Part shown: one piece after another, positions 1 through 64,000 of the stretch | Position numbering within the stretch: position 1 is the stretch's first letter | How the letters are laid out: each line of letters opens with the position of its first letter | NCBI GenBank assembly: GCA_038087875.1 | Contig: CM075988.1 | Coordinates: 22,198,001 to 22,262,000, forward strand | Reading direction: 5' to 3' | Length of the DNA: 64,000 bases | Source: Malacoraja senta | Taxonomy: Eukaryota | The notes under the pieces: model-generated | What the model saw: the letters and a program-made list of their open reading frames with translations, nothing else | Databases searched by the model: none | What the model was told of the DNA's origin: nothing | Program-made: the position numbers and the translations under genes

Positions 1-3000
1 TGGGATGCGTGAGGTATTGTTTCAGTCTTAAATGTCTGCTGTAAGTCATAAGGTCATAATGAGTAGAATTAGGCCATTTGGCCCATTAAGACTACTCCGC
101 CATTCAACCGTGGCTAATCTACCTCTCCCTCCTAACCCCATTCTCCTGCCTTCTCCCCATAACCTCTGAGACCTGGTGTAGTCCAAGTGTATAGGAGAGC
201 AGGGATTACTGCTGTTTGGTAGACCATAGGTGTCATATTGGATATTTCTATCTTCAATTATCCATTCCTTCAACTGACCAAAGCCTGTGCTTGCACATTG
301 AAGTTCATAGCAACATTCAAACTTATTGTCTGCCTTTGCTAAGAGGTGACTGTAAAGCCATAGTTCAAGGCCCACAAGATCAATGCAGGGAAATGGCAGT
401 GATGTAAAAGGTTAGCCTGAAGTGGATAATATTGAATGGCAGAAACAGACACGAGGAGCCAAATTGCCTACATCTGCTTCCATTTCTTGTAATTCTGCAA
501 GTGGAAATGGCACTCCAGCATGTATCCCTCAGGCACTCTACTTAATATATGCCTCAACCCAATCATCTTAATGAGAATCACAGTTTCCTTCCTGCTACTT
601 CCTTCCCTTCGTATGATTTAGATGTTCAACTTCTGCAGCTGCCTTTCCTTATGAATCTTATCAAAGACTTCCTGAATATCTATGTTAATCAGTAGGGAAT
701 AAGAATACTATATAAAAATCAGGCACAAATTGCTCAATATTTTTCTCGCCATTAACACAAGGGTTGGAAAAGTACCCCAAAAGCTACGTGCTTTTGAAAT
801 TTATATTCTGGCTTCTACTGTGAAAAAATCTACAACTTGGGTGTTTGAAAGGAAGGTAGATCTCCTTACATCATGATTTCTTAGTTTATTTGCATTATTA
901 CATCAAAATATTTGTGATCATAGTATCTACTTTTAATAAAGAGACAAATTTCCTTCTAATTATTAACATAATAGAAACAATTATCAATAAAAGGCTCCAC
1001 AGCAGCAGAGTTGCTGCCTGACAACGTCAGAGACCCAGGTTCAATTCTGACAATGGGTGCTGTCTGTATGGAATTTGTATATATTCCTTGTGACCGCGTA
1101 GGTTTCCTCCCACATCCCAAAGATGTGCAGGTTTATAGGTTAATTAGTTTCTCTAAATTGTCCCTAGTGTGTAGGATAGACTAGTGCACGGATGATTGCT
1201 GGTCATCGCTGACTCAGTGGGCCGAAGGGCCCGTTTCCACGTTGTACCTCCAAACTAAACATAAACTAAACTAAGACTATTGAAGTACTTTTTTTTCCTT
1301 AAAATTTAAAAATTCTATAATTGTTTGTCGTTATAAGCAGAAACCATCCAGCATCTAATGATTAATTTCAATGATGGTTGGCAGTTTACAAAACCCAGCA
1401 AGCAAAGATAAATGCCAGAAAACACACAAAATGTGGTCCTTAGAGCTCCTAAACCCAACCTGAATCAGTAGCAAACAAATTCCAAAACAGTTTTACTTTG
1501 ATTATCTTGGATATTTGATTGGATTGTACTAATGGTTCTGAAGGGAAACAAAAGCAATCAGCTGCTCCTGGGTAAGTAAGTCTGGGATAAGCTGAGTAAC
1601 AGATGCTCGTACATCTGCCACTTCGTTCCACTGGTGGACACAACGTGCAGGCAACAGCAGTGCCCAACCATGCTGGGGAAACCACCTCTGTGATCCCAAG
1701 CCAAGCAGACCAGGCATTAGCTTGGAATCTTGAATGGGAAATTCTGACCTGGAATTGAGAGAAAAGTAGTATTTCACATTATGTCTACATTATCATTTTT
1801 ATTCACGTTATTGCCAAGATATTTTTAACTATTAGATATTATGAAGTATAAAAAAATATTCAATCAAGGATGTTTAAAAATTGTTTTTAAATGTTTCCAA
1901 GCTTTAAATGGAGAGGGAGCCACAACCTTGGCTTTGTCTAAGAAGGATCTGCAAATGCTGGTTTAAACCGAAGATGGACACAAAAAGGTGGAGTAACTCA
2001 GCGGGTCAGACAGCATCTCTGGAGAAAAGGAATAGGTGACGTTTCGGGTTGAGTCTGAAGAAGTGTCTCGACCAGAAACGTCACCTGTTCCTTTTCTCCA
2101 GAGAAGCTGTCTGACCCGCTGAGTTACTCCAGCTTGTTGTGTTCACCTTGACTTCTGTTAGAGTACTTTAGGTTATTCTGCGACCTTGGTTTAAAGTACA
2201 CAACATCCGACTGGAGTCACCATTATTCCCAGGGGCAAATAGTCATTGGGTCTGGTCCAAATACACAAGAACCTCCTGACCCCACAGAGAATGCTGACCA
2301 CAGCTCAGTCTTTTACAGATGGAAGTATCATCAAGGATGCCTGATACCCTGGCCATTCTCTTCGCCCTTTTTACTGAGTGAGTACTAATCACAAATTAGG
2401 CTTGATACTAACCCTTCAACTTCACTGAGCTGGGAGGAGATGCCTTATCAAGCCTAATTCTTGATTAGTACAAGTGTCAGAGGTTATGGGGAGAAGGCAG
2501 GAGAATGGGGTTAGGAGGGAAAGATAGATCAGCCATTATTGAATGGCAGAGTAGGCTTGATGGGCCAAATGGCCTAATTCTACTCCTATCCCTTATGACC
2601 TCAAGTCCAGTCAATTTCATTGCACTAACAAGTAACCAACAAACACAAACAACACCAAATCACAATCCATGATATCCTCACCAGATTCATAAAATTTTCA
2701 TCATTATCAATTGCTTCAGACCAATGTTTTAACACTTGAGCCATAGGCCCATTCCAGTGTTTTTGACCCATGTGAACTGCTAACCCCATTCTACAGCACT
2801 ATATAAATGAGTTAAACTTCAATAAAAAAATACAATTACAGACTAGTCTGAAGAAGGGTCTCGACCCGAAACTTCACCCATTCCTTCTCTCCAGAGATTC
2901 TGCCTGTCCCACTGAGTTACTCCAGCTTTTTGCATTATCCACAATTACAATTCTCCTTTCACGTTCTCCAGTGTAGTCACAATGAAATTAGAAGCAAAAC

Positions 3001-3043
3001 TCATCCTGATAAATTTCTCCCCATAATGCAGCTTGGGCCTTAA

Positions 3044-3045
<2 letters not shown>

Positions 3046-3075
<30 letters not shown>
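3046..3075. repeat. (CT)n microsatellite
   Basis: Direct inspection. Confidence 0.9.
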
Positions 3076-3076
<1 letters not shown>

Positions 3077-6000
3077 AGAAAATGAATTATCTTTCTCCCT
3101 CAAGAGGGCTGCCTCGCTTTCATCCCAAACCTTCCAGGCTCCTTCAGTTAGAGTCATCTGAATGAATGAATTATACTTTATTATCACATGTGACATGTCA
3201 CAGTGAGATCCGTTGTTTAAGAAGGAACTGCCGATGCTGGAAAATCGAAGGTAGACAAGTAGTACTGGAGAAACTCAGCGGGTGCAGCAGCATCTATGGA
3301 GCGAAGGAAATAGGCAACGTTTCGGGCCGAAACCCTTCTTCAGACTGATTGTGGATAAGTGGTGTTTCGGGTCAAGACCCTTCTGAGTTCCTCCAGCATT
3401 TTGTGTCCTTTTGTGTATTAACCAGCATCTGCAGTTCTGTTTTTTTCATGATTCAATCAAATCCTGACATTTTAATACCTCAAGGATGGAAGCATCCAGT
3501 TTTCTTTCCTATCAATGATAGATTTCCTACTTCATAGAAGGCAATGTCCACCGAAACTCAAGAGGAAATGGAGTGAATAAATGTTACCTGAATTGTTATC
3601 TCCCATCGATTCCCTCAGAGGCACACATTACAATGTCTACAATTTTGTTTCAAAATGATTTAATTTACCAATTACCTAAAAAACACTGGAAAAAATGCAG
3701 GTTAGGCAGCATCTGTGGGAAGAGAAACAACCAAAATTTCATTCAAAGGATTGTGCAAACTGAAACATAGACGTCGCTTTGTTCCACAGATGTACCTGAC
3801 TTGCCGAGTACTTCCAGCATTTTCTGTTTTTATTTTAGATTTCCAGCATCAGCGGTGTATTTTTCAAATCTTTGTTTACCACTTAGCTGTCCCATTAAGT
3901 TTCATAGTTATATTTAAGATAATATAACTATAAAATCTATTTTGCAAGTTGCAAATTATAGATTTGTCATTTTTCAAAGGTTCATACAAACTTTACGTCA
4001 GTTAAGTTGTTCAAGGGGGCACGTAAATTACTTCACATTTTCCTGTCCAATCACGCTCAACAAATCGGCGTTTTACAAGCTTGAAAGGATGGTTACATCA
4101 GGAAAATGGGATGCAAAAGAAAAACAGTTTCAGCGTTGAACAATATTAAATGCAGGATCAGACTTTGTATATCAATCGTGAATTAATTTTTGGCTGAGAC
4201 AGACTCTCTATTATCCTGCGCACAAAGCCAGGATATAGCCTGTACAGGAACTGCTGGGATTTGTATCTCCCTGTTGCAGCTGTGCTGATTGTGCAAAAGT
4301 TTGAAGAAATTCGCACCAAGTACAATGGATCTGTTTTGATTATTAAGTCTTGGCTCTATTTACAAAAAAACCTAAAAATAATTGAAAAACAAATGACTCA
4401 ACATGATTTGTGAGTTTCTAAGTTGTGTCCCCACCCTAAAACTCACTGTAAAAGCCAAACACAAATTTGATTCCTGAAATGGAAGGGGGATGGGGGACAT
4501 TGCCCTAAAAGGAGAAATCAAGCAGCATGGGTCATTTCTTCCATTCTCAAGAGAATATAAGGGGTATGACACAAAAAAAGATGGAGTAACTCAGCGGGTC
4601 AGACAGCATCTCTAGAGAAAATGAATGGGTGACGTTTTGGGTCGAGACCCTTCTTTTGAAGAAGGGTCTTGACCCAAACCTCACCTATTCCTTTTCTCCA
4701 GAGTTGCTGTCTGACCCACTGAGTTACTCCAGCTTTTTGTGTCTATCTTTGATTTAAACCAGCATCTGCAGTTCCTTCCTACATAATATGAAGTGTTCTC
4801 ATTCTAACATAGAAACTCTTATGGATATTACAGCCTGATGTTTCCAGCATTTTCACTTATGTGGCAGGTGTTTTTCTTTTATTTATAGATTTTTGAATAA
4901 AATAAATATCTAGGGTTCTGGGAAACAGGCAGGATACTGGAGTTGAGGCCAATACCTACTGATGCTCCAATTTTCTATGATTGTATCATCCTGTATATAT
5001 GCAGGCAGTCCCCAGATTACGCAAGGTTCCGTTCCTGAGAACAGTCTGTAAATCAGGAGGAAACAATTTCAAGAGGATCAATCAGTACTGTTTATCTACT
5101 GCTCTCCCCATCTGTAGTTTCTCTGTATCAGAGTTAGAATGGCCTGGTTATTTTTGATGTACGTAAAGGTATCAGTGGATATTAACATTGTTAGGTAAGT
5201 ATTTTGCAAGTGTCAAAAGAAGAGATTTGACTTGTCAGTTTCCAAGGCAAATTGCATTTGTGGCCTCCCACTGTGCACCAGCAGATGCATTCCTGAAGAC
5301 AACATATCTAATTGTTGCAAGGAGATTACATGTAAACTGAATGTCCTTTGAATTAACTAGCTGTTACCCTATAGTGTAATTTCTCAAGATGTTTGTATTT
5401 TGGTAACTAACGTTTCAGTCTTGAAAAACTCCATTACTGTAGTCATGTCTTCCACAACCAAGGAGTCCCATACACCAAATACTATAAAGTCAGTCATTAT
5501 TTCTTCACTGAGAAATTCTGTAATGCAGTTTTTAATATAAACAAAACTATCATATAAACTCTAATATAAATAATATAAACATCTCATCTACTGTAACTAA
5601 ATCTAAATTTTGATGGCACAAATTTTAGTTCACATATTACAAATCAAGGGTTAGCATCCAGAATATAAATGATCCGCAATGATTTGCAATGTTAAAACTT
5701 TCTTAACATTGCAAATTAGATTGCTTTCCAATACCAAATATTTCTTGCTGATCCACAAATTCATTCCCCACTTAAAAATCTGCACTCAGATGGTATAACA
5801 AAGAGGATCTGCATCTGTTGCCCTGGTTTTAATGAAGCATACTTTAGAACAAAGGATCACAAGGAATAGAAGCAGAAGGACATTATTTTGCCTCATTCGC
5901 CTGTTCCACTAATCAATAAGATTACGGATGATATTTTACCTCAGCACCACTTTCCTCAATTTGCTTAGAATTTTGCCCATTTCAATGCTCAGTCCTTACT

Positions 6001-8141
6001 TCTAAACTCGAGAAAACATCCTTAGGCTGCTAATCTCTCTATACAAGACTAAACCATAATCCCCAGAATCAATCTGGACAACATTTACTGCACTCTCCAA
6101 TTATCACAGTATATCCTTCCTTGTATACAGAGACCAGACCTATACACAATGCTCCAGATGGTTTGGAGTTAGACCTCTACTCTTGTACTCCATTCCTCCA
6201 GGAATAAGGCAAGTGTACTGTATGCCTTCCTAATTACTTGCTGAAACGTGTTAGCTTTGAGATTGGTGTAGAAGGACATTCATGTCCCTCCAAGTACAAA
6301 TGCTTTTCAATGTGTCACCACTTAAAAAATACTCTGTTTTTTTAATTTAATATCAAGGTGATGACCTCATTTTTCCCCCCACATTACATCTACCCTTGTC
6401 CATTCCATTAGGTTGCCTAAATCCCTGAAGTCTCTCAGCAGCCTCCTCATGCAGCACTAATACATGTAGCACACTGATTTCACCGTTAGCACTCAAGATA
6501 GCAGATTTAATCGCCTGCGAGACTGCATGAGCAATTACGTGACATTGCTGCTGAGACTCTTACAAGGCGACCAAGCTACATTTTCTTAACATATCCTCTC
6601 GAACAGATTGACACAAAATGCTGGAGTAACTCAGCGGGACAGGCAGCATCTCTGGAGAGAAGGAATGGGTGACGTTTCACGTCGAGACCCTTCTTCACGA
6701 ATAGATTGATGTTTTGTAGCGTGGTTCCCTGAGCAATTGGGGGAGGCAGGGAAAACATTTTGAGTTAGAGCCCTTCTTCCCCTTCTCCTGAAATATCCTC
6801 TTACAAAGGTTTTTTTGCCTCTCGATTCTTTCTTCATGTTCTCATTTGTCCCCTGGAGCCCACAGGATCACAATTAGGTAATCCATGGTGGAAATGAAAG
6901 CAATTCTGATCACCATCTGGACACATGAAAACAGTTGTGGCAGCAATCTTTTGCCTCCAATAAAAGTTGCATGTGAAGTTGCATGTAACCCGTGTTAAAA
7001 GCTGCTTTTCTTCACAGGGCTAATTACTTCTAATGGGATGGGTATGCAACAATCTTTAACAATGTTAAAGACTTAACATAGACACAAAATGCTGGAGTAA
7101 CTCAGAGGGACAGGCAGCATCTCTGGAGAGAAGGAATGGGTGAGTCGGGGAGTGGGAAACCAGAGATATGGAAGGGTACAAAGTGCATGTAAGGTGTGAA
7201 AAGAACAGATCAAAGCAGACAATGGTCATAGAGCTGGAGAGCAGGAGGAATTACAGAGGGGGAGCAGTGAAAGAGGGCAGAACTTTCAAGAACATGCAAA
7301 CTCCACACAGTTGGCATCGGAGGTCAGGATTGAACTTGGGTTGCTGGAAATGCTGCAAAATCTCCACCAAGTGCACCACCCTGATTGAAAATAAATAACT
7401 GCTGCAATGGGGTATGAACCCGTTAGTTCTTTAACCCAGTATATCAACCACTGTTTCTATGGCTCTATGAAATGTTGCAATCCGAAGCATGATTTATATA
7501 ATTTTTGAGAATATGCAAAAAAAAATGATGGGATCCTTTGCTTTTCAGTGAATTTATATGGGTCAGGTCTAAAAGTATGCGTTATTTGTACTCATCGAGT
7601 TGTGATCTTGCTTTCTTACAAGCTATTATTGTTCAAAATAAAAAAGTTGTTTGTTGAGGAATTAGCAGCTTGATTAGTGCCTTGTTCTGAGAACAAAGAC
7701 TACTTTGTCCATTGAGATGCTGTCACATAACTAGTGTCTAATATACACAAGCTGTGCATGGATTTCTCTACATTCCCTTCATGAAGAAAATATTTTCCAG
7801 GCACAAAGATATCTATGTGCAAAATGATTAAATCAAATTGCAAAGTAACAGCACTCAAATCTATAATTTTAATCCTTCCAGGTTGCTGCCCACCACCACA
7901 AAAAAAATAATAATCTTGTTTTCAGTCATTATGAATTGCACAAAATTACACATGAACATCTTCGATGAATTGCAACATCTCATTAAGCTTTAAGTGCACT
8001 CACTTGGGCCTGTTTTAATGTTAACTACTTTAATCAGGATTATTGTTGTTCTGTGGGAGAGAATTAAGTGGGACAGAAATAGACAACAGGGTTTTAGTTG
8101 AAGCATGTTTAGCCTGAATGCACCACCTCTTACTTAGTGTT

Positions 8142-8481
8142 AAAGAAGGAACTGCAGATGCTGGAAAATCGAAGGTACACAAAAATGCTGGAGAAACTCA
8201 GCGGGTGCAGCAGCATCTATGGAGCGAAGGAAATAGGCAACGTTTCGGGCCGAAACCCTTCTTCAGACTGATAGGGGGTGGGGAGAAGAAAGGAAAAAAG
8301 GACAAAGGCGGAGGAGGAGCCCGAGGGCTGGGGGAGGGGAGGAGACAACCAGATGGCTGATGAAGGGGAGGGGACAGCAAGGGCTAGCAGAATTGGGAGA
8401 ATTCAATGTTGAGGCCCCCAGGATGTAGACTGCCCAAGTGGAATATGAGGTGCATTTTCTCCAATTTACGGTGTTGTGGAA
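8142..8481 (-). mobile_element. 5'-truncated Penelope-like insertion with 15-bp target-site duplication
   Basis: CTCTTACTTAGTGTT at 8127-8141 and 8482-8496; hammerhead-like core at about 8239-8266. Confidence 0.75.
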
Positions 8482-9859
8482 CTCTTACTTAGTGTTCCAT
8501 TAATTATGTGAATGCAGGACATGCTGAGGTAAAGCATCAGAGGTCCCACTTTACAACTGCATCTTTACAAAAACACTTGATCCTAACAAAAATTTGTGAT
8601 TTTCTGTTGGCTATTACTGAACACGGTGGCGAGGGTGGGTGGCACAGTGGTAGAGTTGCTGCCTTGCAGAACTTACAGTGCCAGAGACCCGGGTTCAATC
8701 CCGACTAAGGGGGCTGTCTGTACCTTTGCTTTTCTCAGTGAATTTATATGGGTTAGATGGGTGACCTGCGTGGATTTTCTCTGATTCCTTCCCACACTCC
8801 AAAGACGTACAGGTTTGAGGGCTAATTTGCTTGGTATGAATATAAATTGTCCCTGATGTCTGTGTAGGATAGCATTGATGTGCGGGGATCGCTGGTCGGT
8901 GTGTACTCGGAGGGCTGAAGGGCCTGTTTCCGCACTGTATCTCCAAGCTAACTAAACTAAATTAGCATTGTCAGTGTAGATTACTTCAGTAATGCTGGAA
9001 GCACATATGATTTTTGTTATTGTAGATTCTGAAAACTGTGATGTTCACACAAATAAACAAATGGAACATTGAAACAAATGATGTTACTTTACAACAGTTA
9101 TGAATGATTAAAAAACAATATTTCACACAAACAACACAAAGGTCGGTGAATTATTTGTTCACAGAAACATAAGAAAACAGGAGTGAGCCACTCCGCCCTT
9201 CAAGCTTGTGCCGTCATTCAATATAATCATGGCTGATCGGCTCCAGGCTTTATGTTCTTCTGTGCCAGTCCTCAATTTCCTGATCTTTTGAAACTTTATC
9301 TACTTATTCTGAAAATTTGCCTCATGGTCTAGCCACTATAACACACCGAGGTAAAGAATTAGCGATTTATCACCATCTGCATAAATATGTCCCTACTCTC
9401 CAGAGCTTTAAATAACTGCCTCCAAATTACGAATGAGACATAGACTTCAATCCATTTTTCTGCATGCAGCTTACAACAAATCAGGTACTTGTGCCTTACC
9501 ACTGAATGGGTTAACTGAATGGCCAGACCAAGATCCCAATCAGCAAAAGAACTGTCTGCATTTGAAGATCTCAAAAAGTCATCAATTCCATGCAAAACAA
9601 ATTACGGTGCATCTTTTATCAGTGTTTTCTTTAAACCCAATGACGATAGTTTACTCAAACTAAATGCGATTGATTTCCTGCCACAATTATGACAATTAAG
9701 GATGTTGGGAACTGCTTGCATGTTTTGTATTGCCCTTCCTTTATGGCTGATGGTGGGAATTCCATAACCACAGACAGTTCAATTTCTTATTTGGGCACAT
9801 TTTATTCATCAAAAAAGATTATCAATCATCTTAAGAGTGAACAACTATTAACACACGGC

Positions 9860-10985
9860 ACATTTAACAAGGGGGTCTACAACATTATTGCCATCACTGA
9901 GACATGGCTACAGGGCAGATAGGGTACAGAATTTTTAGGCAAGACAACAGGAGCAAAATGGCAGGAGGTTCATCAAACATTGCATTACCTCAGTTTTGAG
10001 AGATGATATCCTAGAAAGCTCCTCAACGAGGCCACACGGGCAGAGATTTGAAACTAAAAGAGTGTTATCATTTTGCTACAGGTATCGTAGTCCGATCAAC
10101 AGGTGGCAGAAGAATGTATGTAGGCAAACAGAGTTACATTAAAAGTAGGGCTACCATAATGGAAAGTTTCATTTTCCAGAATATTAACTGGGATGTCGAG
10201 GGGTATTGACGGCGGATAAAAGAAAAAAAGGAAACATGCGTCAAGGTAAATGGAGATAATGCCAATGAGGCTAGAACAGACATTGTGAATGGTTGGGTCT
10301 TTCGGAGTATTATTGAGGAACCAAAGGACTTTGGTGTACGTCCATAGATCCTTGAAAGTGGTAACACAGGTAGATAACGTAGTTAGGAAAGCATTCGGGT
10401 TATTGGACATCAATAATTGGGGCACTGGATTCAGAAGTAGTGAGGTTTTGCTCCAACTCCATAAAACCTTAGTCAAACCTCAGTCAGAGTACTGCATGCA
10501 GTCCAGGTCACTGTCCCATAAGAAAGATGTGGCAGCTCCAGAGAGGAGATTCACCAGGACATTGCCTGGGATGGAGGAGATCAGTTATGAGGAGTGATTG
10601 GACAAGCTAGGTCTGGAGCAGAGGAGGTTAAAATGGGACATGATTGAGATATTTAAAATTATGAGGGATATACATAGAGTAGACTGCAGGAAACATTTCC
10701 CCTTTCAGAGGTAGCTAAAACCAGAGGACCTCGATTTAAGGGAAGGAAGAGGGTTCTGGGAGGGGGTAGGGAGGAGATTTAAAGATGATATGATAAGCAC
10801 CCCCCAAGATAGTGGTATGTATCTGCTCCAGAGAGTGCTTGAAGCTAGGTTGCTGATGGCATTTAAGAAGTGTCTAATTGTACCGTTGAATTGCTTAGGC
10901 ATAAAAGGCTGAAAAAATACCAAAGGGTGTCTGCTGATCAGTGTGGACATTGGGTGGAATGCTGTGAGATTCCATGATGCAGAAT
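9860..10985 (+). mobile_element. Degenerate CR1 LINE fragments
   Basis: IIAITETWL (endonuclease) and LVKPQSEYCMQ (RT C-terminal) remnants. Confidence 0.7.
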
Positions 10986-13801
10986 GCTTGTGATCAACCC
11001 TAGCCAAGTCATTCACATCTGTTAATCACTTTTGCAGCATCTATGAATATATTGGCATTGGTTTATTATTGTCACGTATACCGAGATAATAATAATAATA
11101 ATAGATTTTATTTATATAGGGCTTTTCAGGACTCAAAGTCGCTTTACAATTGAGAGTCAGGAATAAACAAAACAAAATAGAGCAGTAAGACAGAGGGGAG
11201 GGGAACATGGGACTAAGGGTATGCAGAGGTCAAGAGATGGGTCTTGAGGCGGGACTGGAAGATGGTGAGGGACTCAGAATTTCGGCACTCAGAGATGCAG
11301 TGAAAAGCATGCTATCCAATTAAATCAGATAATACCATGCATTACTGCAATCAAGCCATCCACAAATACAACAGGCAAATAGAAAAACACCAGCCTTTAG
11401 AATATACAGTAGTTTTTCATCATTTTAGCATAGTTACAGAGAAATAAAACAAATGTCCACAACAGAGACAGTAGTCTTTGATCATCTAGAATCAAATGTT
11501 ACTGTTCACAATTGAAATCTCAGATAATAAGAATAATAAGATGAAATTATAATACAGAAGGATAATTTGTAATGTCAGAATGAACCATTTCAGGTTAGCT
11601 TTTTCTCTGCACATGCTGCTTGACCTGCTGAGTATCCCCACAATTTACTTTTTTTAACTCTTGATCTTTGAAACGAATAAACCTCTTAATAGACTTATCA
11701 ATAGAAACAAAAGAGAAAACATGAGAACTGTTTACACTGAAATTCTACTCGTAGTACCAGGTAATCTCGGTCACATATGGACATATTATAGCGCACATTT
11801 AAAATCAGAACTTTATCTGACTCTCAAGAAAATGGTAGCAGAGATCAAACTGAAATTGAACAGCAGATTTCTATGTATAAACAGTATAGTTAAAAGGAAT
11901 AGTAGAAGTACAGAGGAGACATAAAACAGGAAACATATGAAAGGGTGTTTTGCAAGGAAAGATAAGTGTACTATAAATATTGAGGAATTAAAAGTCAAAG
12001 TAAGGGAGGCACCCCTTTTGGTACTTTCAGATACCTAATTGTAGGCGTCACACGCACTTTAAGTTTATATATTTTTTAATCTGAATAAAAAGCAGCAAAA
12101 AAAATTGTGACAATGCACTGTGACAAAGTTTGTGACAGTTCCACTGATACGGACAATTCATAAAAACACAAAAGTAATTTAAGATTACTACATTTGAATT
12201 GAGATTTACTTCATTGAAATTCAGACATTTTCAGTTTTCTTCTCGGCAGCACAAATGACCATTACATCAAGAAAGCTCCCCAGCAGATAGGCATTTAAGA
12301 TTACAAGCTCCATGGACCTCCGAAAACAGTCAACTCATTGCACAATGAATTTCCGTTTGCAAAATGCAGCATCTTAGAAACATAGAAAATAGGTGCAGGA
12401 GTAGGCCATGCGGCCCTTCGAGCCAGCACTGCCACTCAATATGATTATGGCTGATCATCCAAAATCAGTACCCCACTCCTGCTTTCTCCCCATGTCCCTT
12501 GATTCCATTAGCCCGAAGAGCTATATCTAACTTTCTCTTGAAAACATCCAGGAATTGGCCTCCACTGCCTTCTGGCCAGAGAATTCCACAGATTCAAAGT
12601 CTTGTACACAGTCTACTCTCGTACTTGAGGTAAGGACTATCCCAGCGTTTAAGAAACAGTTAGACAGGTACATGGATAGAACAGGATGGAGGGATATGGG
12701 CCAAACACAGGCAGGTGGGTTGGTCGGTGTGGGCAAGGTAGGCCTGTTTCCACGCAGTATTACTCTATGACTCTAAGCTCATTGAGAATATGCAGAGGTT
12801 AAATTTGCTTCAACGACAACTGGCCCTTAGCCAGCAGCAACCAGTTTCCATCCAGAAACACATTCAAAAATGATTATGTTACGTCTAAGCACGGCAACTA
12901 CATACCTGGGTGGCAATGTACCTATTCCAACATTTCACCAGCAGTTTGACAGCAACCACAACACTTAACTGCAGCTGAACAACAGACACCCTTCAACATC
13001 ACAGCACTATGAGTAAATCACTCAATGTCATCACATCAACTGCTTTGACAAGGAGTTCCTACCACATTTGTTAAGCAGATTTACCCCTACTGCTTGAACT
13101 GGAATAACTTTGCAACGAAATATGTAGGAAGGAACTGCAGATGCTGATTTAAACTGAAGATAGACACAAAATGCTGGAGTAATTCAGCGGGAGAGGCAGC
13201 ATCTCTGGAGAAAAGGAACGGGTGACGGGTCTCGACCTGAATCTTCACCCATTCCTTCTCTCCAGAGATGCTGCCTGTCCCACTGAGTTACTCCAGCTTT
13301 TTGTGTCAAACTTTGCAACGAGTTATGTTAAGCTGCTTGCGCTGGAATAAGATTGCAATAAATTGTGTTAAGTTATACTTTAAACTCTGCACCCTTTAAA
13401 ATGCAACAACCCTGTACGCAGTCCGCCCGGAGTGCGAGGACAGACTGTGTAATAGGGACAGTCACAAAATACTGGAGTAACTAACTCAGCGGGACAGGCA
13501 GCACCTCTGGAGAGAAGGAATGGGTGACGTTTCGGGTGGAGACCCTTATTCGGGGGCATTGTAAAGGGTACAAGGTTTAGAGTGAAATTTAACATAAGTC
13601 CTGGCTGCACAAATTCTCAGCGAGGGGAAGGCGGCGAAGACAGCTCGGACTACAGCGGGGCAAAGTAACGGCGCAAAGATCCGCGCTCCGGAGCGAAGCA
13701 GCAAATACAGAACAATTCCCCTTCCCCGTCCCCGACCGTGGCCACAGTCACTGTGAAATCCAGGTCCGGTCCGGTCCTGTCCTGTCGTCGCCCTCACTTA
13801 C

Positions 13802-13853
13802 CGTGGGCCAGCACGATGCAGAGCGGCGGCAGCAGCGACACCCCGCCCGCCAT
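13802..13853 (-). CDS. First exon of an unidentified gene (MAGGVSLLPPLCIVLAH, signal-peptide-like, phase-1 donor)
   Basis: CpG island, strong Kozak aagATGG, consensus donor CACG|GTAAGTG; no downstream exon confidently identified. The ATG could instead be a 5'UTR YY1 motif. Confidence 0.55.
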
Positions 13854-13859
13854 CTTCAC

Positions 13860-13905
13860 CCCGCCGCCCGCCCGTCACTGGGCATGCGCACTCCGCTCGC
13901 GCAGA
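13860..13905 (-). promoter_or_regulatory. CpG-island promoter with GC boxes and an NRF1-like site
   Basis: CCGCCCGCCC and GCATGCGCA (about 13882-13890) immediately upstream of the 13853 exon. Confidence 0.6.
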
Positions 13906-14311
13906 GTCATGGCAACGGGGTCCAGCGCCATGGCAACGGGGGTCCAGCGCTATGGCAACGGGGGTCCAGCGCCATGGCAACGGGGATCCAGCGCCATGGC
14001 AACGGGGAGATGAGGTTCAGCTCCATGGCAACGGGGAGATCAGGTTCAGCGTCATGGCAATGGGGGGGAACAGCGCCATGGCAATGGGGACCCAGCGCCA
14101 TGGCAACGGGGAGATGAGGTTCAGCTCCATGGCAACGGGGAGATGAGGTTCAGCGTCATGGCAATGGGGGATCCAGCGCCATGGCAACGGGGAGATGAGG
14201 TTCAGCTCCATGGCAACCGGAGGGAAGAGGTCCAGTGCCATGGCAGGGGGGAAACAACGCCATGGTAACGGGGTCCAGCACCATGGCACAGGGTCAAGCG
14301 CCATGGCAACA
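13906..14311. repeat. Minisatellite of 17 units (about 21-22 and 29 bp) built around CCATGGCAAC
   Basis: Units counted by eye; 11 contain ATGGCAAC, 1 ATGGTAAC, 3 ATGGCAAT, 2 are degenerate. Confidence 0.92.
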
Positions 14312-15369
14312 GAGGGGAGTGCATGTGTGGCCTCAAGACCACCGGGGAGAGATGCCCGGTCGGTGGGTGGTCAGGAGCAGAATAACACACAGCAATGATG
14401 TACAGGTGGCAATCTAGGTGACGGCCGGGCTCAGGCGAACTCACGGCACACAGTAGAGCTGCCGGAACACAGACAACAAGAAACATCGCAGTACAGGAGG
14501 TTCTCCTATAATGCGATGGTCGTGATCCTCAGAAACCTTGCGCTATAGGAAATCACATTATACAAACAACTGTGGCAATGGAGACTGGGGGGCAGAGAGT
14601 TTCAGAGCTGTAATAACAGTTATTTTTCTTTCAGAATTTTCAAAAATCTAAGTTTTTTCCGATGGCAGTAAGCTTATTTTTATTCAAATTGAAACTTACA
14701 ATACTGGAGACACAAGGCATGTGTCCTTGTGAGTTATACGTTCTCAAAAGACAATGATGTGTGCATACTACAGGTTTACAAAAATCCCAGAGTACTGGAG
14801 TAACTCAGCAGGTCAGGCAGATCTCTGGGGAACAAGGAGAGGTGACATTTTGCATCGGGACACTTCTTAGACACTGAAAATACTGACGACTGTACGTACA
14901 TTGTTTAACAGAGTATCATTGCACATGTGTCAACAGAAGCAATTGTTTGTCAAGTTCAGTGGCCTCGTGGATCAATTGATAGCAGTATTCTGAAGAGACT
15001 ATGCATAGAAACATAGAAAATTGGTGCAGGAGTAGGCCATTCGGCCCTTCGAGCCGAATATGATCATGGCTGATCATCCAGAATCAGTATCCTGTTCATG
15101 CTTTTTCCCCATATCCCTTGATTCTCTTAGCCCTAAGAGCTATATCCAACTCGATGCAACCTGATTATTGCGGGGAGGGTACATGGAAACAATCTTTTTC
15201 CCCTAGACTTTTCCCCCATGACAACTTTTTTCTGCTTGTCAATTTCCCAAGTAACATTTGAGTGGTTCTCTAATGTGTGATTACATTTACAATATAACGA
15301 ATTCAACTGGCATAATGTATATGGTGTTCCCTAATTCATCACTCACATTATATCCAGTTTGTGTTGTGG

Positions 15370-15880
15370 AAACAGCAGAACCATGTGTGCTGGCTCACCA
15401 TGTGTGCTGACCAACATGTATCATTTATACTAGTCCCACCTGCCTGCATTTAGCCTTCTAAAACTATCCTATCCATGTACCTGTCCAAATGTCTTTTAAA
15501 CATTGTGGTATTACCTGCTTCAACTCTCTCCTCTGGCAGCTCGTTAAAAAGTTGCCCCTTAGGTTCCTATTCAATCTTTCCCTTCTCATCTTAAACTTAT
15601 GTCCTCTGGTTCTTGATTCCTCTACTCTGGGTTAAAGACTCAGTGCATTCATCCTATCTATTCCCCTCATTATCTTATAGACCTCTTCACCCCTCATTAT
15701 CATGCGTTCCAAGGAATAAAGTCCCAGCCTGTTCAACCTTTCCCTGTAGTTCAGGCCCTCGAGTCCTGGCAACATCCTTGTAAATCATCTCTGCACCCTT
15801 TCTAGCTTAACAACATATTTCCTATGACAGGATAACCAAAACAGCACACAATACTCCAAATGTGGCCTCACCAATGTCCT
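15370..15880 (-). mobile_element. CR1 LINE 3' fragment
   Basis: Similar to the other CR1 3' ends in the window. Confidence 0.7.
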
Positions 15881-18800
15881 GGGTTTCCTCTAGGTGCTCT
15901 GGGTTCGTCCCACATCCCAAAGACGTGCTGGTTTGCAGGTTAATTGGTCTCTATAAATTTCACCTCGTGTGTGGGGGATGAACGCAACAATGGGATAACA
16001 TAGAACGAGTGTGAACGGGTGGTCGATGGTCAGCGGTGGGCTGAAAGGCCCGTTTCCATGCTGTATCTCTAAACTAAACCAAATTTAATTTAAGCACAAC
16101 TCAGTTTTAATGACTGGACCTTTATTAGGAAGGGGATCAGGAAACCTACAATGATTCAGTAATAAGCAAAGGAGGCAGATGCTTCTACAACCACAGATGT
16201 GATTTCAGTACGTTGTACGCATGGTGTCAGTGTAAGTGACTGCAGGGTTACCTGACAGGGACGGGTGGTTCACCATAGATTGTGCTATCCACCACGAGAA
16301 AGAGGGAAGAGACACTGCTGCCAGATTATACAATTGTAAAGAGATTAAAACAAAGGAACTCAAAGTCAGTAATCTTCAGATTATTCCATGTGCCAAGTGC
16401 CAGAAAATTCTGAAATAGAATGGTATAAATGAATACACAGAGACACAAGCAGCTGAAGATGCTGGAATCTTGAGCAATACACAAAGTGCTGGAGGAATTC
16501 AACAGGTCGGGCAGCATCTGTGGAGGGAATGGGCAGGTGGCATTTTGGGTCAGGACCCTTCTTCAAGCTGATTGTAGTAGGGGGTAGAAATCGGGAAAAG
16601 AGAAGTCAGGGCAGGACAAAGCCCAGTAAGCGATAGGTGGATACAAGGTTGGGGGTTTAATTGGTAATCGAGCTACTATGCTGTATTAGAATCCACACAA
16701 GGCTGAAGCACAGGTTCTGTGCATAACTAGGAAAGTTAACGGAGTGTTCTTGTTTATGGCTGGGAGATTGAATGACAAAATTAGGAAGGTTATGCTTCAG
16801 TATTCCAGGCCCAGTCATCATCAGCTGCTCCCTTTACAAGATTAGTTATGAGGATATTTGAAGATGATTGCACAAAATTCAATTCCACTCCTCAGATAAC
16901 AAAGCAGTCAATGTTTGTCTGCAAATAGAGGCATCTCCTACAGATGCAGTCATTCTGTCCAGAAGATGCTTCTTGGAATTGCCACATTATGCAAGGCACA
17001 CTGTAGGTGGGACTGAGCTCACTAGACATGCTCGCAGTTCAGAAAGTAATGTCATATGCTAGTGGGTAGAGAAATAGGAGGACAAGTGGTTAAAGGGATG
17101 GTGTAGGAGGGAAAGCTTTGGATTTCTCGATGACTGGGACCTTTTCTGGAAAAGGCGGGACATGTCAAGGATGGATTATTACATATGAACTAGGATGGCT
17201 ATAATATTCTTGTGAGGGAGTTTGCTGCTGCTTTAGAGGGTTTAGGTTAAACAAATTTGGCAGGGAAATGGGACATAGAGTCGATGTATTGTTAGGGAAA
17301 AGTGCAATCACATGTAAAAGGAAAACTAAATTAGACCAGCAGGCTGAGCTGACATGGATGAGTGTGATAAGGCACGTGGGAGGAATGCAAGGTTAACTTG
17401 CAACTATTTTAATATACAAGGCATATGACTAGTAGGGCGGCTGAACAAATAATTTCATTGCTCCCTTTTGTATATGACAAACTAATCCGAATCTCAATGA
17501 AACTTTAAAACCTGCAATCTGAAATAGAAAGAATGCTGGAAACATACAGCTGGTCAAGAGCATCTATGGAAACAGAGAGAGAGTTAACATTTCAGGATCT
17601 GAATGTTTATCCATTTCCCTGACTGTCCAAGTATATCCGGTTTAGACTGAAGACGAGTCCCGATCCGAAACATCATCTGTCAAAGCTCTCCACAGATGTT
17701 CTCTGACCCCCTAAGTTCCTCCAGCAGTTTGTAGTTTTGCTCAAATTCCAGCATCGGCAATTTCTTGTGCCTCTCTGATATTTTAGAATATTCAAGGTTT
17801 TAAGGTCAGTTTATTGTCACATGTACCAATTAAGGTACAATGAAACTTGAGTTACTCTCTCAATACAAGGAAGGACTTGAATGCACCAAGAGAGTTCTTC
17901 ACCATTCAGTTAATGACAGTGATGAAACACAACCGGTGGAGACAGAACAACACGTAAGCGATATAAAGGGATATTTTCATTCTGGATGAATGAAGTTGCA
18001 AATTGTGTGACACAGAATCGGTGGCTGGGCACCAGAGATCTCGTTGGACATTTTGCTGTATCATTGAAAGGGGGCAGATGGAGCCTGTGGGGGGAGGGGG
18101 GGAAAGAGATGAAATTGGAAGTAGAAACAAGAGGTTGGTAAGTGATAAGAGGAGATATAAAAGGCTACAGATGCCATTATTTCATGTATGGAAGACAGAG
18201 ATACAAGAAACTGCAGAAGCTGGAATCCTGAGCAAAAAGCAATGTGCTGGAACAACTCAGCGGGTCAAGCAGCATCTGTGGAAGGACAGATGATGTTTCT
18301 GGTCAGGACCTTTCTTCAGACTTGACACACATTTCGGGTTGAGATCTTTCTTCAGTCTAAGGAAGGCTAATGTAGTCTAATGGGCTACTTTCATGAACAT
18401 TGTCGTTGAGTAGAACAAATTATCCTACCTATCCTACTCCAATTATCCTACTGATCTTACCTTCTTCCACTACATCCTGCAGTCTTGCCATCAATCTTTA
18501 CTGTTGCCACTGCCCAGTCCATCACAGGTACTGAGGTACAGTAAAAAGCTTTGTATTGCATGCTACCCAATCTGATCATACCAGACAAAACTGCAATCAA
18601 GCCAAACTCAAGTACAATCGGTAGAATAAAGGGAAGGAAAGATACGAGTGCCGAATATGGTTCTCAACATTAGAATCAGTCATACAGCATGAAAACAGGC
18701 CCTTCAGCCCAGCTTTCCCATGCCAACCAAGATGCCCCATCTACACGAGTCCCATCTCCCCACATTTAGCCCATACCCGGCCTAAACTTTCCTATCCATG

Positions 18801-20049
18801 TACCTGTCCAAATGTTGTTTAAACATTAATATAGGACTTGCCTCAACTATCTCCTCTGGCAGCTCGTTCCTTATACCCACCACCCTCTGATTGAAAAAGC
18901 TGCTGCCCCTCAGGTTCCTATTAAATGTTTTCTCTCTCACCGTAAACCTATTTCCTCTGGTTCTTGATTCCAAAGTCACAGAAGAAAAGTGTAAAGTTTG
19001 CTGTTCTGGCACTGTCAATGATGAACCCCCCCCCCCCCCACCACCCCCCTCCCACCACCCCCTCCCCCACACACACAGGGTTGTGTTGAGAGCATAAATT
19101 ACAGTAAAGTTAGTATACATTTTCCAAATTAATTCCTGAAGTTAGCGACATGCCAGGATAAACAAGGAGAGGAAGATAAACAATAAATTGCAGCTGGACG
19201 TGCTTTATCAAATTAGTAGTTAGACAGAACAACAATAACAAGTATGGGATAATAAATCAGTTAAATGGATCAAAGTGCACACCACGTCCAATGACCTAAC
19301 TGAAGCCAATCTGAAAAAGTATATAGAATGGGTCACTCCGAATAAATGAGCAGAGGGTCCAGAAGCTTGAAAGTGCGCACCACCAGACTCAGGAACAGTT
19401 TCTTCCCCTCCGTTATCGGCCTTCTGAATAGTCCCTCCATCAGCTAGTGTACTGCCCGAATCACCTCTACCCTAATGTGTGCACTGGACTTTGTCTATGG
19501 TATACATGCGCTGCAATGCTGAGAACTATATTCTGCACTCTGTATCTTCCCCTTTGCTCTCTCTATTGTACTGGAGTTTGACGATTGTATTTACGTATAT
19601 GGTATATCTGGTTTGTTTGGATGGCACACAGAACAAAGCTTTTCACTGTACCTCGGAATGTGACAATAAACCTAAATCTAGTTCGGAGTTATGACAACTC
19701 TCGCTGCAACATGTTTTCTTCAGCCCTGTCTGCAAAGAGTAACAACGTGCTGAACCAGCCTAATCACTGCTAGAAACTCATCCGAACCACTCAGCATTTG
19801 CTGATAGAATTCTGATGCCCTATAATGCAAACCTTGTGGCAGATTGCACACTGCCTCCCTCTTGTGGCAGATATATTCATGAGCGCTGGTGACGCAAGAG
19901 ACTGCAGATGCTGTAATCCGGAGCAAAATACAAATTGCTGGAACAACGCGGAGAGTCCTGATGCAGGGTCTCGGCACGAAACGTCAACCATCCCTATGCT
20001 TCTACAGATGCTGCCTGATCTGTTGAATTCTTCCTGCAGTTTGGTCTTG

Positions 20050-20270
20050 ACCCGATCCATCACTGGTATTATCCCCCCCACCATCGAAGGGATGTACAAG
20101 AGGCACTTTGTCATGAAACCACCTCATATCATCAAAGACCCACACCACCCTGCCCACCCTCTTATCTTAGTGTTACCATCCTGAAGAAGGTACAGGAGCC
20201 CAAGAATCATTAGCTCCAGATTCAAGAACAGCTTGTTCCCAACAACCTCTGGGACCTTGAACCAGCTTGC
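20050..20270 (+). mobile_element. Rex1/Babar-like LINE 3' fragment
   Basis: IIKDPHHPAHPLILVLPS..RYRS..RFKNSLFP motif; similar remnant at about 19360-19680. Confidence 0.6.
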
Positions 20271-20439
20271 ACCGAACTTTTGAACTACCGTAGCACCTTA
20301 GACTTTGTACAAGGCAATACTCATGTTACGTGAGAGCGTTTCTGTTATCCAGGAACCATGTGCAGGCTGGAGATATCACGGCCGGTAAGGAGTGAATGTC
20401 TTCTAACGGTGCACAGAGCATGAGATGTGGGCTTGGTGG

Positions 20440-22230
20440 TCTTATAGAGTCATACAGTACAGAAACAGGCTCTTCAGCCCAACATGTCCATGCCAACCAA
20501 GATGCCCCTTCTGATCTAGTCCCATTTGCCTGCATTTGGCCTCTTATCTTTTCCTATCCATGTACCTGTCCACGTGTCTTTTAAATGTTGTTATAGTACC
20601 TGCCTCAACTACCTCCTCTGGCAGCTCATTCCATATACCTCCATCCTCTCACAGTAAACCTATGCCCTCTGACTCTCGATTCCCCTTCCCTGGGTAAAAG
20701 ACTGTGCATTTACCCAATCAATTCATCTCATAATGTTATATACTTCTATAGGATCATCCCATAGCCTCCCACACTACAATGAATAAAGTCTTGACAAGGA
20801 ATAAATATTTCTCTATAACTCAGGCCCTTGAGTCCTGGCAACATCCTCATAAATCTTCTCTGCACCCTCGCCAGCTCAAATGCCACCCTTCCTATAGCAA
20901 GGTGACCAAAGCTGAACACAATGCGCCAAATGCGGCCTCACCAACATCTTGTACAAGTGCAACATAATGTCCCAACTTTTATAAGCAATACACTGACTGA
21001 TAAAGGCCAATGTACCAAAAATCTTCTTTACTGCCCTTTCAGTGATGCTAATTTCACGGAACTGTACCCGTACTCCTAGATGACTCTGCTGTACAATACT
21101 CCCAAGGGTCTTACCATTCACTGTGAAGGTCCTGCCCTGGTTTGATTTCCACAAATGCAACATATCACACTTATCTGCATTGAACTCCATTAGCCATTCT
21201 TCAATCCACTTGCCTAGCTGATTAAGTTCCTGCTGTAATTTTTGATAACCATCTTCAACGTCTGTGATACCAGCTACATTAGTGTCAGTTGCAAATTTAC
21301 AATTCAAGCAAACAGTAATGGGCCCAGCACTGATCCCTGAGGCACTCCACTCCAGTCCGAAAAACAACCTCCACCATTACCCATGGCTTCTTTCTATGAA
21401 ACCAATTCTGCATCCAGTCAGCTAGCTATCCCTGGATGCCATGCGATCTAACCTTCTAGAGTAGCATACTATGTGGAACCTTATCAAAGGCGTTGCTGAG
21501 TCCATATCATTTATGGCTTTACCTTCATCAACCATCTTGGTTATTTCTCCAAAAAAATTCGTGAGACACGATCTCCCACACACAAAATGTCATATGAGGA
21601 AAGATTGAAAAGACTGGGCTTGTATTCACTGGAGTTTAGAAGGATGAGGGGGATCTTATAGAAACATATAAAATTATAAAAGGACTGGACAAGCTAGATG
21701 CAGGAAAAATGTTCCCAATGTCGGGCGAGTCCAGAACCAGGGGCCACAGTCTTAGAATAAAGGGGAGGCCATTTAAGACTGAGGTGAGAAAAAACTTTTT
21801 CACCCAGAGAGTTGTGAATTTATGGAATTCTCTGCCACAGAGGGCAGTAGAGGCCAAATCACTGGATGGGTTTAAGAGAGAGTTAGATAGAGCTCTAGGG
21901 GCTAGTGGAGTCAAGGGATATGGGGAGAAGGCAGGCACGGGTTATTGATAGGGGACGATCGCAATGAATGGCGGTGCTGGCTCGAAGGGCCGAATGGTCT
22001 CCTCCTGCACTGAATTTCAACAAAAAAAAATCACGTTGACTATCCCCCATCAGCCTCTATACAAATGCAAAAATATCTTATCCCTCAGAATCCTCTTCAG
22101 TAACTCATCTGCCACAGATGTTAGTTTCACAGATCTATAGTTCATAGGCTTTTCCTTGCATCCCTTCCTAAATAGAGGCACATTAGCCACCCTCCAGTCA
22201 TCCGGCATCTCACCCATGTCTAATGATGAG
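20440..22230 (-). mobile_element. Degenerate CR1 LINE RT fragment, interrupted by a + strand CR1 at about 21588-22012
   Basis: KFATDT...WLMEFNADKC...LVRPHLAHCVQLWSP on the - strand; SRTRGHSLRIKGRPFKTEVRKNFF on the + strand insert. Confidence 0.8.
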
Positions 22231-22265
22231 TTGAAAGAACAAAGTGATCAGATGCTTACAACGCA

Positions 22266-22271
22266 TTTATT
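22266..22271 (-). terminator. Putative TRAPPC4 polyadenylation signal AATAAA
   Basis: First AATAAA on the - strand, about 140 nt after the stop codon. Confidence 0.6.
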
Positions 22272-22408
22272 TCCTATGTACATTTTCCACTTGCATCAAA
22301 TTACAATTTCCTGTATTCAGTTTCCTAGCCCAGTACTACTGAATGCAAAATATATATACAACAGCCCGATGTAACCCTCTGAAGAGATTACAGCCTCACA
22401 GCTGGGGG

Positions 22409-22487
22409 TCAAGATGTTGTGCCAATTGTTCCAGCTTTCTCTGCTACTTCCAAAGCCACTTTCAAATTCTGTTCAAAGAGATCGCAC
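22409..22487 (-). CDS. TRAPPC4: TRAPPC4 exon 5 (coding part, to TGA)
   Basis: [25 protein letters not shown]; acceptor tttttatctgcag. Confidence 0.96.
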
Positions 22488-23806
22488 CTGCAGATAAAAA
22501 ACCAAAGTGGTTAAGCAGGAAAGGTTGTGTTCTAAATTGCATAATTGCACCATGTTTTATAACAATAGTCCACAACCAAGATAATCACTAACTGGAGGAA
22601 AGACACAAAATTCTGAAGTGACTCAGCGGGTCAGGCAGCATCTCTGGAGAGCACGGATAGGTGACATTTTGGCTCGGGACCTTTCTTTAGACTGGTTCTG
22701 AAGAAGGGTTCCATCTCAAGAAGTCACCTATCCATGTTCTCCAGGGATGCTGCTTGACCCGCTGAGTCACTTCGGAATTTTGTGCCTTTCCTTGGTAAAC
22801 CAGCATCAACACAGTTGCTTGTTTCTACAATCACCAAGTGAACATTGGCAGCCTCACCATGTCTGCTCAGTGTAGGCAAGAAGACTCAGCTGAAATAGCC
22901 AAGTCTTTTGTCCAAGTACTTGGGGAATAGTTCCTCCCACAAGAGCAAATTAATATGGGATGAATTCACACGTCCATGTACTCCCAAGTACACTAGTGCA
23001 GCGCCCCTGTAAGCTGCTTTACACTTGGAATGCAGTGGTTGAGGACAGTGGGCCCCCCACACCTTCTCCAGGTTAATTGAATGGCGGAGTAGACATGATG
23101 GGCCGAATGGCCTAATTCATGCCCCTATAACTTATGAACTCAATTAGGGATGGGTAATAAATGCCGGTGACACCCTGATCCTTCCAATTAACATATAAAA
23201 GGAATACATCAGCAATACAGATTTAAAAACATTTAGGTTTGTAAAATGTTTTAATTGTCACTTTCTTCATCTAGATCTTCCTGTGGACCCTGATACACGA
23301 GGATCAGGAACTGTGACCCATATCCTTGACCAGGAACACTTTGGATGTTCCTTGAAGCCAGGAGGGTCTAGCATTCATCTACACCCAAATTACCCCTTAT
23401 AGAATGTTCTGCACAAACATTAATTGGAGGCCACCACACTGTGAGTGGATATTTTGTTTACATCCATCAATCTCAAACTATTGTGATGAAAAGAATAAAT
23501 AAAATCTCCCAGTACTTTACAAAAAGAATGGTCCCATTGTCTCAAGAACGCACAGTCACTTGCCCATTGTAGGGGAATCGAGAACCGGAGGACATAGTTT
23601 TAAAGTGAGGGGGAAGATTTAATAGGAACCCGAGGGGTAACTTTTTCACACAAAGGGTGGCAGGTGTATAGAAAGAGCTGCCAGAGGAGGTAGTTGAGGC
23701 AGGTACTATAGCAACATTTAAGAAACATTTGGACAGGTACATGGATAGGACAGGTTTAGAGGGATATGAGCCAAACACAGGCAGGTGTGACTAGTGTAGA
23801 TGGGAC

Positions 23807-24556
23807 ATAGAAATATAGAAACATAGAAAATAGGTGCAGGAGTAGGCCATTCGGCCCTTCGAGCCTGCACCGCCATTCAATATGATCATGGCTGATCATC
23901 CAACTCAGTATCCTGTATCTGCCTTCTCTCCATACCCCCTGATCCCTTTAGCCACAAGGGCCACATCTAACTCCCTCTTAAATATAGCCAATGAACTGGC
24001 CTCAACTACCTTCTGTGGCAGAGAATTCCATAGATTCACCACTCTGTGTGAAAAATGTTTTTTTCATCTCGGTCCTTAAAGATTTCCCCTTTATCCTTAA
24101 ACTGTGACCCCTTGTCCTGGACTTCCCCAACATCGGGAACAATCTTCCTGCGTCTAGCCTGTCCAACCCCTTAAGAATTTTGTAAGTTTCTATAAGATCC
24201 CCCCTCAATCTTCTAAATTCTAGCGAGTACAAGCCGAGTCTATCCAGTCTTTCTTCATATGAAAGTCCTGACATCCCAGGAATCAGTCTGGTGAACCTTC
24301 TCTGTACTCCCTCTATGGCAAGAATGTATTTCCTCAGATTTGGAGACCAAAACTGTACGCAATACTCCAGGTGTGGTCTCACCAAGACCCTGTACAACTG
24401 CAGTAGAACCTCCCTGCTCCTATACTCAAATCCTTTTGCTATGAAAGCTAACATACCATTCGCTTTCTTCACTGCCTGCTGCACCTGCATGCCTACTTTC
24501 AATGACTGGTGTACCATGACACCCAGGTCTCGTTGCATCTCCCCTTTTCCTAATCG
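23807..24556 (-). mobile_element. Young CR1 LINE 3' fragment nested in an older CR1
   Basis: ORF 24002-24538 (RDLGV...LVRPHLEYCVQFWSP...RLRGDLIETYKIL...RTRGH) and an (ATAGAAAC)n-type tail. Confidence 0.9.
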
Positions 24557-25394
24557 GCCACATGTTGGTTGGTGTGGGCAAGTTAGGCCGAAGGGCCTGT
24601 TTCCACACTGAACTCAATGAACACAATTGCCATAACATACACAATTATTTAAATGCACAGCAACTGCATTTTGTGGGATTAACATGAGAACAGATGGAAA
24701 AGTGAAAGGAACAAATGTGGCAAGGAAAAGCAGTGAATCTAATGATTGGTGATCCTGCACTATTTTGGAACTGGGCTCGGAGAATGTCTACCCCAGCAGC
24801 AGTGTCCCTGAAGCTGTTAGTTTATAATTGAAGCAGATGTTGAGGAGGCTGACGAAATAGAATGAAGGAGACATGAAACTGCAGATGCTGGAATCTTGAG
24901 CAAAACACAAATTGCAGGAGGAACTCAGCGGGTCAGGCAGCATCTGTCTGAAGAAGGATCACAACCTGAAATATTGGAGTCTGCAGAAGAGTCGCGGCCT
25001 GAAGCACTGTCTGTCCATTCCCTCCACAGATGCTGTCTGACCCGCTGAATAAAGTTAAGGTTTGAATCTAGAAACAAGGAACTGCAGATGCTGGTTTGCA
25101 CAAAAGGACACAAAGTGCTGGAGTAACTCAGCAGGTCAGGCAGCATTTTAGGAGAACGTGGATAGGTGACGTTTCTGGTCGGGACCCTTCTTCAGACTGA
25201 TTCGACTGAGGAAGGGTCCTGACCCAAAACGTCTCCTATCCATGTTCTCCAGCTATGCTGTCTGGCCTGCTGAGTTAATCCAGCACTTTGTGTCCTTTTA
25301 GGTTTCAATCTATCGCAACACTTCACAGTGCAGCGTCATTCCCTTTTAGCTGAAATAAAATCTGTACGTTCATGACCCCTCCTCAGAGACCCAC

Positions 25395-25521
25395 CTGATT
25401 GGCATCTCAAGAGAGTAGAACGGGTTTTTAAGAGCATAGTCCGAATAAATTTCGTAAATCTTCCGGAGGAGGGAATCAATCCCAGCTTGTCGAGGGTCGG
25501 CCAACACAATGAACTTAATTC
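25395..25521 (-). CDS. TRAPPC4: TRAPPC4 exon 4
   Basis: [43 protein letters not shown], translated by hand; AAG acceptor, GTGGG donor. Confidence 0.96.
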
Positions 25522-26607
25522 CTTTAATGAAGAAAATGAGAATAAACGCACATCACATAAAGAGGAGCTTCAGCAGTAAACCTTCTGAAAATTGCTCAAG
25601 GACAATGAGGTTATTTTACTGAAAGTCAGTACTGACAGAACTTTTCAGGGGAAAAACAGAACCATAGAATGACGCACAAGGAGAAACCTTCCATCCTGTG
25701 CCCACTCTGTAACAGAACTTTTTGTTTAATCCTCGCCCACTGAGCTTTCCCCACAGCCCCGCAGATTTTTCCCCTTCAAGCGTCCAATGAATTTATGCAT
25801 CCAGTTCCACCTTCCTTTCAGGTCAAATTCTGCAGATCACAGCATCTGACTATGGGTCTCTTTGCCCATCGTCTTCATATATTGGAATCAAAATATTCTG
25901 CATCGAATTCCTAGCAAAATCCCCTGGGTGGCTGTCTCCACCTCCAGAATGGACCAGGTCACAACCATTCATTTGGCAAGAAGCATTTTTCTCGCAGCAA
26001 CACCCACCACACCTCAATCACGTTAAATACGTCCTCTTCCAAAGTGGAACAGCTTCTCGCTTTCATCCCAGTCACGATCCTGTACATCCTGTGTCAAGTC
26101 CACTCCCCATCCTCTGCTCCAAGGAGCAAAGCCCCAATTTGCCCGACTTAACTTTGCAACCAAAACATCTCAGCCCCAAAATGATTCTGAGGGCCTCGCC
26201 TTCATCCCAAACCTTCCAGGCTCCTTCAGTCAGAGTCATCTGAATGAAAGAATTAATATTTATTATCACATGTGACACGTCACAGTGAGATTCTTGTTTA
26301 AGAAGGAACTGCAGATGCTGGAAAATCGAAGGTAGACAAAAGTGCTGGAGAAACTCAGCGGGTGCAGCAGCATCTATGGAGCGAAGGAAATAGGCAACGT
26401 TTCGGGCCGAAACCCTTCTTCAGACTTCTTCTTCTTCTGAATGCCTATTTCCTTCGCTCCATAGATGCTGCTACACCCGCTGAGTTTCTCCAGCACTTTT
26501 GTCTACAGTGAGATTCTTTGTTTTACATACCCGACGTATGCAAAGAGTCACCACACATAGAGCGCTGACAAAGTCACAAAGTATTCCATTTAGTCCCCAA
26601 TGGGACC

Positions 26608-26790
26608 CCCTTTGTTCTCAGCGGTCCCACCACGCTGGGTCCCTCTTTGTTCTCGGTGCACCCCCATGCCGGGTTCTCCTTTATTCTCGCGCTGTCCCCC
26701 CACGCTGGGTCCCTCTTTGTTCTCGGTGCACCCCCATGCCGGGTTCTCCTTTATTCTCGTGCTGTCCCCCCACGCTGGGTCCCTCTTTGT
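26608..26790. repeat. 70-bp minisatellite (about 2.6 copies) in TRAPPC4 intron 3
   Basis: CCCTCTTTGT recurs at 26641, 26711 and 26781. Confidence 0.85.
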
Positions 26791-26811
26791 TGTCGGCAGA
26801 GCGTGCAACTA

Positions 26812-26904
26812 CCAGCACCCACGTGGCCCTATCCAACCTCCAGCACCCACGTGGCCCTTTCCAACCTCCAGCACCCACGTGGCCCTTTCCAACCTCCAGC
26901 ACCC
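26812..26904. repeat. 28-bp minisatellite (3.3 copies), each full unit with CACGTG
   Basis: CCAGCACCCACGTGGCCCT at 26812, 26840 and 26868. Confidence 0.85.
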
Positions 26905-27153
26905 TCCGCCGGCTCAACCCTCGACCGTCGGCTCCCATGACCTAGATCTGGTTACCAACCCTCCTACCAGTGAGAAACGGTTTCTAACGTATTGTTAAAA
27001 CCACCTGCGACTTTGACCACCGTGACTAGAGAGATAACAAAATGGACGCGCTATCCCAACTATGAGAACTTTCTACGTTATGGGGAGAAAGGGGCATGGA
27101 TGAAGTAATCTGAAGCAATAAACAGAGCGTTAATATTACACCATGCTATTCAC

Positions 27154-27257
27154 CTGTTAGGGTTTGAAAGCAATGCAGCTTGAAAGTGTCTGTTTCTAGT
27201 ACTTCAATCCCAGAACTTCCAGGCTCCGGAGATAACTGGGAACCAATTGCAAACAAC
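27154..27257 (-). CDS. TRAPPC4: TRAPPC4 exon 3
   Basis: [37 protein letters not shown] acceptor, GTGAA donor. Confidence 0.96.
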
Positions 27258-28039
27258 CTGAGAACATAAATAAAAAAGTCAATTTGTGACTTAAGTGTGT
27301 CAATTATTAGTATCCTTCCAGAAGCTCCCCCTCCCACACCCAAAATGGCAGAGCACATTTCTACCAGCACTGATAGCATTAATGAGAAAATATGTTGTAA
27401 AGAGTGTGCATCTAATATTTAATTACTAAACACTGATTGTGATGGCTGGTAATTTTCTCCCCTTGGGACATACAGACTCTCACCCGGTCTGCTCACAGGC
27501 AAGAATAACAAGCAGCACAGTGGGGCAGTTGGTAGAGCTGCTGCCTCACAGCGCCAGAGACCCGGAATCTATCCTGACCTCGGGTGCTGTCTGTGTGGAG
27601 TTTGCGCGTTCTTCCTGTGTGACCATGCTGTATCTCTGAACTAAATTAGTGGAGTATCCATGTAGATGGGAAGTTGACAAAATGTCAGAAGCTCATTTCT
27701 TTTGTTGAAAAATTAGATCAACATTTCAGACATGTACGGGTCTTGGAAATTGGACCCACTATAATTCACATGCCACTACTTTAAAATTTGAGATATGGAA
27801 TAAACAGAAACATAGAAAATAGGTGCAGGAGTAGGCCATTTGCCCCTTCGAGCCAGCACCGCCATTCAATATGCTCATGGCTGATCATCCAAAATCAGTA
27901 CCCCGTTTCTGCTTTCTCCCCATATCCCTTGATTCTGTTAGTCCCAAGACCTATATCTAACTCTCTCTTGAATAATAAAAATTTGCGTACTATGTGAGAA
28001 CATTTTAAAAGTAAATGAATTAATACTTTTTTGTTCAAA

Positions 28040-28562
28040 GCACGAGACTCCTGATGGGCACCCGAAAAAGGGACCACATCACCCCTATACTGGCCTCTCT
28101 CCACTGGCTCCCTTTGCGGTTCCGAATAAATTTCAAGATCCTTCTTTATGTTTACAAAGCCCTTAACGGGCTTGCCCCCACCTACATCAAAAGTCTGCTT
28201 ACCCACCACACCACCTCCAGGTCCCTCAGATCGGCCAACTTGGGGTTACTGAACATCCCGTGGATGTTCTTTGCGGTTGCAAAGGCCTTTGCGGTTGCAG
28301 CTCCTAGACTGTGGAACAGCATCCCTCATCCCATCAGAACTGCCCCCTCCATCGACTCTTTTAAGTCGAGACTTAAAACTCATCTTTACTCTCAAGCCTT
28401 TCTTGACGTCCTCTGAGGGAGGGCTATATGTATGTATTTATGTATGTACTTAATCTATGAACCACTGTTGTATAACGTTAGTACCTCCACCAATGTAAAG
28501 CACTTTGGTCAACGAGAGTTGTTTTTTAAATGTGCTATAGAAATAAAAGTGACTTGACTTGA
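28040..28562 (+). mobile_element. L2-clade LINE 3' end
   Basis: RKRDHITPILASLHWLPLRFRINFKILL...APRLWNSIP...FKSRLKTHL, with an AATAAA plus (GACTT)n tail. Confidence 0.85.
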
Positions 28563-29514
28563 AAGTCTTGATGCAAGTGCAGATGATGCGGTTTTGTGGC
28601 ATGGAGAAAAATGATGCAGCTACTTTCTAGGAACGCAACCCCCACCCCCTAGTGCGGGGGGGGGGGGGCTGGATTGCACTAGACCCCTCATCTACATCGT
28701 TGATATAGTTTGTGAACAGCTGGGGATCAGGCGCAAATGCCTACAGCCTCTCATTAATCACAAATTCAAGCCAAAAATAACCTAATTATTTTAGTCCTAC
28801 TCCGTTTTCTACCCAAGTTCACTTCAGTATCTCACCGTCAACGCGTTGTGTCCTAACATTACCTCTTTAATGTTATACGTCAGACCTTATTAAAAACCTT
28901 CTGAGAGTCCAAATATCACATCTGTACTGCTAGCTACAACCTAAAAAAAATCCAACATTTTTTCAAACATGAAATTGATCTGCTGACATTTTGTTAACTT
29001 TTTATCTACACGGACACTCCAGAAAACCTAACAATTTAGTTCAGAGATATAGCTTGGTCACACAGGGAGATCGTGCGAACTCCACACAGACAGCACCCGA
29101 GGTCAGGATCGAACCCGGGTCTCTGGTGCCGAAAGGCAATCTCACTTTCAAAAATCCATCCTGATTTGACCCATTTTCTAAAAGCCCCATTACCACTCAT
29201 TAATAGATCCCAGCATTTTCCCTACTACTGATATCAGACTAACCATTCCAGAACCTAAGTAATTTTGGAAAATAACAACCAGTGTATCCTAAATCTCCAC
29301 AGACACCTCTTTCAAATCCATTAAAATGTGATTAACAGGTCCTGAAGAGTTATTGCCTTCCATAACTTTTTCAAATATTTTTTTTTCCTAATGATAATTT
29401 CTTCGAGATTTTCATTTGTATCATATCCAAGTGATTTTCTGTCTAATCTGCAAAGAGGGTCAGAATATTTGCTTTATTTAACTGCCATTTCCTTATTCCT
29501 CAATTTTCATGTTC

Positions 29515-30110
29515 ATATATTATAGGAACAAAATTAGGCCATACACCCATCAAGGCGACTCTGCCATTCAATCATGGTTGATCTACAGTATCTTTCCCTC
29601 TCAACCCGATTCTCCTGTCTTCTCCCCATAACCCTTGACACCCTTACTAATCAAGAATTTGTCATTCTCCACCTTAAAAATACCCAATGACGGCCTCCAC
29701 AGCCATGTGGCAATGCATTCCACAGATTCACCACCTTCTGCTAAAGAAATTCCTCTTCATCTTCTTTCTAGAAGTACGTCCTTTTATTCTGAGGCTATGC
29801 CTTCTGGTCCTTGACTCTCCCACTAGTGGAAACATCCTCTCCACATCCACTCAACCCAGGTCATTCACTATTCAGTAAGTTTCCATCAGGTTCTTCCTCA
29901 TCCTTCTAAACTCCATCGAGTAGGGGCCCAGTGCCATCAAACACTCATCATACATTAACCCAATCATCCTTGGGATTATTCTCGTAAACCTCCTCTGGCC
30001 CCACTCCAACGCCAGCACATCCTTCCTCAGATATGGGCCCAAACCTGCTCACATTGCACCAAATGCAGTCTGACCAGTGTGTTATAAAGTCAGAGCATTG
30101 CATCCCTGCT
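29515..30110 (-). mobile_element. CR1 LINE 3' fragment
   Basis: Reverse complement of the CR1 RT tail and 3'UTR. Confidence 0.7.
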
Positions 30111-30372
30111 TTTATATTCTTTTTTTTTTGTTTATCTAATAAGGGATTCTTCCCCTCTTCCCCAGTCAAATCCCTTTTAACTATATCAGTTCCATTTTCC
30201 GTCTTCCAGCGGCTTGAAAAGAAATGCTTGGCACAACTTTAGAATATGACCCAGTAGGGTATTTTTTAGGGAGAAACACAATAGAGCCTCAGAGCAATAA
30301 CAAAGTACATAAACATTCATAATCAATCCAGTACAGTCAAATATATTTAAAAAAATCTGACATAAAACTTAC

Positions 30373-30547
30373 GAGTGAAACATGGAGGCCAACATTAATT
30401 TCTCATTGGATGTCAAACGAGGGCGTCCAAACCGTATTGCCAAAGGGTAATTAAAAGAGGTGTTCAGATATTCCAGCACATCCCTGTTGTCAGTCATGTA
30501 CCTTCCATTTACATCCATCCCGTTGACTGAAAGCACTGCATATCCAA
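30373..30547 (-). CDS. TRAPPC4: TRAPPC4 exon 2
   Basis: [17 protein letters not shown]...[21 protein letters not shown] acceptor, GTAAG donor. Confidence 0.97.
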
Positions 30548-30859
30548 CTGAGGGAAACAAGCAAAAGGTAAAAATGAAACACCATCGCCTAAAAAGTGGA
30601 CACGAGCACTCATTGTGAATCAAAACATATAGTGCTGGAGGAACTCAGCAGGTCAAGCAGCATCTGTGTTGGGAATGCACAGAATACATTGCGGGTTGGC
30701 ACCTATTGTGAAGACTTAAGGGGTGAAAGCCATGAAATTAGTTGAACCACCCAAGGGTTGGGACTGGTCTTCCCCTAATCCATCAGTCCGAAGGACACAA
30801 CCCGAAACGTTGCCTGACCATTCCCTCAGTTTCACTGCACCTTCCGTGGAAGCCGTGGC

Positions 30860-31612
30860 CAATGTATTGATTACTCACATTTTAACTTCCCCTCCCATTG
30901 CCACACTGACCTTTCTGTCCTGGGCCTCCTCCACTGTCAGAGTGAGGTCAAATGCAAATTGGAGGAACATCACCTCAGATTTCACTTGGGCAGCCTACAA
31001 CCCAGCGGTATGAAAATTGATTTCTCTAACTTTAAGTAATCCTTGCTTTCCTTATCTCTCCATCGCTCCCCCACCCTAGTTCTCCGACTAGTTTCACTGT
31101 CCTCCTGATTAAATATTATTGTGTGGCCCAATGTCACCTTCCCCTCCCTAACAATGAACCATTCTACGTTTCCTTGATCATCGTCCCCTTTGGTCTGTCC
31201 CTTGCACACTTTACCCTTCCATATCTCTCGTTTCCCTCTTCCCTGAATCACAGCCTGAAGAAGGGTCTCGACCCGAAACGTCATTTTCCTTCTCTCCAGA
31301 GATGCTACCTGTCCGGCTGAGTTACTCCAACATTTTGTGTTTATCTTCAATTTAAACCAGCAATGAAGCATTCTACATTTACTTGATCATCGTCTGCTTT
31401 GACCTGTTATTTTGACACCTTACATGTTTTTTTGTAAGCCTTCCTTATCTCTAGTTTCCCTCTCCCCTGACTCCCTGTCTGAAGAAGGGGCTCGACCCAA
31501 AAGGTCACCCATTCCTTCTCTCCAGAGATGCTGCTTGTCCCGCTGAGTTACACCTGCATTTTGCATTTATCTTCAGTTTAAATCAGCATCTGCACAGTTC
31601 CTTCCTACACAC
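30860..31612 (+). mobile_element. Penelope-like element 3' end (GIY-YIG C-terminus plus tandem terminal repeats with hammerhead-like cores)
   Basis: DLSVLGLLHCQSEVKCKLEEHHLRFHLGSLQPSGMKIDFSNFK*, followed by CTGAAGAAGGGTCTCGACCCGAAACGTC (31255-31282) and a second degenerate repeat at about 31479. Confidence 0.75.
31255..31282 (+). ncRNA. Minimal type I hammerhead ribozyme-like motif (Penelope type)
   Basis: CUGAAGA(A), stem II GGGUC/GACCC, then GAAA and CGUC with an NUH triplet; activity untested. Confidence 0.6.
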
Positions 31613-32052
31613 CTAGCAACTTTAAACTGGCTGCAGAACCTTGATTTCCAGTACTTCCCAGATTATGAAATTAGTTGAACCACCCAAGGGTTGGGACTGG
31701 TCTAGGTTAGGCTATGATAGACACAAAGTGCTGGAGTAACACAGCGGGTCAGACAGCATCTCTGGACAAAAGGAATAGGGATAGTCTGTGCAGATGCTGG
31801 TTTAAACAGAAGACAGACACAAAAAGCTGGAGTAACTCAGCGGGTCAGACATCATCTCTGGAGAGAAGGAATGCTTGACTATTTGGGTCGAGACACCTAT
31901 TCCTTCTCTCCAGAGATGCTGTCTGACCCGCTGAATTACTCCATGGTTTTAGTGTCTATTTCAGGAATAGGTTAGGCTAGGCCCAGGCTGACCGGGGCGT
32001 TTCCTGGTATGAGGAGCCGCCGCCCAGGCTCCGTCTCCCGGCCCGGCCTCAC

Positions 32053-32227
32053 CTTTGATGCCATCCCTCTGGCCGAAAGACACCACCACCCGCTCGTCGT
32101 ACACCTTCAACACCAGGTCCAAGGGATAGCTGAAGGTCTTCTCCACGTCGGTGCGGGGCGAGTAATTGTCATGCTGGTAGACCAAGCCGCCGGCTTTATT
32201 CACCACATACACACTGAACACCACCAT
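32053..32227 (-). CDS. TRAPPC4: TRAPPC4 exon 1
   Basis: [58 protein letters not shown]; Kozak gccATGG; donor GTGAG. Confidence 0.97.
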
Positions 32228-32246
32228 GGCCGCTCCCTCCCTCACG

Positions 32247-32267
32247 GCCGTCTGGGAAATGTAGTTT
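32247..32267 (-). promoter_or_regulatory. ZNF143/THAP11 (SBS2)-type motif at the TRAPPC4 promoter
   Basis: - strand reads aaACTACATTTCCCAGacggc, matching ACTACAnTTCCCAG, about 20 nt upstream of the ATG. Confidence 0.75.
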
Positions 32268-34650
32268 AACCAGAGATCCTATAGAGAGGATCCTTGGCTT
32301 AACTCACATACAGACACAACATGCTGGAGTAACTCAGCGGGACAGGCAGCATCTCTGGAGGGAAGGAATGGGTGACGTTTTGGGTCGAGACCCTTCTACA
32401 GACCAAAGATCCTCTAGGATCTTTGCCACAGACTGAGAGTCAGGGGCAAAGATACTGGTCAGGGGGGGAGGTTAACTAGAGATCTAGTTAACATCCCCTA
32501 GTTAAGATCTGGAAGGGCAAGGTGCGAAAACGACAGATCAAAGCAGATGGTGGACAAAAATGCTGGAGAAACTCAGCGGGTGAGGCAGCATCCATGGAGC
32601 GAAGGAAATAGGCGACGTTTCAGGTGGGGTCGAGACCCTTCTTCAGACTCCTTCTTCAGACTCAAAGCAGGAAGTGATCAAGTAAATGTAGAATGCTATT
32701 CTGACAATCAAATCAAAAATTACATTCTTGATTAGTACAGGTGTCAGGGTTACGGGAAGAAGGCATGAGAATGGGGTTAGGAGGGAGAGATAGATCAGCC
32801 ATGATTGAATGGCGGACTAGACTTGATGGACCGAATGGTCTAATTCCACTCCTATTCCTTATGACCTTCTGCTGGAGTAACTCAGCGGGACAGGCACCAT
32901 CTATGGAGAGGAATGGGTGATGTTTCAGGTCGGGACCCTTCAGACTGAGAGTCAGGGAGGGGGAGACTGGAGGTGCATTTCCTTGATCATAGTCTACTTT
33001 GATGTATCCTTTTCATAACTTACATGCTCTGTGTGCCCTTCTATATCTCTCTGTCTGAAGAAGGGTCTCGCCTATTCCAGCTCTCCAGAGATGCTGCCTG
33101 ACCCACTGAGTAACTCCAGCATTTTGTGTCTCTCTTCACTGTTGTTCATTCTTAGCAGGTCTCAACTCCAAGAGGGATTCTGAACACTTTTTTCTTTTTA
33201 AATATAGTCGAGGAGATCAACAATAACTTCCTAATCTTTCTCAACACAGTGAGTAAGCATTGTTTATTCATAACTAACGAATAAATTGTACTGCAGTATT
33301 CTGAAGAAGTAGAAACAAGAAACTGCAGATGCTGGTTTATACCAAAGATAGACACAAAGTGCTGGAGTAACTCAGCGGGACAGGCAGCATCACTGGAAAT
33401 AAAGGATGGGTGTCGTTTTGGGTCGGGGCCCTTCTTTAGACCTATTAATGAACGTGTAGGTTCCTTAACATAACTTAACTAACATAACACTACCATTTAA
33501 AAAGTGGTCTGCTTTACTTCTGTGCACAAGATTGATAATTTCAGATTTTTCCATATTACATTGTAGTTCCACATCCATGTCTATTTATTCAACTGGCTGA
33601 AATCTCATTGAAGTCTCTTCACGTAATCTTCTCCTAGATTTGTATCATCGGCAAACTCGGAAATATGACCCTTGGTCTGCTCAATCAAATTATCAATGTA
33701 GATTTCAAATAACTGTACCTCAAACATGGACCTGCAATACCCCATAAATCACAGCCTGCCAATCTGAGGAAGATCTATCAACTCCATCACTTTACTTTCG
33801 ATAAACTCTCTGAGATCCTCTTCAGACCCGAAACGTCACCTATTCATTTTCTCCAGAGATGCTGTCTGACCCACTGAGTTACTCCAGGTTTTTGTGTCTA
33901 TCTTCGGTTTAAACCAGCATCTGCAGTTCCTTTCTACGCATTCTTATCCATATCAGTACATTACCAACTCCATATGCTCCAACCTCCTGTGCGGGTGGAA
34001 CATCATGCAAAACCTCCCAAAAATCCAAACACAACATTTACTGTAACTTCACATACTCTTACCCTACCTAATTTTCTATGGCTGTGATACTCTATTCTGC
34101 ACTATTTTATTCCCATTCGCTCTATCTGAATATCAATCAGTATGAAGATGGGTCCAGACCTTAAATGTTACCCAGCTATGTTCTCCAGAGATGCTGCCTG
34201 ACCTGCTGATTTACTCCAGCACTTTGTGACTACAGTATCTGCACTTTCCTTGTGACACCACTGTTCGTGTATCTTGTCAGGCTAGCATGCAAAACAAAAT
34301 CGTGCCCTATATCTCGATACAGATGAGAATAATAAACCAATCTACAGGTCCCATCCTGGAAGGACTCCAGTAACCCAACGTGAATTTTCTTTCATATTAT
34401 CCCTGCTGTCGCTCAGAAGCTGCGCCCCTGCAAACCCGCGGGCCGGGTGCTGGAGGTGGGAAAGGCTGGGGTGTCTTCACGGGCTAGTATGGGCACGATG
34501 GGCCGAACGGCAGTCTGCGTGGCAAAATAAAAAAAACGTTCTACTATCCGGTGAAGCTGGCTGTCAAACGTGTGATGTGAGCCGGGTCCAGGAGATGGTT
34601 TGGTTTATAATTTTTCTGCATTTATTCGAAATTAATCCGCGAGCAAACCC

Positions 34651-34664
34651 GTTGCCCCGGCAAC
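34651..34664. promoter_or_regulatory. Palindromic RFX X-box in the RPS25 upstream region
   Basis: GTTGCCCCGGCAAC matches GTTRCC(N0-3)RGYAAC, with palindromic CC/GG flanks. Confidence 0.6.
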
Positions 34665-34696
34665 GGCCAGTGGGGGGCGTCGTTTCCCGCTGGGGA

Positions 34697-34705
34697 CCGG
34701 AAGTG
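34697..34705 (+). promoter_or_regulatory. ETS/GABP site in the RPS25 promoter
   Basis: CCGGAAGTG about 45 nt upstream of the TOP tract. Confidence 0.7.
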
Positions 34706-34747
34706 GCCGAGGGGGCGCTGGGGTTTCCTGGGCTGACGGCGCACGGG

Positions 34748-34758
34748 CTCTTCCTTTC
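34748..34758 (+). promoter_or_regulatory. RPS25: 5'TOP/TCT initiator tract of RPS25
   Basis: CTCTTCCTTTC 35 nt upstream of the ATG in a CpG island; typical of ribosomal protein genes. Confidence 0.85.
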
Positions 34759-34782
34759 GCTCCGACATCTTGAAGCGGCAGC

Positions 34783-34785
34783 ATG
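34783..34785 (+). CDS. RPS25: RPS25 exon 1 coding part (ATG only)
   Basis: gcagcATG|GTGAG donor. Confidence 0.92.
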
Positions 34786-35483
34786 GTGAGGGAGCGCCGG
34801 GGCCGGGCTGAGGGAGCGCCGGGGTGAGGGAGTGGTGGGGCGAGGGGGCGCCGGGCAGGCCCGCGGGACGGGGCGGCTCTGGGCTCGGCAGCCAGACACG
34901 GCAGCGCCGGCGGGATGAAGTCTCCGGGGGCCGGGACTGCAGCCAAGGCCGAGGCTTCATTCAGGGCCTAGCCGCCCACCATGGCTCCCTACAGCCTCGT
35001 CACCCAGTGACTGCCCGGCCCGGGTTTATCACACGCAGTCTGATAGAAGGAGGGTCTCGACACGTCACCTATTCCAGAGATGCTGTTTGACCCGCTGAGT
35101 TACTCCAGCTCTTTGTGTTTTGTCACAGGGAGAGTTGCACAAAATGCCTTAATCATCTCTCTAGTGTAAGAAGCAACAGCGGGACTCGATCAGATTGTGA
35201 GGGGGAAGAGAGAGTGGGTTCGCGGCCAAGCTTTTATGGCGAATAATGTGGGAACCATCCACTCAAGGAGGTGAAGGCTTGGCTTTCTCGCCTGAAATTC
35301 CGTTTTTTAATTTTTTTTTCAACACCGAGATTGATGAACCAGCTATGTACAAGACGCAGACCCGATGTCGTGTCCTAGATTAGCATGCTGTTGGACTTCC
35401 AACTGGTCAGGTTAACTGTTTGGAAGCACTGATTTAAAAAATATTACAGGTAAATGAAAATAAAGAACTGTTTTTGTTTATAG

Positions 35484-35579
35484 CCTCCTAAAGATGACAA
35501 GAAGAAGAAAGATGGAAGTAAAGGGGGCAAAAAGGACAAAGATCCAGTGAACAAGACTGGAGGCAAGGCCAAGAAGAAG
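35484..35579 (+). CDS. RPS25: RPS25 exon 2
   Basis: [35 protein letters not shown] acceptor, GTGTG donor. Confidence 0.97.
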
Positions 35580-36145
35580 GTGTGCCTTAAATGTATCTCG
35601 TTTTACATTGCACTACAGCAAAGGAATAGGTATCGATTGAAATAAAGAAACTAGTATAAAATGTGGCTTAGGGTGCAAAGGATCTATTTGAACACTCCAT
35701 TCTGCATTTTTTTTGCTTGCACTAGTTGATGTGTTCATGTGTCAGTCTGTAGAAGGGTCCTGGTGCAAGATGTCACCTATCCATTTTCTACACGGATGCT
35801 GCCTGACGCCTGGGTTACTACAGCATTTTGTCAGTGTTTGAACAGTTACTTGCTTGTTTTCTGCAGATGCTTATTTAGGTTTAGTATTTCCATTTATTAT
35901 TGGAAGTTTTGTTTTGCTGGTCCTTAATTTTCTGATTTTTAAACACTAATAATTGGAAGATTGCATTTAAAAAATCAACACCAAGAAAACTGACCCAGTT
36001 TTGAGTTTGATGGAGAGTGGGATTGATCTTGTGTTACAGCCCTGAAAAAAGATTCTTAATGACTTTGAAACAAAAGCAATAGAAGGTGGACCTGGTGTTT
36101 TTCTTTAAATGACACATGGTGCATTTTGCCAGCTTCTATCTCTGC

Positions 36146-36236
36146 AGTGTGTGTATGTGTGTATATATAATATATGTGTGTGTGTGTATATACACACACA
36201 CATGTGTATGCACACACATACATGTGAATATATATA
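36146..36236. repeat. Compound TG/TA/CA microsatellite in RPS25 intron 2
   Basis: Direct inspection. Confidence 0.8.
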
Positions 36237-37802
36237 ATTGTTACAAAGTACTGGAGGAACTCCGATCAGGCAGCACCTGTGGAGGGAAATGTACAGTTGC
36301 CTTAAAATGTTATGCATACATTTCCTTCCATAAATGCTGCCTGAGCTGCTGAGTTCCTCCAACAGTTTGTTTTTCACTCAAGATTCCAGCAACTGCTGTC
36401 TCTGAATTCCAAAGGATGTGTTAATCTTTTTTTTAATGTGAAAGTTTGTATGTGAAGCAGCAATATAAGCATGGTAATTCCAATGGTTTAATTAATGACC
36501 CTTCCCCAGAAAATGTATTACTTGTGGCAAGCGGTTGTACATTTGGTGAATCTTGGTTTATTGTGTTGGCAAGGACGCTAGCTATGTGGCTTATTCTAAC
36601 AAAGTTGAGTATATTTCAATAGCAGGTTGTATCATTACCATCTTGATCAGAGTGATTGACACCTTTTTGCTGGTTTATTGATCTGCTACTTGCCGTTTTA
36701 TTGACATCATTTTTTCCACAAAATATGCTTCCTTTAATGAAGCTTCTTAATGGGCTTTGAGTTTGATCAGTTTTTTGTTAATTCAATCATTCTCAGATCT
36801 CCAATTAAAAGTGTAGTATTGTACAAACAGCTTCTGCAATATCCACTGAATACTCACCGCCACATTCAGCAGTGGGGAGCACGCTGGAATCCATTAATTG
36901 GATTAGGAAAGTGAGATTGTCAAGGTTAATTTGGGATTATGGAAATCGTGCTAGATAAATCTTGTTTTTGAGGCTGTAACAAACAGATCAGGAAGGGTAT
37001 GGTATTTTTGTGCACTTTTATAAGGTCCTCAATAAGACAGGTAAGCTGATTAGGTCTCCGTTGAGTGAATTTTTGGTCAACACTCTAAAAGAAGGATGTG
37101 ATTGCTCTGGATGGAGCTTGGAGGAGATTTGCCAGGAAGTCCATGTCATGGAATGTGTCTGTTTGTTGAACTGTGCAATGTTACTGTGCTTGATGGAGCA
37201 GATGCAGGAACTTGGTTACTCTTCCCTGGAATGTCTACATTAAAGGGTCCATTCAGGTCAGAATTGAGAAGGCTATGGAGGATGAATATATTCAAGGCAG
37301 GTATCCATAAAGGGATGTGGGATTAGTATAGCAAAGTGATGTTGAAGTAAAACATCTGTCATGATCTTATTGAATGGCAGAGCTGGTGTGTGGTTCTGAA
37401 TGGCCCTCACATCTTCCTGTTAACTGTACATGGGGATACTAATGTTGTAGATGCCTGCTCTCCAACAGTCTTGAACAGTTAATTACAGAATATTAGCAAA
37501 GTGCAGAGCCTTGGCTAGTTTTATTGTTTAATGCTAAATCAGTCCTAAAAACAAAATGTTGGATTATTCAGTAGGGCAGGCAACATAAACGAATAACTGT
37601 TGAACTGTTGCATCAGTTCAGCAGGAAAATTATTTGCTGTTATAATGGAAAGCATCAACGTGAACCCTAGTAGCTGGATGTCGTAGAGGCAATATTGCCT
37701 TAGATATGTACTGGCTTTTTTGTTAATACTTGAATTGAAATAGAAAACTTGTTAATAGCACCATTTTACCTTGTTAACACCAATCCTTGTTTTATTGAGT
37801 AG

Positions 37803-38042
<240 letters not shown>

Positions 38043-38774
38043 TGATGCAGGGGGAGTGGGTAGAGGGCAGAATGACAACCACTGTATTGCACTTAAGAGA
38101 CGTACATTATCAATAACTCGCTTTTTTGCGAATAGTGACTTGTACATCCATTAATGTTAGTAATCAGGCCTGATTGTGAATGTAAAATTTAAAATTCCCT
38201 TTCAGTGATTTGTAATCTCTGTATCCACTCTTCCCTTTTGGCCTTACCTTTGCTGTGTCCCAACTCTGCCTGGACAATTGAATGCCAAAAGTTTGTGGGG
38301 TGGATACATTGGTGAGAAATCCACATCCAGTAACAGTGCCAGTGGGCTGTGGGCCACAGGTCGTGAAGCTTTGCATGGTATTTTCGGGGATTTTCAGTAG
38401 ATGGTCCCAGGGGCAACAAAGGGTGGAATTTGTACTTGGTGAACAAGCTGCACTGAGATAGCACCTTGTGTCTCCATTTTTGTCCATCATACACTGCTGT
38501 TAGTAATCCACGTGACCGAGATAGCCTCTGCTTCGTTTATGGGCATTTGTGGATTCTGGGATTCATCTTTGATTCCCCTTTTCCTCATTGGAAAAGCATT
38601 GTACAACCTCCAATTTTAGTATTGAATCTGAGGGATAAGCATCAGTTTCTTCTACCTCTCTGTAGTTCTGAGTGGATTCAAGATCCGAGGTGCAATCTCA
38701 AACCAAGGCTGTTAGAGATTTTGATTAGTGACAATTGAGTGGTTTGTATTTCTCATAATGTTCCTGTTTTGCAG

Positions 38775-38890
38775 GGATGATCAAGCTGGTGTGCAAACAC
38801 AGAGCGCAGGTCATCTACACGCGAAACACCAAGGGAGGGGATGTCCCTGCCGTCGCCGCTGCTGCTGCTGCTGCTGTTGAGGATGCATAA
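38775..38890 (+). CDS. RPS25: RPS25 exon 4 (coding part, to TAA)
   Basis: [38 protein letters not shown]; donor 4 nt after the stop (ACAG|GTACC). Confidence 0.97.
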
Positions 38891-39376
38891 ACAGGTACCT
38901 TTTCTGTTCTCTACCCTTTAGTCTGAAGGCAGATCTCTTGGGTTTTGAGTTTGTCGCTGGTGAAAGCTATGTCCTATAGATCTGCATGGACCTCTAACAA
39001 AAATCACTTATTGCATTGAAAGGAAAGGCACATATGTTTAATGGGATCTGGGAGTCCTTGTATATAAATTCAATTTGATATGCAGGTTGGGTAGCAGACA
39101 TTGTGTTTCATCCTGTGGAAGAATCTAGAACTAAGGGTAAATATTTAAAAAGGGCTTGTCCAATTAAGACTGTCTGATTATATGGAGCTCCGGTGAGATT
39201 GCAGCTGGAATATTACTGGTGATATTTCCCTGCATAAGGATGGATATGAATTTGATTGAGGAGTTGCTGCAAATGTTTACTGGGTTCATGGTTTGACCTA
39301 TAAGTGAGGTATTTAGAATGATCTTATTGAAAAATGCAAACTCCTAATGGGACTTGACTGCATTGACACAGAGTTA

Positions 39377-39672
39377 AGGGCCTGTCCCACTGTACGAGGT
39401 AATTCAAGAGTTCTCCCGAGTTTTCCCCCGATTCGAACTCGGAGAATGTCCGTAGGAGTTCGTGGATGTCCCGTAGCGGCTCGTAATGCTAATGGTAGGT
39501 ACTCGGGAAATCCGGTAAACTCGTGATGTTTTTTCAACACGGAAAAATACCCGTGAAAAATATTGTTAGTTTTTACTCGTACGAGCCGCTACGAGACATC
39601 CACGAACCCGCTACGGACATTCTCCGAGTTCGAATCTGGGGAAAACGCGGGAGAACTCTTGAATTAGGCCCT
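39377..39672. mobile_element. Non-autonomous PIF/Harbinger-like MITE in RPS25 intron 4
   Basis: TTA target duplication, AGGGCC...GGCCCT ends, about 85-bp inverted arms. Confidence 0.75.
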
Positions 39673-40064
39673 TTAGTTTCCCTGCACTGAAGTGCTGAGA
39701 ATCAGGAGATGGCTGTTTGGGACAGATGAAGGCAGCTGGTAATGAATTGCTGGAAAACTAAGTTCAGTCAATGAATATATTCTGCAGACAATTTTTGAAA
39801 CCCTTAATATCCAAGGATTTGAAATTAATGTACGAAACTGACACCAAGGGAAAAATACAGCCATTGTATTTGAATTGTGGCTGGCGTGAGAGTTTGTGCG
39901 TATTTTGCATATTATTATCGGTTGCCCTCATTGAATACTGTTAAATTAACTTGACTATTATCTTAAGATTTAGTGGAACATTAATCTCAATTATTACCCT
40001 AAATAAAATTAAAGCCAACGGTTCCTCCTATATATGAATCTGATTATTACTCTGACTTTTTCAG

Positions 40065-40130
40065 GTTCTGGAATGGATTCAAAGTGAAGATATTGGAAAA
40101 CAAAAAATAAAATATAACATACATTTGTCA
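40065..40130 (+). other. RPS25: RPS25 exon 5 (3'UTR only) with AATAAA at 40106-40111
   Basis: Acceptor ctgactttttcag, then AATAAA followed by a GT-rich tract; matches the known 3'UTR intron of RPS25. Confidence 0.8.
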
Positions 40131-42089
40131 TTTGTTTTGAGTTGTTACTTGTGCTTCACTAGAAATCAGTCTCTCTGTGCGTAGCTTATTTCTTGTGCAG
40201 AATGGAAGATTACTTTTCTATTTTTACTAATGCAACCATTTTTAAAATGTACTGCAATATCCCAGAGCATCCTAAGTTATTTTTAAGCCTTATTGAATTC
40301 AACGTCTCTCTTACTGGGTAAGTCAAATTATGCTGCGATGTATAATGTAGGAATCCTTTGCTTATTAAAAGCAGTCCATCTTAAGTGTTGCCTCTGCTTG
40401 TAAGCTATGAGTTAATTATAATACAAATAAAAGGCTAAAATGTTACATTGGGTTATTAGATCAGTATCTATGGCAGTTGTTAGCTGCATTATTTATTCTA
40501 GATACTGCCATTAATTACATTCTTCTATGATGGTGATAGTTTTATAGGCTGTTGGATAATGGTTTTTGGTAAATTGTGAACAGTAGCCCTTTAGGCTTTT
40601 TAGCATTTTTCCACTAAAATAATGCACAATCATTTATCCTCCGTTGGATTAGACTGCTGCACAAGCAATGATTCTAAATGGTTTGTTGGGGTGAATTTCA
40701 AACCTAAATTATTGAACAAGCTGCCAGTAAACTGGCAATGTTTATTTTAACTGCTAAGACACTGCAACAAGGAAGCTGAACTTAGACAAAAATATACATT
40801 ACAGATTATGCATTTCAGGAAGTCAAATGAGGCACGACAGGCACAGTCGATGGTAGAGCAGTACATGTTGAACAAGGATCTTGGGGTTTAAGTTCTTCAC
40901 AACACAGGCGGATGAGATAATGAAAACTTACCATTGTGGATTGGGGCATGGAAAATTAAAATGGGGGGTTGTTGCAACTGTACAAAACATAGGTTAGAGT
41001 GCAGTTGGGAGTATTGTGCACAGCTCTGGTCACTTAGGATGAGCTTGTGCGAGACAGAATGGAAAGGAAATTCATCGCAATCTTCCTTGGATTGGAGGCC
41101 TTTATTAATGGGGAGAGATTGATTCCCTGGAACGAAGGTGGCTTATGAGTGACCTGAAAGAGAAATTTGATACATAGAAGGGATAGTTGAATCGTTTTAC
41201 CCATGGTGGGGGTTATCAAAAATAATGCAAATATTCAAAATGAGAGAGACGATATCGGGAATGTGTTGCTATAGGTGGTGATGAAATCAATGCCATTTCA
41301 GGAATGTTCAGGTGGGTACTTGATAATCAAGGCATTGAAGGATGCAGACCTAATGCATGCAAATGGATTAGCATAGATCTGTGCAAAAGCATTGGACCAA
41401 ACTGCCCATTTCTGTGCCGTATGCCAATGGCTCCAATTGCAAATTGCCTAAACAATTGTAACTATTTAGTTGCCCAAAAACATGCAAGGATGGAATTCTC
41501 AATTGCTATTCTGTATTAGGCATTTATTTCACTGGAGTGAGAGCCTTTAGATGATGCTTAATATTAAATGGACATATGGACTACTTTTATATATAGAAAT
41601 GTAGCAAGGTAAAATTTGTCCTTTCAGCACTGAGGGAAATCTATTCACAAGGCTTTTCAGGCTTATTGGCCATCCCCAAATTACATAACTCAATTTGTGG
41701 ACACCCATATGATCAAGCTCTCACAATTTAAATAAAAACTACAGAATTGGTATCCTCTGCCTCCCCTTAGTGATCTATCTGATCAGACTTAAGTGCTTTT
41801 GATAGTGTTCATTAGAGTACCGTGAAGGCAAGTTTTGTGCATTTTCTGACTTTATGGATGTCTGCAAAGACGCAACATGTTTGTTACCCAGGAATGGCCT
41901 GTACTCATGCTATCACGGGGCATACAATCCCAGCCAAGTAATTGTATTATCAAAGTATAACGAGCAGTTATTAAATGACTTCAATTATGAATTTGACAAA
42001 CCTTTGGTGCAATTTACAGTTACATGTACAAAGTACACCACACATTCCAAAAGCAGCCATTATGCTCAGTTTAAATACATCCAATTTAA

Positions 42090-42156
42090 TCAGCTCAACT
42101 GGTCATCTTTTCTGCGCTTTCTGCTTTTCTTGCCTTCTTCCAACCGGAACTGATGC
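42090..42156 (-). CDS. CENATAC: CENATAC exon 11 (coding part, to TGA)
   Basis: HQFRLEEGKKSRKRRKDDQLS*; acceptor ttttttag. Confidence 0.93.
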
Positions 42157-42370
42157 CTAAAAAAGTTAAAATTGAGGGGTGGTCAAAATTCATTACCATG
42201 TACATTTAAAAGCAGTAATGGAACCACATTGAACTATACAAAGCTAAAGCTTTGGAAGGGGTTAGGTGAACAATAGTTTGATTTGGAGTTTTGGGACGTA
42301 GGGAATAGACATTAGAAATATATGGGGTGGGATTGTTTAGAAATGGGTGGGGAACAGCCTGAAGTCTTAC

Positions 42371-42503
42371 CTGGATTGCCACCTCCTGCCATCATTCCAC
42401 ACTCTGCCAAACGAAGGCAACCAGGAATCATCTGTTTCTGACAAGTGGTTGAAATTGGCACCAACTCTATTTGGAGGAAGTTTCTTCAGTTTCTCTCTCT
42501 CTT
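42371..42503 (-). CDS. CENATAC: CENATAC exon 10
   Basis: [48 protein letters not shown] acceptor, GTAAG donor. Confidence 0.96.
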
Positions 42504-43961
42504 CTAAAATTAGAAAGAATTCAAAAGAAAAGTACCAGCAAACAAAAATAGAGAAAATGGCATATATAGACACAAAATGCTGGAGTAACAGGCAGATAGA
42601 AGGAATGCGTGACGTTTCGAGCCGAGACCCTCTTCAGACAGAAAATGGCGTGTTGCTTGCAGACTGGTAATTATGTCATCGATCTGGCCTGTTCCCCTGC
42701 ACTTCAATGCATTCAAATACTATGCATCGAGGATTGTGCTTCACTGGAGTAAAATATCTGGGTGCGTCACCTTTTCAAAGGTTGAAACCAGAGCCAATGG
42801 AATAGTTTAAAGGGCTTTAGCTGCAGTTCACCCTGTGAGAGATAGTTTTAGGCTATGAAAGGGAAAATATCTAGTGGGATTTATTTGAAGGCCAAAATAA
42901 AAGTGCTTCACAGAACTGTGGACAAGCAAATGAAAAAGAAGCCTTTCAAAGTGGTGGTTTAAGGATTGTCGGGAAGTAGATCTGCTGAGTGGGTAAGAAG
43001 TTACAGAACTTGGGAAAACAAAAGCATAGCGACCAAACATGGACTTATTAAAAGTGGAGGCCCATTTTTTCTCGTAATATTGTTTACAGTATACTATACA
43101 TATTCTGTTGTGCTGCTGCAAGTAAGAATTTCATCGTTCTATCTGGGACATATGGCAATAAAACACTCTTGACTCTTAAAGGAATCTCAAGGTTGGGCTG
43201 TAAGAGGTTGTAAATGTAACAACGAGAAAACCCTGGAATAATTTGAAAATTAGGATAATTTTGCTGCAAGACATGGATGGGATTATGTGAGGGGTGAGCA
43301 TGACTACTAGCTTAACGTGCATGAGTTTGGAGTGATTAAGTTAAACATGGCGTTTAACTCATCAAATCTATACTTGGATTTTTCACAGAACCATCTTAAA
43401 AATAAACTGAAACATGATGGAATTGGCTAAGAAACAAGTATTGATATAGCACCCTAATCAATAAAGGTCTAATGTTTTACACCCAGGTTACTGATAAGCA
43501 AAGTAAAAGTATTCTAGCAACACTAACATTCACTGAACTATGAGTTGTTATAGCACAGGAGGCAATTTGGCCCATCAAATCTTTTCCAACTCTCGGAACA
43601 GTTCCGATGAGTGTCCGTTCCCTACAGCCCAGCAATTGGCTTGAATTATTTTCCCAAATCCATTTTTGTTTTGTTAGTATTTCAAGAAATCAGTTCTCCG
43701 AACTGCTTGCCAGGATTATCTAGATAGAATGAACAGTTAAATGCTGGTAGACAAAGTGCTGGAGTAACTCGGGTCAGGCAACATCTCATTTTTCTCCAGA
43801 GATGCTGCCTGACCCTCTGAGTTACTCCAACACTGTATATCTTTGGTATAAACCAATATCTGGAGTTCCTTGTTTAGTTAAATGCTGGTCTTGACATCGT
43901 TGCCCACACCCCCAGGAGTAAATAAAGGAAAACTTAGCCATTCGGAATATCAAACACATAC

Positions 43962-44048
43962 TCTGCTGGAGAAACTCTTCATAAGAAGGTCCTATTCGTT
44001 TTGGTGTTTCTGCATCCTCCTCATCAAGAAGCCATGGTGGAGTTGCAC
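43962..44048 (-). CDS. CENATAC: CENATAC exon 9
   Basis: GATPPWLLDEEDAETPKRIGPSYEEFLQQ; CAG acceptor, GTATG donor. Confidence 0.94.
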
Positions 44049-44806
44049 CTGAAGTCAGATGTAGAGCACATTAGCCTCTGGCAAGGTTTAAACTGAAATA
44101 TAGTCATTTATAACCATCCCTAGTTAAATGGGTAGGATATTTTATGCTTATATGCATAATCAAAGACCCCAGTAGGGGAGTTAGCCTCTCGTATGTAGAG
44201 CAGCAAACTCAAACTTCAAAAGATAGAAGCCGCATGGGGTGCAGAGAAGTCATGACATGGAAGAAATGAGAAATTATAAAATTAGCAAATTATGCTCAAT
44301 GTGAACATGGGTTTTCAGGTTTCTGCAAATAGTGAAAACAGAAGATATCGGGGTACATTTAGGGGATTGGACTATTTCCACTTCACATGTAAATGGAAAA
44401 TAATACAAGAAAATGTTTCAACACTCCAGGAGTCAGGTAGCATTTGTTTCTTATCACACATGCTTGCCTACCTGACCCATTGGGTGTTGCAAACCTCCAT
44501 GAAGCACTGTAAAATGCAGTGCAAACTATCACAGACGAGTAATAATGTGTTCAATTACAGCTCTCAGACAAGTGTGATTATCACCAATTTTCAATCATAG
44601 CTAAAAATGCAAATTATTACTCTGCTTGAGAGTGTTCACCGACAGCCTTTCCCACTTCCACTGCATATTGCAATCACTCCCCACCCACCCCCACCGCATA
44701 TTGCGATCTCCCCCCCCCCCCCACCATATTTTACAATCATTCCCCAACCCATTACAAAAAATTGTGGAATATAGAACACAAAAAAACTCCATCATGTATA
44801 CATCAC

Positions 44807-44840
44807 CTGTGTGAATATTTCCAGTTTCTGATTTTGATAT
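44807..44840 (-). CDS. CENATAC: CENATAC exon 8
   Basis: ISKSETGNIHTG; CAG acceptor (alternative in-frame AG 6 nt upstream), GTGAT donor. Confidence 0.85.
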
Positions 44841-47454
44841 CTGGAACTGTAGAAAGCCAACAGAAAAATTAACTAAATTCTGAACAGACAAAATCGCAGA
44901 TCAACAACTATAGAACAGTGAACATTTTGAATATATTTTAAATCAGTAAACTGCCAAAATATATATTCCTAAATGTGGTCACTTCACATCAAACGTAATG
45001 TTTGAAGGCTTTCAACAATGCGCAAATAAATTCTTACTCAAAATAAAATCAATTGTTCAAACAGTTTTTAAAAGAAGGATTTTGATCAATTTGTTTTAAA
45101 AAAAACGGCAACTTCTTTAGCTTGGAGTATTTTTCCAGGGACACATGGAACTGCAGATGCTAGAATCTTGCATAGAACACAAAGTGCTGGAGTAACTCAA
45201 CAGGTCAGGCAGCATGTCTGGAGAACATGGATAGTGACGTTTTAGGTCGGGACTCTTCAGACTGATTGTATTGGGGGTGGGATGGAGAGCAGAGGAAGCT
45301 AGAAAAGAGATGAGGGTGGGACGAAGCCTTGCAAGTGATAGGTGGATAGTCGAGGGAGATTTGGATTGGCAGATGGTTGGACAATGGCTGGATACAAAAT
45401 GGGGACAAGGAGACAAAATTGTGTCAGGAGTGAAATGTAAAGCCAGAGGGAAGGATATATGTGGAAGTATATTTCCAGAAACATGTTAAAAGTAAGAAAA
45501 TAATTGCTTGGTGCCAAGAGTGCAGAATTTGACATTGGAGAGCTGGTGATTAAGAACAAGAGATAAAACAGGCATTCCAACTATTCGAGACTCTGTCATT
45601 CATTGAGTTCAAGGCTGATCTTCCACCTCATTATCCTCATATCCCTAGAATTGTTTTACTGTCCAGAAATGTATTTGTGTTCTGAATGAATAAACTCCAC
45701 TAACCTGTGCAAATACCCACCAAGCATCTCATTATAAAGTTCTATTTCAATCCTAAATAGCCGACTCGTTCCGACACTATAACCTCTGCTTCTAAACTTC
45801 CCAACCAGCGTAAATATCCTCCCTGCATCGTGAATGTTGAGCCCTGGGAGAATTGTTATGTTTCAAAGAGATTTCTCATTCTAATAACCTTTAGGGAATA
45901 CATGCCTGATCTACTTAATCTCTCTAATTATAAACCAATCATTCCTGGAACTAGTTTACTGAATCATCACTGTTTGTCTGTGACAAGGATATCCTTTTTT
46001 AGATAAGGTCAAAACCAGGCAATACTCTAGGTGTAGTTTCAACAAGGCCCCATGTAACTGCAGTGTGAAGCCTTTACTCCTGCAATAAAATCAAACATAT
46101 ACCATTTACTTTCCTAATTACCTATTGCAAGGTTTTCAGTTACCCCATGGTCCCCTTCAACAAAAAGATCCCCCATAGGTTCCTATTACATTTTTCCCCA
46201 CTCACTTTAAAGTTATGTCCTCTGTGTTTTACCCAAAGTGCCCTGGGTAACACACTGCGCTCTCGGTACCCTGCCTATGATTTTATACACCTCTCTCATC
46301 ACTGCAGGAAGGGTGGATGGAGGATGCTGTGTGTGACGTTCAACGGAGGTGTGCAAAGGCCCTACGGCAGTGGGTGGTCTATTCCCACATTGTCCCGGGC
46401 TGCCGTTTACTCCTCTGACTGCTCAGGCCTGTGTGGTTGGTCACAAGCTACCACCATGCCACCTCCTTGCCCTGTACCAGAGCTGACTGCAGTGTCTGTG
46501 TATGGGCCCCAGTCTGAGCCGTAGCCAGGCAGCAGCCTTGTCTCTCTCTCTCTCTCTCTAAACTCCCCCACACTCACTTACCCGTAGGGCAGGCAAGCCC
46601 CATTCTCTGCTCCGTCCCGGCCGCTACCCTTTGCCCAACCTCATCTGGGAACTGTACACACTATGTTTACCACAAGATCAGCAGCCTCCAAGAAATAGAG
46701 GGGCTGGAGGGCTTGAGTTACAAGGAGATAGATCGGACAGGCAGAGGCTCTTTTCCCTGGAGCGCAGGATGGCTGAGAGGTGATCTTACAGAGGTATATA
46801 ATGTCATGCCTGGATAGAATGAATGCAGTCTTTTACCTAGGTAGGGGAATCCAAGGCCAGAGGACGTGGGTTTAAAGTGAGAGGGGGAAAATGTAACAGA
46901 ACCCAAGGGGATCTTTTTCCACCCAGAGGGTAGTGGGTATTCTGGAACAGAAATATTGGATTAACACACAACATAAACCGTCTCATGGTGCCATCGAGCG
47001 GAGGTTACTGCTTGGGTTACAATGCCATTAGCATAAACAAGCAGTTGGGAACACCAAAGATAGACACAAAGTGCTGGAGTAACTCACAGAGTCCGACAGC
47101 ATCTCTGGCGAAAAAGTTAGGTGACGTTTCAGACCGGGATCCTTCTTCAGACTGAAAGTAGGGGGGGTGGGGGGGAGAGAGGCGAAGAGCTGGAGGCGCA
47201 CATGGTAGAAGCTTCATACCCATGCAACAACCAGCTTTGAAAGTCAGGGAGTGCGAGATTGGAAGAGGCTGGACGAACAATGCATGGTTCCCCTCAGACC
47301 ACAACATGGAGAGTGATCACTTCCATTGCTCAATGCAATAGAACTGGGTACAGTTGCTTTAGAGTTGTTACCTTCTATACTTGTGTACTGGATAGCAACA
47401 AACACGACACATTAGCACTTCATTTTGAACATTGACTAAACATGGACACATCAC

Positions 47455-47567
47455 CTGTTACCATGAAAGTCAAAGCTTGTCCGTTTATCATGTCACCAGA
47501 ATGAATGGTGTTATTCACTCCATGGTCCAGCTTCTGCCTGTTCGGCGATGTAGCTTCCAAGACATGA
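47455..47567 (-). CDS. CENATAC: CENATAC exon 7 (boundaries uncertain)
   Basis: HVLEATSPNRQKLDHGVNNTIHSGDMINGQALTF..., matching human GPSLTFIGHQ; the frame at the 3' end is disturbed. Confidence 0.7.
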
Positions 47568-48415
47568 CTTGCAGGGCAAACAAATATTTTCTGTAAAAAT
47601 GCAGTTTCTCTTTATCTTAACAGATTAATATCACAATTTTATTTTGGGGGGGGAGGGGAGAGGGGAAAGATTTGTACGTGCTAATGGTACTAATAGGCTG
47701 GTTGGCCTGAGGAATAACACAACTGACTGATTAATGCAGGCTAAACTAAAATCAAGATCTCTAACTCACTATTAACTCAGCATATTGTTGTTTGCTCTGC
47801 TCAATTCAATAATAATTTATTATTATATTAACCTAGGTACAGTGAAATTCTTTATTTTGCATACCATCCAGTAAAGTCATGCTATTGATAAGCATATTGG
47901 AGCATAATTATGGAACACAAGACTATTTTCATTTTCAGTTTCATCAACCCTCTGGAAGTCATGGTACAGCATTACTAGATGCCCATCGGGTATTTCACAG
48001 CAGCCCTTTTACTGAAGGTGATATATATTCTCTTCTCGATCCCTATAAACTTGTGTAGAATGAAGAAATGTACTGGCGTTCTCCATTGGATTTCATATCC
48101 AATGATACAGGTGTCATGGGTTATGGGGAGAAGGCAGGAGAATGGGATTGAGTGAGGGAGATAGATCAGCCATGATTGAATGGCGGAGTAGACTTGATGG
48201 GCCGAATGGCCCAATTCTGCTCCTATCACTTATGAACTTCCTACAATGGGCACCAGTCAGGAGCAGAACCTGGGTGGAATTTTCCTCTCTCACTCTGAAG
48301 TCAGTTGCTGATCTTGTGAAAATTGCTCATCAGCACTACTCTGGTGGCAATAATATTTAAAGAGTTCCACAACACACCAGTATTTATTTAATAAATTGAA
48401 ACAAAACACTCTTAC

Positions 48416-48474
48416 CCATCATGAGTGGCTGCAAACGCCAGGAGTCCATCGATAGAATGTTGCTCTGTCTGTGG
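48416..48474 (-). CDS. CENATAC: CENATAC exon 6
   Basis: PQTEQHSIDGLLAFAATHDG; begins with PQ as in the human protein; CAG acceptor, GTAAG donor. Confidence 0.8.
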
Positions 48475-51400
48475 CTGGTTTTGATTCAGGAAAAATCAAT
48501 GCTTCTTAAAAGCTTAAAACACTATGTTAAAATAACTACGGACCCACGATTTGCTGCACCCTTGGTTCCAGAGCCTTGCCTGATTATCCATTTTGTAGCA
48601 CCAGCAGAGGCATGTAATAATGACACAATACACCTCTGACCCACTAATTATACCCCTCCCATGTCTCTAAATGAACCCACCATGTCCCATGTCTTGGCTG
48701 AAATAAACTTAAATTAAAAAAATATTAAAAGTAAATTAAACGTGCTTAATGCTCGACAGCACAACTGTCACTTGGACCTTGCCTAGAAGCCACAGCCAGG
48801 GTTAAGTGCAAGCAAAATAAGGTCAGAATTGCACAAAACCGAGCGATCAGCAGCAACAACTGCAGATGGAACAGATAACTCTTTCGGGACAGTGGGGGCG
48901 CGTTCCGGAAGAGCTCGCATTACATGCAGCGCAATGCTGGAGAAATTCAGCGGTGAGGCAGCAACTATGGAGAGAAGGAATAGGCGACGTTTCGGTTCGA
49001 GACCCTTCTCTCCATGGGATGCTGCCTCACCCGCTGAGTTTCTACAGCATTTTTTGTCTACCTTCGATTTTTCCAGCATCTGCAGTTCTTTCTTAAACAT
49101 CACATGCAGGGCCCACGTGCCCTCCTGGGAATTTAAGTGGCCTATTGAAATTTGTCCGGATTAAAGTAACTGCGGGACCATCAGTTGCTGGGGGATAAAA
49201 ACAAAACAAATCGGCGGTGGACCTGTATTGCAACGCACAAAATGATACATCTGCAAATTGCTCCAAGGCTTTCATGCATTCAACAATTAATACTGTGTTT
49301 TGTTGGGTCGGAACAGGGTAATCTTTGGGAATAACCCACAACATATTCTATATTCCACAAACTCGCTTTGTTCTATTTGGAGAACAGCCTTGCTGCTCTT
49401 GTTGCATCGGCAGGTTCAGGGCTGAGCATACAAGTGTCCCTCGCACATTACTGGTGTGTGGGTAGGTGGGTCGATGAGAGCCTTTATGTATGTTATGTCT
49501 TGTGCTGTATGTTCTATGTTGGACCCCCTCGAAAACGAGATGACAGTCCATCTCAAGGGGTTATCCATAAATAAACTTGTTGAAACTTGTTGAAGTGGTT
49601 TTTAAACGCAAAAAAAGAATCATTCATCCTCAAGAACTGAGAGAGAAGCTATCGCACCCTGCTTTAAAATACATTGCAGATGAATTGCAAATCCATAGAT
49701 TGCCCAAGCCGGTAAGGGTTTAGTGCTTAGAATCATAATGAATAGTAAATGTACGAATAGGTGGTGGGAGGCAGGAAAAGATTATGAAGGCAAGCCAAAA
49801 GCTCATCGATATTCCCTCAATTTTTAAAAACATTTAATTTTCCTACATCTCCTACATTTTAACCACACAATGTCCATTATGAAGGTCCTGCATTGTACTT
49901 ATATTTTTCATAATGACAGATTTCTCTTAGTTCAATGTCATTTTTTATGAATTACTGTAGTTATATTTACTAGCCCCTTGTTCTTTAAGTAAGAGGACTT
50001 GCTGTATATTGTTCCAAATACTGTACAAGAGGGGAAAAAAAGCACACCTGTAGGAAAATACAATGTGTTGATAAGTTTTGATTTACAATTTAACAAATGT
50101 TATAAACTGTTCAACGGATGTTAAAAGAATTTGTTTATAAAAGCAGGTAGATAATGCAAAATACCCAGTCTCTCCGAAATGGAATTGATTAAAAGATAAG
50201 CATGGAAACAGGCCCTTCGGCCCACACCGGACCATCAATCACATGTTCACACAAGCTCTATGTTATCCCACATTTGCATCTACTCCCTGCACACAAGGGG
50301 CGAGTTTAGAGGCCATTAACCTACAAACCCACACGTCTTTGGGATGTGGGAGGAAACAGGAGCACCCGGGAGAAAACCCATGCAGTCGCAGGGAGAATGT
50401 ACAAACTTCACACAGACATCAGAGGCTAGGATCAAAACCGAGGTCTTTGGTGGTGTGAGGTAGCTGCTCTAGCAGCTGCACCACTCTGCTGCACTGATCA
50501 GGGAATCAATCTCCAATTGTGAACTCTGAACATATCCATTTTTATCATTGTTTTAAAAAGCAAAATCCCTTAATTCAGCCAACTCTATTTTGCATTTTAA
50601 AATCAAAGTCTATGCCTGGGAATAATCACGATGGAGGACTATAATAGTTTCCAAATTTGAACAATTCCTTGACCAAATGTACACGTTAAATATAAAATCA
50701 TACAATGTACAGGGTGAAATTCATTTAATTTCTCATTCCCTATAAACTTGTGAATGAAGAAATGTTCTCCATTGAAATGACGAGCGAGGAATTAGATGAG
50801 TAACGGAGGAACAAAATAGAAGAGAACAATTTGGTAAAATATAATCTTATTTCAGTCATTACCTCAAGTAATTGCTTTACTTTGCAAAGCAAAAGATCAA
50901 ATTTGTGAATCTACACTCTGGGAGTGAAGTTTGGGTCAGAGTTGTTACAGTTTGGGCTACTTTGGTTGTAATATAGTGATGGATCATTGCTTAGGATTTT
51001 TTAATCCATCACTAAACCCATCCTCCAACAGGAACTTGGTGAGGTAGGCGTTATTCTGCTATACCACCCGAGTAGTTTAGTTTAGAGAAATAGCGCGGAA
51101 ACTGTCTTTCGGCCCACCGTGTCCCCGCCGACCAGCGATCCCCGCACACTAACACTATCCTACACACACTGGGGCCAATTTACAATTAAACCAAGGCCAA
51201 TTACCTGCAAACCCGTACGTCTTTGGAGTGTGGGAGGAAACAGGAGAAAACCCCACACAGGTCGCGGGGAGAACGTACAAACTCCATACAGACAAGCACC
51301 CGTAGTTAGGATCGGACCCGGGTCTTTGGCACTGCAAGGCAGCAACTCTACCGCTGCGCACAGTGCCGCCTCAGTATCTGAAGTCTGTAACAATTCCGCG

Positions 51401-51556
51401 ATGGGACGGAGCCATGCCAGCTCAAATCTTGTCTTCCTTTTCCATCAGCAATAAGATACTCCTAAAGGTAGGAGTCGTAGGTGAAGACACTACAGAGAGA
51501 AAAGGGAAGGGTGTCGCACGCTTGTTGTTGACGGCCAGAAACTCCGTTTCCTGGAT

Positions 51557-51799
51557 TTGCAAAGGAAACCCTTTCATTTCTGCAGCACCTTTCATGCCCT
51601 CAAGAGGTCAACAGTGCATTAATAGTGCACAGAACCAAAGTTGTGTGGTGGGGAACTAAAGTTGTGTGCGGGGAACTAAAGTTGTGTGCTGGGAACTAAA
51701 GTTTGTGTGCGGGGAACTAAAGTTGTGCGCACTATTCATGCACTGTTGACCTCTTGAGGGCATGAAGGTGCTGCAGAAATGGAAGGGTTTTCTTTGCAA
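51557..51799. repeat. About 80-bp inverted repeat enclosing four 20-21-bp tandem units
   Basis: 51557-51636 is the reverse complement of 51722-51799; the spacer is (AAAGTTGTGTGCGGGGAACT)x4. Confidence 0.9.
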
Positions 51800-51979
51800 C
51801 ATCAGCTGAAGTAGCATTTGGACTAATCTTCCCTATGGCTTAACTCCACACTGCCATTACAGCTAACCAACTAGGTGCCTAATTTTGATCTGACAGAATC
51901 ATTTGGCAATTATAGACATTTGATGTAAAATACAACAGTTGCCATGGATACTGTTCAGGCTCATCCAGGTAAAACCAAC

Positions 51980-52042
51980 CTCAAAGGCAGCCTGCACTAC
52001 CTCCTGCCTCCTCCGATCCACTTCGCGAATGTACTCTGCTTC
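51980..52042 (-). CDS. CENATAC: CENATAC exon 5
   Basis: EAEYIREVDRRRQEVVQAAFE, 63 nt; TAG acceptor, GTTGG donor. Confidence 0.92.
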
Positions 52043-52289
52043 CTATAGAGAACATTAAAAAAAAGACCAAAGTCACTCATGACTGGTGTAAAGGTTCAAG
52101 GGGCCAGCACAGAAAATAATGCCCAAATGTACAAACTATTAAACAGAGCAACAAATACACACACAAAAGTAAAAATGGCATTGTTATTTATTTGTTAAAT
52201 TAATAGAAAAAATTCCTACAAATACAATTATAACTCCAGTATCTTAGATATTATCTGCAGCAGTAACTACAACTAGCCCTGACAGTGGG

Positions 52290-52546
52290 AGGCACGGTGG
52301 CTCAGCGGTAGAGTTGCTGCCTTACAACACCAGAGACCCGGGATTGGTCCTGTTTTCCCCGCGTGGGTTTTCCTCGGGTGTTCCGGTTTCTCCCACACTC
52401 CAAAGACGTGCGGGTTTGTAGGTTAAATGGCTTTGGTAAAAAATTGTAAATTGACCCTAGTGTGCAGGATAGTGCTAGTGTAAGTGGGTGATCGCTGGTC
52501 GACTCGGTGGGCCGAAGGGTCTGTATTTGTATTTCTAAAGTCTAAA
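52290..52546 (+). mobile_element. tRNA-derived SINE (representative copy; others at about 995-1270, 8630-8960, 27510-27645, 55108-55400 and 62868-63062 on +, and 50200-50485, 51073-51368 and 62170-62370 on -)
   Basis: A-box TGGCTCAGCGG head, B-box GGTTCGATCC in sister copies, conserved core, and a LINE-like (CTAAA)n tail. Confidence 0.8.
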
Positions 52547-52662
52547 ACAAAGTTAAAGAATCTCAGTGGAAGGCGAGTTTTGGCCTGCACTGCTTTTTCC
52601 ATATATGCATAATAAATAAATAAAATTCAAGTCATAAAACCCATTGCATTATGCAGAATGTT

Positions 52663-52945
52663 ATAGACAATAGACAATAAGTGCTGAAGTAGGTCATTTG
52701 GCCCTTCGAGCCAGCACCGCCATTCAATGTGATCATGGCTGATCATCCCAATCAGTACCCCGTTCCTGCCTTCTTCCCATATCCCGACTCCGCTATTTTT
52801 AAGAGCCCCATCTAGCTCTCTCTTGAAAGCATCCAGAGAACCTGCCTCCACCGCCCTCTGAGGCAGAGAATTCCACAGACTCACCACTCTCTGTGAGAAA
52901 ATGTGTTTCCTCGTCTCCGTTCTAAATGGCTTATCCTTATTCTAA
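52663..52945 (-). mobile_element. CR1 LINE 3' end
   Basis: VVSLWNSLPQRAVEAGSLDAFKRELD plus a (TAGACAA)n tail. Confidence 0.8.
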
Positions 52946-53549
52946 ATGTTGCAAAATATATCTCTCCACGTTCACATTTTATTTGAACATCAACATTACA
53001 TTTTCCTGTTTATAAAAATAATATACTCTCACTTAAATTCAGGAGTGAATTCCCCCCAAACAGTTGTAGATGGTTGAGAGAAGCGATGGATATTTTATGT
53101 TGGTGTTAATACAAACAACTTTCTATTTGGGAAACAAGTTGTTTGTTTCACCCCAAACCTCCCCCACTGTGCTCCATTAACCATGCACCACTTATAATTT
53201 AGAGTGGAGGCAGGCAATGCAACTAAACCATCAACTGATACAGGCTGAGAGGGGTTCCATAGAAAATCCAGATGATGTACCCAGCAATTTTCCCATCATC
53301 TTTGGTCTCCACAGCAACGCTCCAGACCTCACTGCAGTGGAGATGACATGAGCAATATATGCAGTAATGAACAAAACCTTCAATTTACAGAGTGTTTTTC
53401 AAAAACATCAGAATCCCAACACAGCTAAATACTCAATTAAGTATTTTTTGTTGTCACTGTTATAGCCAGCACACAATTTGCACAAAGAGATCTTCATAGA
53501 AACAGCAATGAGGTAGTGGACAGTGAACAGTAATTAATAATTAGTACTT

Positions 53550-54300
53550 TAACACAAGGAACTGCAGATGCTGGTTTATAGAAAAAAAGACACAAAGTGT
53601 TGGAGTAACTCAGCAGGTCAGGCAGCATCTCTGGAAAACATAGATATGTTCAGGTCGGGACCGCTTCTTCAGACTGATAGTGGTGTGTGGGGGTGGAGGG
53701 GACAAGAGAAGAAAAGATGGAAGAGGAGAGGGGCAGGACAAAGCCAGGGCGAGAGGATGTTTTGATGGGCAGATGGTTGGAGAAAGGCCAGAGACTGAAA
53801 GGCAGAAGGTGTGAGACAGAAGGATTGAAGAGTTGTGAAGCTGGAAGAAGGTATGTAGTGGAAAAGGAGGGGAGGGGGAGAAAATTTGCAAGTCAATGTG
53901 AGGCACAGGGGAGAGGGGGTGAAAAGAAAGGGGGATGGGTTTAGTGACCTAAAATTGGAGAATATAGCGTTCATACTGTGGGGTTGTAATCTGTATATTT
54001 TAAGCGGGAGGCAAGTTGCTGTTCCACCCGTTTGCGCGTGGCCTCACTCTGGCAATGGAGGAGGCCCAGAACATTAAGGACAGTGTGGGAAGGGGAGTTA
54101 AAACGGCTTGCAATTGGGAAATCCAAGCTGTGGCGTGCCGAGTACAAGTATTTAGACCTGCCAATGTACAGGAGGCCAGATCAGGAACACCAGATGCAGT
54201 AGATGAGGATAGAAGAGGTGCACGTGAACCTCTGTCTCACCTGGAAGGACTGCTGTGGTCCCTGGATGGAGGCGAGCGAGGAGGTATATGGACAGGTTCT
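53550..54300 (-). mobile_element. Penelope-like element fragment
   Basis: Reverse complement of the same GIY-YIG tail and terminal repeat as at 30860-31370. Confidence 0.65.
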
Positions 54301-54526
54301 ACGAAACAAGGGACTGCATCCAAAATATGACAACTCCAGGGGATAGTTTAAGTTTTGAGTTTAGTTTATTTTCATCAGTGCTGCAATACAATGTCAATGT
54401 GATACCATTGTTCTAACCTACAATTAACTGAATCAACAGGAGGGAAATGGTACCCAAACTACAGCTAATTCCTCAATAACATATACAGCAGCTCATTCAC
54501 TTGCATCCATTTTAACTGCCCCATAC

Positions 54527-54592
54527 CTGTTTAATATATTCATCTTCCTTCTCTTCGTAGTTTCCACTGCCTTCGCGACAGCTATTTTGAAC
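54527..54592 (-). CDS. CENATAC: CENATAC exon 4 (contains a -1 homopolymer frameshift)
   Basis: Reads FKIAVAKAVE/NYEEKEDEYIKQ after adding one A at 54561-54563; AAG acceptor, GTATG donor. Confidence 0.88.
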
Positions 54593-55529
54593 CTTGATAA
54601 ATGAAAAGAGAATTCTGGATAAAGCTTAGACGTTAGCAGTTAAAATGTGGGCCAAAGGGCTTGTTCTTGTGCTGTATTGTTCTGTTCTGAGTCACGGGAA
54701 ACAAAGTGTAGGAATAAATAGGTCCTTCGTAGACACAAAATGCTGGAGTAACTCAGCAAGACAGGCAGCATCTCTGGAGAGAAGGAATGGGTGACGTTTC
54801 TTCAGTCTTAAGAAGAGTCTCCGCCCGAAATGTCACACATTCCTTCTCTCCAGAGATGCTACATGTCCGCTGAGTTACTCCAGCATTGTGTCTATCAGCC
54901 CACTTTCCCAAACTACAGACTAGGGACAATTTACAGAAGCCAATTAATTTACTAACCTGCAATGCTTTCTATCTAATCTGCTGCAATGCTTTTTATCAAA
55001 TGTGATTAGAACATTCACCCATGGATGGAAATGAACTCTTCACCCATGGATGGAAATGAACTCAAGGAGACAGAGAGCAATGATAAGCAGACACATACTA
55101 CTGTTGGGCAACACAGTGGTGCAGCAGGTGAGTTGCTGCCTTACAGCACCAGAGACCCAGGTTCGATCCTGACTATGGATGCTATCTGTAGAGTTTATAC
55201 GTTCCCCCGTGACCACGCGGGTTTTCGCCAAGGGTCTCCGGTTTCCTCCTACACTCCAGACATGGGCAATTGGCTTGTTATAAGTGTAAATTGTCCCTAG
55301 TGTGTGCTGGATAGTGTTAATGTGCGGGCATCGCTGGTCGGTGCAGACTCGGTGGGCCGAAGGGCCTGTTTCCGTGCTGTCGCTCCAAACTAAACTGAAC
55401 TACTGAAACCTTCAGACAATACGGAACATCCACATTCACACTTACTGATCGGTTTCCTTTTACTGTTGCTGATTTATGCAAACCGCGGTTTTCGGCAATG
55501 CAACACAGAGCAGAGATCCCATTACTTAC

Positions 55530-55629
55530 TTTTCATAAACATCTCCTGAGAGCAGAAACTTCTCTTTCAACTTTTTGTCTACTTTATGTTCCCACCAGAA
55601 TTTGTTGGTTTGTTTTCAAGTGTTCCAAG
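55530..55629 (-). CDS. CENATAC: CENATAC exon 3 (contains a +1 homopolymer frameshift)
   Basis: Reads SLEHLK/QTNKFWWEHKVDKKLKEKFLLSGDVYEK after removing one A at 55613-55616; CAG acceptor, GTAAGT donor. Confidence 0.9.
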
Positions 55630-56870
55630 CTGCAATGAAGTTTGAAACATAATTAACAGTGGTTGAACAACCTCAAATGCGAGAGCTTCCTATTTGTTGC
55701 AAATTAAGTCAGCATGTAACATTTTTACACTGTGGTGGACCAACCAGTGGCTAGGTTTAGCTTTATTATTGTCATTTGTACAGAGGTACAATGGAAGCTT
55801 TGTTTTGCATGCTATCCAGTCAGATCAAATTCCGTACATTAATACAATTAAGTCAACACAAGTACCCATAGGTAGAACAAAGGGGAAGATAGAGTGCAGA
55901 ACAGAGTCCTCAGCATTGTAGCGCACCAGTTCCATTGACAAGGTCCAATATGCACAATAGGACAGAGGTAAATCAGACAGTACCCTAGCTTAAAGGTAAA
56001 CCAAAAAAAAATGCTGGAGATACTCAGCGGGTGAGGCGGCATCTATGGAGAGAAGGAATTGGCGACGTTTCAGGTCTCAACCAGAAACGTCACCAATTCC
56101 TTCTCTACATCTCCAGCATCTCTTTCTTAAACAGTACCCTAGCTTAAGGCAAGATTGTTGAGAAGCCTGATTACAGAGGGGAAGGTGTTCCCGAGTCTGG
56201 TGGTGTGCGCCTTTCAGCTTCTGTATCTTCTGCCTGACAGGAGAGGGGAGAAGGTGGTTTGGCAGGGGTGGGATAAGTCTTTGATATTAAACACAAAAGG
56301 CTGGAGTAACTCAGCGGGTCAGGCAGCATTTCTGGAGGAAAGGAATAGGTGATGTTTCGGGTCGAGACCCTTCATCAGACTCGACCCAAAACGTCACCTA
56401 TTCCTTTTCTTCAGAGATGCTGCCTGACCTGCTGAGTGGCTCCAGCCTTTACCGTCTTAACTTCAGTGCAAACCAGCATCTGCACTTCCTTCTTACAGTC
56501 TTTGAGAATGTTGGCTGCTTTTCTGAGGCAGCATAAAATGTAGATGGAGTCAAATGTGGGACATCTGGTCTGTGTGATGGACTGGGCTACATCCACAACT
56601 CTGCAATTTCTCGCTTAATTCTCTGCCTCAGAAGGCAGTGGAGGCCAATTCTCTGGATGCTTTCAAGAGAGTTAGATAGCGCTCTTAAAGATAGCGGAGT
56701 CATGGGGATATGGGGTGAAGGCAGGAACGGGTATTGATTGTGGATGATCAGCCATGATCACATTGAATGGCGGTGCTGGCTCGAAGGGCCGAATGGCCTA
56801 CTCCTGCTCCTTTGGCTATTAACTGGACTACACACAGCATAAAGTTATAAAAACATTGCGGATACTGCAC

Positions 56871-57038
56871 CTTGCAAAGTGTTCCAGCAGTCCTCCGTAC
56901 AGCACTGCAAGGTTTTCATTCGTGATGTGCTTCTTCGCGTCTCCATTACAGCAGTGACACCAGAAATTCTCCTCGTGCCGGGTGAAGTCGTATTTCTCCA
57001 CTTTCACTTCTGAAAGAGTCTTACGTGCCTCTTCAAAC
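56871..57038 (-). CDS. CENATAC: CENATAC exon 2
   Basis: (V/F)EEARKTLSEVKVEKYDFTRHEENFWCHCCNGDAKKHITNENLAVLYGGLLEHFAS; possible extra T at the start of the exon. Confidence 0.92.
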
Positions 57039-58360
57039 CTGGGGGGGGGGGTTCAACAGTGACGACCTTTAGAAGAGACCATCACCTCTTGGCAACAATC
57101 ATCCCTGACCCCAGTGAGACCACACCTGGAGCGTTGTGGGCATTTGTGGTCTACTCATGTAAAAGGAAGACTGATTCGTCGCCAGTGACCGGGTTCGATC
57201 CTGACCTTGGGTGCTGTCTGTGTGGAGTTTGCATGTTCTCCCTGTGACCATTTGGGTCTCTTCCGGGTACTCCGGTTTCCTTTCAACATCCCCAAAACAA
57301 GCTTGTTCATTGGTGCATTTCCCCATTTCAGGGGATTGCATGCGAAAGTGGGATGACAGAATAAGTGAAAATGGGTGACCGATGGTCGGCGGGGGACTTA
57401 GTGGGCCAGAGGGCCCATTTCCATACTGCATCTCTCAATTGATCTCCAGTAACCACTTTGAATTGCAACAACATTTCACACTGAGGACAGCAAGCAGGAG
57501 ACACAGGGATAAAGGAGTGATTATAAAGAGCAAGGATCTTCCACTTAAGATGTTTTAAGATAATTGAAACTCCTTTCCCCCAGAGAAGCTGCCGGGACTT
57601 GGTCAATTCCTGAACTGAGATTGATGGCTTTTGGAAGGGAAAAGTATTAAGTGTTACATGCAGTTTATTTTACCATTTGGCTTGTGCTTTTTATTCTAAC
57701 CTTTTGGTATGGATTTCCCAGTGCATCACAACTAGAGGTATCTGATGGTTAGCTGATTCAATTATTGTACTTTACAGTGAAGATCCCAAATTATGAAAAC
57801 AATTCAATATTCACCAAACCACCTGCTATATCCCATTGCTCTGAACACACAGAACACATTTATTTAAGAAGGAACTGCAGATGCTGGAAAATCAAAGGTA
57901 GACAAAGTGCTGGAGAAACTCAGCGGGTGCAGCAGCATCTATGGAGCGAAGGAAATAGGCAAAGTTTCGGGCCGAAACCCTTCTTCAGACTGATGTAGGG
58001 TGGGGGGGGGGGGGGGGGGGTGGGGGGGGAGAATTTAGTTTCATGAGCGAGGGCCTGCTTATAAAAACAGACTAAAAAAAAAATCAAACTTCAGCAAATA
58101 TCTGAAATTAGAGCTTCGTTTCAGTTAATAAGAACAGGTTTGGCCTATATTTATTAGGCAGAAGGTTGAATAATGACCTTGCAATTGGGTAAAGATTGGA
58201 TTCTTTGTCTCGATGAAGATACATTAAGAATAAAATGTTGTCTTTTTCTTTCCAGGCTCCTTACAAAAGTCAAATTACTTGAATGCAACTTCAAATAAAA
58301 TGTATAAGACATTTCTAATTACGAGTCAAGTATAGAATAAAAGAACCTCAAGCAATGAGT

Positions 58361-58560
58361 NNNNNNNNNNNNNNNNNNNNNNNNNNNNNNNNNNNNNNNN
58401 NNNNNNNNNNNNNNNNNNNNNNNNNNNNNNNNNNNNNNNNNNNNNNNNNNNNNNNNNNNNNNNNNNNNNNNNNNNNNNNNNNNNNNNNNNNNNNNNNNNN
58501 NNNNNNNNNNNNNNNNNNNNNNNNNNNNNNNNNNNNNNNNNNNNNNNNNNNNNNNNNNNN
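58361..58560. other. Assembly gap (200 N)
   Basis: Run of n characters. Confidence 1.
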
Positions 58561-58590
58561 GTCTTCCTTCTTCTTCATCATCTTTCCCAT
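58561..58590 (-). CDS. CENATAC: CENATAC exon 1, probable 5' part (the remainder lies in the N gap)
   Basis: gcgATGGGA start (MGKMMKKKED) in a CpG island upstream of exon 2; the first zinc finger is not visible and presumably lies in the gap. Confidence 0.6.
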
Positions 58591-60699
58591 CGCGAAGCCG
58601 AAGCCGCCGCCGGTCCCCGGACGCCGAGGATTCAGCCGCTCAAAGAGGCCGTCCTTGTCCCGAGGCGACGCTCGCTTCCTCCATTAAAAGTCGGCGAAAT
58701 CATTAAAGGTCACGTCGCAGGACCTCGCCTTTAAGACGGGGGGGGGGGGGGGGGGGGGGAGGTTGCGAGTCCCCGCCCGACAGCGCCCCCTGTGCTGAAG
58801 GACCGGAGGCTGCCACAGCAACAGCAACAGCAACAAGATCACAGCAAGCACTGGGCTGCATTTAGGTAGCGCCTGTACTACAGAACCCCCACCCCCATTT
58901 TCATTTTTAGGTTCCACCCCCCCCCACCCCACCCCCATTTTCATGTTTAGGTTCCCTGTGCAGGGCAAAATCAAAATGGAAAGAAACATCAAAGAAAAAT
59001 ATATTAGGACAGAGATACAAGGCACAGAAGGCTGTGGAGGCCAAGTCAATTGATTCTTTTAAGGCAGAGGTGGATAGATTCTTGATTAGTACTGGTATCA
59101 GTGGTTATGGGGAGAAGGCAGGAGAATGGGGTTGAGAGGGAAAGCTAGATCAGCCATGATTGAATGGCGGATTAGACTTGATTGGCCGAAAGGCATAATT
59201 CTGCTCCTAGAATTTATGGACATGCTGGAATCTCGAGTAGAAAACAAACTGTTGGAGGAACACAGTGGGCCAGGCACCCACCCCCCTTCACAGATGCTGT
59301 CTGACCTGCTGAGATCCTCCAGCAATCTAGGTTTTGTTTGCATGTGTTGGAGCTGCTTGCTATCTTTCTTCTGAGAATTGTAAATTGTAAATGCTGGAAA
59401 TCTAAAGTAATATGGGCACCCTGTCAACACGTGAAACAGAAGAAGTGTTTAATTTTAATGTGTACTGACAACGGATCGATTAAATTATCACTTGCAGCAG
59501 TATAACAGGCCTGTAACTACACAAATATGCTATAAACAACAATTCGATAAATTAAGAACTAATACTAATAATCCAAAAAAACTCAAAGTTCTTAATGTAT
59601 CAAAGCCGTTGGCTTACATTTCAAAATTGGGTTGTGTTAAAATTTAATTCCCAAACAAATCGCACTCTTTTTGCTGACATTAAAGATTGCCCTTGTGGAC
59701 ATTGTTGACCATAGCTGACCACAATATCTCTCAAAGTGACAATGCAATAACCTCCTCTTATATTACAGCACGTTTTAGTTTGAGGCGGGGCGAGAACCAG
59801 TGGAAATCGCATTTCAGTTTGTAAACCGCGATTAGATCTGTGAATCCAGGTTGTGAAATTTACACTCAGAGGTGCAAATTGCAGTAGAGTGGTGGGCATT
59901 GCAAAATATTGGGGTGGGTGGGGAGGATATTTCAAGTTTGAGGTACAATGTTCTTTTAATTTCTTTTGCGGAAGTACCCAAAGCTCGCGATAGTGTTAGT
60001 TTCAGTTTACCAGTGGTGTGTGTCTTTCTATTTTCTCCCTCCCTCTCTCTCTCTTTCGCTTTAGTGGGATCGCCGCAGAGGGAGAGAGAGAGACACACAC
60101 ACACAGAAATACAGCGGTGGTCGGGATCCACGGTGATAAAAGGTGAGGGAGATAGCTCGCTGCCTGCTGGAGCCACATTTGTATCAACCCCCACCCGGGC
60201 GACACACTGTAGCGGGTGGTAGGCAATGGGGTGACCGGTGGAAGGAAAGGCAGAGAGGTGTCAGGAGAGAGAGAGGATACCTGCTTTCCTGCATGTTTCC
60301 CACCGTTTGTCCTTGCTCTCCCCCACTGCTGTCGCCCCAAATTCCAGCAGATTGCAGCTAAACCATAAAACGTGGCGATTTCACTCTCTCTAAAAGTAGG
60401 CTTTTATACGTCATCTCAACCTCTCTCCTCTCCCTCCTGTCTGAAAGTCGTTGCACTGAGTCACCTAGCTGTTCAAGGTAATGTGAATAGTTCAATAAGG
60501 GACGATGGTAATTGTGACTGGACTGTTCCAGGGAATCCCCTTTTCTTTAAACCTCAAATATCAGCGTGTTGCTTTTTTTTTTGTTGATGCAGTGATTTGC
60601 TTTGTAACTTGAATCATATGATTACATTGTCACCTTTATGTGTGTGTGGTTGGGGGTGGGGAGGGAATATGCTGTCGCGTTGCCTCCAAGTGTAAGGCA

Positions 60700-61170
60700 G
60701 TTGGTAAAGAATATAATTGAGCAGAGTGCATGGATTTTGAGAGGGAAATGATGTTTGACTAATCTGTTGGTGTTTTTGAGGTGACGGGGAACACCAATGG
60801 AAGTGATATATTCAAATTTTATGAAGGCTTTCGGTAAGATTTACAAGGTGGAGAGGATGTTTCCACTAGTGGGAGAGTCTAGGACTAGAGGTCATAGCCT
60901 CAGAATTAAAGGACGTTCTTTTGGGAAGGAAATGGGGAGGAATTTCTTTAGTCAGAGGGTGGTGAATCTGTGGAATTATTTGTCACAGATGGCTGTGGAG
61001 GCCAAGCCAGTGGATATATTTCAGGCAGAGATAGATAGATTCTTGATTAGTACAGGTGTCAGAGGTTATGGGGAGACGTTAGGTGAGAGAGATAGATCAG
61101 CCATGATTGAATGGCGGAGTAGACTTGATGGGCTGAATGGCCTAATTCTATACCTATCACTTGTAATCTT
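60700..61170 (+). mobile_element. CR1 LINE fragments
   Basis: ESRTRGHSLRIKGRSF...FFSQRVVNLWN. Confidence 0.8.
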
Positions 61171-63490
61171 ATGGACAGGATTGGAGGACAGGGAATTTGG
61201 GAACGTACTGATGTGGATTGGGTGTTGGTAGTCAGTCAGAACCCCAGTTCAGTTTAGTTTGTTGTTTGTTGTCACGTGTACCGAAGTACACTGAAAAGCT
61301 TTTGTTGTTTCCTGGTTCCCAGGATTAAATATGAGAGGGCATAGTTACCAGGCAAGTGGGCCAAGTTTAAAGGGGATGTGCGGGGCAAGTTTTTGTTACA
61401 CAGAGAGTGGAAGGTGACTGGAACATGTTGCCAGTGGTGGTGGTGGAGGCAGGTACAATAGTGGTATTTAAGAGATATTTGGATAGGCACATGGATATGG
61501 AGGATGTGCAGGCAGATAAGACTTGGTTTTCTGATCATGTTCAACACAGGCAATGTGGGCCGAAGGCTTGTTCTTATGCTGTTCTGTGCTAACAGAAAAC
61601 AACGTGTAGGAATAAATAGGTCCTTGGTATACACAAAATGCTGGAGTAACTCAGCGGGACAGGCAGCATCTCTGGAGAGAAGGAATGGGTGACGTTTCGG
61701 GTCGTGACCCTTCTTGAGACTGATGTCAGGGGTTATGGGGAGAAGGCAGGAGAATGGGGTTGAGAGGGATAGACTGATCAGCCATGATTGAATGGCGGAG
61801 TAGAGTTGATGGGCTGAATGGCCTAATTCTGCGCCTAGAACTTTTGAACTTTACCCATGGCCTCACTGGCAATGGAGGAGGCCCAGGTCAGTATGGAATG
61901 GGAAGGAGAGTTGAAATGGTTAGCAACCGGGAGATCCAGCAAGCCTTGGCGGAACAAGCGCATGTTCGGCTAAATGGTCGCTGAGTCTATGCTTGGTCTC
62001 ACCAATGTGCAGGAACCCACATCGGAAACACTGGATGTAGTAAATGAGGTTGGAGCATCTCTGGAGAGAAGGAATGGGTGACGTTTCGGGTCGAGACCCT
62101 TCTTCAGCTTTTTCCTGTCTATCTTCGGTTTAAACAGGCTTCTGCAGTTCCTACTTACCCATCAATCACCCGTACACTAGTTCTATCCTACACACCAGGG
62201 ACAATTTACAGAAGCCAATTAACCTACAAACCTGCACGTCTTGGGATATGGGAGGAAATCGGAGCACCCGGAAGAAACCATGACGGTCACAGGGAGAAGG
62301 TAAACTCCATGCCGACAGCGCCCGAGCTCAGGATTGAACCTGGGTCCCTGATGCTGTGAGGAAGTAGCTCATAAGTTCATAGGTGATAGGAGCAGAATTA
62401 GGCCATGCGACCCATCAAGTCTACTCCGCCATTCAATCATAGCTGATCTATCTCTCCCTCCTAACCCCATTCTCCTGCCTACTCCCCATAATCCCTGACA
62501 CACGTATTAATCCACCGCTGCACCACTGTACTGCCAGGCAGTTGTTCCACAATTGGTGACCGTCCCTTTAACCTGAGGCCAAAGCTCTGTGGGCGCTGCT
62601 CTAAAGCACTTCAGTTCCTTCCTGCTCTCGCAAACCACCCTTTATAAAAGAATCCTACTTCCCTGCTCCAGTTAATCTTCTTACCGAGTCCACACACAAG
62701 ATTAGAAGTTGTTCAGCAGAGCTGAACACACTTCTCGGCATCTGCATACAATGGCGTCTGTCTTGTCGCTTCTTGTGCTTGGTAGTGGAAAGATTGGTGA
62801 AAGCTCTTTCCTTGATCCCGCTCTTGTTAATGCTTCTGTGGAACGCTGGGTTGTAACAGCAAATTAGGGCGACACAGTGGCACAGCGGTAGAGTTGCTGC
62901 CTTACAGCGCCAGAGACCTGGGTTCGATCCTGACTGTGGGTGTTGTGTGCACGTTCTCCCCTTGACTGCGTGGGGTTTCCCCGAGAGCTCCGATTTTCTT
63001 CCACAGACGTGCAGGTTTCTACGTTGGTGGGCTGAAGGCCTGTTTCCATGCTGTATCTCTCTAGCTTATAGCATGAATTGTTTGTAGACCTGTCAGAATG
63101 CGCTCGTTAAAAATAACATGGACCTGCATTTGCTCTTTGAAGTCCCTTGTGTCTCCATTGCAACCTTGGGAGTCCTGTTTTTTGAAGTGCATCACTGTTG
63201 AGAAAATCAGCATCGTCCTAGCAGCAAGTAATCACGCACGACAGCCTGGGTTTTGTGTTGCTGGTGGAAGAATAAATCTTGGTGAGGACAGACGGGAATT
63301 GCAGACGCTGGTTTTCACAGAAGGATGCCACCGGAGACAAAGTGGTGGAGTGACTCAGTGGGTCAGGCAGTGTCGCTGGGGAACATGGATCTGTGCAGTT
63401 TCGTGTCGGGGTCTGTTTGTGTTGGAGATTTGATTGTTGCAGGGAGCAGAATTCAAGACCATAAACTTTTTTTTTAAATTCTACTTGCAG

Positions 63491-63524
63491 AAAACGGTGG
63501 CCATGAAGTCTTCAATATCAATCG
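63491..63524 (+). CDS. Candidate exon with start codon (MKSSISI, phase-1 donor) of an unidentified + strand gene
   Basis: Long poly-T acceptor ...ctacttgcag|, gccATG at 63503, donor CG|GTAAGT. Confidence 0.45.
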
Positions 63525-63616
63525 GTAAGTGTTATTTTACTTTCAGAGATCTCTTTCAAACATCAGATATTGGACAGTTTTGATGTTGGCCATCATTAGC
63601 TGCTTTTCCTATCATT

Positions 63617-64000
63617 TGCCATTCCTTGCTATTGAGGGAGTGCAGGGTAGGTTTACAAGGTTAATTCCGGGATGGCGGGAGTGTCCTATGCTGAGAGAAT
63701 GGAGCAGCTGGGCTTGTGCACTCTGGAGTTTAGAAGGATGAGAGGGAATCTCATTGAAACATATAAGATTGTTAAGGACATGGGCACGCTAGAGGCAGGA
63801 AACATGTTCCCGATGTTGGGGGAGTCCAGAACCAGGGGCCACAGTTTAAGAATAAGGAGTAAGCCATTTAGAACGGAGACGAGAAAACACTTTTTCTCAC
63901 AGAGAGTGGTGAGTGTGTGGAATTCCCTGCCTTAGCGGGCGGTGGAGGGAGGTTCTCTGGATGCTTTCAAGAGAGAGCTAGATAGGGCTCTTAAAAATAG
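63617..64000 (+). mobile_element. CR1 LINE fragment (runs off the window)
   Basis: LAIEGVQGRFTRLIPGMAGVSYAERMEQLGLCTLEFRRMRGNLIETYKI. Confidence 0.85.

Follow-up and report, generated by a model that had tools for sequence, protein, structure and literature searches.

A promoter minisatellite carrying a candidate RFX site in each repeat unit beside a CpG-island gene of Malacoraja senta

The window analyzed here, a stretch of 64,000 nucleotides from contig CM075988.1 of Malacoraja senta, was confirmed by Pfam to contain TRAPPC4, RPS25, and CCDC84, an order known in gar and mammals (PMC6109588). In those animals, slc37a4 and ccdc153 adjoin trappc4 (PMC6109588); exons of neither gene were seen in the Pfam searches or in the by-eye reading of the frames of the window. 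In particular, no SLC37A4 exons were found after TRAPPC4 (14300-22250), where gar, coelacanth, and mammals carry that gene. The next gene has the same orientation as TRAPPC4, which suggests a local rearrangement, and its CpG island lies approximately 8 kb beyond the end of TRAPPC4. The starts of TRAPPC4 and RPS25 are 2.5 kb apart (32227-34783), with several short interspersed repeats between them; in human, the pair lies much closer together. An intron of TRAPPC4 contains two adjoining minisatellites (26609-26904; 70/34-bp and 28-bp units), both devoid of RFX sites. An assembly gap of 200 N (58361-58560) falls within the first exon or intron of CCDC84, and a plus-strand exon with a start codon and a strong donor (63490-63524) is probably exon 2 of a gene starting near 58800.

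The gene following TRAPPC4 is encoded on the minus strand. The coding part of its first exon (13802-13853) comprises 17 codons and one base and is followed by a strong phase-1 donor at 13801 (score of 10.2). This exon likely codes, and its hydrophobic product would resemble a short signal peptide ahead of a phase-1 intron. The surrounding region was described previously as a CpG island, and the segment from 13501 to 14000 indeed showed a GC content of 0.63 and a CpG observed/expected ratio of 0.90. Core-promoter motifs were located at 13843-13889, comprising a YY1-like motif (13849), GC boxes (13843, 13864, and 13868), and an NRF1-like motif (13882). Motifs of these three kinds are typical of housekeeping promoters.

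To identify the product of this gene, the frames of the region were compared with protein collections. Pfam searches with 149 of the 184 minus-strand frames of at least 26 aa in 1-14100 returned two matches, those with 78 frames of 14269-20420 on both strands returned three, all at chance level, and 11 picked frames gave nothing under an E value of 0.07; the plus-strand frames of 1-13900 were judged by eye. A PDB search with the 26-aa first-exon frame gave no match. The large protein searches, for which the first exon was too short, took inner-exon candidates: the candidate at 1532-1789 had no match among 1.84 billion representatives, and those at 4913-5068 and 7993-8133 had no homologs in protein searches. 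TRAPPC4 exon 1 (32054-32227, minus strand), used as the positive control, yielded 226 matches, the top one being a ray cluster represented by a Mobula protein (95%). No metagenome contig matched the exact exon pattern, and exon 2 of the gene may lie outside the window.

Upstream of this gene, a minisatellite occupies positions 13901 to 14316. On the plus strand, each unit reads CAGCG-CCATGGCAAC-GGGG followed by a short or long spacer, and contains a single RFX-type site whose 3' half is strong and whose 5' half is degenerate. When the units were anchored on ATGG[CT]A, the 17 tandem copies counted by the sequence-only reading (at 13906-14311) were recovered, together with its two spacer length classes, which correspond to 11 units of 20-24 bp and six units of 29-30 bp. 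The unit lengths from 13901 onward were 21, 22, 22, 22, 29, 29, 24, 22, 29, 29, 23, 29, 30, 22, 21, 20, and 22 bp, and TRF reported periods of 22, 29, 81, and 104 over the array. The units are arranged head to tail and exceed 6 bp, as in minisatellites. The sequence CATGGCAAC was present in 10 copies inside the array and in one copy in the remainder of the 64 kb, both strands considered. The proximal units 1-4 (13901-13987; 21-22 bp) are of the type that seems to have been multiplied in relatives. Units 5-13 (13988-14231) form higher-order blocks of 104 and 81 bp carrying the 29-bp units, and include a block (units 5-8, 13988-14091) that one sequencing run of the same organism, X1, may lack. 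The distal units 14-17 (14232-14316) have diverged; they are represented by one orthologous contig in each relative, with sites gained or lost between species.

The array was said to begin about 50 bp upstream of the exon start. The distance is correct (48 bp), but it is measured to the start codon (13853) and not to the start of the exon. The units are located 48 to 463 bp from the start codon, so that the array lies within 500 bp of it, and the transcription start must be located either within these 48 bp or else inside the array or beyond it. The unit core was also held to be the best-conserved part of the repeat. It is kept within a 19-bp block, but its flanks are equally constant (leading CAG in 16, 17, and 16 of the 17 units; trailing GGGG in 15, 17, 16, and 15). 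The last C of GGCAAC was the least constant core position (12 of 17 units), and the six core columns ATGG.A are constant by construction, since the units were anchored there.

The CpG observed/expected ratio of the array itself was lower than that of the island (0.55). No Rfam match was obtained within the window, the fold of the array was weak (z = -2.2), and the G4Hunter mean was 0.65, with values of at least 1.2 in 14 of 392 windows. A coding extension of the first exon through the array was rejected, as every upstream frame stops ahead of the start codon. A dispersed-repeat remnant (14498-14661), separate from the array and beginning approximately 180 bp upstream of it, attracted many unrelated, loose-ended contigs in all four sequencing runs compared; a plus-strand exon considered at 14635 falls inside this repeat and was dropped. 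At 14452, just upstream of the array, all three runs from relatives contain 13 extra bases, which were probably lost in the lineage of the window.

Next, the units were scanned with RFX matrices. The JASPAR matrices for RFX2 (MA0600.1; T row completed from the column total) and RFX5 were taken from Table S4 of PMC5838959, the 80% cut-off for RFX2 being that of the same paper. As a result, 15 of the 17 units scored at least 0.80 with RFX2, nine of them 0.92-0.93, which agrees with the earlier comparison to X-boxes; with RFX5, 13 of the 17 reached at least 0.80. The common unit scored 16.5-16.9 bits on 14 core columns (per-site p of approximately 1e-6), and the nine best units outscored six of nine validated human sites under the same scoring. 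The RFX2 score of the unit was reached by seven of 200,000 shuffled 22-mers of the same letters (3.5e-5 per unit), and none of eight other tandem arrays scored in the window exceeded -2.7 bits, compared with 16.9 for the unit. Perfect RGYAAC half-sites numbered 12 in the 17 units. None of the 17 units fitted the strict X-box consensus GTNRCC-N0-3-RGYAAC (bioRxiv 2022.11.11.515474) or the consensus RYYNYY-N1-3-RRNRAC (PMC4168999), the 5' half of the unit starting with AG rather than GT; strong dimer binding is therefore not assured. Several validated human sites also deviate from the strict consensus, and the sites of HLA-DRA, CD70, and COL1A2 have a weak 5' half (PMC5838959, Table S5). Functional X-boxes concentrate within 500 bp of starts (PMC5838959). 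On paper, the units thus qualify as candidate X-boxes. The CAGCGCC half raised the alternative of an RE1/NRSE array for REST, which was rejected because all 17 units had three to five mismatches to the 17-letter RE1 consensus. In addition, 126 other sites in the window matched this consensus as well as with three mismatches. Half-sites of REST are treated in PMC4055426.

The adjacent gene had been proposed to be ciliary. This was not borne out: no ciliary identity was found, and an RFX2 site of at least 0.90 is present at three of the four promoters that were scored in the window. Within 500 bp of the start, the best RFX2 site scored 0.929 for the array gene, 0.934 for RPS25, 0.904 for CCDC84, and 0.748 for TRAPPC4. 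Since the RPS25 and CCDC84 promoters carry comparable sites, an X-box is no pointer to cilia here. The RPS25 site (34651-34664) is a strict palindromic X-box approximately 120 bp before the start codon, in the divergent region between RPS25 and TRAPPC4, and is the sole match to the strict consensus in the window. The CCDC84 site (58809-58822), flanked by the start of CCDC84 on one side and by a plus-strand transcript on the other, runs into a short CAGCAA repeat. A near-palindromic X-box (51938-51951; RFX2 score of 0.92) was also present in a CCDC84 intron; a 20-bp tandem repeat (51632-51727) lies approximately 200 bp away.

Contigs of four sequencing runs were aligned to 13555-14779, namely X1 (same organism, possibly the source sample of the window itself), X3 (organism C), and X17 and X22 (organism H; X22 is probably DNA). 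The comparison draws on 40 of 105 letter differences, 12 of 37 indels, and 32 of 82 aligned pieces. X1 supplied three local contigs with zero differences from the window, which confirmed the flanks and most of the array. The middle contig extends from 14107 to 14196 (90 nt). The piece predicted from the allele of the window would span 14115-14196 (82 nt), and that predicted from an allele lacking units 5-8 would span exactly 14107-14196. This suggests that X1 carries a 13-unit allele shorter by 104 bp; cleaning of the assembly graph could yield the same piece. Positions 14047-14087 were covered by none of the four runs, and such a contig gap is uninformative on absence. Dispersal of the minisatellite throughout the genome, which, without promoter association, the sequence-only reading named as counting against its proposal, was not observed in the window or in the X1 contigs (approximately 88% of the run read). 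No second copy of the array exists elsewhere in the window, and the X1 depth equaled that of the three local contigs exactly in all 11 bins checked (13883-14333), at the same settings that placed many foreign contigs on the dispersed repeat (14498-14661). These results argue for a single locus rather than a dispersed family, short of proof, given that approximately 88% of X1 was read, filters were applied, and contigs can miss sequence.

In both relatives, organisms C and H, array units were found between orthologous flanks that are 5-9% diverged from the window. Thus, the array predates this species and has been rearranged between lineages. One or a few X-boxes had been expected as the ancestral state; both of these relatives, which are close ones, carry arrays instead. 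The predicted variability of the repeat was confirmed between species, as the number and order of units differ among the three organisms. In X3, contigs connect position 14005 directly with 14147 and position 14033 with 14168, leaving out 141 and 134 bases, respectively, and X17 carries an additional unit of 20 bases after 14237. X3, X17, and X22 also gave contigs of 44-53 nt (52-nt contigs in each) at high depth over 13924-14005, and, in X3 and X17, the short units were covered 8-19 times as deeply as the flanks, a hint of more 22-bp copies in the relatives. A perfect 22-bp tandem would give a 52-nt contig at a word size of 31.

Base changes in the relatives were then assigned to the core and non-core positions of 14202-14316, where X3 showed 5/50 versus 5/65, X17 3/50 versus 3/65, and X22 4/50 versus 4/65. 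The difference was not significant (p = 0.7-1.0) in this small test, which has little power, with 6-10 changes per run among 40 of the 105 differences; at that power, no excess conservation of the core, and hence no selection on it, was detected in 14202-14316. Among the X3 changes listed, the first exon had one (13815, synonymous in its frame), compared with 16 in 246 intron bases (p = 0.32). Individual sites differed between species: unit 14 was strong in the relatives only (17.8 versus 4.3 bits), unit 15 was strong in the window only (11.5 versus -0.9 to 4.3 bits), and units 1, 3, and 17 scored somewhat higher in the relatives covering them. The persistence of the array in three organisms, together with the high scores of the amplified units, could be explained by selection.

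The reading that we prefer, with a probability of roughly 0.55, is a single-locus, GC-rich promoter minisatellite that was seeded by an RFX site, is probably bound by RFX, and would have a modest or saturating effect. The array would have originated from a tandem duplication of approximately 22 bp holding an RFX site of the proximal promoter, a seed with one perfect GGCAAC half, a CC-AT center, and a degenerate 5' half. This duplication would predate the split from the relatives that are now 5-9% diverged; a single-box ancestor has to be presumed, since no arrayless species is among the three organisms compared. Ongoing turnover by duplication of units and blocks may then have produced the 104/81-bp blocks with 29-bp units here and, apparently, runs of 22-bp units in the relatives. 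Dimers of RFX1-3, or the broadly expressed RFX1/5/7, would bind several units where chromatin is open. A length of 22 bp corresponds to approximately two helical turns, and such spacing might let neighboring sites fill. The role of an ordinary promoter X-box, for a CpG-island gene with housekeeping-type motifs, would fall to the units nearest the start; further units would add little owing to saturation, and the array length would be mostly a by-product of repeat instability and not a selected dial. In human, 6.0% of the regulatory VNTRs tested were tied to expression, a share that was about twice as large within 100 bp of a start (PMC8024321); this low share implies a low base rate for an effect of length.

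A stronger version, in which lineages re-expanded different unit types, with high-scoring sites retained beside the start, and alleles of 13, 17, or more units grade the RFX-dependent expression of one gene, appears unlikely. Slightly less likely is a selected rheostat, along the lines of the sequence-only reading, whose copy number sets the RFX2/3 drive of a ciliary or testis gene. The strong matrix scores, the position beside the start, and the retention of the array in three organisms are consistent with such a rheostat, and fine-tuning of targets has been proposed as a role of multiple X-boxes (PMC4168999); in worm neurons, weak expression was obtained with three full X-box variants in tandem but not with half-sites (bioRxiv 2021.02.03.429678). 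However, no ciliary identity was found for the gene, comparable sites stand at the RPS25 (0.934, strict consensus) and CCDC84 (0.904) promoters, and the core shows no excess conservation. Moreover, RFX1, 5, and 7 are ubiquitous and the targets of RFX7 are not ciliary (PMC8287911). A neutral GC-rich minisatellite in which the RFX likeness is coincidental or the sites are unoccupied is judged a little less probable again. Other GC-rich tandem repeats occur in the window, including at the RPS25 island (34802-34856); the motif was chosen post hoc from a large number of candidate factors, no unit has a 5' half that agrees with the consensus, and the CpG observed/expected ratio is reduced in the array. 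Against coincidence, the chance of 3.5e-5 per unit would rise to no more than an estimated few percent once several hundred motifs are taken into account, and the site is placed where X-boxes are expected.

It is improbable, more so than neutrality, that the cluster dampens the promoter, either because RFX1 is recruited by partly methylated units and acts as a repressor or through closure of the MORC3 type. In its 5' half, the unit is similar to the validated site of COL1A2, where methylated DNA is bound by RFX1 together with HDAC1/mSin3 (PMC8106159). Reading the C of the unit CpG as T raised the score from 16.9 to 17.8 bits, and several unit changes are CpG transitions, but the gain is small. 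According to PMC13373173, a paper that mentions RFX zero times, MORC3 maintains tandem repeats with large homotypic clusters in a closed state. A partly transcribed array acting through upstream start codons in a 5' leader is very improbable. The strand of the gene has an ATG in strong context in almost every unit, 18 in total (14324-13885, minus strand), all closing before the main start; however, translation would be almost abolished by this number of upstream frames, and the core-promoter-like motifs between the array and the start codon suggest a transcription start just below the array. Marginally less probable still is that the array represents one copy of a family, minisatellite or transposon-derived, that is dispersed without any tie to promoters. 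The repeat remnant at 14498-14661 does lie 180 bp upstream, and the depth over the short units is high in the relatives, but the window holds no second copy and the three local contigs account for the X1 depth in all 11 bins, which, with approximately 88% of the run read, is not proof.

The class to which the array belongs is already known, both as a promoter VNTR and as a homotypic motif cluster; what sets it apart is the RFX-type site as the unit. Promoter VNTRs and eVNTRs (PMC8024321; PMC12776774, e.g., MAOA) are likewise minisatellites adjacent to the start, with 20-30 bp units containing a factor motif and variable length and order; here, by contrast, the motif is an RFX site and variation in length within the species is hinted at. 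The homotypic clusters restricted by MORC3 follow the same principle, one factor's motif multiplied by tandem repetition, with up to 61 SPI, AP-1, or SP/KLF motifs (PMC13373173). They differ in being distal enhancers, with RFX absent from the factors reported, whereas the array has 15-17 candidate sites at a CpG-island promoter. The X-boxes of ALMS1 (PMC2913254), HEATR2 (PMC4168999), and Table S5 of PMC5838959 share the combination of a strong RGYAAC half with a 5' half that is degenerate and lie within 500 bp of the start (for the array, of the start codon); those promoters have one or two conserved boxes, whereas here the site is the repeat unit and forms no strict palindrome. Tandem RE1/NRSE sites for REST, also head to tail and proposed to arise from tandem duplication, reach up to five copies (PMC1557810), but concern another factor, and the units here are not RE1. 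No natural minisatellite of RFX sites was found in the literature searched (titles and abstract openings, with few subscription papers); the tandem X-box case that was found is a synthetic worm reporter (bioRxiv 2021.02.03.429678).

In summary, the array as it stands neatly exemplifies a familiar kind of promoter repeat. The effect of multiple X-boxes on a promoter has been described as unclear (PMC4168999). If both the binding and a length effect are true, the locus would provide a natural test of multiple X-boxes in cartilaginous fish, and if the dosage dial is true, it would offer a ready-made allelic series for X-box number versus output.
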